Source: a virus (taxonomy: Duplodnaviria > Heunggongvirae > Uroviricota > Caudoviricetes). Taken from it: DNA of 64,000 nucleotides. The notes below the pieces were generated by a model, which was given only the letters and a program-made list of their open reading frames with translations, searched no databases and was not told the origin of the DNA. The DNA lies in the IMG/VR virus record IMGVR_UViG_3300049211_000031, positions 946 to 64,945 of that record. The stretch is one strand, 5' to 3'. Position 1 is the stretch's first letter, and each line of letters begins with the position of its first letter. This document shows, piece by piece, positions 1 to 64,000 of the stretch. The translations under genes were made by a program, and so were the position numbers.

Positions 1-107
1 GCACTATCGCCGCGCTAGATTTAAGGAGGGGAGGTGTTGTTACTGGGTACCCATACTAACACACTGAATAATAATTAGTTATAGGGTAGGGGGCATCAAA
101 TAATAAA

Positions 108-139
108 TTTGGCAATGTGGGGGCTATTTCGTATTTTTG
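108..139 (+). promoter_or_regulatory. Bacteroidota primary-sigma promoter (-33 TTTG / -7 TAnnTTTG)
   Basis: TTTG 108-111, TATTTTTG 132-139, 20-nt spacer; ATG at 145 follows. Confidence 0.8.
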
Positions 140-144
140 TGTAT

Positions 145-462
145 ATGTATAGAACACCAACAAAAAAAGAGCTTTATATAGGAATGCCCATTGAGTTTCG
201 GGTGCATGGAGAATATGATATGGAGGTATGTACATTTTCTAAGGAGTCTTATGAGAGTTATTTATTTAATGATGAATATACTGGTTGGAAGTGGGAAGAA
301 AGACTATTAGATGAAGAGTGGTTTTCCTATTTTAAGGAATGGGATGGAGATGATGAGAGCGTTCTTCGGGGTAAGTGGAGAGGTCTTCCTACATTGGGAT
401 TTATAAGAGTGAAACAAACACCTAAAACTATAAATAATGAAACGTCCGAAACAACAGTGTGA
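145..462 (+). CDS. hypothetical phage protein (start moved from 109 to ATG 145, downstream of promoter)
   Basis: ORF track 109..462; upstream part overlaps the promoter. Confidence 0.75.
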   Translation: MYRTPTKKELYIGMPIEFRVHGEYDMEVCTFSKESYESYLFNDEYTGWKWEERLLDEEWFSYFKEWDGDDESVLRGKWRGLPTLGFIRVKQTPKTINNETSETTV

Positions 463-601
463 TTTGAAGATTAAGAAGATCGCTCCTCACACGTATTATA
501 TTAATGGGGCAGGATATAGAACAATGAGAGATATTCTAGCCTTTAACAAAGCAATAAACAAAGCAAATGATAAAAATAGATTTACGCCCAGATGTAATTG
601 A
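437..601 (+). CDS. small hypothetical protein, 54 aa (MKRPKQQCDLKIKK...), absent from ORF track
   Basis: ATG 437 to TGA 601, fills the gap between neighbouring ORFs. Confidence 0.55.
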   Translation: MKRPKQQCDLKIKKIAPHTYYINGAGYRTMRDILAFNKAINKANDKNRFTPRCN

Positions 602-833
602 TTTTATTAGTAGCACAGGGCATGTTTCTCGTCCAAAAGGGGTGACACACATGTGCGCCAATCCCTACTGGTACAAGTATATAGGAGGAAACGAATGGCA
701 AGTGCTCTCAGTAGATGATATTCCTTCAGATATAAGAGCAGAGTATATTAAGTTCCTAGAGGATTTTCTAAAACAGTTAAAAGACGGATTTCATGAACCA
801 GCAGCAACAATCATCATCAACGGAAATAATTAA
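567..833 (+). CDS. hypothetical protein
   Basis: ORF in co-oriented operon. Confidence 0.7.
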   Translation: MIKIDLRPDVIDFISSTGHVSRPKGVTHMCANPYWYKYIGGNEWQVLSVDDIPSDIRAEYIKFLEDFLKQLKDGFHEPAATIIINGNN

Positions 834-1347
834 ACATCCCCTAGTGGAAATGTGGGGAACAAAAGAGAGCCTAGAAGAATATGAGAAGTTCTGTAAAGAA
901 CTAATGGATAAGTGGGAAAATGAGTTTTGGTGGCCCAACAGAGAAGAACTCTGGAATAAGATGGTGGAGGAAGATCGGAAAAAGAGAGAAGTGCTCGATG
1001 TGGAGAAGCGAGAGTATGATCTGATTCCCTGCACATGCGGCTGTCATAACGATCCTAATGTAATGCATATTATAGCTTGTTGTGATAATGGCTATCGAAA
1101 AATCAGGAGAGCGCCAAAGAACGAGCTCAATGATTTCGTGGACGGAGCAGTAGATGAGTGGAATAGAATATGGAAGGATACACCATTTAAAGCTGTGAAA
1201 AAAGAGGACGCGCCCAACCACACCTCTACTGACCCCCACCAGTGGATGACTGAGAAAGAAATATATGAGGAAAAATTTAGGGCAAACAGCCCACATTGTT
1301 CCTACTGTGATTATACACCTTGTAGGTGTTCAAAAGAAAAAGAATGA
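793..1347 (+). CDS. hypothetical protein with Cys/His clusters (CTCGCH...CC; HCSYC...C.C), possible Zn binding
   Basis: ORF track; Cys motifs in translation. Confidence 0.7.
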   Translation: MNQQQQSSSTEIIKHPLVEMWGTKESLEEYEKFCKELMDKWENEFWWPNREELWNKMVEEDRKKREVLDVEKREYDLIPCTCGCHNDPNVMHIIACCDNGYRKIRRAPKNELNDFVDGAVDEWNRIWKDTPFKAVKKEDAPNHTSTDPHQWMTEKEIYEEKFRANSPHCSYCDYTPCRCSKEKE

Positions 1348-1535
1348 AAGAAAAAGATAAATTAAGAGTGTATTTAGAGATGGATAGAGATAATGGACAA
1401 AGAATAGCTATTTACAGAAACCTTGAAATAGAGGAAGTATTAGAAAACCCAGAGATTATTAAGAAAGTAGTGGAAGAGTGTGCTGATAGTCTTAGATGGT
1501 ACAATATAATAAATAAGATGAAAGATGGAAAATAA
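1344..1535 (+). CDS. hypothetical protein (ATG 1344)
   Basis: ATGA overlap with previous stop. Confidence 0.7.
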   Translation: MKEKDKLRVYLEMDRDNGQRIAIYRNLEIEEVLENPEIIKKVVEECADSLRWYNIINKMKDGK

Positions 1536-1932
1536 ATATCACTATCCTACTAAAGAGGAAATAAGAGTAGGATGGGAGGGAGAAATTAATTGGAATTTAG
1601 GATATGAGAACACTTATGAACCCATCACTATTCTCTACCCAGATGAAGAAGCAAAAGATGGATGGAATTGTAATATAGATGATGTTCTTTCCTTAGCTAT
1701 ATGGGATGGATGTGCTGAAATACGTGCTCCTTTCTTATCAGGAGAGCAACTCTTAGCAGAAGGATGGACGTATAGGAAACTATTTGATTCTTATGAGAAA
1801 GGAAATTGGACTATTTCTATAGAAGAAGATCATCGTATAAATCTTCGCTGTGGAGAGTTCTCAGGACTTTATTTCATATGTCCAGATATTAATACATTCA
1901 GAACAATATGTAAATTAGTAGGAATAAAATAA
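1525..1932 (+). CDS. hypothetical protein
   Basis: ORF in operon, overlapping start/stop. Confidence 0.75.
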   Translation: MENKYHYPTKEEIRVGWEGEINWNLGYENTYEPITILYPDEEAKDGWNCNIDDVLSLAIWDGCAEIRAPFLSGEQLLAEGWTYRKLFDSYEKGNWTISIEEDHRINLRCGEFSGLYFICPDINTFRTICKLVGIK

Positions 1933-2723
1933 TGAATTACACGATATACATACAGAGTTTAAATAATTTTCCAATAGCTGATTGGGCTGTCTCTGCTTAT
2001 ATGGGGTTTAAAGAGAAACAGGCTAATATAGTATTCTTTGAGGATATTAATGAAGTACCTGTAAGCACCACAAATATAGTAGTAGCTTTTATAGAGGATA
2101 CAAACAAGTATTTCCAAAAACTAGGACTTCCTAAAAAGAAAGCTTTAAATGTTCCAGAAAAGTTGGAAGGATGGGCTAAGAGAAAAATAGCACGAGCTAC
2201 AATGAAGGACTTAAGAGGAGACAAAGTGAGATTTCCCATCTTTGTAAAGCCTGATAGGTATGCTAAGGAGTTTGTAGCAGGAGTAGTGAAAGATAGGAAG
2301 TCTGTAGATTTCTATTTTAAGGATATTCCTGATGACACGCCAATTATGCTCTCACAAGTAATAGAATTCGAATCAGAGTGGAGAGTATATGTAATTAATG
2401 GAGAAATTAAGGGAATTAAGCACTATTTGGGTGATCTCTGGAGTATGCCTGAAAGAGGAGTGGTTCAAGATACTATTAAACACTATCAACAAATAGGAGC
2501 ACCTGCCGCTTATGGAATAGATTTTGGTGTAGCTCTAAGAGAAACTATGGAAATAGGTATGGGTCATCCTAGAAGAAAAGAAACTCAACTTATTGAGATA
2601 AATGATGGATGGAGCTTAGGAAATTATGGGCTGAATGATGTCACTTATTCCACCTTATTAGCTACAAGGTGGAGGGAAATAATGAAAGATGTAAAACATG
2701 GAGCCTATATTCGGAAAAAATAA
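1932..2723 (+). CDS. ATP-grasp domain protein, R2K clade (DUF4343-like)
   Basis: FPIFVKP, SEWRVYV, AYGIDFG, LIEINDGWSLGNYG motifs typical of this ATP-grasp clade. Confidence 0.8.
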   Translation: MNYTIYIQSLNNFPIADWAVSAYMGFKEKQANIVFFEDINEVPVSTTNIVVAFIEDTNKYFQKLGLPKKKALNVPEKLEGWAKRKIARATMKDLRGDKVRFPIFVKPDRYAKEFVAGVVKDRKSVDFYFKDIPDDTPIMLSQVIEFESEWRVYVINGEIKGIKHYLGDLWSMPERGVVQDTIKHYQQIGAPAAYGIDFGVALRETMEIGMGHPRRKETQLIEINDGWSLGNYGLNDVTYSTLLATRWREIMKDVKHGAYIRKK

Positions 2724-2892
2724 GGACGTATACTATCCAGGAGACATAGTCTCAGATGATAGAGGAGTATATAGAATAGATACTTATGATTTTAAACGTC
2801 GGACTTGTATTCTTACTAATATTGTAACAGGACAAATCATCACTCTTACAGAAGAATGTGTAAAAGATATGTTACACCCAGAAAGGAAGTAA
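2698..2892 (+). CDS. hypothetical protein
   Basis: ORF ending at terminator. Confidence 0.65.
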   Translation: MEPIFGKNKDVYYPGDIVSDDRGVYRIDTYDFKRRTCILTNIVTGQIITLTEECVKDMLHPERK

Positions 2893-2909
2893 AAAATACT
2901 TCCTTTTTT
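2883..2909 (+). terminator. intrinsic terminator
   Basis: AAGGAAGTA-aaaaa-TACTTCCTT followed by T run. Confidence 0.8.
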
Positions 2910-2910
2910 C

Positions 2911-2942
2911 TTTGGTATTCTCCATAAATCAGTGTATATTTG
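2911..2942 (+). promoter_or_regulatory. Bacteroidota primary-sigma promoter
   Basis: TTTG 2911-2914, TATATTTG 2935-2942, 20-nt spacer. Confidence 0.85.
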
Positions 2943-2953
2943 TAAAAAACAAG

Positions 2954-3157
2954 ATGAGCAACAAGAATCTATATCAATGGTTATTTCACTTTAACCCCTA
3001 CAAGGAAATTTGGTTTGCCTTTAAAAGAGAAGACTATGTGAAGTTCTTCAATGGTGACACCGAAATTAAGACAGTAGGCTCAAAGAATATTAATACATTA
3101 ATTGAGTTAGTAGAAAAAACAGATGGTGATGTTTCAAAATTATTAAATTTAGAATAA
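2954..3157 (+). CDS. hypothetical protein (MSNKNLYQWLFHFNPY...)
   Basis: ATG 2954 downstream of promoter, within ORF 2912..3157. Confidence 0.75.
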   Translation: MSNKNLYQWLFHFNPYKEIWFAFKREDYVKFFNGDTEIKTVGSKNINTLIELVEKTDGDVSKLLNLE

Positions 3158-3160
3158 ATA

Positions 3161-3544
3161 ATGGCAAAAGTACAGATGTTAGCTAGATGGTCAGAGTTGT
3201 CAGTGAAACAAAATAATATTGACCAAGGAGAACAAGAACTTAAAAGACTCTTAGGAAACGATAATGAACAAAGCCTATATAGGACAGAAATTGTTCATGA
3301 ATATGGTCCAGTAGTGTTTGAAATGGATGATGTCCATCACTATAACAGAGCTAAGGAAAAAGGACATACAACAATTCATTTTAAGAATGGAGACAGTTTA
3401 GTGCTTAAAATTCCATACATTGAATTCTTAGAAATAGATGTTCAATATTCAGGAAAAACTATTAATGACTTCATTCCTATAGACTATATAGACCCTGAGG
3501 ATGAGGAAATTGATGAGGAAACAGATTCAGATTTAGAACTCTAA
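3161..3544 (+). CDS. hypothetical protein, acidic C-terminus
   Basis: ORF track. Confidence 0.8.
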   Translation: MAKVQMLARWSELSVKQNNIDQGEQELKRLLGNDNEQSLYRTEIVHEYGPVVFEMDDVHHYNRAKEKGHTTIHFKNGDSLVLKIPYIEFLEIDVQYSGKTINDFIPIDYIDPEDEEIDEETDSDLEL

Positions 3545-3552
3545 AAGAAAAA

Positions 3553-3584
3553 TTTGGAAAATTGAAAAAGTTTTCCTACCTTTG
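3553..3584 (+). promoter_or_regulatory. promoter of tRNA array 1
   Basis: TTTG 3553-3556, TACCTTTG 3577-3584, 20-nt spacer. Confidence 0.9.
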
Positions 3585-3611
3585 TGTTCAAATAAAGAAT
3601 AAAAAAGATTT

Positions 3612-3701
3612 ATGCAGTCAACAATCATTATAGTCGGTAGAGGAGCGGAGCGCACAATAAAATGCGGCTCAGGCGTTTCTATGTACTATGATGATATTTA
3701 A
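3612..3701 (+). CDS. attenuator leader peptide 1, MQSTIIIVGRGAERTIKCGSGVSMYYDDI
   Basis: 29-aa ORF between promoter and terminator; codons 5-17 are I,I,I,V,G,R,G,A,E,R,T,I,K, matching array 1 tRNAs. Confidence 0.85.
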   Translation: MQSTIIIVGRGAERTIKCGSGVSMYYDDI

Positions 3702-3762
3702 TTTTCCTTTAGTTTGTCATAACATCGAAGCTCCTGAGCCTTAAAAAAGCTTGGGAGTTTTT
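3624..3762 (+). promoter_or_regulatory. transcription attenuator 1 (protector, antiterminator, terminator)
   Basis: 1:2 ATCATTATAGT(3624-34)/ACTATGATGAT(3685-95) plus inner stems; 2:3 GGCTCAGGCGTTTC(3666-79)/GAAGCTCCTGAGCC(3727-40); 3:4 AAGCTCCTGAGC(3728-39)/GCTTGGGAGTTT(3749-60) plus T run. Confidence 0.85.
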
Positions 3763-3771
3763 GTTTTATAC

Positions 3772-3842
3772 ACTCTCGAAGCTTTAAAGTGAAGCTATAG
3801 GCTTTTAACCTATAGAACACGGGGCAGTACCGTGCGGGAGTA
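3772..3842 (+). tRNA. trnK: tRNA-Lys(UUU)
   Basis: cloverleaf; ATAGG-CT-TTT-AA-CCTAT; T-loop GGCAGTA. Confidence 0.9.
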
Positions 3843-3848
3843 CAATAA

Positions 3849-3921
3849 GGACACATAGTTTAATGGAAAAACATCACGCTACGAACGTGAAGAAGTAAAG
3901 GTTCGACCCCTTTTGTGTCCT
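3849..3921 (+). tRNA. trnR: tRNA-Arg(ACG)
   Basis: TCACG-CT-ACG-AA-CGTGA; acceptor GGACACA/TGTGTCC. Confidence 0.92.
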
Positions 3922-3922
3922 C

Positions 3923-3994
3923 AGAGCTATAGTTAAATGGATATAACAGCATCCTTCTAAGTTGCTATTCTGTGTTCGATTCACAGTAGCTCTA
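3923..3994 (+). tRNA. trnR: tRNA-Arg(UCU)
   Basis: GCATC-CT-TCT-AA-GTTGC; acceptor AGAGCTA/TAGCTCT. Confidence 0.9.
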
Positions 3995-4000
3995 CAACTT

Positions 4001-4071
4001 GCGTTACAAGGATTTCGATAGTCTACCTGACTTCCAATCAGGGGGGCGGGGTTTGACTCCCCGGTAGCGCA
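4001..4071 (+). tRNA. trnG: tRNA-Gly(UCC)
   Basis: CCTGA-CT-TCC-AA-TCAGG. Confidence 0.9.
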
Positions 4072-4076
4072 CAATA

Positions 4077-4148
4077 GCCCTTGTCGTCTAGTAGTTAGGA
4101 CGCTGCCCTTTCAAGGCGGAGAAGACGGAGCGTAACCGTTCGAGGGTA
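4077..4148 (+). tRNA. trnE: tRNA-Glu(UUC)
   Basis: CTGCC-CT-TTC-AA-GGCGG; T-loop AGCGTAA. Confidence 0.9.
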
Positions 4149-4153
4149 CATAT

Positions 4154-4226
4154 CGGCTCGTAGTTTAACTGGTTAAAACTTCCGGCTCATAACCGGATGT
4201 TCTCGGTTCAAGCCCGAGTGAGCCAA
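4154..4226 (+). tRNA. tRNA with CAU anticodon (Met, fMet or Ile2 unresolved)
   Basis: TCCGG-CT-CAT-AA-CCGGA; C1:A72 mismatch; only two G-C pairs at 30-31. Confidence 0.85.
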
Positions 4227-4231
4227 CAAAT

Positions 4232-4303
4232 TGCCTTATAGTAGAATGGTCAGCACGCATCCCTGATAAGGATGAAATCTTGGTTCAATTCCAAGTGAGG
4301 CAA
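4232..4303 (+). tRNA. trnI: tRNA-Ile(GAU)
   Basis: CATCC-CT-GAT-AA-GGATG. Confidence 0.92.
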
Positions 4304-4307
4304 CTAT

Positions 4308-4380
4308 AGGAAGTTCGTATAGTGGTTTAATACATCATCCTTACAAGATGAATTCCTGAGTTCGATTCTCAGACTTCCTA
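4308..4380 (+). tRNA. trnV: tRNA-Val(UAC)
   Basis: TCATC-CT-TAC-AA-GATGA; acceptor AGGAAGT/ACTTCCT. Confidence 0.92.
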
Positions 4381-4385
4381 CTTCT

Positions 4386-4459
4386 GGGGGTACATGTACC
4401 AAGGCTGGCGAGTTTGCCTTGCAAGCAGACTGTGGTCGTTTCGATTACGACTATCTCCA
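4386..4459 (+). tRNA. trnA: tRNA-Ala(UGC)
   Basis: TTTGC-CT-TGC-AA-GCAGA; G3:U70 alanine identity pair present. Confidence 0.9.
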
Positions 4460-4465
4460 CCTGAA

Positions 4466-4497
4466 TTTGGTAGATTCAAATATTTACCATATCTTTG
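4466..4497 (+). promoter_or_regulatory. promoter of tRNA array 2
   Basis: TTTG 4466-4469, TATCTTTG 4490-4497, 20-nt spacer. Confidence 0.9.
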
Positions 4498-4501
4498 TAT
4501 T

Positions 4502-4585
4502 ATGAAATTCGTGAAACAATATCTACTCTCCTATTTATCTAGCCTCAGTTATCCTGTGGCAGGGGAGTATATTGTCGGGTTTTAA
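4502..4585 (+). CDS. attenuator leader peptide 2, MKFVKQYLLSYLSSLSYPVAGEYIVGF (probably leaderless mRNA)
   Basis: 27-aa ORF; codons 7-17 YLLSYLSSLSY are exclusively Leu/Ser/Tyr, matching array 2. Confidence 0.88.
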   Translation: MKFVKQYLLSYLSSLSYPVAGEYIVGF

Positions 4586-4639
4586 CTATCTTAGGAATTT
4601 ACCGGGCTCCCCTGCTACTAAATACAGCAGGGGATTTTT
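4517..4639 (+). promoter_or_regulatory. transcription attenuator 2
   Basis: 1:2 CAATAT..ACTCTCCT(4517-32)/AGGGGAGTATATTG(4561-74); 2:3 GTGGCAGGGGAGT(4556-68)/GCTCCCCTGCTAC(4606-18); 3:4 TCCCCTGCT(4608-16)/AGCAGGGGA(4626-34) plus TTTTT. Confidence 0.88.
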
Positions 4640-4647
4640 ATTTATAT

Positions 4648-4721
4648 ACCTCCGTGGGCAAATAGAAAAGTCGCTAGTCTTAGAAACTAGAGTTTTGCGA
4701 GTGCAAGTCTCGCCGGGGGTA
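4648..4721 (+). tRNA. trnL: tRNA-Leu(UAG), short variable loop
   Basis: CTAGT-CT-TAG-AA-ACTAG; acceptor ACCTCCG/CGGGGGT, A73. Confidence 0.88.
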
Positions 4722-4724
4722 CAC

Positions 4725-4798
4725 AGCGGTGTAGGCTAATTGGTAACGCCGTCAGACTTAAAATCTGAAGTTTGTGAGTTCAAATCTCACCATCGCTA
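4725..4798 (+). tRNA. trnL: tRNA-Leu(UAA), short variable loop
   Basis: TCAGA-CT-TAA-AA-TCTGA. Confidence 0.9.
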
Positions 4799-4803
4799 CA
4801 TAA

Positions 4804-4886
4804 GGAGAGTAAATCAGCATGAAGCTGGGGCGTCCTGCTAAGACGTTCGTACTATTGAGTATGTGGATCAGGGCCACTGCTCTCCG
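4804..4886 (+). tRNA. trnS: tRNA-Ser(GCU)
   Basis: CGTC-CT-GCT-AA-GACG; long variable arm; G73. Confidence 0.85.
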
Positions 4887-4891
4887 CATTT

Positions 4892-4976
4892 GGAGGATTG
4901 CCAGAGCTGGTAATGGCGCTGTCTTGAAAACAGAGGGCGGGTAATACCGACAGGAGTTCGATTCTTCTATCCTCCG
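4892..4976 (+). tRNA. trnS: tRNA-Ser(UGA)
   Basis: CTGT-CT-TGA-AA-ACAG; long variable arm; G73. Confidence 0.92.
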
Positions 4977-4983
4977 CTTTATT

Positions 4984-5066
4984 GGGAGTTTATACCGTAG
5001 GGGTAGCGGGCCTGACTGTAAATCAGGTGGCTTTGGTCTCGGGTGGTTCGACGCCATCAGCTCCCA
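4984..5066 (+). tRNA. trnY: tRNA-Tyr(GUA)
   Basis: CTGA-CT-GTA-AA-TCAG; extended variable arm. Confidence 0.92.
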
Positions 5067-5079
5067 CTTTAAAATAAAA

Positions 5080-5111
5080 TTTGGAAAATTCAAAAATTTG
5101 TTTTACCTTTG
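5080..5111 (+). promoter_or_regulatory. promoter of tRNA array 3
   Basis: TTTG 5080-5083, TACCTTTG 5104-5111, 20-nt spacer; AAATTTGGAAAATT shared with promoter 1. Confidence 0.9.
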
Positions 5112-5115
5112 CACT

Positions 5116-5193
5116 ATGATTAACAACTGGCATAATACATTTACCTTCACTCCCAATCAACCTGATCGGGCTAGGGTGTATTGTGCTAACTAA
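5116..5193 (+). CDS. attenuator leader peptide 3, MINNWHNTFTFTPNQPDRARVYCAN (probably leaderless mRNA)
   Basis: 25-aa ORF; codons 3-17 use only N,W,H,T,F,P,Q,D, the eight specificities of array 3. Confidence 0.9.
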   Translation: MINNWHNTFTFTPNQPDRARVYCAN

Positions 5194-5246
5194 GGATTTT
5201 CTTACGTTTTTCCATACACCCTCAGTCAAAAAGCTGAGGGTTTTTT
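5131..5246 (+). promoter_or_regulatory. transcription attenuator 3
   Basis: 1:2 CATAATACAT(5131-40)/GTGTATTGTG(5176-85) plus inner CCT/AGG and CCC/GGG; 2:3 AGGGTGTAT(5173-81)/ATACACCCT(5214-22); 3:4 CCCTCAGT(5219-26)/GCTGAGGG(5233-40) plus TTTTTT. Confidence 0.88.
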
Positions 5247-5254
5247 ATTTTAAT

Positions 5255-5329
5255 CGAGTAGTGTCGGGAATGGTAATTCCGTCTTCCCTTGGAAGGAAGG
5301 GCATGCTAGTTCGAGCCTAGTCTACTCGA
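5255..5329 (+). tRNA. trnP: tRNA-Pro(UGG)
   Basis: CTTCC-CT-TGG-AA-GGAAG; C1-G72, A73. Confidence 0.9.
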
Positions 5330-5336
5330 CTTTAAC

Positions 5337-5407
5337 GGTGTATTGGTGAAATGGTATCATACTTGTCTGTCTAACAAGTGTCCTCGGATCGTAACCGTGA
5401 TACACCG
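5337..5407 (+). tRNA. trnD: tRNA-Asp(GUC)
   Basis: CTTGT-CT-GTC-TA-ACAAG; G73; unusual U37. Confidence 0.88.
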
Positions 5408-5412
5408 CAATT

Positions 5413-5483
5413 GGGAAATTAGCTCAAAAGTAGAGCGAGAAGCTGTTAACTTCAGGACGGTGGAGCGTTACCATCATTTCCCG
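5413..5483 (+). tRNA. trnN: tRNA-Asn(GUU)
   Basis: GAAG-CT-GTT-AA-CTTC; G73. Confidence 0.9.
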
Positions 5484-5493
5484 CTTAACACAC

Positions 5494-5594
5494 TAATGGG
5501 TGGTGGAATTTGGCAGACGCACCTCCTCGTCTCGGTGGCGCAGATAAAGGAAATAAATAACCTCTGCATGTACGTTCAAATCGTACCCCATTAG
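5494..5594 (+). ncRNA. atypical tRNA-like RNA (GUC at the anticodon position, C33/U37, ~31-nt variable arm)
   Basis: acceptor TAATGGG/CCCATTA+G73; Leu-type D arm; CCTCC-TC-GTC-TC-GGTGG; T arm GTACG-TTCAAAT-CGTAC. Confidence 0.7.
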
Positions 5595-5600
5595 CTTAAC

Positions 5601-5674
5601 GCCTGCTGTAGCTCAACTGGTAGAGCAATCCCCTTGTAAGGGAAAGGTTGTCGATTCGATTTCGACCTCAGGCT
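5601..5674 (+). tRNA. trnT: tRNA-Thr(UGU), irregular acceptor stem
   Basis: TCCC-CT-TGT-AA-GGGA; 8-nt 5' strand GCCTGCTG against 7-nt CTCAGGC. Confidence 0.8.
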
Positions 5675-5726
5675 CACATAAAGAAGTTAAGGATGCGCAC
5701 GTAGAAATATGCCTTAATTTCTGGAA

Positions 5727-5797
5727 GGGGAGATAACTCAATGGTAGAGTAGAGGCCTGAAGAGCCTTAAATGCAAGTTCGACTCTTGCTCTCCCCA
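5727..5797 (+). tRNA. trnF: tRNA-Phe(GAA)
   Basis: AGGC-CT-GAA-GA-GCCT; acceptor GGGGAGA/TCTCCCC. Confidence 0.92.
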
Positions 5798-5804
5798 CTT
5801 ATAA

Positions 5805-5875
5805 TGCCTTGTAGTAGAAAAGTAACACGTCGGGTTTTGACCCCGAAGAAGATTGGGCGGTACAATCCAAGGCAT
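5805..5875 (+). tRNA. trnQ: tRNA-Gln(UUG)
   Basis: TCGGG-TT-TTG-AC-CCCGA; U1-A72. Confidence 0.88.
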
Positions 5876-5877
5876 CT

Positions 5878-5948
5878 GTGACTGAAGCTTTTGAGTAAAG
5901 TGCCTCTCTGTGAAAGAGGAGAATGGAGTGCGAGTCTCCACTGTCACC
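5878..5948 (+). tRNA. trnH: tRNA-His(GUG), no encoded G-1
   Basis: CCTCT-CT-GTG-AA-AGAGG; C73; base at -1 is T. Confidence 0.88.
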
Positions 5949-5952
5949 TTAT

Positions 5953-6025
5953 ACGGGATTCGTATAGTGGTTATTATCTCGGTCTCCAAAACCGTAGGAC
6001 AGATGTTCGAATCGTCTATCCCGTG
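5953..6025 (+). tRNA. trnW: tRNA-Trp(CCA)
   Basis: TCGGT-CT-CCA-AA-ACCG; G73. Confidence 0.9.
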
Positions 6026-6027
6026 CT

Positions 6028-6053
6028 AAAGCTCCTTAAAAGGGAGCTTTTTT
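6028..6053 (+). terminator. intrinsic terminator closing the tRNA region
   Basis: AAAGCTCCT-taaaa-GGGAGCTTT plus T run. Confidence 0.85.
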
Positions 6054-6082
6054 CATTTATTTTAAAAATAGTTTGTAAAATT

Positions 6083-6114
6083 CTTGACTTTGCCAAAAAT
6101 TTTCTGTAGCTTTG
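6083..6114 (+). promoter_or_regulatory. Bacteroidota-type promoter with no substantial ORF downstream
   Basis: CTTG 6083-6086, TAGCTTTG 6107-6114, 20-nt spacer. Confidence 0.6.
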
Positions 6115-6234
6115 TCAGCGCGGAGTCGCACTAACAAACCAACAGAGTGTCTGTTGAGCGCGAGAGTCGCAGAGAGTTTAGAATATGGGTAGAGAAGAGG
6201 TGTTAAGATAAGATTTAAGAAAATTACCAAATTA

Positions 6235-6266
6235 TTTGGAAAATTACAATAATAGTTCTATCTTTG
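6235..6266 (+). promoter_or_regulatory. promoter of the pre-terminase operon
   Basis: TTTG 6235-6238, TATCTTTG 6259-6266, 20-nt spacer. Confidence 0.85.
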
Positions 6267-6281
6267 TTAAGAATTTGAAAA

Positions 6282-6623
6282 ATGCAACTAGTAAAGATAC
6301 GAAAGAAAACCAGTAGTAAAGTAGAACAAGCTAAGACAATGATTAGCATTTTCTGTTTACTAACAAATATCAAACTGTCAGATACAGAGTTGACAGTACT
6401 TGCATATTTCATGGTGTATAAAATAAATAGAAAAACAAAAGATCTTATTCTAAGTGCAGGTATTCTAAAATCAGACGACAGTTTAAAGAACACTCTGTCT
6501 AAATTAAAGAAATTTGGAATGCTTGTTAGGAATATAGACAGTAAGGAGTATTCTCTAAGAAAGGAATTAGACTTTACACTCACTCCTGCAATGGGCGTTC
6601 TTATAAAAATTGATAATGCTTAA
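6282..6623 (+). CDS. putative winged-helix DNA-binding protein
   Basis: basic, helix-helix-beta hairpin pattern; family inferred by eye. Confidence 0.6.
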   Translation: MQLVKIRKKTSSKVEQAKTMISIFCLLTNIKLSDTELTVLAYFMVYKINRKTKDLILSAGILKSDDSLKNTLSKLKKFGMLVRNIDSKEYSLRKELDFTLTPAMGVLIKIDNA

Positions 6624-7138
6624 TGAAGGATATTAAGATAGTTTCAAGATTGGTAGCAAGAGAGTTTAACTATGATCCAGAGCTAACAGAGGATGTGAAT
6701 GACTTCTTCTGGAAAGAAACAAGAAAGATGCTATCTTCTATGGAATACACTTCAGTTTCAATCAAATGTCTTTGTACTCTCACTGTCTCTAAGAGAAAAG
6801 TAGATTACATAATAAAAAAGTTGATAGGAAAGATAAGGAATATTCGTAAGTCTACAAGATATAAAGAAAGTACAACAGCCCTCTTATTAGAAGTGAACTA
6901 TGACAAGCTAAGAAAAGCTTTAAAACAAAGAAATATATTAGCTAAACAATACTATGAAAATTACACTAAAAGGATTAGCAGAGTACGTGAAGCTTCTTCC
7001 AGCAATAATAGCGAACTCGGACAAGATATTAGAGGCAACATGGAATCAGGTGAAGAACGAGTTGGGGATGCTGAAAGAAGAGGAACAACAGGAAATAGTG
7101 AGGAGACGATTAATATGTGCAACATGCCCTTTCAATAG
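6623..7138 (+). CDS. putative HU/IHF-like DNA-binding protein with C-terminal tail overlapping the next gene
   Basis: N-terminal helical, basic region; crAss-like gene order. Confidence 0.55.
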   Translation: MKDIKIVSRLVAREFNYDPELTEDVNDFFWKETRKMLSSMEYTSVSIKCLCTLTVSKRKVDYIIKKLIGKIRNIRKSTRYKESTTALLLEVNYDKLRKALKQRNILAKQYYENYTKRISRVREASSSNNSELGQDIRGNMESGEERVGDAERRGTTGNSEETINMCNMPFQ

Positions 7139-7412
7139 CTCAAACGCTGTAAAGGATGGATATAAAACAAATAGGATTGATGAGCATTGTATAATGTGTG
7201 GATGTACAATAACAAGAAAAACAAACTCTCTTTCTTCAGATTGTGGAATATCTTGTTGTAATCCCGATTCAGAATGTAATTGTGCTAAAGAAAACGTTAA
7301 AAAATTTAATACAGAGAATAATATAGTAATTGAACCCAAATGGTTCAAATTTAAAAATCAAGAAGATGAGCAACAAACAAAGAATTCAGACGAAGCAACA
7401 GATATTCCATAA
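6954..7412 (+). CDS. Cys-rich putative Zn-binding protein
   Basis: RRRLICATCPF, CIMCGC, DCGISCC motifs. Confidence 0.75.
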   Translation: MKITLKGLAEYVKLLPAIIANSDKILEATWNQVKNELGMLKEEEQQEIVRRRLICATCPFNSSNAVKDGYKTNRIDEHCIMCGCTITRKTNSLSSDCGISCCNPDSECNCAKENVKKFNTENNIVIEPKWFKFKNQEDEQQTKNSDEATDIP

Positions 7413-7590
7413 CTTTGTGGAGATAGTAGAGTTGTTCCCTCAATACACCATAGCTCAACATATGGTACATGTATTACGCCCTCAAACAGGATGTTACCAG
7501 TGGACTGATGAAGAGCTTCTAAGAAAGTTTGAGAAATATAGGGATGAGCTTGAAACTGAATTAGTAGATAATATTAAAGAAGACGAGTAA
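7366..7590 (+). CDS. hypothetical protein (MSNKQRIQ...)
   Basis: ATG 7366 within ORF 7330..7590. Confidence 0.7.
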   Translation: MSNKQRIQTKQQIFHNFVEIVELFPQYTIAQHMVHVLRPQTGCYQWTDEELLRKFEKYRDELETELVDNIKEDE

Positions 7591-7763
7591 TGTTTCTAGC
7601 ATTCTTAGAATACTTTCCAAGTTACTTTAAATTCTATAGATGGATGAGAGGAGGTAATTGGAAATACGTTGTGTGTAAATTCCCAGCACCAATAAATGGA
7701 TGTTGGGTACACAACTCAGAAGCACTCTGGTGGGAACTTATTGAGAAAGAAGAGCAATATTAA
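7590..7763 (+). CDS. small aromatic-rich protein, 57 aa, absent from ORF track
   Basis: TAATG coupling; MFLAFLEYFPSYFKFYRWMRGGNW... Confidence 0.65.
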   Translation: MFLAFLEYFPSYFKFYRWMRGGNWKYVVCKFPAPINGCWVHNSEALWWELIEKEEQY

Positions 7764-7766
7764 AAA

Positions 7767-7925
7767 ATGCTAACTAGTTTTAAATGGTTTAGAAAATTAT
7801 CTAAAGGTTCTTGGTATTTGTACAGAAGTACAGGGCAGCTTCCAGGACTTTTTGGATGCTGGTGGTCAAGAACTAAACATCCAGAGCATAGATATTATTA
7901 TCTCTTAAGAGAAGAACATTACTAA
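7767..7925 (+). CDS. small aromatic-rich protein, 52 aa, likely paralog of 7590-7763
   Basis: MLTSFKWFRKLSKGSWYLY...GCWW. Confidence 0.65.
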   Translation: MLTSFKWFRKLSKGSWYLYRSTGQLPGLFGCWWSRTKHPEHRYYYLLREEHY

Positions 7926-7929
7926 AAAT

Positions 7930-8003
7930 TGCGGGGTGGACTGGAGAGGTGCCAGCTCGGTCTCATAAGCCGGATAACGAGAGTTCGATTCTCTCTCCCG
8001 CAA
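7930..8003 (+). tRNA. trnM: tRNA-Met(CAU), initiator-like
   Basis: acceptor TGCGGGG/TCCCGCA+A73; CT-CAT-AA loop; resembles bacterial fMet tRNAs. Confidence 0.8.
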
Positions 8004-8005
8004 CT

Positions 8006-8203
8006 ATGAAAATAGAAGTAGCCTATAACCCTCTATTTGATTATAACGGTCCATTCATTGAGAATGGGTATACATCAACTTTTATAGATTTCAGTGAGTA
8101 TGCACAAACTAACAATACAAGTTCCTGTCTACCAGTTCAAGTGTGTGGTGATAATCGACAAGGATGTAGAGAGGAAAGCGAACTCCTTCATAAGGAGAAA
8201 TAA
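8006..8203 (+). CDS. possible hypothetical protein overlapping the next gene by 104 nt
   Basis: ATG directly after tRNA; large overlap makes it doubtful. Confidence 0.35.
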   Translation: MKIEVAYNPLFDYNGPFIENGYTSTFIDFSEYAQTNNTSSCLPVQVCGDNRQGCREESELLHKEK

Positions 8204-8513
8204 GTGGAATGAAGACCTTCTTATTAAGGATGGTGACCAAGTCCACGGGTATGCAATAAATCCCGGACTTGTACACACCTACTACATCTTCTACTCAGAA
8301 GAAAGTGTAACACCCAATATTATAACACATGAAGTGTCGCATTTAGTAGACTATGTAATGGGTGACAAAGGTATGGTGGACACAGAAACAAGAGCCTACC
8401 TATCTGGATTTATAAATGAAAAGATATTTGATTACGTATTAAAGAATAAACTACTTATTAATAAATGGCTGGTAAAAGAAAACCTCAACTTGACAGAAAA
8501 CCTTCAAAAGTAG
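8100..8513 (+). CDS. putative zincin-like metalloprotein (HExxH)
   Basis: ITHEVSHL...ETRAYL motif. Confidence 0.7.
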   Translation: MHKLTIQVPVYQFKCVVIIDKDVERKANSFIRRNKWNEDLLIKDGDQVHGYAINPGLVHTYYIFYSEESVTPNIITHEVSHLVDYVMGDKGMVDTETRAYLSGFINEKIFDYVLKNKLLINKWLVKENLNLTENLQK

Positions 8514-8647
8514 AATCTGACACTTGGAAGCTTTCTCCAAGACAAATATTAATTCAAAAGCTAAATATGCTTTTATATGCAGCTCAGATTAATAGAATTA
8601 GTGATGTAGAAGCTAATGAATTATTAAGAATACTTTCGCATATGTAA
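8465..8647 (+). CDS. hypothetical protein
   Basis: ORF ending just before tRNA-Cys. Confidence 0.5.
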   Translation: MAGKRKPQLDRKPSKVESDTWKLSPRQILIQKLNMLLYAAQINRISDVEANELLRILSHM

Positions 8648-8650
8648 TCT

Positions 8651-8720
8651 GCACAGTTTAGTCTTGGAGGCTATTGCGTCTGCAAAACGTTTGGAATCAG
8701 TTCGAATCTGATACTGTGCT
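8651..8720 (+). tRNA. trnC: tRNA-Cys(GCA)
   Basis: GCGT-CT-GCA-AA-ACGT; acceptor GCACAGT/ACTGTGC; U73; short D loop. Confidence 0.88.
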
Positions 8721-8733
8721 CACAAAAACCAAT

Positions 8734-9015
8734 ATGACTAAAGAACGCATATTTATTGTTGGTGATGAAACAAGGATTCTTCAAGAAGAGGTGAGTCTTA
8801 GGCCTTATAATCTCACTGATGCAGATATTATTCATGCAGCTACAGTAATGTCTATTGCTAGATTTATATGGGATTACGAAGCTCGCCTTCAGGATCCTTC
8901 CTTCTATGCAGATATCCCTACATTTGAAATCCCAGAATATCCTAAAAAAGAACCATCGTTCTTTGATAGATTAAAAAGAAAACTAACATGGCTAAGAAAG
9001 TTAATTCATATATAA
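8734..9015 (+). CDS. hypothetical protein (MTKERIF...)
   Basis: ATG 8734 downstream of tRNA-Cys, within ORF 8674..9015. Confidence 0.7.
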   Translation: MTKERIFIVGDETRILQEEVSLRPYNLTDADIIHAATVMSIARFIWDYEARLQDPSFYADIPTFEIPEYPKKEPSFFDRLKRKLTWLRKLIHI

Positions 9016-9311
9016 GTGTTGAACTTGACTGGGCTGAGAATCAGCTCCAGTCTTGGAGGGACTATGTAGATGCTAATCCACTTCATCTATTAGAGGATAG
9101 ATGGGGTAAGAAAGAGATGCCTAAAGGTGGACATACATGGGTAGTAACAGCAACAAAAGAACAGCAAATTAAAGCTGTACAAGAAACAATGGTGAAATAT
9201 CTTCAGCTTCTTGAAGTGGTAGATAAACTTAGAGAGAAAGAAGAAGCTAAGGCTGAAGCTAAAGGGGATGCTGGTATTCCCAATAGAATGAAAAATAAAG
9301 ATGGAAATTAG
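8988..9311 (+). CDS. putative terminase small subunit
   Basis: helical protein overlapping the start of TerL; positional inference. Confidence 0.55.
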   Translation: MAKKVNSYISVELDWAENQLQSWRDYVDANPLHLLEDRWGKKEMPKGGHTWVVTATKEQQIKAVQETMVKYLQLLEVVDKLREKEEAKAEAKGDAGIPNRMKNKDGN

Positions 9312-11361
9312 AACCACAGAGTTTTTTAGAAATTTTAAAAATCTTCCACCTCCAGGTACAAAAGAGTTTGATGATCTAGTTGATTGGGAACTCGATAAGT
9401 GTTTTGGAGGTATTAACATTGGTGGTGTTCACATTCCAGGAATTCTCTATTCCTATCTAAATCACTGGAATATCATTGTCGATACAAAGGATAAATATGG
9501 AAACATTATTCGTACACCCAAGCATCCAGATTTACGTGATAATGAATGGGAACGTGCAGAATACTATGAAAAAGCACGACTTGCCCAAAAGGGATATATT
9601 GAAGTTGGTCTTCGACAAGGTGGAAAGTCAGAGTGGGAAGCGGGGCATATTGGGCTTTCAGCGACGCTCTTCGAGAATAGTCAAAATGTTCTGGTATCTG
9701 GAAATGGTGCTGACTTACGTATTATCACCGAGAAGATTGATTTTGGATGGAAGCATATGTGGGAAGGACTCAAAATCCCAAAACTAGATAAGGATTGGCG
9801 CAGACCTACTCTAAGACTAGGATTTAAAGATAAGAAGAATGAAGACCATGTGTGGAGCTGGATAATGATTCGTAATGCTGAAGAAGGCTTGAATACAGAA
9901 GCTGCAGCGGGTACAACAGCTAAAGCAGCAGTATTTGATGAGATTGGTAAATATCCATTCTCTCCAGTATTTGAGGCTCTTAAACCAGCCCTCTTATCGG
10001 AATTTGGATGGCGTTGTGTACCAATGCTTGTAGGAACAGGCGGTGCCTTCGAAAAAGGTGAGAACGCTGAACGTGTATTCTATCATCCTAGAGCTAACAA
10101 CTTCCAAGAAATAATTGATCCAGAAACAGGTAAAGAAACAGGACTTTTTATGTCAGGTCTTTATAGACAAGACTGTAAATTCTGGTCAAATCTCTATGAG
10201 TATCTTCTATGTAAAGGATATGATAATATAGGAGATGAACTCAAAGACATCGCTATTAAGGTGTCTGACAAAGAGAAAGCTAGGCAAAAGATTGAAGAAG
10301 AGCGTCTTGCCAAGTCTAAAGACCCAGATAAAACGGAGTACTTAAAACTTATAATGTACTACCCTCTTAATCCTAAGGAGTGTTTCTTATCAGGATCAAC
10401 AAACCCGTTCCCTATACAAGCCGCTCAAGATCATTTAGAATTCTTAAGACATAATAATATTACAGGACGTTACGTAAGATTTCATAGAGATTTAAATGGA
10501 AAAGTATACCACAAATTTGCAGAAGACCATGACAGACCAATTAGTGAGTTCCCTACAAAGGGCAACCTGGGTAAAGATTGTCCCGTTGTTATATGGGAAG
10601 AACCAATATCCAATTCTCCAAGAGGTCTATACATCGCGGGGGCTGACCCTTATAATCAGTCCGTGTCTGCGTGGTCAGACTCTTTGGGAACCGTCTGCAT
10701 CTGGAAAAGACAAATAGATGTGGCAGGTGAAACTTATCAAGATCAGGTAGTAGCATCTCTAGCTTCAAGACCTCTTACAATGAATGAGTGGCACGAACAA
10801 GTGGAAATGTTATTAGAATATTACAATGCTGTGTGCTTCCCTGAAAATGAAGCTGGTACATTTATTCAACACTTTGAGCGTAAGAACAAAGGACATCTTC
10901 TAGCAGAAGGATTTAATATTGCTAAAGAGATTAATCCTAATACAAAAGCTACTGGTGGTGGACGTATTTATGGACTAGCAGCTACAGTGAAGAATATTGA
11001 CTTCTGTATGTCTTTAATGTTGGACTACTGTAAAGAGCTAATCCAAGTAGGTACTAATCCAGAAACAGGCGAACCTATTATGAGGCTCGGAATTACACGT
11101 ATTAAAGACCCAATGCTCTTAGAAGAGATTATTAAATATGATAATGAAGGTAACTTTGACCGCGTTGTAGCATTTAGACATGCTTTAGCATACGCTAGAC
11201 ACTTAGATAAGTACTATCCTATAGTAAATATTAAGGAACAACCAAAGGCTACAGAGTTTAAAAGGAACCCTTTTACATCTTCTCCATTCTCACCAGTTAT
11301 GGGAGGATTTACAAAATCAAATAGTCCTTTCCCCAAAATGCCTAAGAATGTTATACGATAA
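9301..11361 (+). CDS. terL: terminase large subunit
   Basis: Walker A-like RQGGKS, Walker B VFDE, nuclease YIAGADPY and NFDRV. Confidence 0.92.
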   Translation: MEIRTTEFFRNFKNLPPPGTKEFDDLVDWELDKCFGGINIGGVHIPGILYSYLNHWNIIVDTKDKYGNIIRTPKHPDLRDNEWERAEYYEKARLAQKGYIEVGLRQGGKSEWEAGHIGLSATLFENSQNVLVSGNGADLRIITEKIDFGWKHMWEGLKIPKLDKDWRRPTLRLGFKDKKNEDHVWSWIMIRNAEEGLNTEAAAGTTAKAAVFDEIGKYPFSPVFEALKPALLSEFGWRCVPMLVGTGGAFEKGENAERVFYHPRANNFQEIIDPETGKETGLFMSGLYRQDCKFWSNLYEYLLCKGYDNIGDELKDIAIKVSDKEKARQKIEEERLAKSKDPDKTEYLKLIMYYPLNPKECFLSGSTNPFPIQAAQDHLEFLRHNNITGRYVRFHRDLNGKVYHKFAEDHDRPISEFPTKGNLGKDCPVVIWEEPISNSPRGLYIAGADPYNQSVSAWSDSLGTVCIWKRQIDVAGETYQDQVVASLASRPLTMNEWHEQVEMLLEYYNAVCFPENEAGTFIQHFERKNKGHLLAEGFNIAKEINPNTKATGGGRIYGLAATVKNIDFCMSLMLDYCKELIQVGTNPETGEPIMRLGITRIKDPMLLEEIIKYDNEGNFDRVVAFRHALAYARHLDKYYPIVNIKEQPKATEFKRNPFTSSPFSPVMGGFTKSNSPFPKMPKNVIR

Positions 11362-11380
11362 CCATAATATGTTATTCCAG

Positions 11381-11419
11381 TTACACAAAAAAATAACCGA
11401 TAATAATTTCTTATATTTG
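11381..11419 (+). promoter_or_regulatory. variant promoter (TTAC-N27-TATATTTG, no -33 TTTG)
   Basis: TTAC 11381-84, TATATTTG 11412-19, upstream of portal. Confidence 0.55.
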
Positions 11420-11436
11420 CGGGTTTAAGACACAAT

Positions 11437-14121
11437 ATGGTAAGCTCATTTACTAACATAAACCCTAATACAAGTCTCCCACCACAGATGATTCCGTTGT
11501 CAAGAAAGACGGACGCTTGGAAGGAAGACACTATGAATTGCCTAGAAAATATTGGTAGTTCCCAATATATTCACAACCTTTCTCTTATTGAAAATTATGA
11601 GATGGTGAAAGGTAAGTTCATATTTAAGCATTATTTGGAACAAGATGAATATGCTGATATGGTACATCAGCTTTCAAGAGAGTTTGAAGTTCCAAACTAC
11701 CTACGTCACTACGATATCATCTCTCAAGTAATCAATACTCTCTCGGGCGAATTCCAAAAGCGACCAGATAATTTTCGTGTTAAAGGCTTCGATGAGAATA
11801 CTACAAATAACTACATACGTGAAAAGTCAAGACTTCTTACAGAGTATGTAGCTCAAGAAATAAATAAAGAAATTGATCTTCGCCTGTCTGAAATGGGCTT
11901 TGATCCTTATAAGGAAGATTTTCAGTCTCCAGAAGAACAACAAGAATACACACAAGAGATTGATCAACAACGACAAGCTCTTACTCCTCCAGAGATTGAA
12001 AAGTACATGAAGTATAAGTGGCAGGATGCCGCTGAAATATGGGGACAACATCAGCTCGAACTAGATAGACATAGGTTCTCTCTACCTGAAAAGGAAAGAA
12101 AAGAGTTTGAGGATATGTTGATTGCTGACAGATGTTTCCGTCATTTCTACCTCACCTCTAATGGGTATAACCAAGAAACCTGGAATCCTGTTAACACATT
12201 CTTTCATAAATCCCCAGAAGTTGATTATATTGAAGAAGGAGACTATGTTGGTCGTATTCTTTTTCTTACAATTGGAGACGTTATTGATCGTTATGGGCAT
12301 CTCTTAACAAAAAGACAGCTTAAGAAACTTGAGAAGCAAAGGGATGTAATGGGAGCTGAAGTTGGTAGAGATGGGTATGGAATTCCCTATGGATCTATTG
12401 TTCCATACGCTAACTATCCAGACGGCAAACTTATAACAGACGCATTAGGATTTAATCCTGCAGCTCCAATTCCTACACTTAACGAATCATTCCTATCAGA
12501 TACTTCAGAAATTAATCCATTTTATCTTAACACTAGAGGATATGTAAAAGTAGTAGAGGCTTATTGGAAGTCTCAAAGGATGATAGGACAAATATGTTAT
12601 ATTGATCCTGAAACAGGGCTATTAGCTAAAGGTCTAGTAGATGAAACGTTTGTTCTTCCAGAAGGTTTCAAAGAAGCTAACTCCTCTCTCTACGATAATG
12701 AGAATACAGTAAACACTGTATGTTGGACATGGGTAAATGAAACTTGGAGTGGTAAGAAAATATGCAAGCATGGAACGGACATGTTAGAAGATTTATTCTT
12801 TGATGTCAAACCCGTGCCGTTTCAGTTTAAAGGGGATCACAATCCTTACTACTGTAAACTCCCTGTATGTGGACAAGTTTTCAGTAATAGGAACTCTCAA
12901 TCAATGTCTTTAGTGGATTTGATGAAACCTTGGCAAATTGGGTTTAACGTAGCTGCTAATCAGCTTTATCAAATCATGCAACGTGAAATTGGTCGCTTCC
13001 TAATTATGGATGTGAACATGCTTACTGGTATGAAAGATTGGGGTGGTGAGAATGCTTATGAGAAGTTTTTATTGGTTGCCAAGTCATTAGGTGTTACATT
13101 TGTTGATACAAGTCCTCAAAACCTTAAAGGGGCTAACATATCTAACACAATGCCCAGAGATGTAGACTTAGATGAGTCTTCTCGTATGATTTCTAGGGCT
13201 AAACTTATGGAGTTTTTTGAACAACGTGCCCTATCACAAGTTGGTATCACTCCACAACGTTTAGGTAATGTTGCTGCTTCAGAAACTGCCACAGGCACAC
13301 AACAGGCTGTCACTCAATCTTTCGCACAAACAGAGAGCTACTTCACAAGATTTAACGAGTATAAGAAGCGTACGTTCAAGATGAATCTTGATATAGCTCA
13401 ATATGTACAGTCTAAAGAACAAGACGTCACTATTACATATACTAAGAGTGATATGAGTAGAGCCTTTATTAAGATTAACGGCTTAGACCTATTGTTAGCT
13501 GATCTACATGTGTATGTATCTAATTCTCAAGAGGACGTACGTCAACTTGAGACATTACGTCAACTGTTTATGACTAATAATAATGTAGGAGCTACTCCTC
13601 TTGATCTTGCTACTGTTATTACTTCTAATAGTCCTGCAGAAATTAAAGTACAGCTTGAAGTTGCTGCTGCTAATAATGAGAAGAAATACCAAGAACAAAT
13701 GCAGCTTGAACAGCAAAAGATGGAAACTGAAAAACAAATTGCTCAAGCTAAGATGGACTTTGAAGCAGAACAGAACCAACTTGACAGGGAGAATGAACTT
13801 CAAAAAGCCTATATTGCATCGTTCTCACGTCAGGATGATAACACCAAAGATCAAGACGCAACAGGTATTCCTGATATATTAGAATACGATAAACTTGCTG
13901 TCACCGTAGATGCTCAAACTCAGAAACTTCAACTTGAAAGAGAAAAAGCTCAAAATGATAGAGAGAAGTTTATAATAGACCAAGAAATGAAATTAAGAGA
14001 GCTCGCTCTTAAGCAAAGAGAGCTAGAAGTGCGTCAAAGAATTGAGCAAGAAAAGGTAAAAGTAGCAAAAATAAACAAAAACAAATACGATAAAAAGACA
14101 CCTTCTAAGAAGAAAAAATAA
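11437..14121 (+). CDS. portal protein
   Basis: follows TerL; 894 aa with coiled-coil C-terminus; crAss-like portal features (HYDII, NPVNTF, SLVDLMKPWQ). Confidence 0.88.
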   Translation: MVSSFTNINPNTSLPPQMIPLSRKTDAWKEDTMNCLENIGSSQYIHNLSLIENYEMVKGKFIFKHYLEQDEYADMVHQLSREFEVPNYLRHYDIISQVINTLSGEFQKRPDNFRVKGFDENTTNNYIREKSRLLTEYVAQEINKEIDLRLSEMGFDPYKEDFQSPEEQQEYTQEIDQQRQALTPPEIEKYMKYKWQDAAEIWGQHQLELDRHRFSLPEKERKEFEDMLIADRCFRHFYLTSNGYNQETWNPVNTFFHKSPEVDYIEEGDYVGRILFLTIGDVIDRYGHLLTKRQLKKLEKQRDVMGAEVGRDGYGIPYGSIVPYANYPDGKLITDALGFNPAAPIPTLNESFLSDTSEINPFYLNTRGYVKVVEAYWKSQRMIGQICYIDPETGLLAKGLVDETFVLPEGFKEANSSLYDNENTVNTVCWTWVNETWSGKKICKHGTDMLEDLFFDVKPVPFQFKGDHNPYYCKLPVCGQVFSNRNSQSMSLVDLMKPWQIGFNVAANQLYQIMQREIGRFLIMDVNMLTGMKDWGGENAYEKFLLVAKSLGVTFVDTSPQNLKGANISNTMPRDVDLDESSRMISRAKLMEFFEQRALSQVGITPQRLGNVAASETATGTQQAVTQSFAQTESYFTRFNEYKKRTFKMNLDIAQYVQSKEQDVTITYTKSDMSRAFIKINGLDLLLADLHVYVSNSQEDVRQLETLRQLFMTNNNVGATPLDLATVITSNSPAEIKVQLEVAAANNEKKYQEQMQLEQQKMETEKQIAQAKMDFEAEQNQLDRENELQKAYIASFSRQDDNTKDQDATGIPDILEYDKLAVTVDAQTQKLQLEREKAQNDREKFIIDQEMKLRELALKQRELEVRQRIEQEKVKVAKINKNKYDKKTPSKKKK

Positions 14122-14155
14122 GAAATGCCATATATCATCAACAATAAAGATGGTA

Positions 14156-14187
14156 TTTGCGTAATCATAAATAGTTACTTAAATTTG
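14156..14187 (+). promoter_or_regulatory. canonical promoter of scaffold-capsid operon
   Basis: TTTG 14156-59, TAAATTTG 14180-87, 20-nt spacer. Confidence 0.75.
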
Positions 14188-14218
14188 CATAAGATAATAC
14201 ATTAAAAACCAATCAACA

Positions 14219-15481
14219 ATGGATGGATTAGAAACAACTATTGTAAATATTGACGAATCAGCACTAGAGCAGCTGTTCGATGAAACTCCAGAGAAGACAG
14301 TGAATGCTGACACTCTTATTGGAGGACGTAAAGAAAAAACATCCTCTCAGAATGAAGAAAATGAAGTTGAAGAGGAAGAAGTAGAAGAAGCACCAAAGAA
14401 AAAGGCTGCACCTAAACAACCTAAAGTAAGACAAGAAGAAGCTATCATTGACCTCAATGATAACGACATTGAAGACTTCAACGAAAACAACGACGAAGAA
14501 GAAAATGAAGTAGAAGAAGAGGAAGAAGAAAAGCCTAAGAAACCTACAAAGAAATCTGAATCTGCTCAGAAAGCTCAAGAGGCTGAAGAAAAGAAAGGAG
14601 AAGTATTCTCAGTATTAAAACACACTGTAGATTATCTAGTTGAGCAGGGCGCGTGGGAAGATTTTGAAGGACGTGAAGAAATGGAACTTGATGAGGAAGC
14701 TTATGCTAAACTTGTTATGGAACAAGATAAGCGTCGTGTTCAAGGAATGTTTGAAGAACTAGTTGACAGTACTGGTCCATTTGGAAAAGCTATTATTGAC
14801 TATGTAAAAAATGGTGGAAACCCTGATGAGATTATAGACCTATTTAAAGAACAAAAACAAATTGATAGTATTAATATCAATACTCTTGAAGGTCAAAAAG
14901 AAATCATCAAGCATTACTACACAGAAGTGATGGGATGGAAACTAGAAAAAGCAGAAAAATATATTTCTAATCTTGTTCTTTCAGATGAATTAGAAGCTGA
15001 AGCTCAGGAAGTAAAAGAGAATATAAGCACATTCTATCAAAAGGAAACTCAGCGCCTAAACCAAGAGCGTGAAGCTTTTGCTAAGAGACAAGAGGAAGCA
15101 GAACAGGCTTTTGAATCTAATATTCGTTCTGCTGTTAAAGAACGCAAAGATCTGACATCTTCTGAGCGTAAAACTGTCGAAGACTATCTTCTACGTTATG
15201 ATCAAAAGTTACCAAATGGTAATATGGTGAATAAGTTCTACGTTAATTTCGCTAAAATGCAGGCCAATCCTGCTGATTATATTGACCTTGTACTTTTTGT
15301 AATGGATAAACAAAAATTCGTTCAGAAAGTAGCTACAAAGGAAAAAACAGAAGCTGCTGCTAGCGCCTTTAAATTTATAAAAGGTAATGGTGCAGTATCT
15401 GCTAAAAAAGGCTCTTCTTATGAGCAAATTAGAAAGAATGATAAAGTCACCGGGTTTGACTGGGGGCTTCCTTCAAAATAA
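14219..15481 (+). CDS. putative capsid scaffolding protein
   Basis: highly acidic N-terminus, helical, lies between portal and MCP. Confidence 0.7.
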   Translation: MDGLETTIVNIDESALEQLFDETPEKTVNADTLIGGRKEKTSSQNEENEVEEEEVEEAPKKKAAPKQPKVRQEEAIIDLNDNDIEDFNENNDEEENEVEEEEEEKPKKPTKKSESAQKAQEAEEKKGEVFSVLKHTVDYLVEQGAWEDFEGREEMELDEEAYAKLVMEQDKRRVQGMFEELVDSTGPFGKAIIDYVKNGGNPDEIIDLFKEQKQIDSININTLEGQKEIIKHYYTEVMGWKLEKAEKYISNLVLSDELEAEAQEVKENISTFYQKETQRLNQEREAFAKRQEEAEQAFESNIRSAVKERKDLTSSERKTVEDYLLRYDQKLPNGNMVNKFYVNFAKMQANPADYIDLVLFVMDKQKFVQKVATKEKTEAAASAFKFIKGNGAVSAKKGSSYEQIRKNDKVTGFDWGLPSK

Positions 15482-15512
15482 CAAAGTATAACCTAAAAAT
15501 TAAAATTTAAAC

Positions 15513-17141
15513 ATGGCAAAGATTCAAACACCTAGTCTAACTGGTTTTAACAACTCTGTTGTTGTTGGACAGACTAAGTTTGATATTAACAAGTACACCG
15601 ACCTGAACAGCCTTTACAGTCTGTATAGGAAAGACTCATTCACTACATACAAGGGGATGATCCATTTGTGGAACCAGCGTAAGCTGATGAACACTCCATT
15701 GATCTCTCAGACTGAGCTTAATAATTCTGTAATGTATGTGAACGGTCCTGAAGGCAAGTTCCGTTATAGCATTCCATATGATATGGGTCTTCCATACTCT
15801 GTGGAAGATATGACTGGTGACATAGAGCGCCCAGGTCTCGATGGACAAAAGTTTAAGATCAAACTTAGTGAAAACTGTTTTACTAATACAGATATTATCA
15901 CCTACGACTTACGTGATGGTGTTACTCTATACATCACTGAAGAGGAAATCTACGAAGAAAGTGATGGCTGGGTGTACACAGTAATTATTCCTACTTCAAA
16001 CAAGACAAAATCATTCCCTAAACGTTTCTTGCAACCCGGCGTGGAATACTGCAAAATTACAAACGTTAATGGTGAGTATGATACTCAAAAGTCAAGCATC
16101 TGGCTGCGTCAAGGTTCTTTAGATCTTGAAATGCAACTTGGAGGTGGACGCTCAGTTTACCACTGGATTACTGCATATGCAGATATGTTAAAGGTAGACG
16201 GAGGTGATCCTCGCTACGGTTGGATGAACCAATATGCTGATTTGAAGAAAAATAACTCAACTCTTGTATTCTTCAACAAGGATCAATATGGTAATGCTAT
16301 TCCTTCTTCAGTGAAGTGGATGAACCGTATTGAAGCTATGTTGTGGGCTGAGATGAAGATGATGGAAGAAAAAGACTTGATGTGGAATAAAGGTGGTATT
16401 GTAGTTGGTTCTGGTGGTCGTCATGTTCGTGTAAACACAGGTTTATATGAACAGATGAGAAACGGTAATCGTGTGCAGTATACAACCCTAACACTAGCTC
16501 TAATTGAGGAAACTCTTTCTAACCTGTTCTACAACTCAGGAGTTCCTTTCGAACAACGTAGAACAAAAATTATGGTTGGTACTGGGGCTATGATTGAGGT
16601 TAGCAAGCTTCTTGCTGACGACTTCAAACACAGCAATCCATTCCTTGTAAATGCTGGTGATGTTAAAGGTTATCTATATGGCAATGCTATGAATCTGGGC
16701 TATGGTTTCAGATTTACGTCTAAGCGTTGGCCTGTAGCAGGTGAAGTTACTTTTGAGTACAATCCTGCTCTTGATAACACTTACAATCGTATCCAAGATG
16801 GACTAATTGGTGAATTCCCAATTGAATCATATACTCTGATGATTCTTGACATTACTGATGGTGGTACCTCAAATGCTGCCGGTAAACCTAGAGAAGTTGA
16901 ATATCGTGTTCAAGACGGTTTCAATGATAACTCTAATCTTGTAATGATTAAAACTGAAGGGTATGCTGATACTATCTGGGGATACGAACTTGGTACACAT
17001 TCGCCACTTGGTACTAAAGGTCCAATCTACTCAAGTTCTCAACGTGATGGTTATGCCATCTGGATGAAGAACATGAGTTCTATCTGGTTGAAAGACGCTA
17101 CTCGTTCAGTAATTATTGAGAAGAAAAGAACATTGTTCTAA
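15513..17141 (+). CDS. major capsid protein (HK97 fold, crAss-like)
   Basis: 542 aa, position, highly-expressed codon usage, NTGLYEQM motif, followed by terminator. Confidence 0.85.
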   Translation: MAKIQTPSLTGFNNSVVVGQTKFDINKYTDLNSLYSLYRKDSFTTYKGMIHLWNQRKLMNTPLISQTELNNSVMYVNGPEGKFRYSIPYDMGLPYSVEDMTGDIERPGLDGQKFKIKLSENCFTNTDIITYDLRDGVTLYITEEEIYEESDGWVYTVIIPTSNKTKSFPKRFLQPGVEYCKITNVNGEYDTQKSSIWLRQGSLDLEMQLGGGRSVYHWITAYADMLKVDGGDPRYGWMNQYADLKKNNSTLVFFNKDQYGNAIPSSVKWMNRIEAMLWAEMKMMEEKDLMWNKGGIVVGSGGRHVRVNTGLYEQMRNGNRVQYTTLTLALIEETLSNLFYNSGVPFEQRRTKIMVGTGAMIEVSKLLADDFKHSNPFLVNAGDVKGYLYGNAMNLGYGFRFTSKRWPVAGEVTFEYNPALDNTYNRIQDGLIGEFPIESYTLMILDITDGGTSNAAGKPREVEYRVQDGFNDNSNLVMIKTEGYADTIWGYELGTHSPLGTKGPIYSSSQRDGYAIWMKNMSSIWLKDATRSVIIEKKRTLF

Positions 17142-17156
17142 TCTACTATAGGCTTT

Positions 17157-17187
17157 GAAAGTTGTGCCCACTAAACAACTTTCTTTT
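17157..17187 (+). terminator. intrinsic terminator after MCP
   Basis: GAAAGTTGT-loop-ACAACTTTC plus TTTT. Confidence 0.7.
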
Positions 17188-17244
17188 AATTTATTAGGAG
17201 TAGGATTTTTATCTAAATCACTCCATAAAAAACCAAACAAATCA

Positions 17245-18132
17245 ATGAGTACATTAATTGAAGTGAAACAAGCACCTGATCAAAGCGCACAGTCTATAGG
17301 ACTTGATAAGTATAATCGGAGCAAGTTTCCAAAGGTATTTGAAATCATGCAGCCCGGTCGTACTCCGGATGGCAGATGGGTAACAGGACTTGATGAAAGG
17401 GCCACTTCTCTAAACCAAATTAAAGATCCTGTGCTGCAGGCTCAACGTAGAGAAGAAATCCGTGAACTCAGAGAAGAACTAGAACGTCTAACAAATCTAG
17501 ACCTCTCCGCTACTTCTAAGTACTGGGAAACCTATTTTATAAAAATAGTAGATAAACTAGCACTGAATTTTGACTTAGCTAGTGATCGTATAAAATACTA
17601 TGTACTTCTGGCAAATGAATACGCTGCTCCTGAGTTAGAAGCGCGTAACAATCCAGATTTAATAAATACAAAGTTTTACGTACATCGTACAGAAACTGAA
17701 GAAGGTTCTAAAGCTATTAAGAGCAAGGAACGTGATAAAGCTATCGCCACTCTTTATAATATGTCCGAGAATCAAGACAAGCTTACACTTATTGGTAAGT
17801 ATGTTCTTGGTACAAAGGTCAAGAACGGTATGAGTAGTAACAGCATCTATAATATTCTTCGCAGTCATATAGAAACGGATAAAGATGGCGGTATTGTGCG
17901 TAAATTCAATGAGGCTACTTCTAAAACAATAGAAGAGTTACAATACAAACTTGTTATTGATGACGCTGTTTCTAAACACGTTATCCGTATTAGAGAAGGA
18001 TATTACCAAAGAGGTAACGCTACTTATGGTAAGAGTATAAAAGAGGTAGTCAAATATCTAAGTTCTCCTGAAAACGCTAATGAGTTTGCTTCTATTAAAG
18101 AAGAATTAGAAGAAAAACGTACTTTAGGTTAA
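17245..18132 (+). CDS. conserved virion-module protein (start ATG 17245)
   Basis: ORF 17155..18132; upstream part overlaps terminator. Confidence 0.75.
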   Translation: MSTLIEVKQAPDQSAQSIGLDKYNRSKFPKVFEIMQPGRTPDGRWVTGLDERATSLNQIKDPVLQAQRREEIRELREELERLTNLDLSATSKYWETYFIKIVDKLALNFDLASDRIKYYVLLANEYAAPELEARNNPDLINTKFYVHRTETEEGSKAIKSKERDKAIATLYNMSENQDKLTLIGKYVLGTKVKNGMSSNSIYNILRSHIETDKDGGIVRKFNEATSKTIEELQYKLVIDDAVSKHVIRIREGYYQRGNATYGKSIKEVVKYLSSPENANEFASIKEELEEKRTLG

Positions 18133-18143
18133 AACTTTAACAG

Positions 18144-18815
18144 ATGACATCTGCAGAGGCCTTCAAAAGATTTCAGCTCAAAATAAACAAGAATGATACA
18201 AACACTGATGTTGATATTAACAGAGGTGAATTTGTACTTCTTTACAATGAGCAGAAAGATATATGGTTAAGAGAGAAGGTACATACATACCAATCTTCAG
18301 ATGCTGTTCATGACCTTCAAGAAATTCAAGTTAAATATAAAGAGCTAGAACTTCTTTACAGAGAAAAGGACTACGATGTATTCAACCTCCCTGATAATTT
18401 CTCAGACTATATAAGTTCTTATTCTTTGTGTACTGATGGAACTTGTCCAGACATAATTATAAGACATCTTCCTTTCAAACCAAAGAATGAAAATATGCTA
18501 TTAGAGAGCAGTAATTATGAGCCCTCTTTAGAGTTTGAAGAAACTGTCGTAGATTTGTCTAATAATCAGCTATTTGTATACAAAAAGGACTTTAGCGTTA
18601 CAAAAACATTGCTCAATTACTACAGGAATGTAGGAGCAATAGATATAGAAGGATATATAAAGCTTGATGGTTCTCTTTCTACAAACATAGACCCTGATTT
18701 AACAGATTTATATGTTGATGAAATATTGAATCGCTGTGCTAAGGAGGTTATAAGAAGATATGAAAACCCTGAAGGCTTTCAATTAGCTCAGGATAGATTA
18801 AATAGTGAAAAATAA
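18144..18815 (+). CDS. putative head-tail ring/adaptor protein
   Basis: position and size in crAss-like structural module. Confidence 0.55.
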   Translation: MTSAEAFKRFQLKINKNDTNTDVDINRGEFVLLYNEQKDIWLREKVHTYQSSDAVHDLQEIQVKYKELELLYREKDYDVFNLPDNFSDYISSYSLCTDGTCPDIIIRHLPFKPKNENMLLESSNYEPSLEFEETVVDLSNNQLFVYKKDFSVTKTLLNYYRNVGAIDIEGYIKLDGSLSTNIDPDLTDLYVDEILNRCAKEVIRRYENPEGFQLAQDRLNSEK

Positions 18816-18838
18816 AAATTTTAAAACAATAACAACAG

Positions 18839-21025
18839 ATGCAGAATCAATCGTTTAGACGTGTATTCGTTAGTAATACTCCCGTCTTACTTGCGTCAGG
18901 TACAACCGTGGATCTAGCAGTAGGTCAAGTAGGTTTCTTTGATGGAAACACATACACAGCTACTACAGCTCCCACTTACGCAACAAACAAAGCAATCTAC
19001 ATTGGCCAAGGGATGCCCGATGTAAGTCACTTGCCTTTAATGGCAGGAATCCCACAAACTAATCAGCTTTCTAAACTGATTAAGGGTAAACTGTTAAAGA
19101 AAATTCGTCGTAAATCAGCTAGTCGTGGTCAAAACCAAGTTGTAGCTATAGGTTTCGATGGTATTGACACAACTAAAACATTATCTGCTCGCTGCGGTGA
19201 GGTACGTACAGTATATGTTAAGGCAACAGGTAACCCAATTGATAAACTATATTCTAAACACGGCTTTATTCGTCAATACCGTATTGACACTGGTTGTTGC
19301 GATGAATGCGGCGGAGATTCTTGCGCAGATGTAGACCCTTCAGCACTTGCTGACATTCTAGTTGAGAAAATCAACACAGATCCTAAATGGAATGCAGGTG
19401 GTGGTCAACTATTCCGCGCTAGAAAAGTATTAAGTTCTGCTTTAGATACCACAGGTACTACAGTATATAATATATACAATTTAGTTATTGCTGATAATGG
19501 TGATGAAGCCTCATTAGCTACTGTTCAAGTACAGTACCCTGGATTTACTGTAAAACGTATATCTCGTGATGGTATCATAAGCACTTATGAGTTAATCGCT
19601 ACAAGTCTACCTGCTGCGTTTACAAATGCTGGTTTATTCACAATTGCTAATTGTGAGACATGTCCTACAGGCTATACATTAAACGCTAACCAATACATCT
19701 ACCTCGTTAGAAAGATGGATGCTGGAGATGCTGCAGCATTAGCTACTGTGACATCACAATATGGAATTGTATCTCCAGAAACAATTGCACGTATTGCATA
19801 TACATTCGGACAATCTACTTACATCATTAGAACATCTGCTGCCGTATCTCCTACTGCTGCTGCTAATGAAGTGCAAAGTGTAATTGCTACAGGTGCAACT
19901 GCTGGTAACTTCACATTAACTTTTGATGGTGAAACTACAGCTAACATCGCTTACAACGCGAACGCTGCTGCTGTTCAATCAGCTTTAGAAGCTCTGTCAA
20001 ATATTAATCCTGGTGACGTAACTGTTGCTGGTGGTGCTCTTCCAGGTACTGCTGTAACTATCACATTTGGTGGACAGTATGCAAATACTAACGTTCCTCA
20101 AATGACTGCCGATAGTTCTGGTTTAACTGGTGGTACTGCTGTTGTTTCAACAACAACTGCTGGTGCAGCTAGTGCTGGTACTTACCAACTGTTAGCTGAC
20201 AACCAGACTAGCACTTGCGTACTTACCACTCCAACTACTACAGCTTGGTCTGATGTAGGTGATTTATATGCTTTCCCTAAAGAATACACAATCACATTAC
20301 AAGATAATGTGTGCGGTGAGTCTCGTTTGACTGAATTACAAGCTTACTATCCAGACTTGACAATTGTTCAAGAAGCTGATGGTCCAGTAGATTGTATTCA
20401 TCAATATTCTACAACTATTCTTTCTGAGCCTACTTCAATAGATTGTGCGGTAGATCAATTAGTCTTCCCTCCAATCCCTGCATTTGGTAATGCTCAATGG
20501 AAAGAAGTAGCTACTACTCCTAGTGGTACTGTACAGGCTGGTGTATTAATTGAAACAGCCTTTGTAAATCGTATCACTGGTGATTGCACCTATGAGTACT
20601 TCCCATATGAAGCTGATACAATTCATATTGAAGTAAGTGAATACAATGCTGATTACAATGCTTCTCCTTGTGAGAATCGTTGGCCAGTTTCTGAAATTCA
20701 AAGTGTTAAATACCCTCAAGGTGTAGGTGCTCGTGTTCGTGATGAAGAAAAGAAATCTCTTTCTTACTTCTTACAAGAACGCTCTATGGATCCTGCTGTT
20801 CGTGAAGCTGAAGGCTACGTTCTTCAGACTAATCCTCAAGCATATTACGATGAGTTTACTATCGAATATGACTTCAAATACAAAGTAGGTGGATGGTCAG
20901 AGACTTACACAGACAGCTATCACCAAGTAATCTACGTACCAGAAGGTTCTGGTACTCAGCTGCAACAGGCTTTAATTACTTACGCTGAAAGCGTTGGTAA
21001 TGATGTAGAAATTGAATTGAACTAA
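18839..21025 (+). CDS. abundant virion structural protein (auxiliary capsid-like) with inserted Ala/Thr/Gly-rich domain
   Basis: highly-expressed codon bias, own terminator, Cys pairs, NEVQ...FTLTFDG insertion. Confidence 0.65.
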   Translation: MQNQSFRRVFVSNTPVLLASGTTVDLAVGQVGFFDGNTYTATTAPTYATNKAIYIGQGMPDVSHLPLMAGIPQTNQLSKLIKGKLLKKIRRKSASRGQNQVVAIGFDGIDTTKTLSARCGEVRTVYVKATGNPIDKLYSKHGFIRQYRIDTGCCDECGGDSCADVDPSALADILVEKINTDPKWNAGGGQLFRARKVLSSALDTTGTTVYNIYNLVIADNGDEASLATVQVQYPGFTVKRISRDGIISTYELIATSLPAAFTNAGLFTIANCETCPTGYTLNANQYIYLVRKMDAGDAAALATVTSQYGIVSPETIARIAYTFGQSTYIIRTSAAVSPTAAANEVQSVIATGATAGNFTLTFDGETTANIAYNANAAAVQSALEALSNINPGDVTVAGGALPGTAVTITFGGQYANTNVPQMTADSSGLTGGTAVVSTTTAGAASAGTYQLLADNQTSTCVLTTPTTTAWSDVGDLYAFPKEYTITLQDNVCGESRLTELQAYYPDLTIVQEADGPVDCIHQYSTTILSEPTSIDCAVDQLVFPPIPAFGNAQWKEVATTPSGTVQAGVLIETAFVNRITGDCTYEYFPYEADTIHIEVSEYNADYNASPCENRWPVSEIQSVKYPQGVGARVRDEEKKSLSYFLQERSMDPAVREAEGYVLQTNPQAYYDEFTIEYDFKYKVGGWSETYTDSYHQVIYVPEGSGTQLQQALITYAESVGNDVEIELN

Positions 21026-21046
21026 TCATTATTCATCTTTTAATAT

Positions 21047-21085
21047 TGGCGGGTGGGTGCTAAACCCGTCCGCCATTAATTTTTT
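21047..21085 (+). terminator. intrinsic terminator
   Basis: TGGCGGGTGGGT-gctaa-ACCCGTCCGCCA plus T-rich tail. Confidence 0.8.
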
Positions 21086-21637
21086 ATGAAGGGTTTCAGA
21101 CAACATATATTGGATTTTGAGATAATTCCTACAGGGAATTCCAAAACTCTTGTCTTTTTAGATTCATCAGACTACTTTAGAGAGCCTGAGAAACCTCTTC
21201 TTGAAGTAACTCTTCCTGGGTATAGTAAATATTTTCTAGTTAATATTACTGCGAGAAAGTTAAATACTCTTAATTCAAATACCATAGGACTTACAGAGCT
21301 TCTAAATAATGACTGTTTAATTGATTTACCAGATGGTATTTATACTTTTAAGTATAAAATTTGCCCTTATGATGAAACATATATAGTAAAGAAGTTCTTC
21401 AGGACTACATTATTAGAAAAGGAACTAGAAAACTTGTATAATCAAATAGAGAATCCAGAGAATATTACACCTGATGAGAGAATATTTGAATATAAGTTGG
21501 TAGAGATTCACGCAGGAATTGCAGGTGCTCAGGCAGTAGTAGAAAAGAATGAGAAAAGGGCTAATTCTTATTATAAAATAGCTCAAAAGCTAATAGGTGA
21601 ATTAACAGAAGGAATTTGTAATAAAAACTGTAGATAA
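21086..21637 (+). CDS. structural-module protein (possible fibre docking/hub)
   Basis: ORF; DLPDGIYTFKY beta domain followed by helical C-terminus. Confidence 0.65.
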   Translation: MKGFRQHILDFEIIPTGNSKTLVFLDSSDYFREPEKPLLEVTLPGYSKYFLVNITARKLNTLNSNTIGLTELLNNDCLIDLPDGIYTFKYKICPYDETYIVKKFFRTTLLEKELENLYNQIENPENITPDERIFEYKLVEIHAGIAGAQAVVEKNEKRANSYYKIAQKLIGELTEGICNKNCR

Positions 21638-21960
21638 TGGGATGTGCACCTTGTGAAGCAGCTAAGAGAGCAATGTCAGCTAGTAAAGTACAGACTATTC
21701 AGAAAACATCTGTTCAAAGTGAAGACTGTGAAATAACAATGGAACAAGTAGATGTATGGTTAAATAAGGTACAATGTGCTCAAGCTACAGGAGCTTACAC
21801 ACAAGTTCCTAATATAACAAAGAAACAGTTAAATATATATTTAAGTTTCTTACTTTCTGCTAAAAACTATGCTAATAACCCTTGTTACTTTCACAAAGAG
21901 CTTCAAGAAATCGAGAGTTTTGTCACTGTTTTAACAGCACTAAATTTATGCAACAACTAA
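21637..21960 (+). CDS. Cys-containing hypothetical protein
   Basis: ORF coupled to neighbours. Confidence 0.7.
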   Translation: MGCAPCEAAKRAMSASKVQTIQKTSVQSEDCEITMEQVDVWLNKVQCAQATGAYTQVPNITKKQLNIYLSFLLSAKNYANNPCYFHKELQEIESFVTVLTALNLCNN

Positions 21961-22109
21961 TAATATTTGCTGAGAGAATAAGAGGTAAGTACCTCTATGA
22001 AATAGATGACTGCAGATTTAGTGTGATAGACTTCTTAAAGACAAAATTTAAATATGATCAATATAACATAAAGAGGATTTGTAGTCTTCTTTATAAAAAA
22101 CAAAAATAA
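21948..22109 (+). CDS. small hypothetical protein
   Basis: ATG 21948 within ORF 21882..22109. Confidence 0.5.
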   Translation: MQQLIIFAERIRGKYLYEIDDCRFSVIDFLKTKFKYDQYNIKRICSLLYKKQK

Positions 22110-22567
22110 TGGCAACAAAGTATTCGTGCGGCACAATTGTTCCTTCTACATGTGTTCCCTATCAAGGAAAGGATTTGACTTTTCTTTCAACTGAAGATCA
22201 ACCTGCATGTGACGCTAATATAGATGATGTGTTTGATAAAATATCTGCAGCTATTAAAGCACTTCAAGAAGCTACAGATATGGCAAGTCAAACTTTATCT
22301 TGTGGAACACTTCCTACTACTAAAACAGTAAAGACAGTGTCACAGGCCCATGCTGATAAAATTTGTGCCTTGAGTGCTATGGTTACAACATTACAGCAGC
22401 AACTAGCAGGGCTAAATATTGCTAATGAACTTATTACGATAAATCTTGGATGCCTAGCATCCTCTGCCGCACCTTGTCAACAAGGAACAAACATCTATAC
22501 ACTCATATCTGTTCTTGCGTTATTTGCAAGTGAGATATGCGCAATCAAAACAGAATTAGGAATATAA
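22109..22567 (+). CDS. Cys-rich putative fibre/structural protein
   Basis: Cys-rich N-terminus plus coiled coil. Confidence 0.7.
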   Translation: MATKYSCGTIVPSTCVPYQGKDLTFLSTEDQPACDANIDDVFDKISAAIKALQEATDMASQTLSCGTLPTTKTVKTVSQAHADKICALSAMVTTLQQQLAGLNIANELITINLGCLASSAAPCQQGTNIYTLISVLALFASEICAIKTELGI

Positions 22568-22585
22568 CAATAAAAAATTATAACA

Positions 22586-23308
22586 ATGTCAAATTGCGGG
22601 TGCAATTCAACAACAACTTTTCCTGTGGTTTCTATTTGCGACCCTTGTAATAGTAATACAGGTTGCCCTATACAACTTGATTGGGATTGCTCAATTTATC
22701 ACAAAGATAATAATGAGGTGACAAATCTCACTAATCTAGGTCTTGCAAATGGAGCTACTCTTAATCAATTTGCTGAGGCAGTAGACACTTACATAGGGGA
22801 AATAAAAGCACAAGACTATAATCTTCCTTGCTTAAGTGCTACATACACAATAAATAGCCTTCAAGAATTTGCAGAGGCAGTAGATACTGTTCTTTGTGAA
22901 TTAACAGACGATATTACTACTGTGTCAGGATCAGTAGCAACACCGATAACACCAGTAGACACACAATCTATTAATCTGACAGTTTCTGGTACATTAAATC
23001 ATACATTACAGGCTGATGCTATTATTTCACCAAATTCTGGAAATAGACTGTCTATACAATCAAATGGATTATTTGCATCTCCTCAGATCCTTTCCGTAAA
23101 TTATAGTACTAAGGAGTTAACAATAGTTGGCGGTAATACAGTGTCTCTTACAGCACTATTCACTCCAGTGTCTGGATTTCTGGGAAATGTTACTGCTGAC
23201 CCTTCTTCTCCTCTGGATGGACAATATTGGTTCCGCACAGATTTGTCTGCTGCTAGTGGATTAAGAATTCAATTAGACGGTAATGTCCGTACTATTACAA
23301 CATCATAA
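22586..23308 (+). CDS. Cys-rich putative fibre protein
   Basis: shares PVDT.SI...SGT.NHT..AD module with the next gene. Confidence 0.7.
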   Translation: MSNCGCNSTTTFPVVSICDPCNSNTGCPIQLDWDCSIYHKDNNEVTNLTNLGLANGATLNQFAEAVDTYIGEIKAQDYNLPCLSATYTINSLQEFAEAVDTVLCELTDDITTVSGSVATPITPVDTQSINLTVSGTLNHTLQADAIISPNSGNRLSIQSNGLFASPQILSVNYSTKELTIVGGNTVSLTALFTPVSGFLGNVTADPSSPLDGQYWFRTDLSAASGLRIQLDGNVRTITTS

Positions 23309-23321
23309 TAAAATTTAGAAT

Positions 23322-25646
23322 ATGCCTAATTGCACGGTATGTGGTAATGATTATTTAAGATGCAATTGTGAGTCACAACAGCCTTTTTGCGAGCAGTGCT
23401 CAGAGAACACTCCTTGTAATTATGAGGTAGATTCAAAATGCGTCACTTATCACCCATTACCAACTACACAACCATCAAAACTACAGAACTTAGGTATGCC
23501 GAATGGATCTACCGCTGAGGAGATCTTTGAGGCTATTGATGATTTTCTTGGTAATAGTGCTAATATACCTATTACACCTGTAGACACACCTAGTATAGAC
23601 ATTACAGCTTCTGGAACAGCTAATCATACAGTTAAAGCTGATATAAAAGTATCACCAGACACACTAAACCAGCTTGAAATTAGATCGAATGGGGTATATG
23701 CTAAACCTTATAATGAAAATTATTGGGTAAAGGTTGATACCAATGACACTCCTGATTACCTAGAAGAGCAAATAGTTGGTGGATCAGACGGAGTTGTATC
23801 TGTAACAGTAGATAATCAGAGTGGACTACTAGTAGTAGTACCTACACTAAATATTCAAGCTTTATTAGATAAGATTCGTGACCAATATGGGGATGCATTT
23901 TGTGAACTTGTTTCTAATTGCATTTCATATATCTGGATTATGAACACTTATCAATGTCAAGCAGAAGATCTTGATCTTATTACGAACAAGACAATAAACA
24001 ATCTTCCAGAACCTATTACAGCATTTGAGGATGGTGGACGCGTTTATTTTGTATCAGCAGATAATAGCACTGGATGTATTTGGAGCCTTGATCCAAATAC
24101 AGCTACTACTGTAGGAGACATCACCTACTTAAATGAAACTCGTAGTGGACAACCATATGGTGTATCTGGTGGTACATATACATCAGGGGTACCTTATAGA
24201 GCTGATGCTGATGGTGGATCTGGAAGTACCCTTATAACAGGACACTTTTACGATAAGTCATCAAGAACACTTTATATTCATAGTTATAGATCCTATGGAT
24301 GTGATTACTATGATTTTGTATCTGGAACTTGGGGAAAAGTGGGTGTAGGAAGTACAGGATCGGCTTATAACACAACTGTATCTTCGGATATTTTTACGCA
24401 CATTACAATGCATTCAAATGACACCTCTAATCTCATTATAACAGCATGGGGAACAGATTCTTCTACAAGAGGTAGAATGGTTATTGTCATAAATAAGACT
24501 ACAAAAACACTTGCTACAGAATTGGATGCTACAGGGAGTCCTACTTTTGCTGGTATAACAGGAAATCCGTTTAACATTAACTGGGGAGGATTTTTAACAT
24601 CTGATGATAGAATATTTGTTGCAAGAAATAATACAAGTTTATATAGAAATATAGCTGTATTTAATTCTAATTTAACTCCAATTCTTGAAATAGTTCCTGT
24701 TAATTCTAACACAGGGTTTGGTGGAACATCACAGTACTGGCAAAATTGCTTCATTGATGTAGATAATAACAAATTCTACATAAATGATTATATGTCAAGA
24801 ACTATAGAGGTTTATGATACAAACACTTATGCTCTATTAAAAACATTTACTTTCAACAATAATAGAACATATAGTACTACACAAGTGATATTTGGTATAA
24901 ATAGTATAACTGGTGAATTGTTTGTAGATCTTATATATGGTGGAACAGCTATTGCCTCTTCTGACGATGCTCCTACGAATCAAATGATTTCTTATAAGAT
25001 AGATAGATCTACCCTAGATATAAAGAAAACGTATATAGGAGGTCCAAGAGCAACAAGTGTTCTCGCGTTAACTAATGGAGACATTCTTACAATTAATGTA
25101 GGAGATATCAACCCTTCTAGTCCCACAACAGTGGGTTCTGCAGTATTTTATCAACAAAATCCATCTGCACTACCAAATGGTATTATTGATGTTTTGACTC
25201 TCAAGGAAGTTAACGAAGACACTCTAGTTCCAACAGGAAACACAAAAGCTAACGTTTCTTCTGATCCAGACTACATTGCACCTCACACAGATACAACATT
25301 ATGTCCTGTGAGTTATACTCTTGATGCTCCTTCTAACATTATTCTAACTGCTAAGAGCACAGGTTCAAGGTACTCTATAGATTTTGGTCTAAATGACGAT
25401 GTTGTTAAAAATCCTGTTTTAGCTTCAATAACAGCTACTATCAGAAATACAACAACAAGCAGTACTCTTGGAACTAAGGTGTGGTCCATACCCAATACTC
25501 CAAATAATAATGCCTTCTTTGACGAACAATCGCTTGCTGGTATTAGTACAGGAGACACTATTGTAGTGGATCTTGTGTATAAAAATTCTTCAAACACTGC
25601 AGTAGCTACATATAATAGTGTAGTTTCAGTAACTGCTGTTGTATAA
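23322..25646 (+). CDS. putative tail fibre/receptor-binding protein with beta-propeller-like region
   Basis: Cys-rich N-terminus, S/T/G/N-rich repeated beta blades. Confidence 0.7.
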   Translation: MPNCTVCGNDYLRCNCESQQPFCEQCSENTPCNYEVDSKCVTYHPLPTTQPSKLQNLGMPNGSTAEEIFEAIDDFLGNSANIPITPVDTPSIDITASGTANHTVKADIKVSPDTLNQLEIRSNGVYAKPYNENYWVKVDTNDTPDYLEEQIVGGSDGVVSVTVDNQSGLLVVVPTLNIQALLDKIRDQYGDAFCELVSNCISYIWIMNTYQCQAEDLDLITNKTINNLPEPITAFEDGGRVYFVSADNSTGCIWSLDPNTATTVGDITYLNETRSGQPYGVSGGTYTSGVPYRADADGGSGSTLITGHFYDKSSRTLYIHSYRSYGCDYYDFVSGTWGKVGVGSTGSAYNTTVSSDIFTHITMHSNDTSNLIITAWGTDSSTRGRMVIVINKTTKTLATELDATGSPTFAGITGNPFNINWGGFLTSDDRIFVARNNTSLYRNIAVFNSNLTPILEIVPVNSNTGFGGTSQYWQNCFIDVDNNKFYINDYMSRTIEVYDTNTYALLKTFTFNNNRTYSTTQVIFGINSITGELFVDLIYGGTAIASSDDAPTNQMISYKIDRSTLDIKKTYIGGPRATSVLALTNGDILTINVGDINPSSPTTVGSAVFYQQNPSALPNGIIDVLTLKEVNEDTLVPTGNTKANVSSDPDYIAPHTDTTLCPVSYTLDAPSNIILTAKSTGSRYSIDFGLNDDVVKNPVLASITATIRNTTTSSTLGTKVWSIPNTPNNNAFFDEQSLAGISTGDTIVVDLVYKNSSNTAVATYNSVVSVTAVV

Positions 25647-25691
25647 TAAATTCAAAAACTATGATTTTGTTGGTTTTTTCATAGTGTTTCT

Positions 25692-25718
25692 TCCCCTGTT
25701 TCTACAGGGGATTTTTTT
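25692..25718 (+). terminator. intrinsic terminator
   Basis: TCCCCTGT-ttct-ACAGGGGA plus T7. Confidence 0.85.
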
Positions 25719-25724
25719 ATTTTA

Positions 25725-25756
25725 TTTGGAGATATGCAATATATTACTTATTTTTG
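25725..25756 (+). promoter_or_regulatory. canonical Bacteroidota promoter of phosphoesterase gene
   Basis: TTTG 25725-28, TATTTTTG 25749-56, 20-nt spacer. Confidence 0.85.
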
Positions 25757-25771
25757 TATAAATAATAATTA

Positions 25772-27193
25772 ATGAGTCCAAGAAAAAATTTAAACAATGA
25801 AATTGACAAATATATCCTTAATAATCCTCGTCAACCAAATGAAACAGGTTATTATGGAAAAATAGCTGAATTATTTGGTATTCATCCTGAAAAAGCTCGC
25901 AAACGTTGGAGGATGCTCCAACGTCACGGAGCTATTGACAATAAGAAAAAAGTTACTATAGGGTATATATCTACAAATATGGATAATCCTAAAACGTCAA
26001 GTTACGACGCTAACAGATTTACTACTACCACCACTGCTAAAAATGAGCACACTCTTAAATTCTCTTCTAACGGCACAGGTAGCATACAAGCTACTACTTC
26101 TGAGAAAATAGAGAATCTTAATGACCTCGTGCGTGTATGTAAAATTGACACCGAAAAATATAGCATTGTAGATTATGAAGTAAAAAGCTACAACGCATGG
26201 ATTAAAAACGATAATAATGAGATTGAATCTAAGCAGCTTTTCAGCGTACGTGCTAACTTAAAAGTTAAGCGCACTGATGAAAACCTTAAAGCTCAACGTG
26301 ATATAATTCTTAATGAGATTAAGAAGGCTGGACTTGAAAGGAGTGGTTCCGTTGCTTATAAAGGGGAAATTAAAGGATTTGTTGCATTAGATAACAATGA
26401 TTTAAGTACCAAAGATACAGCTTTAGAGATTAATATTCCTGATTTACATATTGGTAAGCTTGCATGGGGTAAAGAAACAGGTGAAGACTACGATATTAAA
26501 ATAGCTATTGAACGTTATAAGAAGGCAATTAATGAACTTTTATCTCGTGTCAATCCTCTAAAATTAGAGAAAATTATATTACCTATAGGTAATGATATGA
26601 TAAATATTGACAACAAAGCTAATACAACAACAGGAGGAACTCCTCAGTCTTGCGATTCACGCTTTGGTAAAATGTTTCAAACTGCTAAGAATCTATTAAT
26701 TGATACTATTGATAAGCTGTCTGACATAGCTCCAGTAGAAGTAATAGTGGTTCCAGGTAACCATGATACTGTAGCAATGTTTACGCTTGGAGAAGTATTA
26801 GACGCTTGGTATCATAATAATGAATTGGTAACTGTGATTAACACTCACACACCTAGAAAATATTTACAGTATGGCTCAAACTTACTGATGTACTGTCACG
26901 GACATTCAGAAAAGTTGCAGGACTTGGGCATTATTTGTGCGACTGAACAACCTCAGTTATGGGCTGCCACCAAATTTCGCAGAGTGCATGTGGGTCACTT
27001 CCACCACTCTAAACAAATAAAGTTTACAGATGTTCAGGAATATCCGGGCTTTACTGTAAAGGTATTAAACTCTCTCTCAGCTAATGATGCTTGGCATGCT
27101 GAGAAAGGATATGTCTCTCTCAAAGGGGCAGAGGCATTTCTCTACCATCGAGATAAAGGACTCATTGCTAATTATTATTATTTAAACGGTTAA
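25772..27193 (+). CDS. calcineurin-like metallophosphoesterase with N-terminal HTH-like region
   Basis: PDLHIG, GND, PGNHD, CHGH, GHFHH motifs. Confidence 0.85.
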   Translation: MSPRKNLNNEIDKYILNNPRQPNETGYYGKIAELFGIHPEKARKRWRMLQRHGAIDNKKKVTIGYISTNMDNPKTSSYDANRFTTTTTAKNEHTLKFSSNGTGSIQATTSEKIENLNDLVRVCKIDTEKYSIVDYEVKSYNAWIKNDNNEIESKQLFSVRANLKVKRTDENLKAQRDIILNEIKKAGLERSGSVAYKGEIKGFVALDNNDLSTKDTALEINIPDLHIGKLAWGKETGEDYDIKIAIERYKKAINELLSRVNPLKLEKIILPIGNDMINIDNKANTTTGGTPQSCDSRFGKMFQTAKNLLIDTIDKLSDIAPVEVIVVPGNHDTVAMFTLGEVLDAWYHNNELVTVINTHTPRKYLQYGSNLLMYCHGHSEKLQDLGIICATEQPQLWAATKFRRVHVGHFHHSKQIKFTDVQEYPGFTVKVLNSLSANDAWHAEKGYVSLKGAEAFLYHRDKGLIANYYYLNG

Positions 27194-27197
27194 GAAC

Positions 27198-27221
27198 AAA
27201 CCCCTCAAAAGAGGGGTTTTT
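27198..27221 (+). terminator. intrinsic terminator
   Basis: AAACCCCTC-aaaa-GAGGGGTTT plus TT. Confidence 0.85.
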
Positions 27222-27240
27222 CATTTATAATCGTTCTTAA

Positions 27241-27279
27241 TTACGTAATTTAGAAAGTCATAAATTTTCATTACATTTG
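27241..27279 (+). promoter_or_regulatory. variant promoter (TTAC-N27-TACATTTG)
   Basis: TTAC 27241-44, TACATTTG 27272-79. Confidence 0.5.
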
Positions 27280-27294
27280 TACTTATTTTTTCCT

Positions 27295-27990
27295 ATGCCT
27301 ACAAATAGACAAATAATATCAGATATAATTACAGACTTAAGGGCTGCTAATCTTGACGACAAGGTTAGTAAAAGATTCATTCTCAATAAGTTAAGGGCTT
27401 ATGCAAAAACATTTATAAAGCAAGATGCTGAGTCAAGAAGACTTCTAAATCTTACAGATTTGTGGACAGACGTTGCATGTGTAGAAATGTGTGAGTATCC
27501 TCTTGTAGACTGCTGTAATGAGGATATTCCTGACTGTACTACTGTAATGCGCTCAAAGAAAAAAATACCAGTTACATATGAGACAGCTTATGGTGAATTG
27601 TTAGAAGTTCATAATCCTATATATGCTAAGGAATTTCGTAAGAAAACCCCAAAGGAATATAAGGATGTAAAGCTTAGGGAGTTTCAAGATAAACATATTA
27701 AGTATTATTGGATGTCAAATGGGTATTTAATTATTCCAGATTCAATGGTGCAGTCTGTTAGACTTAGGGGGGTATTTGAAGATCCTGCTGCCGCATTAAA
27801 GCTTGATTCATGTTCTGAAAGTGAAGAAAAATGTACTAGCTTACTAGACCAACCTTTTGTCTGCCCTGACTACCTAGAGTCCGTAATAAAGAAGGAAACT
27901 TTGAATGATTTATTTGGCTTCTATAAGAGAGTGACTACTGACGAGAGTCCTAATATGAATAATAATCTCAAAGTAAACGAACAACAATAA
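27295..27990 (+). CDS. putative tail ring protein
   Basis: ATG 27295; crAss-like tail gene context. Confidence 0.6.
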   Translation: MPTNRQIISDIITDLRAANLDDKVSKRFILNKLRAYAKTFIKQDAESRRLLNLTDLWTDVACVEMCEYPLVDCCNEDIPDCTTVMRSKKKIPVTYETAYGELLEVHNPIYAKEFRKKTPKEYKDVKLREFQDKHIKYYWMSNGYLIIPDSMVQSVRLRGVFEDPAAALKLDSCSESEEKCTSLLDQPFVCPDYLESVIKKETLNDLFGFYKRVTTDESPNMNNNLKVNEQQ

Positions 27991-28505
27991 TGCCAGCGGC
28001 GAATAGTCACTATAAATTCCCTGATAGAAAGCAGGTACTGAGTCCTGAATTATGGAAAGCCTACAGACAAAAGTCAGGAAAAGATATTTCCTACACAGAT
28101 TTTACAAATATAATTAAGGAGTCAAATAAGAAGATATTTAGTATTGTTTTAGAAGATGAAAATGGATTTAAACTCCCAGAGAATCTTGGATACTTGTGTA
28201 TAATCAAGTACAAAACAAAGAAGAAAGCTATCAACTGGTCTGATACTAAGAAATATGGAAAGAAGATTTACTATTTAAATCTTCACAGTTTTGGATATCG
28301 TTATCATATAAAATGGTTTAAGACTGGAATTTCTCGATTTGCCTTCAATGAAGTGTTTAAGTTTGTACCTCTTCGCACTATGCGTACAGAGGTTTCTAAG
28401 AAAATAAAAGCTGGAAAAGAATATCATGAATGGACTCTAAAAGACTTTTGGAACCAGAATAAACTGGAAAAATTGGTCAATAAAAAGTTAAAAATAGATA
28501 AATGA
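27990..28505 (+). CDS. HU/IHF-like protein of the crAss-like tail module
   Basis: basic; FKLPENLGYLCI resembles IHF arm; position. Confidence 0.6.
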   Translation: MPAANSHYKFPDRKQVLSPELWKAYRQKSGKDISYTDFTNIIKESNKKIFSIVLEDENGFKLPENLGYLCIIKYKTKKKAINWSDTKKYGKKIYYLNLHSFGYRYHIKWFKTGISRFAFNEVFKFVPLRTMRTEVSKKIKAGKEYHEWTLKDFWNQNKLEKLVNKKLKIDK

Positions 28506-29389
28506 GTACGATAAATCCCGCAAATAATCTTCAATTTAAAAAAAATGATGCCTTATTTGCAAGAGTGAGAAGAAGGTTAAGAAGTTTTAACAACGCTGGT
28601 CTTCTCGACGAGGGAGATTGGTATTGGTATATAAAAGAACTATTAGAGAAGCTTGGTGTAGCGGTATATGAAGAAAGTGAGGCTATTGTTATGGTGAAGA
28701 ACTATAAAGGTCCACTTCCTGATAATTTCTCATATCTCTATGCTGCTTATAAATGTACACCACAGGCTTCTACTCTTACAGACACCAAAAATAACTTATG
28801 GCCTCAAACAGGATTTGTGTTCTATATTGATGAAATTCATGAGCCTTATAGACAATGTAAGAACTGCTTCTCTGCAAAGAGAGATTTTATAGAGGGAGAG
28901 AAGTATACAGTAAGAACGTATATTCAAGGAGAGCCTATGATTATGAATTTCACTCAACCTCAGCTTCTTAAGGTAGGTGCTAATGCGAGAAGTTTTTGTA
29001 CAAAAGATTGCAAAAACAAGAACATATTTGGTACAGACATGGGCGAAATCACTTTGGATAAGAACACCTTATATGCTAACTTTGAAAGTGATGGCGTGTT
29101 GTTAAAATACTATGCCTTTCCATTAGATCCAGAAACAGGACTTCCTCTTATTCCAGACAATACAATATTCGAGAAAGCTATTGAGGAACATATAGTCTAC
29201 AACACTCTTAAAGACATGTACCTAAATTCTGAAATTCCTGACTTCCAAAATAAACTAGCGATGGTAGCAATGGATTATGAGAAAGCTTTTGGACAAGCAG
29301 AATTTTTAGCTAAACTTCCTAGTTTTCAAACTGTCGTTAATAAAATAAGAGTAGACAGAAAGAATCTTAGAACATACTTCCAAATCTAA
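28502..29389 (+). CDS. putative tail tubular/ring protein (P22 gp4-like)
   Basis: position directly upstream of muzzle protein; LPLIPD motif. Confidence 0.6.
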   Translation: MSTINPANNLQFKKNDALFARVRRRLRSFNNAGLLDEGDWYWYIKELLEKLGVAVYEESEAIVMVKNYKGPLPDNFSYLYAAYKCTPQASTLTDTKNNLWPQTGFVFYIDEIHEPYRQCKNCFSAKRDFIEGEKYTVRTYIQGEPMIMNFTQPQLLKVGANARSFCTKDCKNKNIFGTDMGEITLDKNTLYANFESDGVLLKYYAFPLDPETGLPLIPDNTIFEKAIEEHIVYNTLKDMYLNSEIPDFQNKLAMVAMDYEKAFGQAEFLAKLPSFQTVVNKIRVDRKNLRTYFQI

Positions 29390-29391
29390 TT

Positions 29392-32300
29392 ATGGCCGAT
29401 AATAATACGCATATTTCTGTTCCAATAAAAGGAATGAACACTGATGTTCATCCTAGTAACCTTACTGAACAAGGGTATGACTATTCTTTAAACTCTGTAG
29501 TAGAAGAATTTAGTGGAAATGGATTTCCTATTCTCCAGAATGAATCTTCTAACCTGAAGTGCGCAAATTTTCCTTCTGGATACAAAGTTGTAAATGTTGT
29601 TAATGTTGTTGAGCAAGATAGAAAAATCTTATTTCTACATAACCCAACCACAGGATTTTCACAAATAGGAGAAATATTAGGTAAAAATGAATGTGGTGAC
29701 TCATTAATAGATAATGATGAAGACTTAGGGTATTGTTCAGGATGTGATACAGGGTATTCTCCTGAAAAGTCTCCGTTAGAAGATCAAAATCCAATTCCAT
29801 GCTGTGAATATGTCACCATTGCGACTCAAACTTGCTTTAATTTTAGCATTGATCATCCTATCAGATCTGTATATCGTCTTGAAGATTGTGGTATATCTAT
29901 ATATTTTGCAGATAATCTTAACTACAACCGCTATATTGAATTTGAGTATGTGGATGATGATCCGTCTAAGCATCTAAAAATAAAGGATAAATTCAAGGTA
30001 GTAATAGGGTTGACACCTGATTGTGAAGCTCCTATTTATGGAACTCAGATTGACTGTAATAAGCTTAGAATAGACCCTGTTGCTACTATTCCAAATATAA
30101 ATCTTGTAGATATTACTGGTGGAGGTAGCTTAAAAGCAGGCGTTTATCAGTTTCTATTTGCCTATTCTAACGAGGATGGTGGAGTAAGAACCCCTTATTT
30201 AAATGTCACAAACCCCATCCCAATCTTTACAAGAGAAGTGACATTTGATACAGACTATCAAACAGATAGATCTATTACTTTCGAGATAGAAGGAATAGAT
30301 TTTAATAGTCCATATGAAAATTTTAATATTGCTGTAGTTAAAACAATTAATAGTGTTTCTAGTTTTGAGTATGTTGGAACATACCCTATTGGAACTACAC
30401 GTATAACATACACAGGAAATGAGAAAAGCTTAAAAGACCTTTCGGCTCAAGAGATATTTGCACCAAAGGTGTACTATTCTAAGAGTAGAGGTACAGCTAC
30501 ATCCAATAATTTTCTGTTCTGGTACAGTCCTGAGGAAACAAAGAAGCTTAATGTACAACGCATTGCTAATAAGGTAAAGCTTTATTGGCAAACAACACAA
30601 ATACCAGAGAATGCTTACAGAGATCCTCGCAATGCACATATCTATAAGACATATATGCGTGATGAGGTGTATCCATTTGGTCTTGTTCTCGTCTATGATA
30701 ATAATGAAAAGAGTACTATAGGACATATTCCTAATAGGGTAGCTACTACATCTGATAGAACAATCGTAGATAATACAGATGTTATTACAGAAACAAGTTG
30801 TGGTGACTGTGGAGAAGGAAGTTCAGAAGAACAAGTACAAGCAGAAGACCTAAATGAAACTACGTTTGTACCCAGCAATGATCTTCCGACCCTAAATGAA
30901 GATAATTCTAACCAAGAAGAGTCATGTACGTACACTCCTTACTCTGATACTCCTTCTACCTCGTTTTTCTCAGGTACAGGAGCAATTCCTATAGTTAATG
31001 CTGGTCCTGATCAGACTATTAACTATGATGGTATTGTAAATCTCAACGGTACAGAAATACATAGTGGTACATATGTAACAACTTTATGGAAACAGATATC
31101 TGGCCCTAATCAAATAACTATTGCTAATCCAACAAACCTTAATACTTTCTTTGATGGATTTATTACTGGTACATATGTAATTCAACTTGTAGTTACAGAT
31201 AGTAATACAAATAGGGGTGTAGATTCAGTTACTATTACGGTAAATATAGGAACAAACGCTGCACCGGTTGCAAATCCAGGTGGAGATAAGATGATTGTGC
31301 TTCCTACATCTACATCATATCTTAACGGAGGACTATCATCAGATGATATGCTTATATCGTCCTACTTGTGGACTCAAGATTCTGGACCTAATACAGCTAC
31401 TATAAACTCTCCTACACAGCCTTACACTGATGTATCAGGTCTTGTAGAAGGCACATACGTATTTAGACTTAGAGTGACAGATAATAAAGAATGCTATTCT
31501 GAGGCTACCACTACTATATATGTATTAGATAATCCTTGTGATAGTGTTCCTGATCCAGTTAATTTATTATATCCTGTAAACGGTTCTCTAACAAGCTCAT
31601 TTGCAACAGTCGTTCTTGATTGGGATGACTCTGTTTGTGCTACTTCTTATGATGTTTATTTAGCTGTGGATGGAGACCCTTATAGTCTTGTTGGAAACAG
31701 CACAAATTCAACATTTACATTAACAAATCTAATTCCTAATACTGTTTATAATTGGTATGTAGTTCCAAAGAATGCAGCTGGTGAGGCAGAAGATGCTGAT
31801 CTTTATTACAGAACATTTGTAACTCCTACAGAATCTTCTGTATCAGGATGTGAGAAACAGAAATGGGAAGTGTACAATACTGCCTCTATTATAGCTTCTC
31901 CACATCAACCTTATAAAGACTGTGAAGAAACATGTTGGGAGTATGGGGAGTTTGCCTATTGGGAAAGTACTGAAAAGTACCCAAATAATCCTGATGTATG
32001 GGGAGAATTATGTAATGAACCTATTAGATTTCACAAATTCCCTGATTCTCTTGTAACACATATACATGATGGGTTAAATGCCTCTGTGGATAATAAGAGG
32101 GATAACATGATCTATCCAATAGGTATTAAAGTGGATCATAATTCAGTTAGAGCAGCTATTGATCAGGCTGTTACAGATGGTATTATAACTCTTGAAGATA
32201 AAAATAGAATTAAGGGATATGAGATTGTAAGAGGAAACAGATTTGGTAATAAGTCTATTGTAGCTAAAGGTATATTATATGATGTAAATCAGTATAGACG

Positions 32301-35300
32301 TAAAAGGGATGGTAATTATTTTGATAATGACATAATCTATTATCCTAACTATCCATATAATGATCTTAGAGCAAATCCATTTATTACTGATGACTTTAGA
32401 AACTATGATGAGCATAATAAAGAAAAGGGCTCAGATCTTCCATTTATCTTCTCAAAAAGATATACATTTCATAGTCCAGATACACACTTTTCTGAGCCGT
32501 TTATAGGTACAAAACTAACACTTGAAACAGCAGAATATGGAACTTCTGAAGGGTATTTTACAGTATCAAAAAGACAAGCAAAGCAAAAGTTTCTATCTAA
32601 TACTTCTTATTCTATTGCTTTCGGTCTGGGAATCGTTGCTGCTCTTACTAAAACCACTGAAAAAGAAATAACACAGTATACTGTTAAGGGTATGGTGACA
32701 TCAGGAATGGGAGTAGCGTCAGGTGTACTTGGTCCGTTTCTACCATATCAGACAGGTAGTGGTGCTGCAGTAGCAGCTGCCGAATCGTGGATAAATACAA
32801 TCATTAATCCTCAGAAATCTGCTTCAATTAATGCTGCTCATGAGGTTACAACACAAACTGTAGGCGGTGGCTGGAAAGATTGGGCTAACCCTGTATATCT
32901 TGCTACAAGGAAGCCTTTGTTACTTCCTTTACTTCCAGTGCTGTTAACAAACTTAGTATCAGGCTTTTTATCTACTGTGCTAGCTGAGTCAGGTATTATA
33001 CTTGATCTTATTAAATCACTAACTCCTTACAGGGACTGGTGTATTCAGTATAACTCGATAGGTAAGTATAATGCTTATAAACCAGTTCCAAACACAGGAA
33101 ATAAGATACGTGGTATTAACTCTTGGAGATACTTAAAGGGAGAAAATAGCCTTATCCCGGAAACATCTGATCTTGATCCTACGAAGTTTGTTAGTACAAA
33201 AATTAATAACTGGCATCGTGAAGAGTCTTTGTACTTGAGATATGTAGGTAATGATTTTCCTAATGCAAGCACTTTCTCAGGTGTTCAAGACCAAAGTCGC
33301 TTTACAATTGAAGATAGTGCAGTAGGTAAGGCTCTTGACAAAAAGGTGATAAAGAACATCTCATCCTATTATGCTTCTATTAAGAACTACAGGCCAGATC
33401 AATATGGTAATATATACAATGTAGAGTATATTTCTACAGGATCCCATATATTTGATATGACTACCTCAAATAGTACATGCAAAACTATATTTGGTGGTGA
33501 TACGTTTATAAATAGATTTGCCCTTAAAAGAAAAGTGGCATACTTCCTAGCTGACACTTTTGAGATGATGAATGGTACGGATTTTGATTATTCGTCATTC
33601 CCAAATCTAGGCATTCCAAGACACTATTATAACAGCACAGTAGGAGTAGCTTCTGAATTTGATAGTATTGGTGACATTTTTAGTCTTATAACACCATCTG
33701 GTATTGGAGACTTTCTTGGAAGACCTAAGAGTATACGTGATGCTGCTACTAGTAAATTTTTCTATCAAAATGGATACATTTACCTATATCACTATGGAAT
33801 TCCTTATTTCTTGGTAGAGTCTGATGTAAATGTGGATTTTCGTTATGCTGAGAATCTCTCAGACAAAGCGTTCTATCCTCTTCAACAAGATCTTGATTAC
33901 TGGTTACAAGAAGAAAATGTAAGGCTTAGAGAACCTAATTACTATTTCTATAATAACACTTATTCCAAGCAAAATAAAGAGCATTCTTATACAATCTATC
34001 CAGCTTCCTTTGAGCCTGGTAGAGCTTGTAAGGTAAGTCATCCAAATGGCATTATTTACTCAAATGGTGCTAACTGGTTGCAATATAAAGCTAATGATTT
34101 CTTTCCTGTACCATTATCCTATGGAAGACTCACCTCTGTGAATGGCATAGAAAGTGACAGAATATTAATTCGTACAGAGAACACATTTCTAGTACATAAT
34201 GCTTATAACACCTTACAAACCAATGGAATAAACATACAAGTTGGTAATGGTGGAATGTTTGCAACAAAGCCCCAAGAATACGCAAAAACAACTCTTGGTC
34301 ATGGAGGATCTCAGCATAATGGGATATTAAACACAGAATTCGGACACTTATGGGTAGATGCTAAAAGAGGTCAAATAATCAATTTATCAGGTGGAGGGCT
34401 AGATGAAATCTCTAAGTATGGTATGAAGAACTGGTTTAAAGAAAATCTTCCTTTTCATATTTCTAAGGACTTTCCTGAAATTCAGGCAGATGATTTAGAC
34501 AACAGCTACAAAGGAATAGGTATAACAATGGTCTATGACAAGAGATTTAGTAGAGCAATTATTACCAAACTTGATTATAAGCTTTTAGATAAGACAGTTA
34601 CCTATGATCAAGAAGAGAAGGTATTCAAAAAAGGTAACGAAGTTGTTAATTTACAGGATAATAAGTATTTTTGTGATAAGAGTTGGACAATATCTTTTAG
34701 CTTCTTAACTAAAGCTTGGACATCATTCCACTCATATAAACCTAATTATTATGTAGATGGAATAGAGTATTTTTCTTCAGGATTAAATACAAATGGAACT
34801 CTATGGAATCACAATCTTACTAATAAATCTTACCAAGTATTTTATGGAAAGAAGTATCCGTGGGTTATACAGACAATTAGTAAATATGATTTGTCAAAGA
34901 ATCACTTGAACTCAGTAGAGTACTCAATGGACGTTATTCGCTATCATGGTGACTATGATCCTTTCTATAACAATCAAATTACCTTTAATAAGGCGATTGT
35001 GTCAAATCAGGGACAATCTACAGGCCTATTAGAGCTAGAGTATAATAATAAAAATAACCTAAACCACCTCACTACTTATCCAAAAGTAAATGCTAATAGT
35101 ACTACAATTCGAGTAACAAATAGTGATGGTATATGGAGGTTTAATCAGTTTTATGACCTGGCTCCTTCTAGAGCTAACAACATTCCATTATGGTTAAATG
35201 ATTGTTCTAATACAATAAGAACACCAAATCCAGCAGCTATTAATTATCAAACACCTGATTTAGATAAGAAGCGTATAAGAGGAGAGTGGAATAGAATTAT

Positions 35301-35379
35301 GTTGATAAATGATAAGCACACTAACTATAAAATGATTTTTAAATACCTTCAGAATAATTCTGTGAAGACTTATAGATAA
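29392..35379 (+). CDS. tail stabilization/muzzle protein (P22 gp10-like) with inserted PKD and FN3-like domains
   Basis: 1995 aa; KGMNTD start, GGSQH, WVDAKRGQI motifs; NAGPDQ/WKQISGP PKD repeats. Confidence 0.8.
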   Translation: MADNNTHISVPIKGMNTDVHPSNLTEQGYDYSLNSVVEEFSGNGFPILQNESSNLKCANFPSGYKVVNVVNVVEQDRKILFLHNPTTGFSQIGEILGKNECGDSLIDNDEDLGYCSGCDTGYSPEKSPLEDQNPIPCCEYVTIATQTCFNFSIDHPIRSVYRLEDCGISIYFADNLNYNRYIEFEYVDDDPSKHLKIKDKFKVVIGLTPDCEAPIYGTQIDCNKLRIDPVATIPNINLVDITGGGSLKAGVYQFLFAYSNEDGGVRTPYLNVTNPIPIFTREVTFDTDYQTDRSITFEIEGIDFNSPYENFNIAVVKTINSVSSFEYVGTYPIGTTRITYTGNEKSLKDLSAQEIFAPKVYYSKSRGTATSNNFLFWYSPEETKKLNVQRIANKVKLYWQTTQIPENAYRDPRNAHIYKTYMRDEVYPFGLVLVYDNNEKSTIGHIPNRVATTSDRTIVDNTDVITETSCGDCGEGSSEEQVQAEDLNETTFVPSNDLPTLNEDNSNQEESCTYTPYSDTPSTSFFSGTGAIPIVNAGPDQTINYDGIVNLNGTEIHSGTYVTTLWKQISGPNQITIANPTNLNTFFDGFITGTYVIQLVVTDSNTNRGVDSVTITVNIGTNAAPVANPGGDKMIVLPTSTSYLNGGLSSDDMLISSYLWTQDSGPNTATINSPTQPYTDVSGLVEGTYVFRLRVTDNKECYSEATTTIYVLDNPCDSVPDPVNLLYPVNGSLTSSFATVVLDWDDSVCATSYDVYLAVDGDPYSLVGNSTNSTFTLTNLIPNTVYNWYVVPKNAAGEAEDADLYYRTFVTPTESSVSGCEKQKWEVYNTASIIASPHQPYKDCEETCWEYGEFAYWESTEKYPNNPDVWGELCNEPIRFHKFPDSLVTHIHDGLNASVDNKRDNMIYPIGIKVDHNSVRAAIDQAVTDGIITLEDKNRIKGYEIVRGNRFGNKSIVAKGILYDVNQYRRKRDGNYFDNDIIYYPNYPYNDLRANPFITDDFRNYDEHNKEKGSDLPFIFSKRYTFHSPDTHFSEPFIGTKLTLETAEYGTSEGYFTVSKRQAKQKFLSNTSYSIAFGLGIVAALTKTTEKEITQYTVKGMVTSGMGVASGVLGPFLPYQTGSGAAVAAAESWINTIINPQKSASINAAHEVTTQTVGGGWKDWANPVYLATRKPLLLPLLPVLLTNLVSGFLSTVLAESGIILDLIKSLTPYRDWCIQYNSIGKYNAYKPVPNTGNKIRGINSWRYLKGENSLIPETSDLDPTKFVSTKINNWHREESLYLRYVGNDFPNASTFSGVQDQSRFTIEDSAVGKALDKKVIKNISSYYASIKNYRPDQYGNIYNVEYISTGSHIFDMTTSNSTCKTIFGGDTFINRFALKRKVAYFLADTFEMMNGTDFDYSSFPNLGIPRHYYNSTVGVASEFDSIGDIFSLITPSGIGDFLGRPKSIRDAATSKFFYQNGYIYLYHYGIPYFLVESDVNVDFRYAENLSDKAFYPLQQDLDYWLQEENVRLREPNYYFYNNTYSKQNKEHSYTIYPASFEPGRACKVSHPNGIIYSNGANWLQYKANDFFPVPLSYGRLTSVNGIESDRILIRTENTFLVHNAYNTLQTNGINIQVGNGGMFATKPQEYAKTTLGHGGSQHNGILNTEFGHLWVDAKRGQIINLSGGGLDEISKYGMKNWFKENLPFHISKDFPEIQADDLDNSYKGIGITMVYDKRFSRAIITKLDYKLLDKTVTYDQEEKVFKKGNEVVNLQDNKYFCDKSWTISFSFLTKAWTSFHSYKPNYYVDGIEYFSSGLNTNGTLWNHNLTNKSYQVFYGKKYPWVIQTISKYDLSKNHLNSVEYSMDVIRYHGDYDPFYNNQITFNKAIVSNQGQSTGLLELEYNNKNNLNHLTTYPKVNANSTTIRVTNSDGIWRFNQFYDLAPSRANNIPLWLNDCSNTIRTPNPAAINYQTPDLDKKRIRGEWNRIMLINDKHTNYKMIFKYLQNNSVKTYR

Positions 35380-36032
35380 TGGCGTATAACTTTTTAAATA
35401 GAACCACGTACTCAAATGATCCTCTTGCACAAGGAGATTTTGAGCAATTTATTCCTAGCTCTCAGTCTACACCATTAGGAGCTGGGTTTAATGATACATC
35501 ATTTGATAGTGATTTAATTGAAATGGTATCTGCTGATGATATAGATAATGTATCTACCACCCAAGAATTAGCAAATTCTCCCACTATAGAAGAGCAAGAG
35601 GAATCTGATCCACAGGTAGATTGGGAAATTATGAATATGCTGTTTGCAGAAGAACCCAGTACAACATCAGTACCAAGAAAAACATATACTTCACCACCAT
35701 CTACCGATGAAGATGAGGACGATGAAACTCCTACTCCTCCACGAGGAGGAAAGGTAAAGCCTAGAATATGGCAGTATGGAGGGAAGTCTACCAAATACAA
35801 AGTAGATGAAAGTTTATTGTATGCAGATGATTATGAAACACAAAGAATAGGGCTTAACAACCCTAATTATAACACTGCTGTGTTTAACATGAAAGGTATC
35901 AATACATTTAGAGGACTTGACAATCATCAACCTGTAATGGTGACAGATGGATCGAAGTACAAAGTATTATATGGTCCACAAGACACAGCTAAGTTTAATG
36001 GAAAAGTATACGAAAAGAGACTAAAATTCTAA
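35379..36032 (+). CDS. hypothetical virion/cargo protein with QYGG motif
   Basis: acidic N-half, QYGG, small C-terminal domain. Confidence 0.7.
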   Translation: MAYNFLNRTTYSNDPLAQGDFEQFIPSSQSTPLGAGFNDTSFDSDLIEMVSADDIDNVSTTQELANSPTIEEQEESDPQVDWEIMNMLFAEEPSTTSVPRKTYTSPPSTDEDEDDETPTPPRGGKVKPRIWQYGGKSTKYKVDESLLYADDYETQRIGLNNPNYNTAVFNMKGINTFRGLDNHQPVMVTDGSKYKVLYGPQDTAKFNGKVYEKRLKF

Positions 36033-36035
36033 TAT

Positions 36036-38885
36036 ATGAAAAAAAGAAAGCCTAAATATTATGCCTATCAACTAGGTGGATCTACCAATTTTAATTGGAA
36101 TATACCAGAAGAAAAAACTCCTTCTGTAGTAAATCAAACAGCTACAGGAGCTACAGACATTTATGGTAATCAATACTTTAAACAAGATAACCAAGGAGCA
36201 CCAACATTTGAAGGTGATGTTACAGGAACACCGAGGAAGAAATTTGATCTTTTGAGCCTACTTGGAAATACTAATAAAACAGAACTTCATCCTGCAATTC
36301 AGTCTCTTAATGCTGGTATACAGACAGTTACAGGTATAGCTAATATGATAAATGAGGTGAAGAATAGAAAGTACGAAAAGGACCAATATTTAAGAGCTAT
36401 TACTCCCGATTATTATGAAAATATGGAAGGGTATGGCCTTAATGCTAATCCTGTGTTTACACAATACGGAGGAACATCTAAGTATCAAGTTGGTGGGCAA
36501 CAAAAACCTGTCCTAGTAAACCCTTATAATCAGCCAAATCAATTTAGTGGTCAATCAGTAGTTAGTGGAACAAATGCTTTCACAGAAAATCAATTTGCTA
36601 TGGATTTTCCTGATAAGAGGATGTCTAAAAGCATTGATTTAATTAATAATGTTCTTTCTTCTGGATTACTTCCTAATCAGACTGGCGAAGACAAAACGCT
36701 CAGAACGCAGCTTGATCCACGCATGTATAATTATTTGTATCAGTTTAATCAAAGAACTGATTTAAAAGGAATGACTCCTGAACAAAGAATAAATACGTTC
36801 TATAATGTAAACACGAATGATCCAGAGATTCAATCAATGAAGGACAACATGAAGCGCTATGGTTATGGTCCATCAGAATTTCGCAATGTAAGTCCTAGTA
36901 ATAAAATAGGCCCCGCTCTCGTTTCAATGAAAGATGGGGGAAGTGTTTCTGAAACTTATGGACTTCAAAAGGGTGGAAAAGCTTTTGCTAATGTAGAAGC
37001 TGAGAGAGGAGAAGTAGTAGAGAATCTTGATGGTTCTATTAATCAAGTAGCAGTAGATGCGAACACTCATGAACAAGGTGGCGTATTTCTTCCTAATGTA
37101 CATAGAGTACTTGAGAATACATCAAACATTAGAAAAGACAAGAACTCTAAAATTCTAAAGCTTAGTTCTGCTGATGTAGAGGAAGCTACTGGAGCTAAAG
37201 TAAAAGGCTCAATGTCTCATGCTGAAGCACTTGTAAAGGCTAATGACTATTACGAAGGAGAAAGAAATAAAATAACAAAAAAAATAACACTTGCTGCTAA
37301 AGATAGGAGTGATCTTGACAAGTATGGTGAACTTTCAACAAAATTAAATATGCAACAATTTCAGGCTATTCCTACACAAGAACAATTGTTTGAAAGTCTG
37401 TTTAACCGTCAAGAAGCGATAAAGGCTAAATATGATATTCCTACAGGTGGGCAAGCTAAATATGGTGGAGGACTCTCAAGAGAAGATGACTATGGATCTT
37501 CCAAAAAACCATATGCTTCAGTAGATTCTTCAGATTTTGCTGGAGGAGGAAGATCTTATCCTATACCTACTAAAGCTGATGCGGAAGATGCATTGCGTCT
37601 CGCGCACTTACATGGACGTTCCGATGTAATTGCTAAGGTGTATGCTAAATACCCAGAACTTAAAAAAGCTCAATTAGGAGGGTACACTGGTAATAAGTCA
37701 GGACTCAAAACTCCTGCTGGTAATTCAGATGCATTTCCTGCTACTAAGGATTTCTCATTTAATGACTATTTAAATGATTTAACAGGAAAAGGGTTTAAAT
37801 ATGAAGGTATAACAAATCCTAAAGATTTCCAGTTAGCTCTATATGATTATCAATTAAAGAACAATCCTGAAGCTATTAAAAAGATGTGGGGCGAAGGAAT
37901 GCATCAAGCAGGAATGGCTCAAGCTAGAAAGTTAGGTTTAGTTGATGATAAAGGACTATTTAAACAAGGTGCTCTAAATGATCCAAAAAATCTTGAGAAG
38001 CTTAGAGATATTTATGCAGATGGTATTCTTGGTGTAAGAACTATGCAACTTGGTAAAAAGCCTCCTCGTATTTGGAGCGATGATGACATTCCAGTACAAG
38101 ATGTTCCACAATTAAGACAAGAGTTAGACACAAGTATTACGACTCCAGATATTATACAGCAACCTAGAAGTAGATTTAATGAACCTCTTCGCTGGTATGA
38201 TGTAGCTTCTCCAGTAAATGCTTATATGGCTGCTTTAGAGCGTGAGCCAGGTAAATACAATCCAGCAGAATTTAATCAATTACGCTACAAACTACTTGAT
38301 CCAACAGTAGCCTTGCAGCAGAACCAAGCAGATTTCAATGCTGCTGTAGATGCTACTCAGTCATTAGCACCTAATAATCCAGGTGCAGCTGCTGCTAATA
38401 TAGCTAACCTTGCTGCTTCTAAATATGCTGCCAATAATCAAGTGCTAGGGAATTACGAGAACCAGAATGCTCAGATTAAGAATAACGAAATCACTTATAA
38501 TACACAAGTACGTGATAAGAATTCTCTGGCAGATCAACAAGCTCGTGAATTGTTTGAAAATAAAGTACTTACGTCTAAAGCTATACAGCAAGAACAGAAA
38601 CTTACAGCCCTTGATTCTTTATATAAGACAATTGCTGAGAATAGAGCTTTAAATAGAAATGGTAACTTGATAATGAAATTCTCAAGAGCCTTTGATCAAT
38701 ATGGAGATTATAATGGGTATGCTCCTATATTCACTACACCTCCTGCTGCAGGAATTCAAACTCAAGCATTAGCAGGTCAACCTGGTGGTGGTCTACAACA
38801 GATAAAGGCTGGTAAGGATTATTACAATAGAAGAAGTGGTAAAACATATTATTTTGATGGAAATAGGCTTTTACAACGTAAATAA
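36036..38885 (+). CDS. putative ejected cargo protein with repeated [QK]xGG motifs
   Basis: QLGG, QYGG, QVGG, KDGG, QKGG, KYGG, QLGG; Q/N/A-rich helical C-terminus. Confidence 0.75.
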   Translation: MKKRKPKYYAYQLGGSTNFNWNIPEEKTPSVVNQTATGATDIYGNQYFKQDNQGAPTFEGDVTGTPRKKFDLLSLLGNTNKTELHPAIQSLNAGIQTVTGIANMINEVKNRKYEKDQYLRAITPDYYENMEGYGLNANPVFTQYGGTSKYQVGGQQKPVLVNPYNQPNQFSGQSVVSGTNAFTENQFAMDFPDKRMSKSIDLINNVLSSGLLPNQTGEDKTLRTQLDPRMYNYLYQFNQRTDLKGMTPEQRINTFYNVNTNDPEIQSMKDNMKRYGYGPSEFRNVSPSNKIGPALVSMKDGGSVSETYGLQKGGKAFANVEAERGEVVENLDGSINQVAVDANTHEQGGVFLPNVHRVLENTSNIRKDKNSKILKLSSADVEEATGAKVKGSMSHAEALVKANDYYEGERNKITKKITLAAKDRSDLDKYGELSTKLNMQQFQAIPTQEQLFESLFNRQEAIKAKYDIPTGGQAKYGGGLSREDDYGSSKKPYASVDSSDFAGGGRSYPIPTKADAEDALRLAHLHGRSDVIAKVYAKYPELKKAQLGGYTGNKSGLKTPAGNSDAFPATKDFSFNDYLNDLTGKGFKYEGITNPKDFQLALYDYQLKNNPEAIKKMWGEGMHQAGMAQARKLGLVDDKGLFKQGALNDPKNLEKLRDIYADGILGVRTMQLGKKPPRIWSDDDIPVQDVPQLRQELDTSITTPDIIQQPRSRFNEPLRWYDVASPVNAYMAALEREPGKYNPAEFNQLRYKLLDPTVALQQNQADFNAAVDATQSLAPNNPGAAAANIANLAASKYAANNQVLGNYENQNAQIKNNEITYNTQVRDKNSLADQQARELFENKVLTSKAIQQEQKLTALDSLYKTIAENRALNRNGNLIMKFSRAFDQYGDYNGYAPIFTTPPAAGIQTQALAGQPGGGLQQIKAGKDYYNRRSGKTYYFDGNRLLQRK

Positions 38886-38895
38886 TCACCTCTTA

Positions 38896-38935
38896 TTACC
38901 TTTACAAAATAATATAATTAAATTTAGTATATTTG
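38896..38935 (+). promoter_or_regulatory. variant promoter (TTAC-N28-TATATTTG)
   Basis: near-identical to the 52816-52854 intergenic motif. Confidence 0.6.
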
Positions 38936-38949
38936 CTTAATATTAGAAT

Positions 38950-41445
38950 ATGGCCATAAGTTATAAATCCACTGTACATAAACCTATTGATTATGTTCAG
39001 CCTGTAGACTTAAATCTTCTTGGGAAGGTACTACAGTATGAACAAGGGGAGTTTGACAAAGGTGTAAGAAATGTACAAAGTACCATAGACTCTATTGCTG
39101 CATTAGACGTGGTAAAAGACGTTGATAGACAATATCTTAACGCTAAGTTGAGTAATATGGTTAACGCTATCAATAGTATTGGTGGAGTTGATTATTCCGA
39201 TCCTAATGTGCAGAATCAGATTTCAGGAATGGGTAGTCAAATCTATGGTGATGATAAGATAATCAATGCTGTGGGAAACACTAAAAAGTTTCGCTATGTG
39301 CAGAATTACTACAAAGATCTTAAAGAAAAGAAGCCTAAAGATTGGAATCAAGCTAATGAGTGGTACGATATGAATAAATTCTCAAGCTGGTTACAGGATG
39401 GACAGGTAGGGTCTTCTACTACTAGTGATGCGGGAACAGTTACTCCATATCACGATTATCAGACAGATTGGGAAAAGCTTTTTGATAAAATTGCTAACTC
39501 AGCTAATATAGAGGTACAATGGAGTGACAGAGGCTTGATGTATGTTAAAGATGGAAAGAAATATGTTTCTCCTGATCGTATTTGGGCTACAGCATCTCAA
39601 ATGCTTACTCCTCAACAGCGCACACAGCTTGCTATAGAAGGACGTTACACTTATCAAGGTGTACCAATTTCTGAACTTACTAAAGCCTACGATGCTAAAC
39701 TTTATGAACAAATAGGAGAGGCTACAAATGAATTAAAGGACTATCAAACTAAGTTTAAAGGTGCTACTTCTCTCAAAGATCAACAAGACTATCAAAGACT
39801 TGTTGCTGAAAAGGAAGCGGAAGTTACTAGACTAACTGCCCCTGTCCAAAAAAGTGCTGATCAGATTAGAGAGAAACTTTACTTAGACGAGAAATTTAAG
39901 GGACTGCAAGCACGTTACGCTTTCTCGCAAGCTACTTCTACAATGCAAGCTGCTACTGACAAGATGTTCAAACTGAAGTATGATATGGATAAAAGTAAGT
40001 TTGCCTATCAGCAACAAAAGGATCAGCTTGACAGAATGGTAGACATGGTAGACAAGGGACTTATGTGGGGTACAGATGCATTCGGTAACAGAACTGCTGT
40101 CATTGATCCTTCTAATCCACGAAACTATGCTAAGAGTAAAGGTGGTACAGGGACAGCTGCGGGAGGAGCAAATTCAATGCTCCCTATTATGGGTGGAGCA
40201 GGTGAAGAACAAACCTATACAATGACCGAGAAAGCTCTAGACACTAGAAAGACTGCTCTAGTTCAATCAAATAATCAGCTCTTTAATAACTTCGTGAAAG
40301 ACTTTGGTTGGAAGATGGGATGGACAGATGCCTTTGTTAATGATTTTACAGATGATGGATTTCTACAAGGCAAGTTTGATGACAGAGCTGTAAAAATAGC
40401 TAAAGATTATAAGGACGCGTGGGAGGCCATGCAAAGGGGTGAGAAAGTTAACTTCGATCATGTAGATCCAATGTTTAGAAATTTCATCTCTAAATGGCAA
40501 GAAAATCAAAAAGAAATAGAAGCTATTGATAATTTCTACAATCAAGTAGATAATCAAGTAAGAGAGAAGTATGGATTTACTGGAGCTGACATAGAAAAGG
40601 CTGCTGATTATGCTAAACTTCAACAGCAATATACTGAACTAGACAAGAAATATCCTATAACATCTGTTCAAGGAGGTGTAGTTAGAAAAAATCAGGCAGA
40701 GTACAATAAAGAGATTGCAGCTATTAAAGCAAAACAGCAAGTTCTTGGACTTGATATGAATAAATTAAATAACTACATGACTAATAGAACTGCTGAGAGA
40801 AGAGGTTTGATAGAAAGAGGTTCTATGAGATTTAATCTTCCAGGTGTCACTATTTCAGACGACAAGGAAAAGAATACAGCTAAAATGATTGCGGCTAATG
40901 CAGGAACTATGCAGTATTATGATGAAGCAGGGAATGTAGTAGGGAAAGCTACTCTAAATTCAGATAACATAGAACCTATGACAATAGGATATGATTATAT
41001 AAATACAGGTGGAACTTTTTCAAGGCAGCCTGTATTAACATTTAAATTAAAGACAGGAAGTAAAGCCGATGAGTATTCAATTAATAAAGTACCTTTATCC
41101 CCTCAACAGGCACCTCTCTTTGGGTTTGGAAGTGATATGCAAGACATTTCTGGATATAGATTTGGACTACATGCGACAGGTAAAGTGACGGATATTGGTA
41201 CAACATCCGGAAACAATTATCAGTTAAAGTATGATATGAAAAAGTACAATTTAGGTGATGTAAATGATAATAGAGTGTTTGTAATTGTACATGGTAAATC
41301 AGGTCCAATATCATTATATAATACACCTTTCAATACGCCAGAGTTAGCTACTCAATATATGGAAGGTATGACAAAACTGAACTCATTCGACGACGCTATT
41401 ATAGTATTAGATCAACTATCAAGAGGTCAGATATATAACAAATAA
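38950..41445 (+). CDS. putative ejected cargo protein
   Basis: 831 aa helical protein upstream of the virion RNAP. Confidence 0.75.
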   Translation: MAISYKSTVHKPIDYVQPVDLNLLGKVLQYEQGEFDKGVRNVQSTIDSIAALDVVKDVDRQYLNAKLSNMVNAINSIGGVDYSDPNVQNQISGMGSQIYGDDKIINAVGNTKKFRYVQNYYKDLKEKKPKDWNQANEWYDMNKFSSWLQDGQVGSSTTSDAGTVTPYHDYQTDWEKLFDKIANSANIEVQWSDRGLMYVKDGKKYVSPDRIWATASQMLTPQQRTQLAIEGRYTYQGVPISELTKAYDAKLYEQIGEATNELKDYQTKFKGATSLKDQQDYQRLVAEKEAEVTRLTAPVQKSADQIREKLYLDEKFKGLQARYAFSQATSTMQAATDKMFKLKYDMDKSKFAYQQQKDQLDRMVDMVDKGLMWGTDAFGNRTAVIDPSNPRNYAKSKGGTGTAAGGANSMLPIMGGAGEEQTYTMTEKALDTRKTALVQSNNQLFNNFVKDFGWKMGWTDAFVNDFTDDGFLQGKFDDRAVKIAKDYKDAWEAMQRGEKVNFDHVDPMFRNFISKWQENQKEIEAIDNFYNQVDNQVREKYGFTGADIEKAADYAKLQQQYTELDKKYPITSVQGGVVRKNQAEYNKEIAAIKAKQQVLGLDMNKLNNYMTNRTAERRGLIERGSMRFNLPGVTISDDKEKNTAKMIAANAGTMQYYDEAGNVVGKATLNSDNIEPMTIGYDYINTGGTFSRQPVLTFKLKTGSKADEYSINKVPLSPQQAPLFGFGSDMQDISGYRFGLHATGKVTDIGTTSGNNYQLKYDMKKYNLGDVNDNRVFVIVHGKSGPISLYNTPFNTPELATQYMEGMTKLNSFDDAIIVLDQLSRGQIYNK

Positions 41446-41447
41446 TT

Positions 41448-44400
41448 ATGCCACAACAAGACCCAATAAAACCGGGACAAGTAACAAATCTTCCACAGAA
41501 CAATTACGATCCAAATGCTGAAGCAGGTAGAGTAGTAAATAAACTTCCATATGTTGCTCCTCCAACTGCTCTTAACTTATTGTTTAATAGTACAGCTCCT
41601 ACTACTGCAGAAGGTGCTAGTAAGGTGAATCCTGCTTACGCATTATATATTAACACATTAAAGAATGCTAATGGAAAACAGGCCTTTTTAAGTCAGCCTT
41701 ATTACACACCTGAGACAATAGCAGGACGATATGGGGATAAGGAAATAGGTGGTTATCATCCATATGACATGAACCTTGAAAATTGGTATGGAGATAATCA
41801 AAGCTGGTTTAATCAATGGGGAAATCGTCTTGGCAAGCTTGGAACAAAGGCAATAGGTAGCTTTGCTAATTCCTTAATGGACATTCCAAACATTATAGCT
41901 CAATCAGCAACAGGACAAATGTCTCTGGATAAGATGTGGGATAATCCAACAAATAGTTGGGCTACTGATCTTATGGAGTGGAGTGAAAAAGCTATGCCTA
42001 ATTATGAGACAAATTGGGAAAGAGAGCATCCTTTTGCTAATCTTATTCCTATTTATGGTGCTCTTCATGGCGGTAGTGCTGCAAACAGCTGGGGCAAAGC
42101 AATAGAGAATCTTGGTTTTACTGTGGGTGCTATTGGTGGAGCTGTAGTAGAAGACTTAATTGTAGGTGGATTAACAGGCGGGGTAGGTGAAGTACCTCTT
42201 GCTGCTATGCAAATAAATAAAGCTGTTTATAAGCTAGGTAAGCTTGTTAATGCAGGAGAGGATTTCTTAGGAGCACTTAAGTCTAACATTAGAAATGCTG
42301 ATGATATTGTAAAAGGACTTAAAGGAATAGATAGATTCAATTATGCTGTTCGTCAAGGACTTTGGGGAGCTAATATGATTACATCAGGTATCTCTGAAGC
42401 TGCTTTTGAAGGTATTGAATCTTACAAAACACTATCTAAAGACCTTCAACAAAAATATTTTGAAGAAACAGGTAAAGCTCCTTCTTTTGAAGAAAATCAA
42501 AAGATAGACGCTCTTGCTAGAGATGCTGCTAACTCTCGTTTCTTATTAAATACTGCTTTATTAGCAGCAACAAATAGTATTCAATGGGGTAATCTGTTTC
42601 GTCCTCTAAACGCTACTAAAGAACTTCTTGAAGCAGAAGCTAAACAAGGTGTACGTATAGCATTAAAGGAAGGAAGTGTGGACGCTTTCGAAGCTGTAGA
42701 ACATACTTCCAGACTAGCTAAATGGGGAAAGAACCTTACCGATAATAAAGTATCTCAAATTCTATTTGGCTCATCTTCTGAAGGATTTGAAGAAGGCGCT
42801 CAATATATTATTGAGAAAGGTATTAACGATTTTTACAAAAGGAAGTATGAAGATAAGAATATCACTCTTACTAACAACTTTTTAAAATCGTTTGGTACAG
42901 GTTTAGCTGAAACATTAGGTACTAAGGAAGGTTGGGAGAATATAGTTCAGGGCCTTCTAGGTGGTGCACTTTATAAAGGTGGGGAACATGCGTATTACAA
43001 GGCAAGAGGTATAAATAACAATCCTAACTACAAAAAACAAATAGATGCTGTAATTGATGGACTAAACTCCCAATCTCTTACAGGTATATTTGAGAATAAA
43101 TACGGCACTGCTGTTGAAGCTATGTCTATTCAGCAGGACTTGCAAGATGCTGCTGCTAAGAATAATGTATTTGCATATAAGAACTATAAGCACGATCAGT
43201 TTGTAAACTTTGTTTTAAGTGGTATTCAACAAAATAAGTTTGATACCCGCCTTGAACAACTTCAAGAATTAAAGAAGCTTGAGGGTTCTGAATTTGAAAA
43301 AATGTTTGGTATTCCTTCTAATACAGAGAACAAAAAAACTGTGTCTGAATATGTAGGCAAATTGGAAGAAAATGCTAAGTATATAAAGGAAATTCACAAA
43401 AGGGTATCTCGTACATTTGTTAATCCTTATCAGCTTAAAGGAACAGGTAACTACAAGAATGCTGAAGAGAAAAAGAGACAAGACGAGGAGAATGAGAAGC
43501 ACATCATTTACGAGAAGGTAAAAAATGAGCTTGTTCGCTTAATGTCTATTTCTAAGGACTCGGCAGATCGCATTAGAGATATGCATAGTCAGATTACTTC
43601 TATGCAGACTGTTGTAGACCCTTCAACTGTTATTAAGCTTTCTTCAATAGAAGGGATACAAGATCTCAAAAAGGAATATAAAGAAAAATTAAAACTTGCT
43701 GAGGAATCACTTAAGCTTGCTCCCAATGATGCTAAAAATAAAAGGGATGTTAAGTGGTATTCTAAGAAAGTATCTGAGATAGAAGATGTTACTAATGAGA
43801 AAGATGAGAAAACTCAAAATGTTAAATACAACAAATTTCTAAATGATGTATTTGATAGAACACAAAAAGAAGATAATAAGTTCTATAAATTATATGGTAC
43901 TGACTCTCAGAAGTTGTCTGTAGACACTCCTTTTCCAAGAGATGTTATTAAGGATTTAACTGATTTGGGAAAAGATATTTATTACTTACAAAAAAGGAAT
44001 GAGGTTGCCGTTGATAGATATGCTAGTTTAACTACTAAAGGAGGATTTAAAGAGCACTTTGATAAAGAGGCTACTGCAAGAAAGGAGGCTAATGATTTAT
44101 TAGTTAATCTACAACAACCTCAGACACAAGGACAAGCAGCGCAACAACAAGCAGCATTTAATGCTTCTCAAGTACAACAAAATCAAGCACCTACTCCTCA
44201 GCCACAAGCAGCTACTACAAATACAACAGCACAAACTCCTTCTTCTCAACCACCTACAGCAATTCCTCAACAACAAGGATATGTTGAAGAACTTGGTATA
44301 ATAAAAACAGCAGACGAGGAAAGAGCTGAACTCATCACTTACATGATTGAGGCTATTGACGAAAAGAGAGTCTTAAGTGAAATAGAAGCTGAAATCTTAG

Positions 44401-47400
44401 GCTTTAAGACTATTGACGATTTAAAGTTTGATAATCCTTCAGTTAAAGTAGAGGATTATGAAAAAATTAGAACTCAGTCAAAAAGGCACTACTACCTTCA
44501 CAAAGACACCATAAAGGCTGGTAGAGAGTTCCTAGAAGAATATAACAAAAGACCTTCTACAATATCTAATTTAGTATCTGAGATTGAGAAGAAAAGGAAG
44601 GACGCGTTACAAGGTATTAAATTATCGGATGTACAGGTTGGAGATAAACTACAAGTTTCTTCAAACTTGTCCGGAGGATTTAAAAATAAAGATGTTGTAG
44701 TTACTAGAAGATCAAAACTGGGAGTTCAATTTGATAACGAAAACGTATGGTATAACTTTAAAAATTCTACACTTTCTATAGTTAATTTTAAAAACTATAG
44801 TCAAGAAGAAAGAATTAACGCTAAATATGATGCAGAGTTAGCTGTACTAAGAGGGGGAGCTTCTCAAGAAAGCAATGAAAATCAAGGTGGTGCGCCTCCT
44901 ATCACTCCTAATGATCCACCTCCTACTACAGGAACAGGAGGACTTAGGACTGATGACTTCATGGCAAAAGTATTTGTTCCGGGAGATTTAAAACTCTCGT
45001 TTAACAATGCTATATTCTCAGGAACTAGGGATCAAGTTAAGACTGGAATGAGTATTCGTGTAAGACCACTGGAGCCTCAATTCCAGCAGCAATTTGATCA
45101 ACAATCTGCTACAAGATCATATACACAAATGACTGGATTTCCAGGAGTATATGTGTCTAAAGCACCTGTTGATATTTCTGTTTCACACTTTAATGGTATC
45201 GAAGTGAATGAAATAGGTAAAGTAGCCTATCCAAAGAGACTTTTGTTTAGAGTAGGTAATGACTTTGTTAACATTGACAGGCTTACTCCTGAGCAATATC
45301 AACATTTCACTGGCAGGCCAGCAGCTCAACATGCTGCTGATGTAGAAGAATATAACAAACAAGTAGCTTTTACAAACTACTTAGCTTTAAGATTTAGAAA
45401 TAACAATCTACAAGAAATTACTCTCACTCCACAAGAGATTAATGAGCTTCTTGATATTGTTATTACTTATGGAGAGTTGGACCTTATACCAGTTGGCCAA
45501 GAAAGACCATTATATAATCAGCTAAGACGCAACACTGTATCTCTTCCTATCTCAACAGGGGGAACATTAAATACAATGGTGATACTGTCTGCTCCTAAAC
45601 GTCAGATGGATGAAGATGGTGTAATGGTTCGTGAAAGAATAGGAAGTATCAATCCTATCTATGGACAAAATTTCTATGATAATTCAAGTGCAGATGATAG
45701 TGTTATTTTAGATTTTATCAGTAATTCGGCTGACAGTATTATTAAAGTGAATTCTCGTTACATAGGACTAGTATCTAAACCAGATGGTAGTTTTTCTCTT
45801 ATTGCTCTACGTCCAGCAGAAATGGACACTGCTGCTAAAACAAGTTTACTCCAAACTCTTATAGATAGATCAACAGAGTCTCTTAGGACAAACTTTGTTC
45901 CTTCTACAAAGGAGGAGTCTCCTAAGAATGTATTATTAATAGGTAATGATGAGGTTTACTATAAACTTCCAAGTGACGCTGCTAAAGACTATAATAAAGA
46001 TTTCAATGACAATATAAATAATCAAGTGTTTATTTCAGATCCTAATGGTAAAGTGTGGTTTGAAATTACACTTAGTCCAATTGGAGCTCTTCGCTTGGAT
46101 ATTCATGAACCTAATTCTGGATATAGAAATCGTCTTATTGTTGCTCCTCAAAAGGTTGGAAAACTTGATTCTTTCCAAGCAATGATTGATGCATTTAATA
46201 ATGAATTAGTAAAGAAAGAAAAAGATGATGAAACTCTCAGAGGACTAGCAATAAGACTAAACAGTAGTAACTTTAGGCAAAACATAGCTGATGATAGTAA
46301 TATTCCTAATGCTGAAGCATTGGCTTCTCAACTAACTGCTGCTACATCTACAGAGGTATTTAAGAACGGAACAATGAAACTTGTTCCTGATACTGGAAAT
46401 GTAGCATCAGCTTATAAAAATGCAAGAGGTAGCACACAACAGGCTACTCCTGAACAAACAGCTCAAGAACAGCCTCCTGTTGCTCCTGAAACTCCAGCTA
46501 CTCCAGCAATGCCTCAAGGGCTTACTTCTCTTACAGAGCAACAACCTCAGGAGTATGGTACACTAGAAGATGTGTTTGGTCCCCAGATTCCTACTGGAAT
46601 GTTTCAAGGTATGACAGGAGTTCCTGTAGATGAATCAGGAAATCCTATTGCACCTATAGAGACTGCTCCTCAAAATCAAGAGGAAGCACAAGGAATTGTT
46701 TATACATCTGTTAAGGAAGCATTAAATGCTAATGACATAGACTATAGAACAGTAGAAGGTGAAACTCAGTTCTTTAATATTAGTACAGGCCAATTACTTG
46801 ATCTTCCTGGAGTAGCTCCAAAGGACTTAGCTGATTCTATGGGACTTACTATTGCACCTCAACAAAGACCTCAGAGAGGTACAGGATTTGACTTTATGCG
46901 TTCTGAGCAAAATCTATCTACATTAAACAACATGGTAGATTTTGAGAATGCTAGAGTGTACATCAATTCTATTCTTCCCTCATTTATTAGTGTGGAGGAC
47001 ATGGATGCTGTAATGAATAAGATTAGAGAGCAAGGAATTGAAAATCCTGAGAAAAATGTTTGGGGAGCTTTCAAGGATGGGATCATCTATCTTAATAAGC
47101 AAGCTCCATCAGCAGGACAAGAGTATCATGAAGCATTCCATGCTGTATTTAATTCATTCATTCCTCAAGAAGAACAAAAGTCTCTTCTTAACTATGCTAA
47201 TGATGAGCTTTACAAAAAGCTTAAGAAAGAAGGAAAATCTATTAGAGAATATATTAATGAACAGCGTAAACAAGGAGTATGGACAAATATTTCTGATACC
47301 CATGCAGCTAATAAAGCAGCTGAAGAATGGATGGCAGAAAAGTTTCGCTCATGGAAAAATAAAAAAAAGAACGCAGGTATTCTTCAAAGACTATTTGATT

Positions 47401-50400
47401 TAATTGATAGATTTTTTAGATGGATAACTAGAAATCAAAATGATCTTAATGCCCTATTCCACAAAATAGATACAGGAGGGTATAAATATTCTAATATAGC
47501 TGCTAACTCCTTCACTCAAGAGACAACTGAAGACACTAATATTCAGGAGTTTAAATTCATGCTTGTTCCTGCTCGTCCTACGCAAATGGCAGTCGGTAGA
47601 GGAACTATTGAAGTAAAGAGAAATCTTGATGCTAAGACATCTACACAAGTGATTCAAAATGTAGCTGCTTACTTTGAGATGTACAAGAGAATGGGAGAGT
47701 ACCAGCTGTCTGATGAAAAGTTATTAGACCAAATATTGGACGACCTAAAAACTACATACAGCGCAGATAATCCTCTTTATGAAGGAATGACTCAAGAGCA
47801 ATTAAATATAATAGCTAACTCTGACGAAAACTATATTTATTCAAATGACGAGACAAGAGCTATTATAAAAGAAGGTGCTAAAGAGTACATTAATTCAATG
47901 AATTATTTTGAACAATTCCAGTCTGAGGAACTTGAAGATCAAGAACAGGATACAGGTGCACCAAGAACTGGATATGATAATAGCTCTGAGAATATTGGAG
48001 GATTTAGCTCTCTTCCAGGAATGGTTCGTCATTACTTAGGGTTTACATCTTATCCTGTAACTAATAGATTTGGTCAATCTACATTAGCTAATGGTAAGCC
48101 CGTAATAGCTACAATTGATGCTGTATCAGTTTACTATGGATTACTACGTGCTACAGCTAATATCAATGATCCTGTCAGATTCTTTCAGAGAATGATACGC
48201 TTTGCTGATAACAATGAGCAGAGTCGTCACTTTGTTAAGAAATTCCTCGTTGATACAGGACTTAACGAAGACGCATTAAATGAAGGTAGAATTGAGGCTA
48301 CCAGAAATAAAGCCTTAGTTGAGCAGGTAAGAAAAGCATTTAATAAGTATCGTATTGATTATATATTTACAGAGTATGACATGAAGAAGGGTAAATATCG
48401 CTCTTATCATGCAAATCGTAGAAATGTAGAAAATGTACAATTCGATAAATGGTCTAATGTATTTATTGATGGATACTCTGAGATGAGTGCTGACCAGCAG
48501 GCTACTATACGCAGAACTATTGATAACATAAGAAACAGATACTTTGATCCAAGAAGGGCTACAAAGAGAACAGCTGATGAAATCAATGTGATAGTTACTG
48601 AAGTAAGGAATGCTCTACTTTCAGTAGGTATGCAACTGTCATTCGACTATATAAGATATTCATTATTAAGTATTAATGCTAAAAGATTTGATACTCTAAA
48701 TAAAGAATATAAAGCTCAGGGAGCAGAATTACAGGTTGATGATCCACAAAACACATTTATTTCTAAAGCTGATTATAACTATGTTCAGGTAATGAAGATT
48801 GCTGATGAAGTTACTTTGAGTAAAGAGTTTATGGATGAGCTTTCTAGGTCTTTATCAGCTAATGAGAACCCTTATTTTCGTGTATTAAGAGAAGGTGAAG
48901 ATATTGATGAGGAAGAAGAAAAGTCAAAGGGTGGTATGGTGACACGTATCTCAAATGTCGCTAAGGGTAATGCTTTATTTGATGAAACTGTAGGTGAGTC
49001 TTCTTATATGAATGCTGATGATAAATTAGTATTTGCTCACCAAGATGGTACATTTAATGTTAAGGCCTCTTATGCACTTAGAGATGCTGAAACCAGAAGA
49101 AGACTTAGAGAGACTGGTATAAGAAATGAGGCTTCTGCAGCTACAGATTCCTACGATTCTGCATGGTTAACAGATAACTACTTGTTAAACTCTGCTTCAT
49201 TTGAAGCAGTAGCAGATAATCTATTGTTTCAGAATATAGATGGTATTCGTGCTGTAGAAACAAATAAAGAAGGTAAAGTAATTACAGAGGAGTTTAGAGA
49301 CCAAAAAGAAGGTGTTACCTATGGTTCTTATTCTCCTAGAGAATTCTTTATTAACCTTACAAATATGTATATCTCTTATGCTAAAGTTCAGAAGACAGCA
49401 GCAGGAGATGTTATTACTACTCCTCATCTAATTCGTGTACTTGAAGCTTCTAAAACAGCTAACACTGTAAACCTACCTATCAACTTAGATGTTTATAGAG
49501 AAGGTACAGTAACAGAGAAAACTGCAGATATTCTTTTTAAGGAGGTGCAAAAAGAGTTCAACAGAATAAAAAGAGTGCAGGGTGAAGTAGGAACTTTAAC
49601 AGATAGTATAGTGGAAAATTATCATACAGGTAGTTTTGAAGATGATGGATTTACTGTAAGAAAGGGTTATCGTGGCCTGAAGTTTACAGATAACATGACT
49701 TCCTTATTGACTAAATCTACAGCTAATCTACTTGAAAGGAAAGCTCGTACAAACCTAGAACTATCTCAAGAAGATGTTGCTACTATTAAACAAGAGATTA
49801 AAAACTCTTTAAATAAGATGGTAGATGACGCTATTGATCTGATGGTAGCTGAAGGTATTATTAAGATAGGACCTAAAGGTTCTTATCAAAACGTACTTCT
49901 TCATCGCGAGTTCTTTGTTCAAGGTAAAGATAGTTTAGGACTGAACTTACAAAGTGTTGATAAAGGAGTAAAATTTAAAACGAATATAGGACATGTTCTC
50001 ATAAATGACTACATTAATACATTAGCGTATAATCAGATTCTTCATGGTGATCCTGCGTTATCGCTAAAGAATGACGGTGGTATTGATGCTGTAAAACGTG
50101 CCAAGGGTGACAATGCTGCAATCACTTCTATTAGAACTGATTTGACAGCTCCAGAGCTTGGAATTACTGAAGCATTTACACATTCAAGTGTAGCTATTTT
50201 TAAGGAACCTGTTGCTCCAGATGGAACAAAGGTAGCCGATGCTCAAATGTATGCTACTGTACGTGCTCTTCGTTATACATTATGGGGACTTGGTAGACTT
50301 TCTCCACGTTTAGCTAGATTTTTAGACGCCTTAGAAAGAGGAGATGATATTCACAACTTAACAGATTCAAATGGTGAAACTTATGATGGAGTGTTTGATG

Positions 50401-52796
50401 ATAGTAAAGGCATCTTAAGATGGGATGAAATGACTAACTCTTTAAAACTCGTATTTAAAGATGGTAAGACATACTACAAAATGTCTGTAGTTATTCTTCA
50501 ACCAAATCTTACTGCTAGAAGGAATGAGCAAGGTGAGTGGATAACTCGTCCGGGATGGGAAACCCTCGATAGTCTTAGAAGAAAGATGGAGAAAGACAGA
50601 ATACATTTTGCTGCTCCAGAATCAGCTTCTAAAATGATGACTTTAGATGTATCTAAAGCTGAAGACTTCTCAGACTTAAAAGGACATTTAGTTGATAATC
50701 AGTATTTTGGACTACAAACAGAAAATCCTTCTAATAAGCTTGAAATTACTACACCTACTCAGTTATTACAATTGATTGATTCTGAGCAAGATGATAGTGT
50801 AGAAGTAGTGTTCCAAGGCACAAGAACTAGTGTTGGAGAAGTTAAGAGAATTTATCAAGAGTCTGTAGCTCAGAAAGTAGTAAACTCTTATGATACAGCT
50901 CTTAATGAAATATACGATATTACAGAGTTTAATGAAGATATGGATACTTTGATTGTTAATGGTCATGTAACTCCTCGTCTTGCTAAATTCTATCAGCGTA
51001 TATCTTCTACATTAGAGTCATCAGGTAGTGATGCGCAATTATTAGACTTCTTCTCATTAGATGAGAATGGAAATATTAGGTTTAACGCTAACCTATCAGC
51101 AATTAAAACTAAATCTCAACAGCTTTATCTGTCATACTTTTCTAAAGGAGTTCTTTCTCAGAAGAATCCTGGTTATACTGTAGCTCTGTTCTCAGGTATT
51201 GATACTAAAACTTCTAGAATAGCTAAAAGGGTTGAGAATGGAGTTGTTACAGAATGGGCTTACGTTAGAAGAGATGAATGGGACGCTAACCATAATGGGG
51301 TGAGAGATCAACAGATACTTGGTTCTAAAGATCAAGTGACTGAAGAAGGGCAATTATTCTTGGATGAACTTCAATACATGGTCCCTAAATATAATTATGA
51401 GGGAGAAGTAGAAGGGTATTATTCAGAAATGATGCTTCCTGCTCATTTTAAAGAGCTTCTTGGTCTTAGACCAGGGGATGAAATTCCTGATGCTATAGCT
51501 TATATGTTTGGTGTACGTATTCCTTCTCAAGATAAACACTCATTCATTTCTTTAAAACTAATAGACTTCTTACCAGCTAACTTAGGGTCTACAGGTATGT
51601 TCCCTAAGGAGTTGATTAAACTATCAGGTGCTGACTTTGACATTGATAAACTCTTTATTACTAGATATGACTTCTATCTTACTAAAGATGCAGATGGCAA
51701 TCCTAAATTTAATAAATATGGTGATGCTACGAATGATAGGGGTAGATGGATGGAGTATAAGAGATGGATGTTAGAAAACAATAAGTCTCTTAAAAACACT
51801 GTAAGAGATATTCTTTTACAAGACGCTACTTATCAGGAGCTTAAAGATGAGCAGCAGGTATTAAGAGAGCTTCAGATGGAAGAAGCATTTGACGATGCTG
51901 CTAGACAATTAAAAAAGCAACTTTATGACAGAGCTGTTTCTCAAGCTTTAGCGTATCTAAAACTTCCTTCTACACTAGAGCAGTTTACAGAAGCCTCAAG
52001 AACTAAAGAACTAAATAATGGTGTTCTGAATAATAGAATACTAGATAGTTATCGTACTCTTTTAACAAATAGGGGAATGCATGAAATTGCTGCTACACCT
52101 GCTAGCTTAACAGCTCTACAGGACATTCAGGATGAGAATGACATTACGTTGAGAGATGCTCAAGGAAATAAAATAGGCTCTGTTTTTCAAAAGAAAACAA
52201 ATTATCCAGTAGATAGTTTAATGGGTAAATTCTATGGATTTAAGAATAACACTACAGGCAAAAACAATATTGGTATTGATGTTAATGCTAACTTAATATA
52301 TTCAGTAGCTAATAAAGGAGATATATCCTTAACAGACCCTGAAGAAGGATTTGAAATGGACAGTAAGAAGTTTTCTAGCTTTTCTGGAAATAGAGAATAT
52401 AATTTAGAAACTGAGCAGTTTGATGGAAAACGTACAAATGACGTTCTTTCTACATTAATTACAGCTGCTACAGATGAGGCTAAAGAACAGTTAAATGCCT
52501 TGTATAACTTAGGAGTGGATGCTCTGAAAGTAGTAAACTACTTGGTAGCTCTTAAAGTTCCTTTAAAGACAGCCATCTACTTTGTAAACCAGCCTTCTAT
52601 TCGTAACTACTTGGATATTAAGGCTGTAAAGCAAAATACAATTCAAACTAAAGAAGAAGAGAATCTCTATAGAGATGCCTTCAGGCAAGAAGCTGTATTA
52701 AAAACTCAAAAACAAATTAAGGATTATAAGGACATGTCTGACAGCGAGCTATTCAGCATGTTTGAGGCTAATAGTTTAGTGGAGGTAAGATGTTAA
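41448..52796 (+). CDS. giant virion-packaged DNA-dependent RNA polymerase polyprotein (crAss-like vRNAP)
   Basis: GADFDIDKL (D at 51633), RIPSQ (R at 51516); HEAFH zincin-like motif at 47127; 3782 aa. Confidence 0.88.
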   Translation: MPQQDPIKPGQVTNLPQNNYDPNAEAGRVVNKLPYVAPPTALNLLFNSTAPTTAEGASKVNPAYALYINTLKNANGKQAFLSQPYYTPETIAGRYGDKEIGGYHPYDMNLENWYGDNQSWFNQWGNRLGKLGTKAIGSFANSLMDIPNIIAQSATGQMSLDKMWDNPTNSWATDLMEWSEKAMPNYETNWEREHPFANLIPIYGALHGGSAANSWGKAIENLGFTVGAIGGAVVEDLIVGGLTGGVGEVPLAAMQINKAVYKLGKLVNAGEDFLGALKSNIRNADDIVKGLKGIDRFNYAVRQGLWGANMITSGISEAAFEGIESYKTLSKDLQQKYFEETGKAPSFEENQKIDALARDAANSRFLLNTALLAATNSIQWGNLFRPLNATKELLEAEAKQGVRIALKEGSVDAFEAVEHTSRLAKWGKNLTDNKVSQILFGSSSEGFEEGAQYIIEKGINDFYKRKYEDKNITLTNNFLKSFGTGLAETLGTKEGWENIVQGLLGGALYKGGEHAYYKARGINNNPNYKKQIDAVIDGLNSQSLTGIFENKYGTAVEAMSIQQDLQDAAAKNNVFAYKNYKHDQFVNFVLSGIQQNKFDTRLEQLQELKKLEGSEFEKMFGIPSNTENKKTVSEYVGKLEENAKYIKEIHKRVSRTFVNPYQLKGTGNYKNAEEKKRQDEENEKHIIYEKVKNELVRLMSISKDSADRIRDMHSQITSMQTVVDPSTVIKLSSIEGIQDLKKEYKEKLKLAEESLKLAPNDAKNKRDVKWYSKKVSEIEDVTNEKDEKTQNVKYNKFLNDVFDRTQKEDNKFYKLYGTDSQKLSVDTPFPRDVIKDLTDLGKDIYYLQKRNEVAVDRYASLTTKGGFKEHFDKEATARKEANDLLVNLQQPQTQGQAAQQQAAFNASQVQQNQAPTPQPQAATTNTTAQTPSSQPPTAIPQQQGYVEELGIIKTADEERAELITYMIEAIDEKRVLSEIEAEILGFKTIDDLKFDNPSVKVEDYEKIRTQSKRHYYLHKDTIKAGREFLEEYNKRPSTISNLVSEIEKKRKDALQGIKLSDVQVGDKLQVSSNLSGGFKNKDVVVTRRSKLGVQFDNENVWYNFKNSTLSIVNFKNYSQEERINAKYDAELAVLRGGASQESNENQGGAPPITPNDPPPTTGTGGLRTDDFMAKVFVPGDLKLSFNNAIFSGTRDQVKTGMSIRVRPLEPQFQQQFDQQSATRSYTQMTGFPGVYVSKAPVDISVSHFNGIEVNEIGKVAYPKRLLFRVGNDFVNIDRLTPEQYQHFTGRPAAQHAADVEEYNKQVAFTNYLALRFRNNNLQEITLTPQEINELLDIVITYGELDLIPVGQERPLYNQLRRNTVSLPISTGGTLNTMVILSAPKRQMDEDGVMVRERIGSINPIYGQNFYDNSSADDSVILDFISNSADSIIKVNSRYIGLVSKPDGSFSLIALRPAEMDTAAKTSLLQTLIDRSTESLRTNFVPSTKEESPKNVLLIGNDEVYYKLPSDAAKDYNKDFNDNINNQVFISDPNGKVWFEITLSPIGALRLDIHEPNSGYRNRLIVAPQKVGKLDSFQAMIDAFNNELVKKEKDDETLRGLAIRLNSSNFRQNIADDSNIPNAEALASQLTAATSTEVFKNGTMKLVPDTGNVASAYKNARGSTQQATPEQTAQEQPPVAPETPATPAMPQGLTSLTEQQPQEYGTLEDVFGPQIPTGMFQGMTGVPVDESGNPIAPIETAPQNQEEAQGIVYTSVKEALNANDIDYRTVEGETQFFNISTGQLLDLPGVAPKDLADSMGLTIAPQQRPQRGTGFDFMRSEQNLSTLNNMVDFENARVYINSILPSFISVEDMDAVMNKIREQGIENPEKNVWGAFKDGIIYLNKQAPSAGQEYHEAFHAVFNSFIPQEEQKSLLNYANDELYKKLKKEGKSIREYINEQRKQGVWTNISDTHAANKAAEEWMAEKFRSWKNKKKNAGILQRLFDLIDRFFRWITRNQNDLNALFHKIDTGGYKYSNIAANSFTQETTEDTNIQEFKFMLVPARPTQMAVGRGTIEVKRNLDAKTSTQVIQNVAAYFEMYKRMGEYQLSDEKLLDQILDDLKTTYSADNPLYEGMTQEQLNIIANSDENYIYSNDETRAIIKEGAKEYINSMNYFEQFQSEELEDQEQDTGAPRTGYDNSSENIGGFSSLPGMVRHYLGFTSYPVTNRFGQSTLANGKPVIATIDAVSVYYGLLRATANINDPVRFFQRMIRFADNNEQSRHFVKKFLVDTGLNEDALNEGRIEATRNKALVEQVRKAFNKYRIDYIFTEYDMKKGKYRSYHANRRNVENVQFDKWSNVFIDGYSEMSADQQATIRRTIDNIRNRYFDPRRATKRTADEINVIVTEVRNALLSVGMQLSFDYIRYSLLSINAKRFDTLNKEYKAQGAELQVDDPQNTFISKADYNYVQVMKIADEVTLSKEFMDELSRSLSANENPYFRVLREGEDIDEEEEKSKGGMVTRISNVAKGNALFDETVGESSYMNADDKLVFAHQDGTFNVKASYALRDAETRRRLRETGIRNEASAATDSYDSAWLTDNYLLNSASFEAVADNLLFQNIDGIRAVETNKEGKVITEEFRDQKEGVTYGSYSPREFFINLTNMYISYAKVQKTAAGDVITTPHLIRVLEASKTANTVNLPINLDVYREGTVTEKTADILFKEVQKEFNRIKRVQGEVGTLTDSIVENYHTGSFEDDGFTVRKGYRGLKFTDNMTSLLTKSTANLLERKARTNLELSQEDVATIKQEIKNSLNKMVDDAIDLMVAEGIIKIGPKGSYQNVLLHREFFVQGKDSLGLNLQSVDKGVKFKTNIGHVLINDYINTLAYNQILHGDPALSLKNDGGIDAVKRAKGDNAAITSIRTDLTAPELGITEAFTHSSVAIFKEPVAPDGTKVADAQMYATVRALRYTLWGLGRLSPRLARFLDALERGDDIHNLTDSNGETYDGVFDDSKGILRWDEMTNSLKLVFKDGKTYYKMSVVILQPNLTARRNEQGEWITRPGWETLDSLRRKMEKDRIHFAAPESASKMMTLDVSKAEDFSDLKGHLVDNQYFGLQTENPSNKLEITTPTQLLQLIDSEQDDSVEVVFQGTRTSVGEVKRIYQESVAQKVVNSYDTALNEIYDITEFNEDMDTLIVNGHVTPRLAKFYQRISSTLESSGSDAQLLDFFSLDENGNIRFNANLSAIKTKSQQLYLSYFSKGVLSQKNPGYTVALFSGIDTKTSRIAKRVENGVVTEWAYVRRDEWDANHNGVRDQQILGSKDQVTEEGQLFLDELQYMVPKYNYEGEVEGYYSEMMLPAHFKELLGLRPGDEIPDAIAYMFGVRIPSQDKHSFISLKLIDFLPANLGSTGMFPKELIKLSGADFDIDKLFITRYDFYLTKDADGNPKFNKYGDATNDRGRWMEYKRWMLENNKSLKNTVRDILLQDATYQELKDEQQVLRELQMEEAFDDAARQLKKQLYDRAVSQALAYLKLPSTLEQFTEASRTKELNNGVLNNRILDSYRTLLTNRGMHEIAATPASLTALQDIQDENDITLRDAQGNKIGSVFQKKTNYPVDSLMGKFYGFKNNTTGKNNIGIDVNANLIYSVANKGDISLTDPEEGFEMDSKKFSSFSGNREYNLETEQFDGKRTNDVLSTLITAATDEAKEQLNALYNLGVDALKVVNYLVALKVPLKTAIYFVNQPSIRNYLDIKAVKQNTIQTKEEENLYRDAFRQEAVLKTQKQIKDYKDMSDSELFSMFEANSLVEVRC

Positions 52797-52815
52797 CAAT
52801 AATCATCACTTCCAC

Positions 52816-52854
52816 TTACCTTCATAAAAAAGTGTAATTAAATTAGTATATTTG
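52816..52854 (+). promoter_or_regulatory. variant promoter (TTAC-N27-TATATTTG)
   Basis: TTACCTT...TAATTAAATTAGTATATTTGCTT, shared with 38896-38939. Confidence 0.6.
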
Positions 52855-52858
52855 CTTT

Positions 52859-55438
52859 ATGGCTTGTACTTATGTCGTAAAAAATAGTGCTGGAGAGGAA
52901 ATCTCATTTAATAGTCAAGGGGAAGCTCTTCAATATCTCAAGGATAATAATATAGCTGAGTCTAGCGTTAAAGGAGAACCTGCACGTAACACTGCTACGT
53001 TAGCTAATGTGTTACGTCAAGTAGCTTTTGGAGAAAATAATTATTCTCCTGAACAACTGCGTGTCTTCCAAGAACAAATGTTGGATGAGTTTATAAGAAT
53101 GGAAGAACAATCTCAGTTCTTCTATAAGATGGGTAGTCCCATTGCCCTTACAAAAGGTTTGGGAAAGAGCTTTGATCAGATGGCAGGAGTTGTTAAAAAT
53201 CTTACTGATCTTGGTATTGGACTTCCTGCTGATACTGAAATAGATGCTCCGTTTGATGTGCGATATCTTCTTTCAGGAGAAGACAGATATAGATCTGCTG
53301 ATCAAAATCCTTATTATCATAAGATTACTGCGAATAACATTAAGATAATGAAGGATGTTTATTCTTTGAGTAAGACAATGTTTATGGAGCAAGCTCCTTC
53401 CTTTATGAATATATCAGATAGAGTGATATCAAATCTTAAAGGAGGTCTGGCTGATGACATTGATAAAGTGAGAGAGATTAAAGATGATTTGGCAGCCTTC
53501 TTACAAATAGCTGCTTACAAACAGTGGATAGACGTAAATGATAAGAAAACAAGTACATTACATAACAGTCTTATTTATGATACTGAAGGAACTACTTCTA
53601 CTGTTGTAGATATTGTTAAAGAAGCTATTGCACTCTCTCCTGATAATACTTTCTTAAAATTTATTCTCCCTGTAAGCACCACTGTAAAAATAGGAAAAAG
53701 AAAGGTAAGAAACATAAATAATAAGGATATTATTAATACTATCGAAGGTAAAACTCGTGGTAAAATAGAACCAGACCTTATTGCTAACATGATGGACTCA
53801 TTCTCAGAACTTTATCTAAATCCTAGAACTCAATATCATGCTAAAGCACTATTTGATTACCTTATAGTGAAAGATGGTTTGATGTATAGAAATAAGTCGT
53901 TTATTAAAATGATTCCTACATTCATGTTCAAGGAGATGTCTAATGCTACTGATCTAGCTACAGAACTTCTCTCCCTTTCTCAAAGAGCTGAATTTAGTAG
54001 GTTTCTTAGAAAGATAGACACTCTGGAAATAGTAGATTCTGAAGGAAACTATAGAAGCTATTTCTCAGATGCTGATAGACAGCAATTCAATGATCTGTTT
54101 AGAAATAATGACCTTTTAGGTATAAAAAATAAATTATATGAAAAAGTTTTTGGTCTTAACTACAATCAACTTTATAATAGGTTTGAACAGATTTATGCTA
54201 CAGATGCCCGGTATCAGTTTAATTTGGAGCTAATTAGGACTAAGGTAAAACCTGCGACAGGTCCAGCAAGGACGGCTAACGGTATAGCCTTTGCGGAGGA
54301 TGCTGGAGTTCGTTATTTACACGTAGGTATGTTTACTGAGAAATTTAGAGCTACAGAAGAAGGTAGTGAAGAAAGATCTAAAGTGTTTAGGGAAACAATG
54401 GAAGATCTTGCTGCGGCTGGATTTAACAGTGTAAAAGTTGGGGAAGATAAAACAAATCTTCAATTTAAGAAATTTATTCGTATAAGAAGAAGTGCAGGAA
54501 CATCACCTACAGGGGAACAAAAAATTGTATATGTTACGTATCAACTTGTAAATGTTGAAAGACAAGGAGCAAATAATAGAACACAAGCTTTCTCAGGAGC
54601 AGCTATGACTGCAGAAGGTGAGTCTATTCCTAGAGGTGTTTATGCTGTTTATGCTCCTGTAGATATTGTAGGTACATCAAACTCTACAGGCGTAGCTAAT
54701 TTAGGACCGCGTCCTACAAAAGAACAAGTGATTCAAACTCTCAATAATAAGTTAAGAGGTGGTGGACAAAATCCTCCAGCAGCACCTACTACTGAGCCTT
54801 CTGGTCCTACTGGTGGTACACCTATAAGCGGTGGAACCTATTCAGGACAAATAACTTCTCTTAGTGAGAATCAAGTATTTGTGTTTGGTTCTAATCCACT
54901 AGGTGTAAATGGAAATCCTGATAAAGGAACTGGTGGAGCAGCTCTTTCAGCTCTTAAAAATGGATGGGTGAAACAAGGTGAGAAAATGGACAATAAGGTG
55001 TCTGATTCTGGGAAGGCTTATGGTTTAACAACCGTAACTGCTCCCGGAACTAAAAGAAGTATGACTGCTGAACAGATAACAAGCGGCATTGAGAAACTCT
55101 ACAAACTTGCTTATGGTAACCCTCAGAAACAATTCCTTATAGCTTATATGGGTAAGACAGGAAATAATCTGAATGGGTATTCTAACCAAGAGCTTGCAGA
55201 TATGTTCTCAGCATTTGTTATTCCACCAAATATTATTTTTGAGAAAGACTTTAATACACTAATTACTAGAAAGACTCCTACTTCTAAAACAGAATCAACA
55301 GGAATAGTACAAGGAGGTATATTTGGAGGAATGCAACAAATGCCTTTTGATCCTAATGATCTTTCAGGATTTGATGCAGGTTTTTTTACTGATAGTAGTA
55401 GTATTGATGACACATTAGACAAACTAGATGACTGTTAA
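52859..55438 (+). CDS. cargo protein with C-terminal divergent macro-like (VFVFGSN...GGAA) domain
   Basis: QVFVFGSN..G.....GGAA...AYGLTT...NP.KQFL motif. Confidence 0.75.
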   Translation: MACTYVVKNSAGEEISFNSQGEALQYLKDNNIAESSVKGEPARNTATLANVLRQVAFGENNYSPEQLRVFQEQMLDEFIRMEEQSQFFYKMGSPIALTKGLGKSFDQMAGVVKNLTDLGIGLPADTEIDAPFDVRYLLSGEDRYRSADQNPYYHKITANNIKIMKDVYSLSKTMFMEQAPSFMNISDRVISNLKGGLADDIDKVREIKDDLAAFLQIAAYKQWIDVNDKKTSTLHNSLIYDTEGTTSTVVDIVKEAIALSPDNTFLKFILPVSTTVKIGKRKVRNINNKDIINTIEGKTRGKIEPDLIANMMDSFSELYLNPRTQYHAKALFDYLIVKDGLMYRNKSFIKMIPTFMFKEMSNATDLATELLSLSQRAEFSRFLRKIDTLEIVDSEGNYRSYFSDADRQQFNDLFRNNDLLGIKNKLYEKVFGLNYNQLYNRFEQIYATDARYQFNLELIRTKVKPATGPARTANGIAFAEDAGVRYLHVGMFTEKFRATEEGSEERSKVFRETMEDLAAAGFNSVKVGEDKTNLQFKKFIRIRRSAGTSPTGEQKIVYVTYQLVNVERQGANNRTQAFSGAAMTAEGESIPRGVYAVYAPVDIVGTSNSTGVANLGPRPTKEQVIQTLNNKLRGGGQNPPAAPTTEPSGPTGGTPISGGTYSGQITSLSENQVFVFGSNPLGVNGNPDKGTGGAALSALKNGWVKQGEKMDNKVSDSGKAYGLTTVTAPGTKRSMTAEQITSGIEKLYKLAYGNPQKQFLIAYMGKTGNNLNGYSNQELADMFSAFVIPPNIIFEKDFNTLITRKTPTSKTESTGIVQGGIFGGMQQMPFDPNDLSGFDAGFFTDSSSIDDTLDKLDDC

Positions 55439-55440
55439 AT

Positions 55441-58400
55441 ATGAAATGTAGCGTAATAAGAAATAGTAATAATGAAATTCAACAAGTATTGGCTTCAAAT
55501 GGTGAGGAGTCAATACTTTTTAATATCCTTGATAGAGTATTGAATGATAAGGAAAAGGCTCTAAGACTATGGGCTACCACTTATACTCCTGACTTCAAGA
55601 AGAAATTCAAAGGAGAACGAGATGAGAATGGCGAACCTCTTTTAAGAGAGATTTCCTCTATGGTTGAAATGGATAATCCTAATGCTAGTGACAGCATCTA
55701 TTTTCAGAAAGGAGATAACTCTTCATTTGAACTATTCGGAAAGATTCAAACAATTGCTCAGAAGCTAAATAACAGATTCAATATTCCCTATAGTATTATT
55801 AATGATCCCAGCAATCCTAATAGAGGATGGTTTGGGGTTAATGGTGTGGTTATTAATTTAGCTCATGCTAAGAAAGATACAGTGTTTCATGAATATTTAC
55901 ACCCATTTATTCTAGCTGTACAACAGCAGAATCCCTTTCTTTATAAAGACTTATTAGTTCAACTTAGCAGTGATTTAGAAGGAATTAAAGTAATAGGTGA
56001 AGTAACTAGAAAATATCCTGAGCTTACTAAAGAGCAACAAATGAATGAAGCTTTAGTAGAGTATTTAGGAAAACTATCAGCTCAAAAATATAACACTCCA
56101 AAATCTCCTTTTAATCGTTTTATTAACTGGTTAAAATCTTTATTTAAGAAGATACAAATTGATCCTAAGAACTTTAGGATTGATATGACTCTTGATGAAG
56201 TTGCTGATTTAATAGTAGATGATATTTATGTAGCCGACTTACGAGCTATTCTTCAAGATGCTAAGATACAAACGGTATATCAAAAGCCTGACACAGACTT
56301 AACATATGAGTCTGTTTATCAAAGAATTAAAGATAAAGTATCTATCCTAAACAGAACAATTAAGAATAGAAAGAAAGGTGACCAATTTAAGGAAGATATT
56401 AGTGTGCTTAATGAAATCATCCAAAATCAGGATGAGATAACGTCTATAAATAACTTTATATCAAACTCAATATACTATATTGACGCAGCTAAGAAAAGAT
56501 TTGAGACTTTAAGAGATTCTGTAAGAAAAGCTGATCAGCTAACAAAGGATCAACTTTCTTATAATTTGAATATTCTTGGTGAAATTCAGCAGCTTTTGAA
56601 CGTATACAACTCATTAGATAGTGTCAAATCTCTTTTGTTTAGGGAGGGTATTGGATACGACAATCCAAGATTTCAAGAACTTGCTACAGCTATAGATCAA
56701 AAAAATCAGATTATTGAGGATTTTAAATCATTCAGCCTCACCTATCTAACAGAATGGTTATTTCCATATCTTGAGCCTACAAATAGAAACTTAGAAGCTC
56801 AAGGCAAACAAAACATGATGATTACTAAAGATCAATTCAGAGAGCAATTAGTAATGGCTTTAAGAGATATTTCTGCTGCTGGATATTGGTTAGGTACAAC
56901 TATCAATAGTCGTGATCCTGTATCTGCTGCCGTAGGATTGGCTCTTAAAGATGTGGTGTATGATAATCATCTAAAAGACCTTGATACAAAGAAAGAGCTT
57001 ACAAATGAATATGAAAGGGCAAGAGGTTCAGCTCTTTACAAAAGCTCCAAAGACGAAGAGACTTTTAACAAAGAGTTCTTAAGAGAAGTTGAAGTATGGG
57101 AGAAAGTGGGAGTTGATCCTGAAACAGGTGAAGATAAATATGATTACAGAAGACGTTTAGCCTTTTATCAAGAGTACCAACTGGATCAATTTGACAAGGC
57201 CAAGAAAGAATTTTATAGACAACTTGGGCCTAAACCTACTAACGATGCAAAAGCTTTAAGAGCTTGGAACAAAGCCCAAAGTGAATGGTATGCTCAGAAT
57301 ACACAAATTCACCCTGATTATCAAAGAATTATAAGTGAGAAAAGAAGAACTCTTACTAAGAGACAATTTGAAGAGTGGTGGTTAACAAATACTAAAGAGA
57401 TAGATGAATTGGATTATGGATATGGTAGAAAACTCTCTCATTATTATGGAAGAAGAGTATTACAGAACTCTTTTAACCCAACAAAAGGAACATTTCGTGC
57501 TCTTTCCGGTGAGCTTATTAGGCCTGCGGAAAAATACAAGGATAGGAAGTTTTCTACTCTTATGAATAATGCTTATTATAGGAAACTCTATAATTCTTAT
57601 AAAGAAGCTAATGACAAACTTGGAAGTTTTGGACTTAAATATGGTATTATTCCACAGCTATCTAAAGGACAAAATGCTTTTTCTGATTTAGAATGGAAAG
57701 ATGGAGTTAAGAAAAATCTAGGGAAAGCCTGGAAAGGAGTGAAGGATTCTATTACGGCTAACTTTGATGAGGAAAAAACTGTTCAAAGACAAGATGGTGC
57801 TGAGGTTAAGAAAGTGCCGGTTTACTACACAACAATGTTAAATCCAAGTGATCTTAAACTAGATTTACTTGAAGGTGTTCTAAAGTATAGTCAGATGGCA
57901 AATAACTACTCTACTATGACTGAAATTGAGCCTAATATTATTGTTCTTAAAACTGTACTTAATGGAGACTTTAATCTAGGTATTAAAGGTAGAGATGTAG
58001 CTAAAACAAACTCTAAGGGTATTCAAGTATTCAATGCTATTACTAAGAAAGTGGTTCCTAAGATGGCGCGTGAAGACATGCTGAATAATCGTTTAAACGA
58101 GTTTATTAATGACATTGTTTACGGAGATGCAGAGTTTGAACAAGCTATTAATATGGGTGGAAGAGAAGTATCTTTAAACAAGCTATCTAATAAGGTGGCA
58201 CTACTTACAGCATTACAAAACATGGCGGTTAACGTAAATGGAGGTATAAGTAACGTTATTGTAGGTAACTTTAACAATACTATTGAAGCTATGGGTAGAC
58301 GCTTCTATTCAGCAAAAGACTATGCTTGGGCTCAAGGAGTATACGCTAGGGAGCTTCCTTCTCTAGTAGCTGAAACAGTTGGAAAGGGAGATTCTTTTCT

Positions 58401-59397
58401 AAACAAACTAGCAGATCACTATGATGTTCCTCAAGGTGAATTTAAGGATCATTATGGAGAAAATGTTTCTAAGGGAACATTCAATAAATTAATGAAAACC
58501 AGCACTTTATTCTTTTTACAGAAAGGGGGTGAACATCAGATTCAGGTGACAGGAATGCTTTCTTTAATGCACTCTGTTAAATTAACTGATTCTAAAACAG
58601 GAGAGCAAACAAGTCTTTATGCTGCTATGAAAGAGACCAATGGAAATCTCGATGAAATGGCGTCAAAATTTGGATGGAGTGTAGAAGACGATAAAGCTTT
58701 TAGAAATAGGTTACATGCTGTTGTTAAAAATCTACAAGGTGTGTATAATAGTTTTGATAAAGCTATGTTATCAAGACGTTGGTATGGTAAACTAGCACTT
58801 ATGTTTCGTAAATATCTTTTTAAAGCTATGCAGTCAAGATGGGGTGAGAAGTATGTAGATTATGAGCTTGGAACAGATGATGGTGGATATTGGAGAGAAT
58901 TTATGAGTAAGTTTTATAAAGATGTTAAAGAGTATAAATGGGGAGCTATTCAAAGAATGTGGACTAAAGATGGATATGATGAGTTTCAGAAATCAGCTAT
59001 TAATAAATCTTTATATGAATTTAGTGTTATCTTAGCTACATTTGTTCTTATAGGACTTATTGGAAGTGGAGATGAGGATGACAAGTGGTTAGATAATGAA
59101 ATGCAACTTCAACTTACACGGTTTAGTGCAGATATTACTCAGTATATCAATCCATCAGACTTTATTCGTGTGATTCGTAATCCTGCAGCTTCTATTAACA
59201 TGATGGAAAAATGGATAAGTTGGTTTACTCAGATATTTAGTCCATTTGAAGAGTATGAAAGGGCTTCTGGCATAGCTGAAAAAGGAGATAATAAGCTGTA
59301 TATTAAGACGTTAAAACTAATGCCTGTTGTTAGGCAACTCATTAATTTTCTAACCCCGGAAGAGCAAATTAAATTCTATAAACTTACTGGTAGATAA
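55441..59397 (+). CDS. large cargo protein with N-terminal HExxH zincin-like domain
   Basis: FHEYLHPF at 55888; 1318 aa, largely helical. Confidence 0.78.
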   Translation: MKCSVIRNSNNEIQQVLASNGEESILFNILDRVLNDKEKALRLWATTYTPDFKKKFKGERDENGEPLLREISSMVEMDNPNASDSIYFQKGDNSSFELFGKIQTIAQKLNNRFNIPYSIINDPSNPNRGWFGVNGVVINLAHAKKDTVFHEYLHPFILAVQQQNPFLYKDLLVQLSSDLEGIKVIGEVTRKYPELTKEQQMNEALVEYLGKLSAQKYNTPKSPFNRFINWLKSLFKKIQIDPKNFRIDMTLDEVADLIVDDIYVADLRAILQDAKIQTVYQKPDTDLTYESVYQRIKDKVSILNRTIKNRKKGDQFKEDISVLNEIIQNQDEITSINNFISNSIYYIDAAKKRFETLRDSVRKADQLTKDQLSYNLNILGEIQQLLNVYNSLDSVKSLLFREGIGYDNPRFQELATAIDQKNQIIEDFKSFSLTYLTEWLFPYLEPTNRNLEAQGKQNMMITKDQFREQLVMALRDISAAGYWLGTTINSRDPVSAAVGLALKDVVYDNHLKDLDTKKELTNEYERARGSALYKSSKDEETFNKEFLREVEVWEKVGVDPETGEDKYDYRRRLAFYQEYQLDQFDKAKKEFYRQLGPKPTNDAKALRAWNKAQSEWYAQNTQIHPDYQRIISEKRRTLTKRQFEEWWLTNTKEIDELDYGYGRKLSHYYGRRVLQNSFNPTKGTFRALSGELIRPAEKYKDRKFSTLMNNAYYRKLYNSYKEANDKLGSFGLKYGIIPQLSKGQNAFSDLEWKDGVKKNLGKAWKGVKDSITANFDEEKTVQRQDGAEVKKVPVYYTTMLNPSDLKLDLLEGVLKYSQMANNYSTMTEIEPNIIVLKTVLNGDFNLGIKGRDVAKTNSKGIQVFNAITKKVVPKMAREDMLNNRLNEFINDIVYGDAEFEQAINMGGREVSLNKLSNKVALLTALQNMAVNVNGGISNVIVGNFNNTIEAMGRRFYSAKDYAWAQGVYARELPSLVAETVGKGDSFLNKLADHYDVPQGEFKDHYGENVSKGTFNKLMKTSTLFFLQKGGEHQIQVTGMLSLMHSVKLTDSKTGEQTSLYAAMKETNGNLDEMASKFGWSVEDDKAFRNRLHAVVKNLQGVYNSFDKAMLSRRWYGKLALMFRKYLFKAMQSRWGEKYVDYELGTDDGGYWREFMSKFYKDVKEYKWGAIQRMWTKDGYDEFQKSAINKSLYEFSVILATFVLIGLIGSGDEDDKWLDNEMQLQLTRFSADITQYINPSDFIRVIRNPAASINMMEKWISWFTQIFSPFEEYERASGIAEKGDNKLYIKTLKLMPVVRQLINFLTPEEQIKFYKLTGR

Positions 59398-59539
59398 TGC
59401 TATTAGAGTTCTTAAATGAACTCTAACTACTTCATTTCTAATAAAAAAAGCATATATTTGTGCCTAGCGAGCAATTGCTGGGCTCTTTTATTTCTTTTAT
59501 TTAGAGCTGGATTTTTTAATAATAAAAAATTGATAATAT

Positions 59540-59845
59540 ATGGCTCAAGGAGATTTTCTACTTGTCTTGGATCAAATTGCGCGTAATACGCGTATTACTG
59601 CAAATACCCTCTGTGGCACTCCCTCTCTAGCTTCCATTACTGGCGGAACGGGAAATATTCCCTATGGATTTAACTCTGTTAGTATTACAGCTACAACAGT
59701 TCCTGCAACAATTACTTTCGCTGATGCAACAACTTACACTCTTAGTACAGTAGGGGAAACTCTTCCTATTTCTGCTGCTGAAGGTGGGAGGTTACCTGCA
59801 TTTACTATTTCTGCTGGAGCAGTTAAGTGGATAGGTATAAAATAA
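59540..59845 (+). CDS. small beta-rich structural/hypothetical protein
   Basis: ORF track. Confidence 0.65.
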   Translation: MAQGDFLLVLDQIARNTRITANTLCGTPSLASITGGTGNIPYGFNSVSITATTVPATITFADATTYTLSTVGETLPISAAEGGRLPAFTISAGAVKWIGIK

Positions 59846-59885
59846 TCTATCATATGTATGTATGAGAAAAGGAGAGTACATTGAT

Positions 59886-60224
59886 ATGAATTTATTAGAA
59901 TTTCTTAATGATCTCGGGATTGGATGGCGCTATTTACTTAATGGGCTTATTGGGGCTATTGTTTGGTCAATCTATAAGAAACTACGATTAATAGAAGCAC
60001 TTAGACAGATATTAATAGGCTCTATTGTAGCAGGATATATTACTCCGTTAATTGCGTATAAAGAAGCAATCCCTATTGAATATATGGCAGCATTATCCTT
60101 TATCATAGGAATGATGGGAATGATTATAATTGATGGAATTTATAAATATATAGTAGGTAAAGTTCGTGCATTTAGAAAGGGGAAAGAAATTCTAAATGAA
60201 GAATTGGAGAATTCGAAAAATTAG
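59886..60224 (+). CDS. putative holin
   Basis: three hydrophobic segments, basic C-terminus, upstream of lysozyme. Confidence 0.65.
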   Translation: MNLLEFLNDLGIGWRYLLNGLIGAIVWSIYKKLRLIEALRQILIGSIVAGYITPLIAYKEAIPIEYMAALSFIIGMMGMIIIDGIYKYIVGKVRAFRKGKEILNEELENSKN

Positions 60225-60234
60225 TGTATCTTTG
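60203..60234 (+). promoter_or_regulatory. near-canonical Bacteroidota promoter
   Basis: ATTG 60203-06, TATCTTTG 60227-34, 20-nt spacer. Confidence 0.6.
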
Positions 60235-60251
60235 TCACTAAAATCAAAAAT

Positions 60252-60473
60252 ATGAGTATTAAATTAAGTAGAAAAGCAAAAGACATTCTGTTTGTATCTG
60301 GTCTTTTAAGCTGCCTAGTTTTAGCTGTTGGTGGATTTGGTTGGTCAGATTATGCAGATTCTAAGTTCTGGCAAGTAGCATGGAATGTACTCGGTGGTCT
60401 TGGTATCATTGGTTTCTTAGGTGGAATCAAGTGGAAATCAGATCAGAGAGAACCTATTAAACCTGATCAATAA
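60252..60473 (+). CDS. small two-TM membrane protein
   Basis: two hydrophobic segments. Confidence 0.7.
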   Translation: MSIKLSRKAKDILFVSGLLSCLVLAVGGFGWSDYADSKFWQVAWNVLGGLGIIGFLGGIKWKSDQREPIKPDQ

Positions 60474-60883
60474 TGTATTGGCTGGCATTCATAATATCTC
60501 TTGCATTTACACTTCTTCTGTCTGGAAAGGACGCAAGTTCTTTCCTTCTCAGAGGAGTACTGGATTCATATCAAGGAGTGACAAAATCACGTCTTGATAG
60601 GTGGCACAGAGATGGTGTTATAATGCACAGCTTATTTACACTAGTTCTAGCCTGGGCTACAGGACTATGGGTAAGTGCTCCTATCCAAGCACTTCTAATA
60701 AGACTGGGTTTTTACGACCTATCTTTTAACAAGTGGACTTCCTTACCAACAACCTATATTGGAAACACTTCTGGTGTAGATAGAATATTTTTAAAAATAT
60801 TTGGACATAATGGTGCTGTAAAGAAAAGTGCAGCATTTTTAATAATACTATTGTTATGGGGAGTGTTAAGGATATTTTTGTAA
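60473..60883 (+). CDS. multi-TM membrane protein
   Basis: hydrophobic segments; RLGFYD motif. Confidence 0.7.
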   Translation: MYWLAFIISLAFTLLLSGKDASSFLLRGVLDSYQGVTKSRLDRWHRDGVIMHSLFTLVLAWATGLWVSAPIQALLIRLGFYDLSFNKWTSLPTTYIGNTSGVDRIFLKIFGHNGAVKKSAAFLIILLLWGVLRIFL

Positions 60884-61665
60884 AGGTAATTTCAGATAGT
60901 AAGTCAAAATTGTTACTTGCGGGAGCAAGTATTATTCTGCTTTTAGTGCTTCTTAATCATTGGAATTACAAGAGATATAAAGAAGCAAAGCAAAGGATAG
61001 AGAGAGCAGAAAATAACTTAGCTGCTGCTCAAGATACCATAAGAGTAGCAAAAGCTAAGAATGGCGAACTTGAGTATAGTAAGCGTATTTATGTTGTTTC
61101 TACTAAGAGAAAACTCAAGGAATTAAGTGATTCTCTTGCTAAACAATTAGATCTCTCAAAAGGTAATGTTATAGCTATAGAGAATATAGGGTTTAAAATA
61201 AAACATGACACTGTCTCAGTACCTACTACAGTATATGTGAATAAAGAGGATAGTATTATAAAGATAAGATCTCGGATAGATACTACTTATTCTAAGGGTA
61301 ACTTTAGAACAATATCTTTTGAAAGTGAATATAAGGCTAAAGAAGGAAAAGCTTTTAGTCTTCTCACTGAAGATAAAATAGGCTTCACTGCTACTGTAGG
61401 GCTCAAAATAAATGAAAAGAAACAATACGAAATATTCGTTCGTCCTCACTACCCTAATATGACAGTGGGACTCCTAGAAGGAGCGATAATTGAGGATAAT
61501 TTAATTAAAAAAGAGACTAAGATTCCTCTTGTTACGATAGGAGGACATTTAGGCTGGACACCGTTCACCTATGATATTAAGACACAGAAGGCTGATGTTA
61601 ACTTTAATAGAATAGGAGTAAGTGTAGGGCTTAACTTCAACTTAGCTGCAATGCTGAAGAAATGA
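60856..61665 (+). CDS. N-terminally anchored coiled-coil protein (spanin-like candidate)
   Basis: single TM plus coiled coil plus beta C-terminus, in lysis region. Confidence 0.55.
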   Translation: MGSVKDIFVKVISDSKSKLLLAGASIILLLVLLNHWNYKRYKEAKQRIERAENNLAAAQDTIRVAKAKNGELEYSKRIYVVSTKRKLKELSDSLAKQLDLSKGNVIAIENIGFKIKHDTVSVPTTVYVNKEDSIIKIRSRIDTTYSKGNFRTISFESEYKAKEGKAFSLLTEDKIGFTATVGLKINEKKQYEIFVRPHYPNMTVGLLEGAIIEDNLIKKETKIPLVTIGGHLGWTPFTYDIKTQKADVNFNRIGVSVGLNFNLAAMLKK

Positions 61666-61955
61666 GGCAAATTAATAAATCACGACTAGAACTTTATGTA
61701 GAAAATTATCTGAAGACTAAGCCTCCTAGAACACTGCAAGGTCTCAATTACCTACGTAAATCTAGGGCATATATTGATTATGCTCTTTTCTATAACGAGT
61801 GTGATTACTCCGAACCTTTTCTGAATCTATACACTATTCAAGATAATCAGTTTACAAAAACTGTTTATCATATGATAAGAAATATAGGACTTAATTACTA
61901 CAAAAAAAGTTTAGAAAGAACGTCGGAGTTATTAAATAAATACATAAACCAATGA
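61662..61955 (+). CDS. hypothetical protein
   Basis: ORF track, coupled to neighbours. Confidence 0.65.
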   Translation: MRQINKSRLELYVENYLKTKPPRTLQGLNYLRKSRAYIDYALFYNECDYSEPFLNLYTIQDNQFTKTVYHMIRNIGLNYYKKSLERTSELLNKYINQ

Positions 61956-62131
61956 ATATAGAGTTTACACAACAAGATTTACAAAAATTAGACGAATTAA
62001 TTCAACAAACACCTTTCAAATATGCTCTTCCTTTCTTCCAATTTTTTCAGGTGAAGGTAAAGGAGACACAAGATAGGCAGCTTATTTTGGAAGGAAAAGC
62101 TCGAACAGATGGAAATCAAACAGATGGATAA
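61952..62131 (+). CDS. small hypothetical protein, 59 aa, absent from ORF track
   Basis: ATG 61952 to TAA 62131, MNIEFTQQDLQKLDELIQQTPFKY... Confidence 0.65.
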   Translation: MNIEFTQQDLQKLDELIQQTPFKYALPFFQFFQVKVKETQDRQLILEGKARTDGNQTDG

Positions 62132-62558
62132 TAAAGGAATTGAATTCTTAGTTAATGAGGAAGGACTAGTTCTTCATCCATACTTAGATGATGGAGGAGT
62201 TCCTACAATTGGTGTAGGTTGTACTTACTACGAGAATGGTAGCCGCGTCAAGATGACTGATCCTGCAATTTCCAGGGAAAGAGCAATAGAATTGTACAGA
62301 CATATTCTAAAAAACTATGAAACTACTGTTTGGTCTGTTACTAGAGATGACATTTCTCAGAATCAATTTAATGCTCTTACATCTATCTGTTTCAATATTG
62401 GAGTAGGAGCTTTTAAGAAAAGCACACTTCTTAAGCGTGTAAATAATAATCCCAACGATCCCTCTATTAAGGAGGCATTTAAAATGTGGAGATTTGACAA
62501 CGGAAAACCTGTTCTTCTAGGAAGACGCATTAGGGAATCCAAGCTTTATTTTAGTTAA
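62124..62558 (+). CDS. endolysin, GH24 lysozyme
   Basis: EEGLVLHPYLDDGGVPTIGVG (E-x8-D-x5-T triad), QFNALTS..FNIG, RRIRES. Confidence 0.92.
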   Translation: MDNKGIEFLVNEEGLVLHPYLDDGGVPTIGVGCTYYENGSRVKMTDPAISRERAIELYRHILKNYETTVWSVTRDDISQNQFNALTSICFNIGVGAFKKSTLLKRVNNNPNDPSIKEAFKMWRFDNGKPVLLGRRIRESKLYFS

Positions 62559-62570
62559 ATAATTTGATTA

Positions 62571-63956
62571 ATGCTAGGTGATAGATTTTACGTAGAAAAA
62601 GACAAAGGTGGAAAACCTAAGTTATTTTCTCCAGTGTACACAGAAAGAGTTAAAGATAATCTTTTAGAGATTACTGATTATCTTGAATCATGTTGTAATA
62701 CACTTACAAACATATCTAATTATAAGAGATTTTACATAAAATTAGATTCTCATAATAAGCCTATACATGGAACCTTAACTAATAGAAGACCTATTACGGG
62801 GAATTATGCAGATATAACTTTAGCTTACGTATCCCAATCATGTTGTTCAACACATGTTGAAAAACAATTAGTTAATTTTAATTCTGTAAATATTACAGAA
62901 TACCCTGTTGGAGTATTTAATTATGTGGGAGACTATTTAGGAGATGCTAATACACAGCAAGAGTACATTAGTATATGGAATGCTGATCCTGTAAATAACG
63001 AAAAAGCATTATTATCAATAGGTTCAAATGATTTTTTGTTTGATGTTTTGTTATTGGATGAGACATTTACAGGAAACTTACTAGGATTGAATTTCTTTTC
63101 GACTACATTTGCAAATAACGGAAATGTAACACTGCATCTTGATAACGACGCAGTAATTATAAATAAAACTACTGATGCTATTTACTATAGTAATAACTAT
63201 CCTGTCGTAAATAGTGATACCAATGTATTTTTTAATTTCATTGTTCCTTATTTCTGGCATGTGACACCCACTTTTAATATGAGAAATGTTGCATTAACTG
63301 GGTACACTGCAGGTGAAAAAATGAATATCTATCATAATAATGTAGATATTGTATTTGCACATGTATTTACAAATCAATTAACAACTATCCAGGGTCAACT
63401 TCCTACAGGATTACAATATTTCTTTGCAAGAGGTGTTGTCACAACAGACTATAATTTAATTACTAATGTTGGAGATTTAGCAAATCTTAAGGTTTGGGCA
63501 ACTGATCATTTTGGAGGAGCTCCTAATTATATTCTTCCATCATTTGTTCCAACAGAATTAAGAGATTTATCCCAGATAGAAATGTTATGGCTTGGTGAAA
63601 CGAATACTGCAGATGAATTGTATCAATTTGATTGGGTTACAGCAGCCAATTTTCCTGTATTAACAGATTTAATATTTACAGGTAATCCACTTACACTAAC
63701 AAGTGTGGACAATGTTTGGGTGTCAGCGCTTCCCAAACCTACTAATTTGCTATTGTTTAAATTTAATTTTCTAGTGCCTAGTTCTATAGCAGATGATCTT
63801 TGGAATGCAATCGGTAATCATATGACAGGGGTTGTTCCTACTGGTGCTCAGAAGAGAATCGTAGTAGCAAACACGGATACAACTGTGACGGCTGCTTCTT
63901 TGTCAGCTAGAAATGCTCTTACTGCTGCTGGTTGGACTTTAAGTTACACTGTATAA
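62571..63956 (+). CDS. putative fibre/structural protein with LRR-like C-terminal region
   Basis: LxxLxxL spaced repeats; C-terminal ..L.AAGWT motif. Confidence 0.6.
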   Translation: MLGDRFYVEKDKGGKPKLFSPVYTERVKDNLLEITDYLESCCNTLTNISNYKRFYIKLDSHNKPIHGTLTNRRPITGNYADITLAYVSQSCCSTHVEKQLVNFNSVNITEYPVGVFNYVGDYLGDANTQQEYISIWNADPVNNEKALLSIGSNDFLFDVLLLDETFTGNLLGLNFFSTTFANNGNVTLHLDNDAVIINKTTDAIYYSNNYPVVNSDTNVFFNFIVPYFWHVTPTFNMRNVALTGYTAGEKMNIYHNNVDIVFAHVFTNQLTTIQGQLPTGLQYFFARGVVTTDYNLITNVGDLANLKVWATDHFGGAPNYILPSFVPTELRDLSQIEMLWLGETNTADELYQFDWVTAANFPVLTDLIFTGNPLTLTSVDNVWVSALPKPTNLLLFKFNFLVPSSIADDLWNAIGNHMTGVVPTGAQKRIVVANTDTTVTAASLSARNALTAAGWTLSYTV

Positions 63957-64000
63957 AACATACTGAAAGATATTAATAATGAGTAAATCAAGAGTTTGTA

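Follow-up and report, generated by a model that had tools for sequence, protein, structure and literature searches.

Codon-matched leader ORFs ahead of phage tRNA arrays: putative ribosome-mediated transcription attenuators in crAss-like phages

Multivalent leader-peptide attenuators are known from enterobacteria, where the ilvGMEDA leader senses Ile, Leu, and Val and the thr leader senses Thr and Ile, and a related attenuator, with the pheM leader, controls the tRNA synthetase operon pheST. T-box leaders also sense tRNA status through a terminator/antiterminator switch. Expression of tRNA genes themselves is generally ascribed to promoter strength and growth-rate control, and phage tRNAs are usually seen either as supplementing codon usage constitutively or as standing in for cleaved host tRNAs. 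To our knowledge no codon-sensing leader has been described for other phage tRNA clusters or for host tRNA genes, and a literature search found no published account of leader-peptide attenuation of tRNA genes. For E. coli pheV, considered as a precedent, the region immediately upstream contains a promoter alone and lacks a Phe-rich leader ORF.

The locus analyzed here belongs to an uncultured crAss-like phage with a 129-kb genome, of which a 64,000-nucleotide stretch is referred to as the window. Its tRNA genes are arranged in three units on the plus strand, in each of which a Bacteroidota-type promoter and a short ORF precede a tRNA array, with a strong intrinsic terminator between ORF and array. 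When both strands of the 129-kb genome were scanned for a -7 box, a short ORF, and a terminator, no site beyond these three was found. A first-pass annotation had described this layout, with leader ORFs of 25 to 29 amino acids, and had read the units as trp/his-type attenuators with sensor codons matched to the tRNAs that they gate; every element was recovered at or near the place it had been given, and the reading itself gains support from the co-variation in related phages described below. We consider it highly probable, judging from sequence and computed folds, that each of the three units is a ribosome-mediated (leader-peptide) transcription attenuator controlling one block of phage tRNAs.

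Like ilvGMEDA and thr, the phage units would use a translated leader with a multi-amino-acid codon run, 1:2, 2:3, and 3:4 pairings, and a terminator before the genes, with stalling leading to read-through. Unlike those operons, which encode biosynthetic enzymes and in which an amino acid is sensed, they would control tRNAs, a product that directly relieves the stall, and the leaders would sense the tRNA pool, with up to 9-13 tRNA species sensed per leader at the resolution of codon families; the promoters, moreover, belong to the Bacteroidota sigma-A type, and the mRNAs of most leaders are predicted to be leaderless. With pheST the units would share the regulation of a component of the translation apparatus by the decoding of its own codons in a leader-peptide attenuator, but pheST involves a single amino acid and a protein-coding host gene, whereas the phage targets are multi-tRNA arrays. 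T-box leaders (RF00230) likewise place a switch that senses tRNA status upstream of translation-related genes, though they bind one uncharged tRNA through a specifier codon and without translation, in contrast to an ORF with many sensor codons. Tandem tRNAs transcribed as a precursor are common to these arrays, other phage tRNA clusters (e.g., that of phage T4), and host tRNA genes. The units thus contain the short ORF, the codon cluster, the intrinsic terminator, and, by computation, the competing antiterminator of a leader-peptide attenuator, but the genes controlled by classical attenuators are those of biosynthesis or of synthetases. Since the controlled genes here are tRNA genes, the system falls outside the leader families described so far.

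The promoter motif TTTG-N20-TAnnTTTG occurs 12 times in the window, against 1.5 expected. In unit 1 the promoter (3553-3584) has a -33 TTTG, a 20-nt spacer, and the -7 box TACCTTTG, and the ATG of the 29-amino acid leader ORF 1 (3612-3701) is preceded by a 27-nt A-rich 5' UTR. In most units the ATG lies 4 to 5 nt 3' of the -7 box; in unit 2 (promoter 4466-4497; leader ORF 2 of 27 amino acids, 4502-4585) and unit 3 (promoter 5080-5111; leader ORF 3 of 25 amino acids, 5116-5193) the distance from the end of the box is 4 nt. Given that the -7 box occupies positions -12 to -5 (PMC9723704), this spacing predicts a leaderless mRNA for both, with +1 of unit 2 predicted to be the A of the ATG. Such mRNAs are uncommon among Bacteroidota (3.7-5.5%), and a start at a 5' AUG is therefore something that we infer from promoter spacing.

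Array 1 (3772-4461) holds nine tRNAs in the order Lys(TTT), Arg(ACG), Arg(TCT), Gly(TCC), Glu(TTC), a tRNA with a CAT anticodon, Ile(GAT), Val(TAC), and Ala(TGC). All of the tRNAs listed for unit 1 in the first-pass annotation are present, whereas the CAT-anticodon tRNA, which is probably Ile2, had been left out. Array 2 (4648-5067) comprises five tRNAs, Leu(TAG), Leu(TAA), Ser(GCT), Ser(TGA), and Tyr(GTA), and array 3 (5255-6026) consists of eight tRNAs and an odd tRNA-like element (5484-5600), ordered Pro, Asp, Asn, the odd element, Thr, Phe, Gln, His, and Trp, with a final terminator (6028-6057) at the end of the cluster. Five array tRNAs (Lys, Asn, Gln, Ala, and Ser(GCT)) were missed by ARAGORN at default settings; Lys, Asn, and Gln are matched by Rfam above the gathering score, while the calls are weaker for Ala (relaxed ARAGORN, with an Rfam score of 22 bits) and for Ser(GCT) at 4803-4885 (relaxed ARAGORN threshold only). 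Met and Cys tRNAs at 7930 and 8651 lie outside the three units.

The codons in the three leaders match the tRNAs of the downstream arrays far beyond chance. Sensor run 1 (IIIVGRGAERTIK, 3624-3662) has 12 cognate codons of 13 and represents nine of the nine anticodons of its array, run 2 (YLLSYLSSLSY, 4520-4552) has 11 of 11 and covers five of five, including both Leu and both Ser codon families, and run 3 (NNWHNTFTFTPNQPD, 5122-5166) has 15 of 15 and covers eight of eight. The view that every amino acid of an array is represented in its leader is therefore borne out by these counts, and the accompanying view that the runs draw almost only on the tRNAs that follow holds apart from a single non-cognate codon, ACA (Thr), in unit 1. 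Leader 1 also carries two AUA codons alongside the CAT-anticodon tRNA in its array. A random-peptide control gave P = 0.005, <1e-6, and 2e-6 for units 1, 2, and 3, and among approximately 30,000 codon windows drawn from the ORFs of the phage itself, none equaled the leaders in both count and coverage. The match is confined to the ORF frame. Between the window and relative L003, leader 2 differs by seven synonymous and three non-synonymous codons, which may be read as selection on the ORF, and there are compensatory changes in the unit 2 terminator stem.

Each leader is followed by a terminator with a T run, 25-30 nt 3' of the stop codon and with dG of -13 to -15 kcal/mol: in unit 1 at 3730-3768 (stem 3730-3758, T run 3759-3768; -13.0), in unit 2 at 4608-4643 (stem 4608-4634; -15.4), and in unit 3 at 5218-5251 (stem 5218-5241; -14.3). 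Folding was carried out with a modeled ribosome masking the RNA, and the antiterminator duplexes were compared with dinucleotide shuffles. The mutually exclusive 1:2, 2:3, and 3:4 pairings, put forward in the first-pass annotation for checking in this way, were reproduced, with 1:2 pairing in the untranslated RNA. The terminator forms in the free RNA and also with the ribosome at the stop codon, and when the ribosome is stalled, a segment farther upstream pairs with the terminator 5' arm. In unit 1 this antiterminator strand, segment 2 (3666-3679), pairs with 3728-3740 at a dG of -14.9, compared with -7.0 in shuffles (shuffle fraction 0.004); in unit 2 the strand at 4557-4568 pairs with the terminator 5' arm at -22.4, compared with -11.6 (fraction 0.000); and in unit 3 the strand at 5173-5181 pairs with 5214-5222 at -13.3 (fraction 0.032). 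A ribosome stalled within the final two or three codons of the run would, in the same folding, mask segment 2 and give no antitermination.

Related phages were found through their terminase (31-73% identity), and ORFs of 20-36 amino acids, conserved in position, are present in all of the relatives examined. Of 20 units across the phages, 19-20 retain the terminator/antiterminator logic: a terminator with a canonical T run lies 25-45 nt past the stop codon in 19 of 20, the twentieth having a variant T run, and in 16 of 19 units, including all three of the window, a segment complementary to the terminator 5' arm lies shortly before the stop codon and gives an antiterminator stronger than in shuffles. 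For several relatives the terminator persists in the minimum-energy fold of the full-length RNA even with a stalled ribosome, so that the switch must be kinetic, as is usual for attenuators.

The composition of the leaders follows the content of the arrays in more than 10 phages, among them the isolated Cellulophaga phage phi4:1 and phage Lbo-JY46, which have the same design; a leader that stayed unchanged beside a different array had been named in advance as the observation that would count against the attenuator reading. In L001, L003, and L005 the three-way partition of the tRNAs is kept and the runs differ in residue order at the same composition. In L031, L022, and L027 the partition is two-way and each leader lists its own tRNA set, as with the leader LRPLSLHSYLQSE before Pro-Gln-His-Arg-Leu-Leu-Ser-Ser-Tyr-Glu, and in L083, L070, and L004 smaller tRNA sets are accompanied by matching leaders, with a weak match in L004 (P = 0.07), where the antiterminator is no better than shuffles. 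The cross-score matrix of leaders against arrays is diagonal, and a fixed-window contingency test gave an odds ratio of 43 with P = 5e-21, for units that are not fully independent. Tracking extends to codon families, with Arg as CGC where the ACG tRNA is present and as AGA/AGG with the TCT tRNA, Leu as CUN codons only where Leu(TAG) is the sole Leu tRNA, and AUA codons in the leaders wherever a CAT tRNA is present. In the runs of the window, L003, and L005, all of which have Gln(TTG) only, every Gln codon is CAA, and Gln is both CAG and CAA in L001, which has Gln(CTG) and Gln(TTG); L027A and L031A also use CAG, readable by U34 wobble. Leader 1 of L001 retains Val and Ala codons though no Val or Ala tRNA was detected there.

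Codon matching shows that decoding is sensed but not what the output is, and the leaders could be translated and matched while acting on tRNA-precursor processing, stability, or RNase access, or as a test or sink for new tRNAs. Such a role would also suit L022, L027, and L031, in which the second leader lacks a promoter of its own and is part of a longer transcript. Processing, however, requires neither the strong terminator and T run after every leader nor a complement of the terminator arm near the stop codon that exceeds shuffles, and we regard an output other than termination as improbable. Direct binding of tRNA by the RNA leader in the manner of a T-box, the ORF being incidental, would also account for a tRNA-sensing terminator/antiterminator switch, but the role of specifier would have to fall to ten to fifteen different codons, matching is restricted to the single frame bounded by the ATG and the stop codon, and the changes in leader 2 are mostly synonymous. 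A scan of positions 3000-9500 against Rfam at E <= 1 found no T-box and no Trp, His, Leu, Thr, or Phe leader or other cis-regulatory family, the matches there being tRNA and, below threshold, Plastid-ycf2 (on the antisense strand of tRNAs) and the SpF41 sRNA; a T-box-like mechanism is thus very unlikely.

We give equally little credence to the proposal that the ORFs encode functional micropeptides, such as inhibitors of host factors, and that the terminators merely insulate the units. The position and length of the ORFs are conserved, as this would predict, but residue order is scrambled among relatives while composition is kept and changes with the array, unlike a folded or binding peptide, and placing a terminator right behind a promoter would serve no insulating purpose. 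Short ORFs are common in the AT-rich intergenic DNA, 42 of at least 20 amino acids overlapping the region, so that some might resemble tRNA sets by chance or through annotation; the P values, the genome-wide controls, the frame specificity, and the independent repetition of the co-variation in more than 10 phages reject this explanation, to which we assign a negligible probability.

Under ribosome-mediated attenuation, a ribosome would translate the short leader as RNA polymerase extrudes it. If all of the sensor codons are decoded quickly, it would reach the stop codon, covering segment 2 or allowing 1:2 to re-pair behind it, and the terminator (3:4) would form and stop transcription ahead of the tRNAs. 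If any tRNA of the block is scarce or uncharged, the ribosome would stall in the run, segment 2 would pair with the newly made terminator 5' arm, and the polymerase would read through the array. As the products of the array relieve the stall, each unit would be a self-limiting, demand-driven supply loop, and together the loops would cover 18 amino acids in three channels. We think it likely that crAss-like Bacteroidota phages run closed-loop tRNA homeostats of this kind, in which a leaderless mini-ORF gauges decoding speed per codon family and the block is transcribed on demand, and these could make up for host tRNAs lost to depletion, to cleavage by defense nucleases, or to competition late in infection.

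Candidate triggers include depletion or cleavage of host tRNAs, a defense nuclease, late-infection codon demand, and starvation. Counter-defense induction by starvation or anticodon nucleases is one conceivable purpose, and negative feedback on tRNA supply or the sensing of codon demand would fit equally well. Amino acid starvation would also give read-through, though extra tRNA would be of no help in that state, so that more than one of these signals may be the selected one. If the proposed mechanism is correct, these would be the first tRNA genes regulated by the translation of their own cognate codons, with a direct, multivalent feedback sensor of decoding capacity setting tRNA supply at anticodon-level resolution. 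It would open a mechanistic route to the question of when phages need their tRNAs, and for what reason, bearing on the debate between codon usage and counter-defense, as well as a natural, compact, and programmable sensor of individual tRNA availability. The idea is directly testable, because the isolated Cellulophaga phage phi4:1/phi17:2 and Lbo-JY46 carry the design.

The tRNA cluster consists of three blocks, each preceded by a promoter motif, an ATG-initiated ORF, and a hairpin followed by a T run. The promoter motifs (3553-3584, 4466-4497, and 5080-5111) fit the Bacteroidota sigma-A consensus TTTG-N20-TAnnTTTG, which occurs 12 times in the window against 1.5 expected copies, and the leader ORFs, all with an ATG start, lie at 3612-3701 (29 aa), 4502-4585 (27 aa), and 5116-5193 (25 aa). 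The hairpin after each leader ORF has a predicted energy of -13 to -15 kcal/mol, and there is no terminator between the end of an array and the next promoter, so that the terminator of each putative attenuator also closes the preceding array; the final terminator of the cluster is at 6028-6057. When the whole genome (a contig of 128,945 bp with 35.7% G+C, of which the window is bases 946-64945) was scanned on both strands for a -7 box and ATG followed by an ORF of 12-45 aa and a strong terminator, exactly these three sites emerged.

Default ARAGORN places 17 tRNAs at 3849-6026, together with a Met tRNA at 7930 and a Cys tRNA at 8651, and five further tRNAs of the cluster escape it. Three of these, tRNA-Lys(TTT) at 3772-3842, tRNA-Asn(GTT) at 5413-5483, and tRNA-Gln(TTG) at 5805-5875, exceed the Rfam gathering score; tRNA-Ala(TGC) at 4388-4459 (4388-4461 in one listing) is weak in Rfam and was recovered by relaxed ARAGORN, as was tRNA-Ser(GCT) at 4803-4885. 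Several of the five have short or irregular D arms, and automatic annotation would therefore undercount the tRNAs of this phage. Among the relatives, Rfam at the gathering threshold misses tRNAs that ARAGORN detects. ARAGORN at a 75% threshold gives false positives within protein genes, and only calls located in arrays were accepted. The CAT-anticodon tRNA of array 1 (4154-4227) is probably a tRNA-Ile2, carrying lysidine and reading AUA, rather than a tRNA-Met; AUA codons are present in every leader that precedes an array with a CAT tRNA, and a second CAT tRNA (7930-8004) lies outside the units.

Every leader has a single run of codons decoded by the tRNAs downstream of it. In unit 1 the run IIIVGRGAERTIK has 12 cognate codons out of 13 and covers all nine anticodons (9/9) of its array, in unit 2 the run YLLSYLSSLSY is wholly cognate (11/11) and covers 5/5, and in unit 3 NNWHNTFTFTPNQPD is likewise wholly cognate (15/15) and covers 8/8. 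The match extends to codon families: in unit 1, Arg(TCT) is matched by AGA, Arg(ACG) by CGC, Ile(GAT) by AUC and AUU, and the CAT tRNA by two AUA codons, and the unit 2 run combines CUN and UUA Leu codons with UCN and AGY Ser codons. Occasional noncognate codons occur within runs. Scored against random peptides drawn at the phage amino-acid frequencies, the best segments of units 1-3 gave P = 0.005, <1e-6, and 2e-6, respectively; none of about 30,000 codon windows drawn from ORFs of the phage itself equaled the observed cognate count together with full anticodon coverage, and the other two reading frames did not score above background.

Related contigs were reached through terminase homologues. 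The terminase and portal match phage families, the homologous capsid gene adjoining the terminase homologue in relatives matches Pfam Crass_capsid, and some terminase homologues are located in Chitinophaga genomes. A DNA search of the INPHARED phage collection for close relatives returned generic tRNA matches only, and a search of viral contigs with the upstream 127-aa protein returned no relatives. The three-way partition of tRNAs is shared by contig L001 (73% terminase identity) and by L003 and L005 (63-64%), in which the order of residues in the runs is altered and their composition is unchanged, for example in unit 1 of L001 (IGGIEIIREAGRK) and unit 3 of L005 (NTWHTNFTFNPNQPDT). In relatives at about 48-54% identity the tRNAs are partitioned differently, and the leader composition changes accordingly. 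In L031, the array behind LRPLSLHSYLQSE is Pro Gln His Arg(ACG) Leu Leu Ser Ser Tyr Glu and that behind NNWTNIIFTAFATDCGKVGI is Ala Asp Asn Trp Thr CAT Lys Ile Val Gly Cys; in L027, RNNWFNNAAAFTTTDCG is followed by Ala Gly Asp Asn Trp Thr Arg(TCT) Phe Cys; in L083, LQHYQPACLYLY is followed by Ala Gln His Leu Pro Tyr Cys; and in L070, TNHTTNQPNPQD is followed by Pro Asp Asn Thr Gln His. The L004 leader, ahead of Pro Arg Phe His Trp, is a weaker case (P = 0.07).

When all leaders were scored against all arrays the matrix was sharply diagonal, and a fixed-window test on codons 2-18 of ten units with distinct partitions, which are not fully independent of one another, gave an odds ratio of 43 (P = 5e-21). 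Codon choice again follows the array: CGC accompanies Arg(ACG) and AGA/AGG accompanies Arg(TCT), and Leu codons are CUN only where Leu(TAG) is the sole Leu tRNA. In the window, L003, and L005, whose only Gln tRNA is Gln(TTG), Gln within the runs is always encoded by CAA, and L001, where alone Gln(CTG) is present beside Gln(TTG), uses both CAG and CAA; CAG, which is readable by U34 wobble, is also used in L027A and L031A. The first-pass annotation had proposed that sensor codons are matched to the tRNAs they gate, and arrays of different content behind one and the same leader, which that annotation took as grounds against its proposal, did not occur among the relatives. Between the window and L003, leader 2 differs by seven synonymous and three nonsynonymous codons, and the unit 2 terminator stem carries compensatory changes. 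A terminator with a canonical T run follows the leader in 19 of 20 units, the twentieth having a hairpin with an interrupted T run, and antiterminator complementarity is above that of shuffles in 16 of 19. In the arrays of L003, L005, L031, and phage Lbo-JY46 (L087), tRNAs of one array are separated by inserted small genes, HNH or homing-endonuclease-like ones among them, and the leader composition covers the tRNAs on both sides of these genes.

The arrangement is also present in two isolated phages, which opens the hypothesis to direct test. In phage Lbo-JY46, MKITRQHTQFWFPT... precedes Pro Thr Phe Gln His Arg(ACG) Trp, and in Cellulophaga phage phi4:1, MKIQRLHLQELEQP... precedes Pro Glu Gln His Leu Leu Arg(ACG); each phage has two more units. 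The leader of the second phi4:1 tRNA array is the annotated hypothetical protein gp075. In the phi4:1 locus (L089; NC_021788.1, 86300-91300; features at 1690-1809 and 3818-3919), gp075 lacks an ATG and its start is possibly an in-frame GTG or a leaderless non-AUG codon, and the gp076 annotation, which overlaps a tRNA-Ser, is probably spurious. Lbo-JY46 (PP438436.1, 1780-6800) is recorded as a Leptolyngbya phage and hence with a cyanobacterial host, yet its promoters are of the Bacteroidota type (TTTG/TAnnTTTG); its terminase is 47% identical to that of the window, and the recorded host may warrant a second look.

Folded to minimum energy without a ribosome, each of the three leader RNAs pairs its run with the 3' part of the ORF (1:2) and contains the terminator (3:4). 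The ribosome was modeled as a mask on the RNA extending up to 12 nt beyond the A-site codon. For stall positions throughout most of the run, the masked fold has the terminator's 5' arm captured by a stretch close to the ORF end (3666-3679, 4557-4568, and 5173-5181 in units 1, 2, and 3), giving the 2:3 antiterminator. This capture occurs in RNA truncated ahead of the 3' arm; for the units of the window the full leader with a stalled ribosome also adopts it at minimum energy, and in several relatives the switch is kinetics-dependent. The 2:3 duplexes of units 1-3 (-14.9, -22.4, and -13.3 kcal/mol) exceed those of dinucleotide shuffles of the same stretch, with fractions of 0.004, 0.000, and 0.032. 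With the ribosome at the stop codon the masked RNA folds the terminator, and the modeled folding is that of a classical attenuator, in which stalling would lead to read-through. The inverse logic, in which fast translation gives read-through, was rejected, since the terminator is intact with the ribosome at the stop codon in all units. Many leaders carry a Cys-Gly motif after the run (KCGSG, DCGKG, DCGR; for example at 3663-3680), and because this motif overlaps the antiterminator strand the constraint behind it is probably on the RNA and not on the peptide.

The codon, genome-scan, and folding controls bear out the first-pass description of three units of promoter, leader ORF, terminator, and matched array, and its reading of them as attenuators has support from sequence and comparative analysis. 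Demand-sensing attenuation of phage tRNA arrays is, on this evidence, the best explanation: slow decoding of any codon that a block serves would open the block, and the newly made tRNAs would speed decoding and close it again. Candidates for the natural trigger are host tRNA loss or cleavage, codon demand in late gene expression, and starvation. The trp, his, ilv, thr, and pheST operons are controlled by leader-peptide attenuators, of which the ilv and thr leaders are multivalent; the phage units would share this logic and most closely resemble the latter two. Unlike ilv and thr, however, the phage units target tRNA genes, in what would be a closed feedback loop, their leaders span up to 9-13 tRNA species each with codon-family resolution, and initiation is predicted to be leaderless. 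The idea that E. coli tRNA-Phe genes might have a Phe-rich attenuator-like leader was discarded, the region upstream of pheV containing a promoter only and no such ORF. An Rfam search of the tRNA region found no leader family or T-box match, and no paper on control of tRNA genes, or of phage tRNA arrays, by leader-peptide attenuation was found in the full-text literature searched, which takes in few subscription journals and in which absence is not proof. The data support considering the tRNA-array attenuators as a putative variant of a known regulatory kind for which no description was found in that literature.

With regard to initiation, the ATG lies 4-5 nt past the TAnnTTTG box in 11-12 of 20 units, window units 2 and 3 included. 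In Flavobacterium psychrophilum the TAnnTTTG box is at -12 to -5 (PMC9723704), so that this spacing puts the predicted +1 on or beside the A of the ATG. Leaderless mRNAs make up 5.5% and about 3.7% of the mRNAs in two Bacteroidota transcriptomes, and given this rarity the arrangement looks selected. A plausible reason, we infer, is that a 5' AUG allows the ribosome to load once this AUG is clear of the polymerase. Unit 1 is an exception, with a 27-nt A-rich 5' UTR, and in L022, L027, and L031 the second leader lacks its own promoter and would work within a longer transcript.

Finally, two further elements were observed in or beside the cluster. Array 3 contains an odd tRNA-like element between Asn and Thr (5484-5600), in which an acceptor stem and a canonical T arm are combined with a long A-rich extra arm and an aberrant anticodon region. 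ARAGORN calls this element only with a 17-nt intron or as a doubtful Ala or Leu tRNA; it is kept in the 73%-identity relative (L001, 6286-6395), and an exact pattern derived from it matched no further contig. Directly 3' of the final terminator, the region 6085-6200 has a promoter-like motif and then about 80 nt, containing two copies of a GCGCG-AGTCGCA-like repeat and a hairpin, up to the next promoter at 6235, and this region may encode a small RNA.

Follow-up and report, generated by a model that had tools for sequence, protein, structure and literature searches.

Leader-peptide attenuation is textbook knowledge for amino-acid biosynthesis and for a few synthetase and resistance genes, and is not known to us to act on tRNA genes. 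In enterobacteria, multivalent leaders precede ilvGMEDA, with Ile, Leu and Val codons, and include thrL, with Thr and Ile codons; trpL, hisL, pheL and leuL are other familiar examples. The attenuation mechanism of pheL has been described (PMC3082878). Leader-peptide attenuation with charged-tRNA feedback is also found in the pheM leader of the Escherichia coli pheST operon, which encodes phenylalanyl-tRNA synthetase. T-box riboswitches have been described in Firmicutes (PMC4695836); they recognise uncharged tRNA without a ribosome, by direct binding that involves a specifier loop and the T-box motif. Viral tRNA clusters have likewise been surveyed (PMC6409571). Phage tRNA arrays are generally thought to compensate for codon usage, or to replace host tRNAs that are lost in infection or cut by anticodon nucleases, and the usual accounts treat them as constitutively expressed cargo. 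No account of leader-peptide control of tRNA genes was found in the full-text literature searched, whose coverage is incomplete, so that absence remains unproven; the leader regions of E. coli tRNA-Phe genes may have been studied early on.

The stretch of DNA analysed here (the window, 64,000 nucleotides) comes from a large uncultured, crAss-like phage of Bacteroidota. We consider it likely (probability about 0.8), in the absence of expression data, that its Unit 1 is a trp-type ribosome-mediated transcription attenuator sensing tRNA supply. Like amino-acid operon attenuators, this unit combines a promoter-proximal short ORF, control codons and helices 1:2, 2:3 and 3:4; a stalled ribosome would free region 2, and one leader would sense several amino acids. 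Unlike them, the element is phage-borne, occurs three times per genome in a way that partitions nearly the whole genetic code, and regulates tRNAs instead of biosynthetic enzymes; up to nine tRNA species are addressed by one or two codons each, without single-codon runs, and the codon families of the phage leaders follow isoacceptors. It also differs from enterobacterial attenuators in its Bacteroidota host and lack of a Shine-Dalgarno sequence, Units 2 and 3 being probably leaderless. As in pheM, the genes behind the attenuator encode part of the translation machinery for the sensed amino acid, but pheM is cellular and concerns a synthetase and a single amino acid, whereas the product here is the tRNA itself and the sensor resolves isoacceptors. 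As in the T-box, a terminator/antiterminator switch would read the state of specific tRNAs by codon-anticodon pairing and control translation-related genes. The T-box motif, however, was not found here, and the proposed reader of Unit 1 is a translating ribosome that meets many tRNAs in series. Finally, the locus resembles other phage tRNA arrays in being a large phage-encoded tRNA set, yet its transcription is proposed to be tied to decoding speed.

The anatomy of Unit 1 is directly observed: all features lie on the plus strand, in the order promoter, short ORF, terminator and tRNAs, with no other element between. The Bacteroidota-type promoter (3553..3584; TTTG, 20 nt, TAccTTTG) has a predicted start about 7 nt downstream, and the consensus used is that of the Bacteroides promoter literature. 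The window holds 15 matches to TTTG-N17-23-TAnnTTTG where 3.3 would be expected, a count reached by none of 100 shuffles, and an extended TTTGG(A/T)A..AT form is common to the promoter sites at 3553, 4466, 5080 and 6235. An A-rich 5' UTR of about 20 nt, without a Shine-Dalgarno sequence, precedes the leader ORF (3612..3701), which opens with an ATG at 3612 and comprises 29 codons and a TAA stop at 3699-3701. The position of this ORF is kept in 8 homologues; its translation is inferred from sequence alone, without expression or ribosome data. The U-tract of the terminator stops 5 nt short of tRNA-Lys, the first array gene, and the array itself (3772-4459) holds only tRNA genes up to the next promoter at 4466. 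Unit 1 would govern tRNA genes only, with no amino-acid biosynthesis or synthetase gene among them. Because the terminator sits between the promoter and the sole genes that this promoter can serve, it makes sense only if conditional.

The array contains nine tRNA genes, in the order Lys, Arg-ACG, Arg-UCU, Gly, Glu, CAU, Ile, Val and Ala. ARAGORN reported Arg-acg, Arg-tct, Gly-tcc, Glu-ttc, CAT, Ile-gat and Val-tac, all within 3849-4381. Those supported by both ARAGORN and Rfam are tRNA-Arg (ACG) at 3849..3922, tRNA-Arg (UCU) at 3923..3995, tRNA-Glu (UUC) at 4077..4149, the tRNA with anticodon CAU at 4154..4227, tRNA-Ile (GAU) at 4232..4304 and tRNA-Val (UAC) at 4308..4381; tRNA-Gly (UCC) at 4001..4072 was called by ARAGORN. 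The first and last genes are atypical. With unusual D and T loops and an anticodon loop reading UUU, tRNA-Lys (UUU; 3772..3842) scores 37.8 bits against Rfam RF00005, above the gathering score, and ARAGORN places Lys-ttt at the same position in six relatives (L003, L004, L082, L084, L085 and L087). For tRNA-Ala (UGC; 4388..4459), the Rfam score of 22 bits lies below the gathering score, and ARAGORN at a 90% threshold gives Ala-tgc both here and, weakly, at the same position in five relatives (L004, L082, L084, L085 and L087). The CAU tRNA is probably tRNA-Ile2, carrying lysidine and reading AUA, and not tRNA-Met; this identity is inferred, and every Unit-1-type leader has one to three ATA codons within codons 2-18.

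The proposed sensor, codons 5-17 of the leader (3624-3662), reads ATC ATT ATA GTC GGT AGA GGA GCG GAG CGC ACA ATA AAA. Compared with the amino-acid set of the array, 12 of these 13 codons match, the sole exception being ACA (Thr, codon 15), and both Arg codon families, AGA and CGC, are present. Under strict wobble rules, the array tRNAs read 10 of the 13, GTC and GGT requiring four-way reading by U34. Taken alone, this match is only modestly improbable (P ~0.016), because the set covers 45% of residues: the best 12-codon window of Unit 1 has 11 of 12 codons in the set, and random segments of equal length drawn from this phage's coding sequence score as high in 1.6% of cases. Among 253 short ORFs in the window, a single one attains the Unit 1 score, and this is presumably the Unit 1 leader itself, which falls within the size range counted. 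For Units 2 and 3, the codon match has P < 5e-6 each. The Unit 1 match thus becomes compelling only through Units 2 and 3 and the comparative tests, and it is the comparative evidence that is decisive.

Relatives were gathered via the terminase, via contigs encoding related proteins and via tblastn against phages, yielding a comparative set of 33 rule-defined units from 17 related contigs or loci in which each tRNA was scored against leader codons 2-18. A DNA similarity search of 3400-6200 against GenBank phages had returned tRNA-sized matches only, and a search for related loci with the small flanking proteins (3161-3541 and 6623-7135) gave no matches. In this set, leader and array demonstrably vary together. 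The amino acid of an array tRNA was present in these first 17 codons of the leader in 169 of 180 cases, whereas amino acids whose tRNA was absent from the array still occurred in the leader in 146 of 447 (odds ratio 32). The true pairing of leaders with arrays was the best of all permutations in each of the 11 loci with at least 2 units (P 6.7e-7). Since the units share ancestry, they are less independent than the Fisher P values imply. The signal is specific to the ORF's reading frame, with in-set residues making up 61% in frame 0 against 29% and 27% when the same bases are read in the other two frames. The correspondence extends to isoacceptors: the Arg codon families CGN and AGR follow the Arg-ACG/GCG and Arg-UCU genes, being found in 21 of 21 cases when the gene is present and in 5 of 45 when it is absent. 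Homologous Unit 1 leaders differ in residue order and keep the composition I, V, G, R, A, E and K, and differently partitioned arrays have matching leaders, for example at L018, L019, L112, L146, L148, L153 and L083. Tracking is imperfect, however: one leader keeps Ala and Val codons (L003) and another Ala and Lys codons (L086) for tRNAs undetected in their arrays. Leaders also contain about a third of the amino acids that their arrays lack. The strict promoter rule missed several real-looking leaders (units A and C of L018, L019, L031, L153, L146 unit 3, L004 unit 2, and L085 units 1 and 2); of these, unit A of L018 and unit 1 of L085 were regained by relaxing the -7 box, and the others were left out of the statistics. 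The original prediction had noted the 12 in-set codons with ACA as the exception, which a re-reading of the sequence matched exactly, and had seen the two Arg families as mirroring the two Arg tRNAs (AGA for UCU, CGC for ACG), which held here and across the relatives.

In two cultured phages, Leptolyngbya phage Lbo-JY46 and Cellulophaga phage phi4:1, the tRNAs are divided among units in another way, and the leaders have changed to match. In Lbo-JY46, Asn, Asp and Cys have moved into the Lys/Arg/Gly unit, and their codons have moved likewise. In phi4:1, the leader run QRLHLQELEQP precedes an array of Pro, Glu, Gln, His, Leu, Leu and Arg, and the correspondence between Arg codon family and isoacceptor also holds. 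Another phi4:1 product, gp076, was considered as a leader and rejected, being a spurious ORF over an unannotated tRNA-Ser.

The alternative structures and their covariation are equally established at the sequence level. Region 1 (3623..3655), which coincides with codons 4-15, forms the 5' arm of the 1:2 hairpin, and region 2 (3662..3695) its 3' arm; this hairpin has a dG of -32.4 (range -32 to -34; z -5.7 to -7.0). The core of region 2 (3666-3685), which overlaps the 3' part of the leader ORF, can instead pair with region 3 (3721..3739) in an antiterminator 2:3 with a dG of -22 as a duplex and -30.5 in context (z -5.1 to -6.1). Region 3 is also the 5' arm of the terminator, whose 3' arm lies in region 4 (3749..3767); helix 3:4 pairs 3721-3739 with 3749-3765 (dG -17.7, z -3.6) and is followed by the U-tract TTTTTGTTTT (3758-3767). 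In the folding of Unit 1 the three helices are mutually exclusive, and the whole leader has a z of -4.9. The original prediction had drawn a protector hairpin with the sensor as its 5' arm (3624-3654 with 3663-3695) and a pairing of 3666-3684 with the terminator 5' arm (3722-3740); both held, within a nucleotide of the folded helices.

These pairings are kept among relatives. Across 8 homologues, 75% of cells are paired in helix 1:2 against 32-51% for slid controls, and 78% in helix 2:3 against 32-49%, with 8 pairs of helix 2:3 changing on both sides and a covariation score that none of 500 shuffles reached. The region 2 core holds a GGCUCAGG motif, GGCUCNGG, that is invariant except for its sixth base in 8 of 8 homologues, and one compensating change among the Unit-1 homologues takes GGCUCAGG/CCUGAGCC to GGCUCCGG/CCGGAGCC. 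Region 2 is complementary to the terminator 5' arm in seven of the eight (dG -14.6 to -24.3, z -3.1 to -5.5), a convincing 2:3 duplex being absent from L085, and to the sensor codons also in seven of eight (z -2.3 to -5.7).

We propose that transcription by the host RNA polymerase begins at the promoter at 3553-3584 and proceeds through the 29-codon leader. Should this leader go untranslated, or the ribosome be quick to reach the stop codon, region 2 would be kept in 1:2 or covered by the ribosome; with region 2 unavailable, the terminator 3:4 would form and transcription would end at 3767, just before tRNA-Lys. A ribosome slowed on codons ~6-14 (Ile, Ile-AUA, Val, Gly, Arg-AGA, Gly, Ala, Glu and Arg-CGC) would hold region 1 open, and the freed region 2 would pair with the terminator 5' arm, abolishing the terminator and letting polymerase enter the array. 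Slow decoding of their own codons would switch the tRNAs on, and sufficient supply would switch them off. Because the downstream tRNAs read the sensor codons, including both Arg isoacceptors and the AUA reader, the unit would act as a negative-feedback regulator of decoding capacity. Coupling of leader translation to transcription is inferred, as are the sign and magnitude of the response.

This scheme was modelled with a partition function at equilibrium in which the ribosome footprint was masked, with the same outcome for five footprint sizes. The predicted terminator probability is 0.89 without a ribosome, 0.0-0.2 with the A site on codons 6-14 (3627-3653), and 0.8-0.9 with the A site at codon 15 or any later position up to the stop, and the same behaviour is predicted for Units 2 and 3. 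ACA, the lone non-cognate codon, thus lies outside the modelled responsive window, as do the other codons of the 15-17 stretch (ATA and AAA), and the equilibrium model accordingly leaves the only Lys codon of the sensor unexplained. For many homologues of Units 2 and 3 in relatives, and likewise for Lbo-JY46 and phi4:1, the model gave no switch and only a truncated-transcript (kinetic) picture fits; the equilibrium model is retained as support solely for the units of the window itself and for the family of close Unit 1 homologues. The original prediction that the whole of codons 5-17 serves as sensor was therefore upheld only in part, while its broader claim, an attenuator sensing the array's own tRNAs, is supported, every sequence-level prediction having been met.

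The best surviving alternative is a classical amino-acid-supply attenuator, in which uncharged tRNA for Ile, Val, Gly, Arg, Ala, Glu or Lys is sensed and the array is merely co-regulated. Unit 1 shares the architecture of amino-acid operon attenuators, and a stalled ribosome cannot tell a missing tRNA from an uncharged one. Such feedback would be futile, however, because extra tRNA cannot relieve a stall caused by amino-acid starvation. Neither the tracking of Arg isoacceptors (21/21 vs 5/45) nor the presence of AUA wherever the CAU tRNA is present would be required, and leader content follows the partition of tRNAs, not metabolic pathways. We thus regard this alternative as unlikely.

Still less probable is that the hairpins are constitutive features that terminate transcription from upstream, signal RNA processing or mark a pause site, and that the ORF is untranslated or its codon match fortuitous. 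In its favour, the match of Unit 1 alone is weak (P ~0.016), translation lacks direct evidence and a Shine-Dalgarno sequence is missing. Against it, the terminator stands downstream of a promoter from which only the ORF separates it; the match is frame-specific and recurs in three units, 17 loci and two cultured phages with different partitions; and the complementarity of region 2 to both regions 1 and 3 is kept, with covariation.

Ribosome-independent sensing, in which the codon run pairs with the anticodons of (uncharged) tRNAs as a multi-specifier T-box-like element, is similarly remote. The codons are by definition complementary to the array anticodons, but they stand in frame behind an ATG, the stop codon comes just after region 2 and the signal is frame-specific; moreover, nine different tRNAs could hardly all bind one 40-nt stretch that is itself held within hairpin 1:2. 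Rfam gave no T-box or other cis-regulatory match in 3400-9000 at E up to 1, save for sub-threshold chance matches: Plastid-ycf2 (minus strand) and rpsL_pseudo (4409-4515), which overlie tRNA genes, were rejected as such. A functional small peptide that constrains leader composition can be all but ruled out: the ORF is conserved in position and length, but homologues have their residues reordered with the composition staying constant, that composition changes with the downstream tRNA set, and the C-terminal half is dictated by the RNA helices.

Beyond the attenuation of Unit 1 by tRNA supply, a bolder reading is possible, which we hold only tentatively and would not favour on present evidence, namely that the three leaders jointly monitor the tRNA pool of the infected cell with isoacceptor resolution. 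If particular host tRNAs were lost to host anticodon nucleases, to other tRNA-targeting defences or to the phage's own shut-off of host RNA, ribosomes would slow on the affected codons, and only the array with the replacement tRNAs would be switched on. This would amount to an on-demand circuit for counter-defence and tRNA homeostasis, of ancient origin and wide distribution among crAss-like and other large Bacteroidota phages.

If tRNA-sensing attenuation is correct, it would answer the still open question of how phages control their tRNA arrays, provide a natural decoding-speed sensor that resolves individual isoacceptors, and link tRNA cargo to tRNA-targeting host defences. As the system is carried by two cultured phages, it is directly testable. 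It would also explain small "hypothetical proteins" inside tRNA arrays, such as gp075 of Cellulophaga phage phi4:1. The sequence of a leader predicts the tRNAs of its transcription unit and thereby aids the annotation of atypical tRNAs missed by standard finders, such as Lys, Ala, Ser-GCU and Val here and in relatives.

Unit 1 is most simply explained as a trp-type attenuator in which the gated tRNAs are the ones that decode the control codons, a reading that we consider likely (probability of about 0.8) with no transcript or translation evidence at hand. Under this model, slow decoding would hold the ribosome on region 1, the first of four successive RNA arms, and with region 1 held in this way region 2 would capture the 5' arm of the terminator and the array would be transcribed; fast decoding, or no translation, would let the terminator form. 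The element meets all sequence-testable criteria of a leader-peptide attenuator.

Unit 1 is one of three consecutive units located between 3550 and 6060 of the window. In each, a promoter of the Bacteroidota type leads into a short ORF, which is followed by a GC-rich hairpin carrying a U-tract and then by several tRNA genes in a block. Across the window we counted 15 occurrences of the promoter pattern, TTTG-N17-23-TAnnTTTG, where 3.3 would be expected. In Unit 1, the promoter (3553-3584) is followed by a leader ORF of 29 codons (3612-3701), the terminator (3721-3767), and nine tRNAs (3772-4459) in the order Lys-UUU, Arg-ACG, Arg-UCU, Gly-UCC, Glu-UUC, CAU (probably tRNA-Ile2, reading AUA, rather than Met), Ile-GAU, Val-UAC and Ala-UGC, with the next promoter at 4466. 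The first of these (Lys-UUU, 3772-3842) scored 37.8 bits with Rfam; the last, an atypical Ala-UGC (4388-4459), scored 22 bits, was found by ARAGORN only at a lowered threshold, and has its position kept in five relatives. In both of these tRNAs the D-loop and T-loop sequences are non-canonical and standard finders give poor scores, yet their positions are kept across relatives. The source record is a 128,945-bp IMG/VR virus record, in which the window's terminase, portal and head proteins have matches among the PHROG head-and-packaging families; the capsid genes of relatives contain a Crass_capsid domain (Pfam).

The original prediction rested on the sensor, i.e. codons 5-17 of the Unit 1 leader. 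The codons it quoted were confirmed exactly, as were its claims that 12 of the 13 belong to the set of amino acids served by the array and that both Arg codon families occur; ATA is present twice. This match alone is not overwhelming, since the set (K, R, G, E, M, I, V, A) makes up 45% of residues in the phage's proteins and 1.6% of random same-length coding segments of this phage contain an equally good 12-codon window. Among 253 short ORFs in the window only one, presumably the leader itself, reached the Unit 1 score. The match is far stronger for Units 2 and 3 (P < 5e-6 each), and in the 3 x 3 matrix of leaders versus arrays the diagonal stands out sharply (11, 11 and 12, versus 1-7 elsewhere). 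The sensor also draws on several codons that the phage's own genes seldom use (GTC 4%, GCG 5%, CGC 6%), which could reflect either RNA-helix needs or a preference for slowly read codons.

In Unit 2 (leader 4502-4585, array 4648-5067), the leader run YLLSYLSSLSY precedes Leu, Leu, Ser and Tyr tRNAs, while in Unit 3 (leader 5116-5193, array 5255-6026) the run NNWHNTFTFTPNQPD precedes Pro, Asp, Asn, Thr, Phe, Gln, His and Trp tRNAs. With 4-5 nt between the -7 box and the ATG, both mRNAs are probably leaderless. A tRNA-Ser-like element with a GCU anticodon loop and matching acceptor ends, missed by ARAGORN and Rfam, was observed at 4802-4890; relatives carry Ser-gct at the matching position, and the Unit 2 leader has AGC and AGT codons. 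Within array 3, 5490-5595 holds an aberrant element that resembles a tRNA and has a long extra arm, and it is kept in the related phage L003 (6290-6392).

For a comparison across relatives, leaders were defined by a rule blind to amino-acid content (first ATG at most 45 nt after a promoter match, ORF of 15-45 codons, tRNA within 200 nt), which yielded 33 units from 17 loci. Within leader codons 2-18, the amino acid of an array tRNA was present in 169 of 180 cases, compared to 146 of 447 when the tRNA was absent (odds ratio 32), and the true leader-array pairing outscored all permutations in every one of the 11 loci with at least two units (joint P 6.7e-7). This signal is specific to the reading frame of the ORF, in which 61% of residues belong to the set; read in the other two frames, the same bases give 29% and 27%. 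It also extends to isoacceptors: CGN codons with Arg-ACG/GCG genes, and AGR codons with Arg-UCU genes, occurred in 21 of 21 cases when the gene was present and 5 of 45 when it was absent. Because loci share ancestry, nominal P values overstate independence, and the within-locus permutations and the number of distinct partitions (about eight) are fairer measures.

The strongest of this comparative evidence comes from lineages that partition their tRNAs differently. In the related phage L018, a leader with H, Y, R(CGC), P, Q and L lies before Pro, Gln, His, Arg-ACG, Leu and Tyr tRNAs, and a second leader with N, W, F, A, T, D, C, G and R(AGA) before Ala, Gly, Asp, Asn, Trp, Thr, Arg-UCU, Phe and Cys; in L019, this second array gains Met, Lys, Ile, CAU and Val genes and its leader gains M, K, I, ATA and V codons. 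Lbo-JY46 (PP438436.1), a cultured Leptolyngbya phage, has Asn, Asp and Cys genes in its Lys/Arg/Gly/Ile unit, with their codons in that leader; Arg-ACG is found instead in the Pro/Thr/Phe/Gln/His/Trp unit, to which its CGT codon has moved as well. Cellulophaga phage phi4:1 (NC_021788.1; terminase 31% identical) has the leader run QRLHLQELEQP upstream of Pro, Glu, Gln, His, Leu, Leu and Arg-ACG. Its gp075 (15259-15378 of our phi4:1 sequence L170, minus strand), annotated as a hypothetical protein, is rich in K, T, G, I, V, D, A, R(AGA) and Y and lies upstream of Ala, Lys, Ile, Gly, CAU, Asp, Thr, Val, Arg-UCU, CAU and Tyr; we infer from its sequence that it is most probably the leader peptide of the second tRNA unit. 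Separately, gp076 (L170 13149-13250, minus strand) was rejected as a gene, being a spurious ORF over an unannotated tRNA-Ser (UGA).

The predicted RNA structures of Unit 1 include a 1:2 hairpin (3623-3655 with 3662-3695; dG -32.4, z -7.0), a terminator stem (dG -17.7, z -3.6), and an alternative fold of 3666-3685 with the terminator 5' arm at 3721-3739 (dG -30.5 in context, z -6.1), so that the helices originally proposed held with differences of only one or two bases. We then forced a ribosome footprint single-stranded codon by codon and computed the terminator-stem probability. The modelled value was 0.89 in the absence of a ribosome, fell to 0.0-0.2 when the A site was placed on codons 6-14, and was 0.8-0.9 from codon 15 to the stop, an outcome unchanged over five footprint sizes, and Units 2 and 3 displayed the same modelled switch. 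The non-cognate ACA (codon 15) lies just beyond the responsive window, as do ATA-16 and AAA-17, and Lys sensing is thus unexplained by this equilibrium model. Several relatives and both cultured phages (Lbo-JY46, phi4:1) showed no switch in the equilibrium model. A truncated-transcript model supported the geometry in most relatives, in which the codon where the ribosome starts occluding region 2 corresponds to the end of the cognate-codon run.

We reached more than 160 loci through terminase homologues; about 20 distinct contigs had tRNA arrays upstream of terminase, and eight had a Unit-1-type leader. These leaders keep their composition and vary in residue order (e.g. IIIVGRGAERTIK, VINIGGIEIIREAGRK, VINIVGRIEAGRIEK, NIREAIGGIEAGRK), with a GGCUCNGG motif after the sensor run. 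In seven of the eight, the motif region shows complementarity to the terminator 5' arm (z -3.1 to -5.5) as well as to the sensor codons (z -2.3 to -5.7); among the eight, L085 had no clear 2:3 helix. Compensated changes were observed (e.g. GGCUCAGG/CCUGAGCC vs GGCUCCGG/CCGGAGCC), and paired cells reached 75% for helix 1:2 and 78% for helix 2:3 in the alignment, against 32-51% with a slid partner. Eight pairs of helix 2:3 were altered on both sides, and none of 500 shuffles attained its covariation score; the structure was taken from the window sequence, which somewhat favours that structure. Where a CAU tRNA is present, all Unit-1-type leaders contain ATA. The leaders of L003 and L086 retain Ala codons though tRNA-Ala was undetected in their arrays, and likewise Val codons (L003) and Lys codons (L086) with the matching tRNAs undetected.

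A T-box, an alternative regulator considered for this element, is ruled out by the lack of any Rfam T-box match in 3400-9000 at E up to 1 and by the codons lying in frame. Leader-peptide attenuation also leaves two possible signals, and since the leaders track isoacceptors, we infer that selection at these leaders likely sees tRNA supply rather than amino-acid supply. Unlike known leader-peptide attenuators, which repeat one codon, the phage leader lists many tRNA species once or twice, the regulated genes are themselves tRNA genes, and the elements come as a set partitioning most of the code. No description of leader-peptide control of tRNA genes was found in the full-text literature searched. 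Two cultured phage-host systems offer a route to testing leader-gated tRNA arrays.

Other tRNA genes depart from this organization. Solitary CAU (7930-8004) and Cys-GCA (8651-8721) tRNAs lie between protein genes of the window without leader or terminator, which leaves this lineage with Met and Cys outside its attenuated units. In L018, L019, L148 and Lbo-JY46, the Cys tRNA is inside a unit whose leader has Cys codons. Single-tRNA "Glu units", in which a Glu-rich short ORF directly after the promoter runs into a tRNA-Glu gene, were observed in four relatives (L018 5533-5601, L019 about 2585, L112 3891, L159 62); no terminator was detectable in these four, and they may represent a different attenuator design. 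Protein genes are inserted within tRNA arrays of relatives L082 (2814-3251, 5285-5629) and L168 (3562-4389), including one annotated as a homing endonuclease and one ORF which we take to be HNH-like from a look at its sequence, without a domain search; one inserted gene in L082 occupies the place of the Unit 3 leader. Finally, a Chitinophaga sp. YR573 assembly (L169) has related terminase, portal and Crass_capsid genes amid bacterial chromosome genes (SusC/SusD, ECF sigma/FecR), a context which suggests an integrated or decayed crAss-like element and points toward Chitinophagaceae as hosts of this phage clade.

Follow-up and report, generated by a model that had tools for sequence, protein, structure and literature searches.

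The leader-peptide attenuators trpL, hisL, leuL, thrL, and ilvGMEDA share a translated leader, regulatory codons, a common order of helices, and a read-out of ribosome position. It is established for the trp, his, and leu attenuators that ribosome pausing depends on charged tRNA, and in the ilv and thr leaders, several amino acids are sensed by a single leader. The pheST (pheM leader) attenuator of Escherichia coli controls phenylalanyl-tRNA synthetase through the decoding of cognate codons. The tRNA genes themselves are generally thought to be controlled at their promoters (i.e., by growth rate and the stringent response) and by processing, and phage tRNAs are usually discussed as constitutive codon usage helpers or as decoys against tRNA-cleaving defenses. 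We know of no leader-peptide attenuator in the tRNA clusters of T4, T5, and similar large phages, and a full-text literature search returned no account of leader-peptide attenuation of tRNA genes in phages or in cells. For a possible precedent at the E. coli tRNA-Phe genes, no literature support was found, and it is not claimed here.

Here, we describe a tRNA array in the window, by which we mean the whole 64,000-nt stretch of DNA that was analyzed, itself part of a 128,945-bp virus record. Based on its sequence and on models of RNA folding, we consider it likely that, in the second of the three units of this array (unit 2), a crAss-like phage of Bacteroidota controls a five-gene tRNA operon by trp-type, ribosome-mediated (leader-peptide) attenuation of transcription. 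The principle itself is classical; the new element would be that tRNAs themselves are the regulated genes.

How does this locus compare with the systems described above? Every sequence-level element of a leader-peptide attenuator was found in unit 2, with promoter, ORF, protector, antiterminator, and terminator in the canonical order, and as in the ilv and thr leaders, several amino acids would be sensed at once. The classical attenuators regulate biosynthetic enzymes, whereas unit 2 would regulate tRNAs, and in place of the classical long run of a single codon, the phage leader lists each codon box with one to three codons, naming five boxes in unit 2 and up to 13 in relatives. Unit 2 also differs from the classical cases in being phage encoded, in its Bacteroidota-type promoter context, and in its probably leaderless mRNA. 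With pheST, unit 2 would share leader-peptide control of the translation apparatus and a homeostatic loop on the supply of charged tRNA; there, however, the target is a synthetase, one amino acid is sensed, and the genome is cellular, whereas here the targets would be tRNAs, the amino acids number three, and the genome is that of a virus. T-box riboswitches likewise report tRNA status through competing terminator and antiterminator helices, but a T-box binds uncharged tRNA directly (via its specifier codon and the T-box sequence) and does so without translation, whereas the specificity of unit 2 would reside in the codons of an ORF. A cmscan search of positions 2500 to 10000 against Rfam (E ≤ 0.1) returned tRNA and two weak, unrelated matches and no leader, T-box, or riboswitch family; because none of the latter models matched, we regard unit 2 as analogous, not homologous, to the Rfam leader families and the T-box. 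Like the clusters of T4 and T5, the array is phage borne and would be transcribed as multi-tRNA precursors. Finally, in mycobacteria, leaderless polycysteine short-ORF attenuators are reported to control the expression of a downstream operon (bioRxiv 10.1101/834739). The two systems have in common a leaderless short ORF rich in codons for the sensed amino acid; the mycobacterial targets are cysteine-related protein genes, whereas here the target would be a phage tRNA array and several codon boxes would be read.

Genome context and layout of the tRNA array

The window has a G+C content of 35%, and its long genes all lie on the plus strand, as do all of the array features described below. A crAss-like context was found in the form of matches to the capsid family Crass_capsid (PF23898, 1.4e-33) and the muzzle protein family crAss_MUZ (PF25731, 2.7e-51), and the terminase and portal proteins match PHROG families. 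Judged by these genes, the phage that carries the window is crAss-like, with crass-type major capsid and muzzle proteins.

The tRNA array comprises about 22 genes between positions 3570 and 6050, a set that was completed with relaxed ARAGORN calls limited to array gaps and in which a few calls are possibly wrong. It is split into three units, and all three have the same order: a promoter, a short ATG ORF, a large hairpin, a strong hairpin with a U-tract, and tRNAs beginning 10 to 15 nt farther on. Sister unit 1 (3577 to 4461) has a promoter, a leader ORF at 3612 to 3701 (P0001), and a terminator at 3727 to 3761, followed by tRNAs for Lys, Arg, Arg, Gly, Glu, Met, Ile, Val, and Ala, in that order. 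Sister unit 3 (5104 to 6050) has a promoter, a leader ORF at 5116 to 5193 (P0003), a terminator at 5218 to 5241, and a final terminator at 6028 to 6050, and its tRNAs are, in order, Pro, Asp, Asn, Thr, Phe, Gln, His, and Trp.

Several observations on the surroundings of these units are set down here in their own right. Between tRNA-Asn and tRNA-Thr of unit 3 lies a tRNA-like element with a very long extra arm (5494 to 5594), which ARAGORN calls as Ala(ggc) at the relaxed threshold only and to which no amino acid of the unit 3 leader is obviously assigned. The element is kept in the related locus L001 (6290 to 6392) with an identical 28-nt core, and in an exact search with this 28-nt pattern, only the contig of L001 matched. 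About 0.9 kb upstream of the first promoter of the array (3577), positions 1932 to 2723 encode an ATP-grasp protein of the R2K clade (PF18299, 3.8e-33). No leader or attenuator was found at the isolated tRNA-Met (7930 to 8004) and tRNA-Cys (8651 to 8721) genes, which lie between protein genes; in several relatives, Cys is part of an attenuated unit whose leader has a Cys codon.

Promoter, leader, and tRNA genes of unit 2

Unit 2 has a predicted Bacteroidota-type promoter at 4466 to 4497, which begins directly after the tRNA-Ala gene of unit 1 (4388 to 4461). Its -33 TTTG (4466 to 4469) and -7 box TATCTTTG (4490 to 4497) follow the Bacteroidota sigma-A pattern of -33 TTTG and -7 TAnnTTTG with a spacing of about 19 to 21 nt. 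The same ATTTGG...TAnnTTTG arrangement also precedes units 1 and 3 of the window, the units of relatives, and many other genes of relatives. The leader ORF (P0002, 4502 to 4585) comprises 27 codons plus a stop codon, and only 4 nt separate the -7 box from its ATG. Because of this short distance, the unit 2 mRNA is probably leaderless or nearly so, and a leaderless start is plausible when judged from the promoter spacing. The ORF is the sole ATG ORF of at least 15 codons that ends 0 to 90 nt before the unit 2 terminator, and its stop codon lies 22 nt upstream of the latter.

Codons 7 to 17 of this ORF (4520 to 4552) form the putative sensor, a run of 11 codons for Tyr, Leu, and Ser only: TAT CTA CTC TCC TAT TTA TCT AGC CTC AGT TAT (YLLSYLSSLSY). 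With three CUN, one UUA, two UCN, two AGY, and three UAU codons, the run covers all five codon boxes (CUN, UUR, UCN, AGY, and UAY) of the five downstream tRNAs. No other run of at least nine Leu/Ser/Tyr codons exists in any of the six frames of the 64-kb window, and given that these residues make up 0.188 of all residues in 12 long ORFs, the per-site chance of 11 consecutive ones is about 1e-8. The selectivity is confined to the run: 15 of the 26 codons after the ATG encode residues other than Leu, Ser, and Tyr, namely, the N-terminal five and a structured tail.

The tRNAs behind the terminator are Leu (anticodon tag, reading CUN; 4648 to 4722), Leu (taa, reading UUR; 4725 to 4799), Ser (gct, reading AGY; 4803 to 4885), Ser (tga, reading UCN; 4892 to 4977), and Tyr (gta; 4984 to 5067). 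The Ser(gct) gene is a weak call, made by ARAGORN at the relaxed threshold only and with no Rfam match at 4803 to 4885; its syntenic homologues in three relatives (L001, L085, and L165) were called by ARAGORN at default settings. No terminator was found after tRNA-Tyr, and the unit 3 promoter begins at once; therefore, transcription continuing beyond unit 2 would run into the unit 3 attenuator. The two tRNA-Leu genes each measure 75 nt and have a 5-nt variable loop, a class-I-like shape. In L001, the tRNA-Leu homologues are 81 to 86 nt long and have a long arm; L085 and L128 also have short Leu tRNAs.

Much of what the original prediction had said about the leader is borne out by these data. 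The eleven Tyr/Leu/Ser codons are present exactly as it listed them, they sample all five of the anticodon families that it named (CUN, UUA, UCN, AGY, and UAY), and the ATG does lie close behind the -7 box. It had further proposed that the array groups the three amino acids whose bacterial tRNAs are class II; the grouping by amino acid identity (Leu, Ser, and Tyr) stands, but the claim fails for shape since the two Leu tRNAs, at 75 nt and with a 5-nt variable loop, are not of class II form.

Alternative helices and modeled ribosome position

Three helices are predicted for the unit 2 transcript. The first is a protector (1:2) hairpin at 4503 to 4584, in which a 5' arm with the sensor codons (4503 to 4548) faces a 3' arm that includes segment 2 (4554 to 4584); within it, 4524 to 4532 pairs with 4561 to 4569, i.e., regulatory codons pair with the 5' strand of the antiterminator. 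The second is an antiterminator (2:3) spanning 4556 to 4618, in which 4556 to 4568 pairs with 4606 to 4618 over 13 bp, including two G.U pairs, and which is extended by pairing of 4575 to 4578 with 4602 to 4605. The third is an intrinsic terminator (3:4) at 4608 to 4643, with a stem of 4608 to 4616 paired with 4626 to 4634, a loop at 4617 to 4625, a U-tract at 4635 to 4643, and a folding energy of -15.4 kcal/mol. Its hairpin ends at 4634, 13 nt before the first tRNA (start, 4648), which leaves no room for a promoter in between. The antiterminator overlaps the 5' arm of the terminator, and the two helices are mutually exclusive.

Which of these helices is favored depends on the stretch of RNA that is free to fold. 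The free transcript (4502 to 4647) folds as protector plus terminator (z = -3.9), and the protector is also part of the minimum free energy (MFE) structure of 4502 to 4625. In the RNA left by a ribosome paused on the sensor (4550 to 4643), the MFE structure is the antiterminator (-31.5 kcal/mol) and the terminator is absent; the antiterminator is likewise the MFE structure of 4550 to 4625 (-29.4 kcal/mol). When segment 2 is covered (4575 to 4643), the terminator forms.

We also scanned a ribosome across the leader by placing a 28-nt footprint at every codon, with fixed footprints and equilibrium thermodynamics. With the full-length RNA of unit 2, the modeled terminator probability drops to about 0 for A-site positions on codons 7 to 14 and stays at about 1 for all others. 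In a second scan, the RNA was ended before the 3' arm of the terminator to imitate cotranscriptional folding. In this truncated model, the 5' arm of the unit 2 terminator stays sequestered as long as the A site lies within the sensor and is freed 1 to 2 codons past the sensor end; the antiterminator is favored again with the ribosome at the stop codon, and timing would therefore matter.

Leader content and tRNA sets in related phages

An alignment of the terminase (A1) led to about 160 related phage loci, and among the parts fetched, tRNA arrays were present in 14 nonredundant loci. In total, 24 units were compared, namely, the 3 of the window and 21 in relatives. A terminator qualified if it lay at most 35 nt before a tRNA run, the ORF was picked without regard to composition (ATG, at least 15 codons, and ending 0 to 90 nt before the terminator), and leader and tRNAs were matched over 23 classes, with Leu, Ser, and Arg split by codon box. 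A 12-codon window statistic against random sets was replaced by precision and recall, as it saturates at large tRNA sets and is conservative.

Each of the 36 terminators immediately ahead of a tRNA run is itself preceded, at a distance of 0 to 90 nt, by the end of an ATG ORF of at least 15 codons, and in 26 nonidentical units, the gap between ORF and terminator is 11 to 44 nt, mostly 18 to 32 nt. Recall is 1.00 for all three window units, and in most of the 24 units, every downstream tRNA class is named in the leader. The unit 2 leader scores an F1 of 0.63 against its own tRNA set versus 0.49 and 0.22 against the other two sets of the window; across genomes, the leader's own set is the best match in 17 of 17 within-genome comparisons (mean F1, 0.75 versus 0.25). 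Where the tRNAs of a relative are grouped in another way, its leader differs accordingly: in L100, the leader LSLHSSRPYQQLSLL is followed by Pro, Gln, His, Arg, Leu, Leu, Ser, Ser, and Tyr; in L071, LQHYQPACLYLY stands ahead of Ala, Gln, His, Leu, Pro, Tyr, and Cys; and in L068, QFQHTRFWFTPT stands ahead of Pro, Thr, Phe, Gln, His, Arg, and Trp. The leader run YYSLSLSS is also present in L068. The match extends to absences, in that L099 has a leader devoid of Ile and Val where the tRNAs for these two amino acids are missing.

The closest relatives allow a view of recent change in unit 2. The terminase of L165 is 95% identical to that of the window, and the array regions are about 81 to 88% identical within their aligned blocks; the leader peptide is nonetheless the same, as all four substitutions in the ORF are synonymous. 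Relative to the window, L085 carries A4566G in segment 2, U4608C in segment 3, and A4634G in segment 4, a triple change that preserves antiterminator and terminator pairs alike. This covariation is read from the close trio of the window, L165, and L085 only. A MAFFT alignment of five Leu/Ser/Tyr attenuators for column-wise covariation counts was abandoned, the sequences being too divergent.

These results bear on the central claim of the original prediction, an attenuator whose sensor codons match the tRNAs behind it, and they speak for it on four counts, all independent of how the region was first chosen: an ORF picked blind to composition attains full recall and its best F1 with its own tRNA set, three alternative helices switch with the modeled position of the ribosome, relatives retain the design despite sequence divergence, and substitutions in the ORF of a near relative are synonymous while segments 2, 3, and 4 covary at one position. 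The 13-bp antiterminator that it had placed in competition with the terminator was also recovered, overlapping the terminator stem in folding states that switch.

Other features of the related loci

At L077 (6329 and downstream), a terminator follows the leader FLRPSLSLYSQHLY, but the tRNA calls behind it comprise just Pro, Val, and Gly; some tRNA genes were missed, or else the array is decayed. In five loci, a tRNA-Glu gene has its own promoter and a near-leaderless ORF with four to five Glu codons that runs into the tRNA with no terminator (L100, 2570 to 2708; L099, 5521 to 5661; L022, 649 to 785; L032, 3879 to 4016; and L083, 50 to 185). The last GAG GAG C of this ORF is able to pair with the 5' strand of the tRNA acceptor stem, and the arrangement may be a translation-controlled switch of tRNA folding or processing. 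Homing-endonuclease-like ORFs are inserted in or between tRNA units of relatives (L165, 2093 to 2527; L128, 6781 to 7119; and L022, 2915 to 3220), where they split a unit from its attenuator or part neighboring units.

One locus touches on the host. L164, a 103-kb Logan contig (SRR4235163), encodes a terminase that is 51% identical to that of the window and is named by its source as a Chitinophaga protein; it lies beside a portal gene and a Crass_capsid gene, adjoining SusC/SusD-type genes. The arrangement points to a crAss-like element that is integrated or a remnant, and to a host range of the group within Bacteroidota. The INPHARED phage collection contained no near relatives of the window and gave tRNA-sized matches only; a match to LR745206 (L004) was likewise rejected as a relative, its similarity being confined to the tRNA.

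A model for unit 2 and its alternatives

From the sequence elements, alternative helices, codon-to-tRNA match, conservation, and covariation observed here, we infer the transcription start, the translation of the leader, and the switching of unit 2 in vivo as follows. The transcript would start at the ATG (4502) or slightly upstream of it, and its 27-codon leader would be translated by a ribosome. If Leu (CUN and UUR), Ser (UCN and AGY), and Tyr codons are decoded fast, the ribosome would reach segment 2 (4556 to 4568), the terminator (4608 to 4634) and its U-tract would form, and the polymerase would halt 13 nt before the first tRNA. If there is no translation, the protector would hold segment 2 together with the sensor codons, and the terminator would form as well. 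If, on the other hand, any charged sensor tRNA is scarce, the ribosome would pause on 4520 to 4552, the protector would be broken, segment 2 could then base-pair with the terminator 5' arm, and the polymerase would read through into the Leu, Leu, Ser, Ser, and Tyr tRNAs. We posit that the phage tRNAs made by read-through would in turn relieve the pause, closing a negative feedback loop.

What would the leader sense? Candidate signals are the codon demand of the phage, host shut-off, tRNA-cleaving defenses, and starvation. We speculate, tentatively, that the phage carries a set of tRNA gauges in which each leader acts as an OR gate for the codon boxes of its own block, such that the loss of any single host tRNA would induce exactly the replacement block, which would be switched off upon recovery. 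The loss could be caused by host anticodon nucleases (i.e., antiphage defense), by phage-induced shut-off, or by phage codon demand, and the set would thus be a self-tuning system of counterdefense and supply; we consider this extended model possible but less likely than not.

Could the same attenuator answer to another signal, namely, amino acid starvation or generally weak aminoacylation of host tRNAs, with read-through as a by-product of starvation? The structural model would fit equally well, and because pausing depends on charged tRNA, the leader cannot separate a shortage of tRNA from a shortage of amino acid or of charging. What is hard to explain by starvation is the exactness with which leaders match their tRNAs by codon box, since an extra tRNA is no help when the amino acid is missing. 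Units with only Arg(acg) have CGN in the sensor, those with only Arg(tct) have AGR (5/5), and those with both have one of each; similarly, units with Leu(tag) but not the UUR-reading Leu tRNA have CUN (5/5). We consider starvation an unlikely signal on these grounds.

A second alternative concerns the step that is controlled. Translation of the leader might act on the processing or stability of the tRNA precursor (through access of RNase P or RNase E or through Rho), with the hairpin and U-tract being a constitutive partial stop. Some units do lie inside longer precursors without a promoter of their own, and the Glu-rich ORF that runs into tRNA-Glu in relatives implies that translation beside tRNAs is usable without a terminator. 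The folding models argue otherwise. Every one of the 24 units has an upstream partner for the 5' arm of its terminator, the availability of that partner depends on the position of the ribosome, and the modeled switch averages 0.48, far beyond the 0.03 obtained when the intervening sequence is shuffled. In the truncated model, antiterminator formation across the 24 units has a mean of 0.74 with the A site in the sensor and of 0.38 after it, and the position of the last matching codon tracks that of antiterminator loss (median difference, 0 codons; Spearman 0.61, p = 0.0015), with p-values that are only descriptive because the units are related by descent. In the full-length equilibrium model, several relatives retain the terminator at any ribosome position, and for these, the kinetic, cotranscriptional argument of the truncated model is therefore needed. 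The position in unit 2 that covaries across segments 2, 3, and 4 also argues against control through processing, which we regard as improbable.

That the leader is merely an ordinary small ORF or noncoding spacer before a terminator, with a Leu/Ser/Tyr run due to chance or low complexity, is very improbable: related DNA totaling 2.4 Mb does contain other runs of at least 10 Leu/Ser/Tyr codons (most of them poly-Ser or poly-Leu in antisense frames, with one mixed run, in L118, that has no nearby tRNAs), but the only such run of the window sits exactly between promoter and terminator and before exactly matching tRNAs, the same design recurs in the two sister units and in 21 units of relatives, upstream ORFs accompany 36 of 36 terminators, and leader content tracks the tRNA set.

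Implications for phage tRNA supply

The attenuator that we favor for unit 2 would, if true, mean that the phage gauges the speed of decoding separately for each codon box and produces tRNAs as they are needed. It would directly link tRNA supply, host defenses that target tRNAs, and phage gene expression, and it would constitute a compact sensor, provided by nature, of how available individual tRNAs are. In this way, attenuation, a textbook mechanism for amino acid operons, would gain a new class of targets, found in Bacteroidota viruses.

Follow-up and report, generated by a model that had tools for sequence, protein, structure and literature searches.

Candidate ribosome-mediated attenuators ahead of the tRNA gene arrays of an uncultured crAss-like phage

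Leader-peptide attenuation is a textbook mechanism of amino-acid biosynthesis, described also in a small number of synthetase genes; it is not known to control tRNA genes. In the trpL, hisL, pheL and leuL leaders, which have the same mechanism and geometry as those proposed here for a phage locus, the absence of translation leads to termination and a stalled ribosome leads to read-through. Each of these leaders responds to a single amino acid and regulates its production by feedback, whereas in the phage the supply for decoding would be sensed and tRNA produced. The leaders of thrL (Thr and Ile) and ilvGMEDA (Ile, Leu and Val) are short and, like those of the phage, have many regulatory codons that represent at least two amino acids; they likewise combine helices 1:2, 2:3 and 3:4 and an intrinsic terminator with a stop codon that adjoins segment 2. 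They regulate biosynthetic enzymes, whereas the phage units would regulate tRNAs, and they contain long runs of a single codon for two or three amino acids, whereas the phage leaders list eight or nine, usually with one to four codons for each. The phage element also differs from these two systems in being carried by a phage, in its Bacteroidota setting, in being probably leaderless and in having no sequence homology with them.

Two other systems act closer to translation itself. As in the phage, leader-peptide attenuation in pheM-pheST of E. coli (phenylalanyl-tRNA synthetase) controls a component of the translation machinery, and this component acts on the tRNA that is sensed; the differences are that the product is a synthetase and not a tRNA, that one amino acid is concerned and that the system is cellular and not viral. 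T-box riboswitches likewise attenuate transcription by reading tRNA status through codon-anticodon logic; in contrast to what we propose, no ribosome takes part, and the riboswitch itself binds the uncharged tRNA, has a single specifier codon and controls synthetase or amino-acid genes. Leaders resembling attenuators may also exist upstream of tRNA-Phe genes in E. coli. Phage tRNA genes are clustered in T4, T5, vibriophage and other arrays, as they are here, and such arrays are thought to offset a mismatch in codon usage, the decay of host tRNAs or the action of anticodon nucleases. To our knowledge, no demand-sensing control of phage tRNA arrays has been published, and no paper on the attenuation of tRNA genes or on this type of control was found in the full-text literature that we searched.

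The stretch of DNA analysed here (64 kb, hereafter the window) comes from an uncultured crAss-like phage and contains three tRNA units of the same design (Table 1). Together with separate Met and Cys tRNAs, the tRNA set of the phage covers all 20 amino acids. We concentrated on unit 3, which is likely to be a ribosome-mediated (leader-peptide) transcription attenuator of the trp/his/thr type for tRNA genes. Its promoter motif, conserved ORF, codon/tRNA match, three alternative helices, terminator and co-evolution are all established by computation.

Table 1. Positions of the features of the three tRNA units in the window.
Feature	Position	Strand	Description
Unit 1	3553-4461	+	Same design as unit 3
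Unit 1 promoter	3553-3584	+	
Unit 1 leader	3612-3701	+	MQSTIIIVGRGAERTIK...
Unit 1 terminator	about 3721-3767	+	
Unit 1 tRNAs	within 3553-4461	+	Lys, Arg, Arg, Gly, Glu, CAU, Ile, Val, Ala
Unit 2	4466-5067	+	Same design as unit 3
Unit 2 promoter	4466-4497	+	
Unit 2 leader	4502-4585	+	..YLLSYLSSLSY..
Unit 2 terminator	4608-4643	+	
Unit 2 tRNAs	within 4466-5067	+	Leu, Leu, doubtful Ser(gct), Ser(tga), Tyr
Unit 3 promoter	5080-5111	+	Bacteroidota type; TTTG, 20-nt spacer, TAccTTTG; motif scan
Unit 3 leader ORF	5116-5193	+	25 codons and TAA; peptide MINNWHNTFTFTPNQPDRARVYCAN
Sensor run in unit 3 leader	5122-5166	+	Codons 3-17, 15 consecutive codons
Segment 1	5128-5140	+	5' arm of protector helix, inside sensor run; MFE fold
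Segment 2	5172-5188	+	Pairs with segment 1 through 5176-5188 and with segment 3 through 5172-5180 (AGGGTGTAT)
Segment 3	5214-5222	+	ATACACCCT; read from sequence
Unit 3 intrinsic terminator	5218-5251	+	9-bp stem ACCCTCAGT/GCTGAGGGT, 6-nt loop, then TTTTTTATTTT
tRNA-Pro(tgg)	5255-5330	+	ARAGORN
tRNA-Asp(gtc)	5337-5408	+	ARAGORN
tRNA-Asn(gtt)	5413-5483	+	ARAGORN at relaxed threshold; Rfam tRNA model, 48.7 bits
Aberrant tRNA-like RNA	5494-5595	+	Ninth element of unit 3 array
tRNA-Thr(tgt)	5601-5675	+	ARAGORN
tRNA-Phe(gaa)	5727-5798	+	ARAGORN
tRNA-Gln(ttg)	5805-5875	+	Rfam tRNA model, 38.9 bits; anticodon TTG by eye
tRNA-His(gtg)	5878-5948	+	ARAGORN
tRNA-Trp(cca)	5953-6026	+	ARAGORN
Intrinsic terminator closing unit 3	6028-6060	+	

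The initial annotation had claimed that codons 3-17 of the unit 3 leader list exactly the eight tRNAs downstream, in both directions, with a chance of (19/61)^15, or about 1e-8. The match held: these codons specify only Asn, Trp, His, Thr, Phe, Pro, Gln and Asp, and leader and array (5255-6026) agree completely both ways at the amino-acid level. The loop of the aberrant ninth RNA carries GTC (GUC), so that it adds no new amino acid to the set. The estimate of chance was right in order of magnitude. The eight amino acids account for 0.285 of the six-frame codons of the window, in which the run of 15 is the longest with this set (the runner-up has 10 codons). For the Leu, Ser and Tyr codons of unit 2, the leader run of 11 likewise exceeds all others (the runner-up has 8 codons), and leaders scored against the set of another unit gave runs of at most 4 codons. 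On these computed values, there is little doubt that the codon/tRNA match exceeds what chance would produce. As a caveat on the match, the decoding of ACC/ACT and CCC/CCT requires that a U34 tRNA reads the whole four-codon box.

There are 12 copies of the promoter motif in the window, where 2.2 would be expected. The ATG of unit 3 lies 4 nt after the promoter, a spacing found in 11 of the 13 unit-3-type leaders that were read (5 nt in L024, unmeasured in L022). No further promoter was found inside the units for the tRNA genes behind each terminator.

The MFE structure of unit 3 (z = -4.5) combines helix 1:2 with the terminator. A protector stem of 10 bp or more with 5168-5185, and a pairing of 5170-81 with 5214-26 that destroys the terminator, had both been proposed in the initial annotation, and both pairings were right to within a few bases. 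The protector helix joins 5128-5140 to 5176-5188 over 13 bp, and AGGGTGTAT (5172-5180) and ATACACCCT (5214-5222) are perfectly complementary, giving a 9-bp 2:3 helix. Segment 3 shares 5 nt with the 5' arm of the terminator, whose G+C-rich stem (5218-5241) is followed by the T-run, with tRNA-Pro beginning 4 nt on. The stop codon TAA (5191-5193) is located 3 nt past segment 2. The further claim that one short sequence serves both the peptide composition and two RNA folds held only in part, as it applies to the first two thirds of the run; it was overstated for Pro13 to Asp17, which lie outside segment 1 and where a modelled stall leaves the terminator closed.

Membership in the leader-peptide attenuators was assessed from the presence of a short ORF between the promoter and the regulated genes that is enriched in codons linked to the regulated product, of an intrinsic terminator between this ORF and the genes, of a terminator helix 3:4, an antiterminator helix 2:3 and a helix 1:2 that exclude one another, segment 1 being in the regulatory codons, and of a stop codon positioned for a terminating ribosome to mask segment 2. 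Unit 3 meets each of them, with the caveat that the last five or six codons of the run are outside segment 1.

The effect of a stalled ribosome was modelled by equilibrium folding with a 28-nt ribosome mask. Without a ribosome, the unit 3 terminator had a probability of 0.97 in this model, which fell to 0.18 with the mask in the run (0.00 in units 1 and 2). With the mask at the stop codon the terminator probability was 0.83-0.97 across the units (0.97 in unit 3). None of the dinucleotide-preserving shuffles, 120 per unit, was switch-like. In unit 3 the terminator was opened only by modelled stalls at codons 3-11, and stalls from Thr12 to Asp17 did not open it. Since the Pro, Gln and Asp codons of the window's unit 3 leader are confined to this latter stretch, simple geometry cannot account for how these three members of the set would be sensed. 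The equilibrium mask model also gave little or no switch in unit 3 of G001, L028 and L027 and in unit 2 of L001 and L022; for these relatives a kinetic argument is required, which counts against the attenuation reading. A measure of the sequestration of the terminator 5' arm on truncated transcripts was dropped because its noise was too high.

Comparisons were made with 12 relatives whose terminases are 48-95% identical. All of them have an ORF at the position of the unit 3 leader. Its peptide sequence drifts among these genomes, but in each of them the residues of the run come from the set covered by the tRNAs of the same unit. In the columns of the unit 3 run, 20 of 26 alternative residues belonged to the set, against 0.29 expected (P = 6e-7). 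The corresponding proportions were 6/7 for unit 2 (0.09 expected) and 20/24 for unit 1 (0.46 expected). All eight amino acids were present in each of the nine leaders checked that precede all eight tRNAs (9/9). These set-preserving substitutions make it likely that selection acts on the composition of the leader and not on the peptide. The same data bear on the possibility that the short ORFs encode functional micro-proteins and that the terminators merely end small genes. The position and length of the ORF are conserved, as this explanation would predict. However, composition is conserved and peptide sequence is not, and the tRNA genes behind the terminators would have no other promoter in their unit. 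We thus regard micro-proteins as very unlikely and retain the attenuator reading.

In the first 11 genomes, a terminator lay ahead of the first tRNA after all 29 tabulated leaders (26 found by script and 3 by eye), and the three leaders of L040 fold likewise. A MAFFT alignment of 11 unit-3 leaders was poor in the 3' half, and pair counts were therefore replaced by an alignment-free comparison of duplexes formed within a genome or with swapped partners. Mean energies were -19.6 kcal/mol for own-genome 2:3 duplexes vs -14.2 for swapped ones, and -23.2 vs -17.6 kcal/mol for 1:2 duplexes; none of 20,000 permutations was as extreme as the observed value in either comparison, and the two helices thus co-vary within genomes. 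It had been stated beforehand that orthologous leaders without conserved amino-acid composition or pairing would refute the proposal, and the outcome was the opposite, both being conserved. The interpretation given in the initial annotation is thus supported overall, with translation, stalling and read-through remaining inferred.

The leaders also follow changes in the arrays. L025 has no tRNA-Asp, and Asp is the only member of the set absent from its run. In L040 the Asp, Asn and Cys tRNAs are in unit 1 and an Arg(acg) tRNA is in unit 3; its unit 1 leader (..VIDNIRNAEGCKKA..) contains AGA as its only Arg codon, and its unit 3 run (TRTHTQQFWFPT) contains CGT and neither Asp nor Asn. The pairing of leaders with their own arrays had the lowest possible mismatch score (permutation p = 0.003). 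The correspondence is not perfect everywhere. In L024, 5 of 14 codons are out of the set, with an Arg codon, CGA, that cannot be read by the GCG anticodon; in L014 a leader of the Ser/Leu/Tyr type precedes Pro-Val-Gly tRNAs; and some unit 1 leaders contain Asn or Thr. A covariation at the codon level was considered for Gln, as L001 has Gln(ctg) and Gln(ttg) with both CAG and CAA and the window has Gln(ttg) with CAA only. It was dropped, L019 and L028 using CAG with Gln(ttg) alone.

It could be argued that the ORFs are not translated and that the terminators are plain terminators or processing signals fixing transcript ratios, the amino-acid pattern being due to RNA constraints or chance. There is no direct evidence of translation, and a Shine-Dalgarno sequence is absent at the short ORFs, although this is usual in Bacteroidota. 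Against this explanation, three different codon sets match three different arrays, substitutions keep the set, and the leaders follow tRNA gains, losses and moves. Furthermore, a terminator between a promoter and its only genes would be senseless without a bypass. We consider this alternative to be very improbable compared with a translated leader that controls the terminator.

Another possibility is that the leader RNA binds tRNAs directly without a ribosome, in the manner of a T-box, the run being a row of specifier codons. Anticodon pairing with the leader would indeed also yield codons that match the tRNAs. However, a cmscan search of positions 1-12000 against Rfam at E <= 1 returned only tRNAs and weak chance matches, with no known leader family (Trp, His, Thr, Leu, Phe and others) and no other riboswitch family in these 12 kb; in particular, the T-box model (RF00230; specifier loop and antiterminator bulge) had no match at E <= 1, and membership in this family is not met. 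In addition, the ATG, reading frame and stop codon of the leader are conserved, the stop keeping to about 25 to 40 nt before the terminator, and a three-genome alignment shows an indel of a whole codon in the run. Helix 1:2 also takes up much of the run, so that specifier codons would be hidden. Direct binding has very little in its favour, and we keep the ribosome-mediated attenuator as the preferred reading. The element thus belongs to none of the Rfam leader families, and that it works like them is inferred.

In the mechanism that we propose for unit 3, the host RNA polymerase would initiate at the Bacteroidota-type promoter. The transcript would start at or just before the AUG, so that the message would probably be leaderless and a ribosome could load at once. 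If the 15-codon run were read fast, the ribosome at the stop codon would cover segment 2 and the 3:4 terminator would fold. Without a ribosome, helix 1:2 would form and the terminator would fold as well, transcription ending in both cases before tRNA-Pro. If charged tRNA for one of these codons were scarce, a ribosome stalled in the run would cover segment 1, segments 2 and 3 would pair, no terminator would form and the eight tRNAs would be transcribed. The outcome would be a negative feedback in which the tRNA block is supplied on demand, and units 1 and 2 would exert equivalent control over their own tRNA sets. Translation, stalling, read-through and the physiological trigger are all inferred, with no expression, ribosome-profiling or 3'-end data. 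Host tRNAs decode the same codons, so that the sensor would be blind to the difference between phage and host tRNAs, which speaks against the attenuation reading.

The same switch might respond to another signal, namely host amino-acid starvation or translation stress (the charging level) and not the amount of tRNA, and it would then serve to adjust the timing or level of tRNA production to the condition of the cell. Classical attenuators such as trp and his respond to charged tRNA whatever limits its supply. Sequence cannot separate tRNA abundance from charging, and the anatomy fits both. However, extra tRNA cannot relieve a shortage of amino acids, and the one-to-one bookkeeping between leader codons and tRNA genes, including the Arg AGA/CGT split and the Asp/Asn/Cys move in L040, suggests that the regulated product is what is measured. 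We therefore consider a charging signal unlikely and favor the sensing of tRNA supply.

If attenuation is confirmed, the ribosome would be a meter of decoding speed with the limiting tRNA as output, a direct feedback on tRNA supply. The phage would have three feedback loops of this kind, with as many as nine amino acids listed in each, which would explain how phages with large arrays avoid making unneeded tRNAs. The purpose of phage tRNAs, a matter of long debate (codon bias, host tRNA decay or anti-defence), would become testable because the trigger of each unit can be probed, and the leaders would represent small sensors that can be programmed for the supply of chosen tRNAs. A bolder reading is that the three attenuators and the 20-amino-acid tRNA set form a phage controller of decoding capacity, whose natural trigger would be the loss of host tRNAs in infection through host tRNA turnover or anticodon-nuclease defence systems. 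Each block would then stay off unless the ribosome is slow at one of its own codons. We consider this extension less likely than not.

Outside the relatives used above, usable comparisons were few. Seven distant relatives (L010-L013, L015, L029 and L041; terminase 45-51% identical) have no tRNA array near the terminase and could therefore not be used. A pattern derived from the leader DNA retrieved two true relatives and five chance matches, and a pattern for the tRNA-like RNA retrieved the same two relatives and no others. BLAST of the array against 50,697 GenBank phage records gave similarity only at the level of tRNAs and no relatives. One record with such tRNA-level similarity only, the 635-kb phage LR745206.1, has the same design, with a YESYYEE leader and a terminator followed by Tyr/Glu tRNAs and with ISIAVIGNGAGAI ahead of Ile/Gly/Met/Gly/Ala tRNAs. 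As the design recurs in a phage linked to this array only through its tRNA genes, it may be widespread.

The aberrant RNA of the unit 3 array (5494-5595) has a 7-bp acceptor stem, a canonical T arm, an anticodon-type loop (TCGTCTC) and a very long extra arm. Its annotation as Leu(caa) or Tyr(ata) with an "intron" was rejected as not credible, the intron mode of ARAGORN being inconsistent. Compensatory changes between the window and G001 were observed in both of its stems.

The best-supported reading of the tRNA units is classical ribosome-mediated attenuation, here controlling tRNA genes. We consider this reading likely, every functional step being inferred. Slow decoding at any codon of the leader run would signal a shortage of charged tRNA, and this signal would lead to transcription of the block encoding those tRNAs. 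Whether the signal is the amount of tRNA or its charging cannot be separated from sequence.

The initial annotation had claimed that codons 3-17 of the unit 3 leader are limited to the amino acids of the eight downstream tRNAs (Pro, Asp, Asn, Thr, Phe, Gln, His, and Trp). Reading the ORF together with ARAGORN and Rfam upheld this: the codons specify Asn, Trp, His, Thr, Phe, Pro, Gln, and Asp exclusively. ARAGORN called the Pro, Asp, Thr, Phe, His, and Trp tRNAs 3' of the leader, as well as tRNA-Asn once its threshold was relaxed, and the Rfam tRNA model added Asn and Gln. A ninth element, an aberrant tRNA-like RNA with GTC in its loop, does not enlarge the amino-acid set. The set represents 0.285 of the six-frame codons of the window, and the 15-codon run was the longest of its kind over six frames and 64 kb, the next being 10.

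Units 1 and 2 had been described too, and on checking their leader/array matches also held. The unit 2 leader contains 11 successive Tyr, Leu, or Ser codons, the longest run for this set in the window (next, 8), ahead of Leu, Leu, Ser, Ser, and Tyr tRNAs. The unit 1 leader contains IIIVGRGAER-T-IK, ahead of Lys, Arg, Arg, Gly, Glu, CAU, Ile, Val, and Ala tRNAs. Leaders scored against the amino-acid set of another unit gave runs of at most 4. All 20 amino acids are covered by the phage tRNAs, including separate Met and Cys tRNAs that are interspersed with protein genes and belong to no attenuated unit.

Features of the tRNA units in the window and in compared genomes (L and G handles)
Feature	Genome	Position	Detail
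Unit 3 promoter	window	5080-5111	ATG begins 4 nt past -7 box
Unit 3 leader peptide	window	5116-5193	MINNWHNTFTFTPNQPDRARVYCAN
Unit 3 leader peptide	L019		MINNWHNTFNTQNPNQPDCDRVCYV
Unit 3 leader peptide	L021		MILNTWHTTFFTFNPNQPDRGRGVLCLI
Unit 3 leader peptide	L001		MIQNWHNNTFNFQPDTIVGRGYIISR
Unit 3 leader peptide	G001		MINNWHNTFNNFTPDQQDLDEGTLCQNK
Unit 3 leader peptide	L022		MIKHWHNTFTFNTNQPDCVRGSIMLI
Unit 3 leader peptide	L026		MIKNTWHTNFTFNPNQPDTEGVCHIV
Unit 3 leader peptide	L027		MITNWHNTPNNFTFNQPDGGGCVVS
Unit 3 leader peptide	L028		MIQNWHNNTFNFQPDTYVGRRSIMQ
Unit 3 leader peptide	L042		MIQKWHNTPNTFNTQDSWSGSRMLS
Folded region	window	5105-5252	
Protector pairing	window	5128-5140 with 5176-5188	
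Segment 2 core	window	5172-5180	AGGGTGTAT
Segment 3	window	5214-5222	ATACACCCT
Unit 3 terminator	window	5218-5241	followed by TTTTTTATTTT
tRNA-Asn	window	5413-5483	Rfam
tRNA-Gln	window	5805-5875	Rfam
tRNA-like RNA	window	5494-5595	loop TCGTCTC
tRNA-like RNA	L001	6290-6390	loop TTTTCTC
tRNA-like RNA	L018 (G001)	8525-8620	G001 orientation, reverse strand; loop TTGTCTA
All phage tRNAs	window	3772-8721	
Separate tRNAs	window	7930; 8651	Met; Cys
Unit 1 Ile triplet	window	3624-3632	ATC ATT ATA
Unit 1 Met(cat) tRNA	window	4154-4227	
tRNA-Ser(gct) site	window	4805-4890	T loop ATCAGGG
Unit 1 tRNAs	L040		Lys, Cys, Val, Arg(tct), Asn, Met, Gly, Glu, Asp, Ile, Ile, Ala
Unit 3 tRNAs	L040		Pro, Thr, Phe, Gln, His, Arg(acg), Trp
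Leader-like ORF	L014	6229-6365	MNTFLRPSLSLYSQHLYAGQGNSV
Promoter and terminator	L025	6451-6545	
Two small ORFs	L028	5318-5489	
Insert	L022	5285-5629	HNH-type endonuclease
Inserts	L026	6443-6943 and 2463-3719	HNH_2 gene; CBM_6/polysaccharide-lyase gene
Insert	L040	~2555-2890	small ORF
Codon-matched cases	LR745206.1	4290-4615 and 5255-5576	

The unit 3 leader region had an MFE of -39.7 kcal/mol (z = -4.5), equalled by no shuffle, and its MFE structure contained both the protector pairing (segments 1:2) and the terminator. The segment 2 core is the perfect reverse complement of segment 3, which overlaps the 5' arm of the terminator by 5 nt, and the stop codon lies 3 nt 3' of segment 2. Of the 13 unit-3-type leaders read, 11 had a spacing of 4 nt between -7 box and ATG; L024 had 5 nt, and L022 was not measured. 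Bacteroides promoter geometry with such spacing should put the transcription start at or beside the AUG; the message is thus inferred to be probably leaderless. A T-box-like mechanism fits the data less well, since ATG, frame, and stop are conserved and Rfam leader, T-box, and riboswitch families gave no match at E <= 1 for unit 3.

The attenuation switch was modelled by masking a 28-nt ribosome footprint codon by codon and computing the terminator-stem probability each time. For units 1, 2, and 3, this probability was 0.85, 0.96, and 0.97 without a ribosome, fell to 0.00, 0.00, and 0.18 at its lowest with a stall inside the run, and was 0.83, 0.95, and 0.97 with the ribosome on the stop codon. 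When the upstream sequence of each unit was shuffled 120 times with dinucleotides preserved, no shuffle gave switch-like behaviour. The unit 3 terminator was opened solely by modelled stalls at codons 3-11; those from Thr12 to Asp17, the part to which the Pro, Gln, and Asp codons of this leader are confined, left it closed with all footprint lengths used. The equilibrium effect was small in several relatives. Because the antiterminator (2:3) forms ahead of segment 4 transcription, a kinetic trap could in principle let the switch work in all these cases.

Twelve related genomes (terminase 48-95% identical) were found via IMG/VR scans, protein search, and contig look-ups. Residue order varied across their unit 3 leaders and composition was constant: 20 of 26 alternative residues in the run columns stayed within the set, versus 0.29 expected under random non-synonymous change (P = 6e-7). 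Set-preserving substitution was also seen in unit 1 and unit 2 leaders, and all eight amino acids occurred in all nine checked leaders preceding all eight tRNAs. A functional micro-protein encoded by the leader ORF fits these data less well, the peptide sequence not being conserved. As for the RNA folds of the attenuator, a terminator followed 29/29 leaders tabulated in the first 11 genomes; its stems vary among genomes and segment 2 varies in step. Mean duplex energies were -19.6 (own-genome) versus -14.2 kcal/mol (swapped) for 2:3, and -23.2 versus -17.6 for 1:2, with 0/20,000 permutations as extreme in either case.

The strongest evidence for attenuation is that leaders follow their own arrays. 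The array of relative L025 (Pro, Asn, Thr, Phe, Gln, His, and Trp tRNAs) lacks Asp, the sole set member missing from its run, NTWHNTPFTFQPQN. Relative L040 splits its tRNAs between units differently: Asp, Asn, and Cys have been added to its unit 1 leader (MNSRTVIDNIRNAEGCKKALVGNVC...), where AGA is the only Arg codon, and its unit 3 run, T-R(CGT)-T-H-T-Q-Q-F-W-F-P-T, has neither Asp nor Asn. Both AGA and CGC occur in the unit 1 leader of genomes with both Arg tRNAs in unit 1. The mismatch score was minimal when unit 3 leaders were each paired with their own array (permutation p = 0.003). There were exceptions. In L024, the array is Pro, Arg(gcg), Phe, His, and Trp; besides Arg, Phe, Trp, His, and Pro, the leader contains Leu, Ser, and Thr. 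Its Arg is encoded by CGA, a codon not expected to be decoded by a GCG anticodon. In the distant L014 (terminase 46% identical), a Ser/Leu/Tyr-type leader precedes Pro, Val, and Gly tRNAs without a match. An untranslated structure or chance fits less well, given three independent codon sets, set-preserving substitutions, and leaders that follow tRNA moves.

The attenuation mechanism belongs to a class already known from the trpL and hisL leaders and from multivalent ones (thrL, ilv). Among translation-apparatus genes, the nearest case is pheM-pheST. What differs from known leader attenuators is tRNAs as the regulated product, eight or nine amino acids listed per leader, and the phage and Bacteroidota setting with a probable leaderless start. 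No description of such control for tRNA genes was found in the full-text literature searched.

The window covers bases 946-64945 of a 128,945-base IMG/VR virus record. The major capsid protein of relatives matches Pfam Crass_capsid and its gene adjoins those of the portal and a 686-aa terminase, indicating an environmental crAss-like phage. Chitinophaga genomes contain terminase relatives (~52% identity) and the Bacteroidota promoter motif TTTG-N18-21-TAnnTTTG occurs 12 times in the window (2.2 expected), so that a member of Bacteroidota is most likely the host. Beyond the twelve related genomes, GenBank record LR745206.1 (uncultured phage, 635 kb), which resembles the window array at the tRNA level only, has two further codon-matched leaders with terminators: promoter, leader ..ASYESYYEEG.., terminator, then Tyr and Glu tRNAs; and leader ..ISIAVIGNGAGAI.., terminator, then Ile, Gly, Met, Gly, and Ala tRNAs.

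Several other elements were observed. The tRNA-like RNA combines a canonical T arm with an acceptor stem of 7 bp and a ~30-nt extra arm, and shows compensatory changes in the anticodon-type stem (CCTCC/GGTGG versus CCGGA/TCCGG) and extra-arm stem (GCAGA/TCTGC versus GCGGA/TCCGC). Its loops place GTC (window, G001) or TTC (L001) at positions 34-36, with U37 next in each. It is missing from L022, L026, L024, and L025. Although structured and conserved, it probably does not serve as a normal decoder. The unit 1 leader has each of the three Ile codons in succession, of which ATA is retained in most relatives, so the Met(cat) tRNA may be a lysidine-type tRNA-Ile2. At the tRNA-Ser(gct) site of relatives, the window retains the acceptor stem and CCTGCTAAG anticodon loop with a non-canonical T loop; neither ARAGORN nor Rfam called a tRNA there. 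It is possibly a decaying copy, a point at odds with this being that AGC and AGT codons remain in the unit 2 leader.

The leader-like ORF of L014, ahead of its Pro, Val, and Gly tRNAs, has a terminator and a 2:3-type complement. L025 has a promoter then a terminator, without ORF or tRNAs, just 5' of its sole remaining unit, perhaps the leftover attenuator of a lost one. Two small ORFs, one a hydrophobic 37-aa peptide, separate the unit 2 promoter and leader in L028, so that this leader lies inside its transcript rather than being leaderless. Inserted protein genes with their own promoters occur in relatives' tRNA units: between the unit 3 attenuator and tRNA-Pro in L022, at two places in L026 (the CBM_6/polysaccharide-lyase gene splitting unit 1), and within unit 1 in L040.
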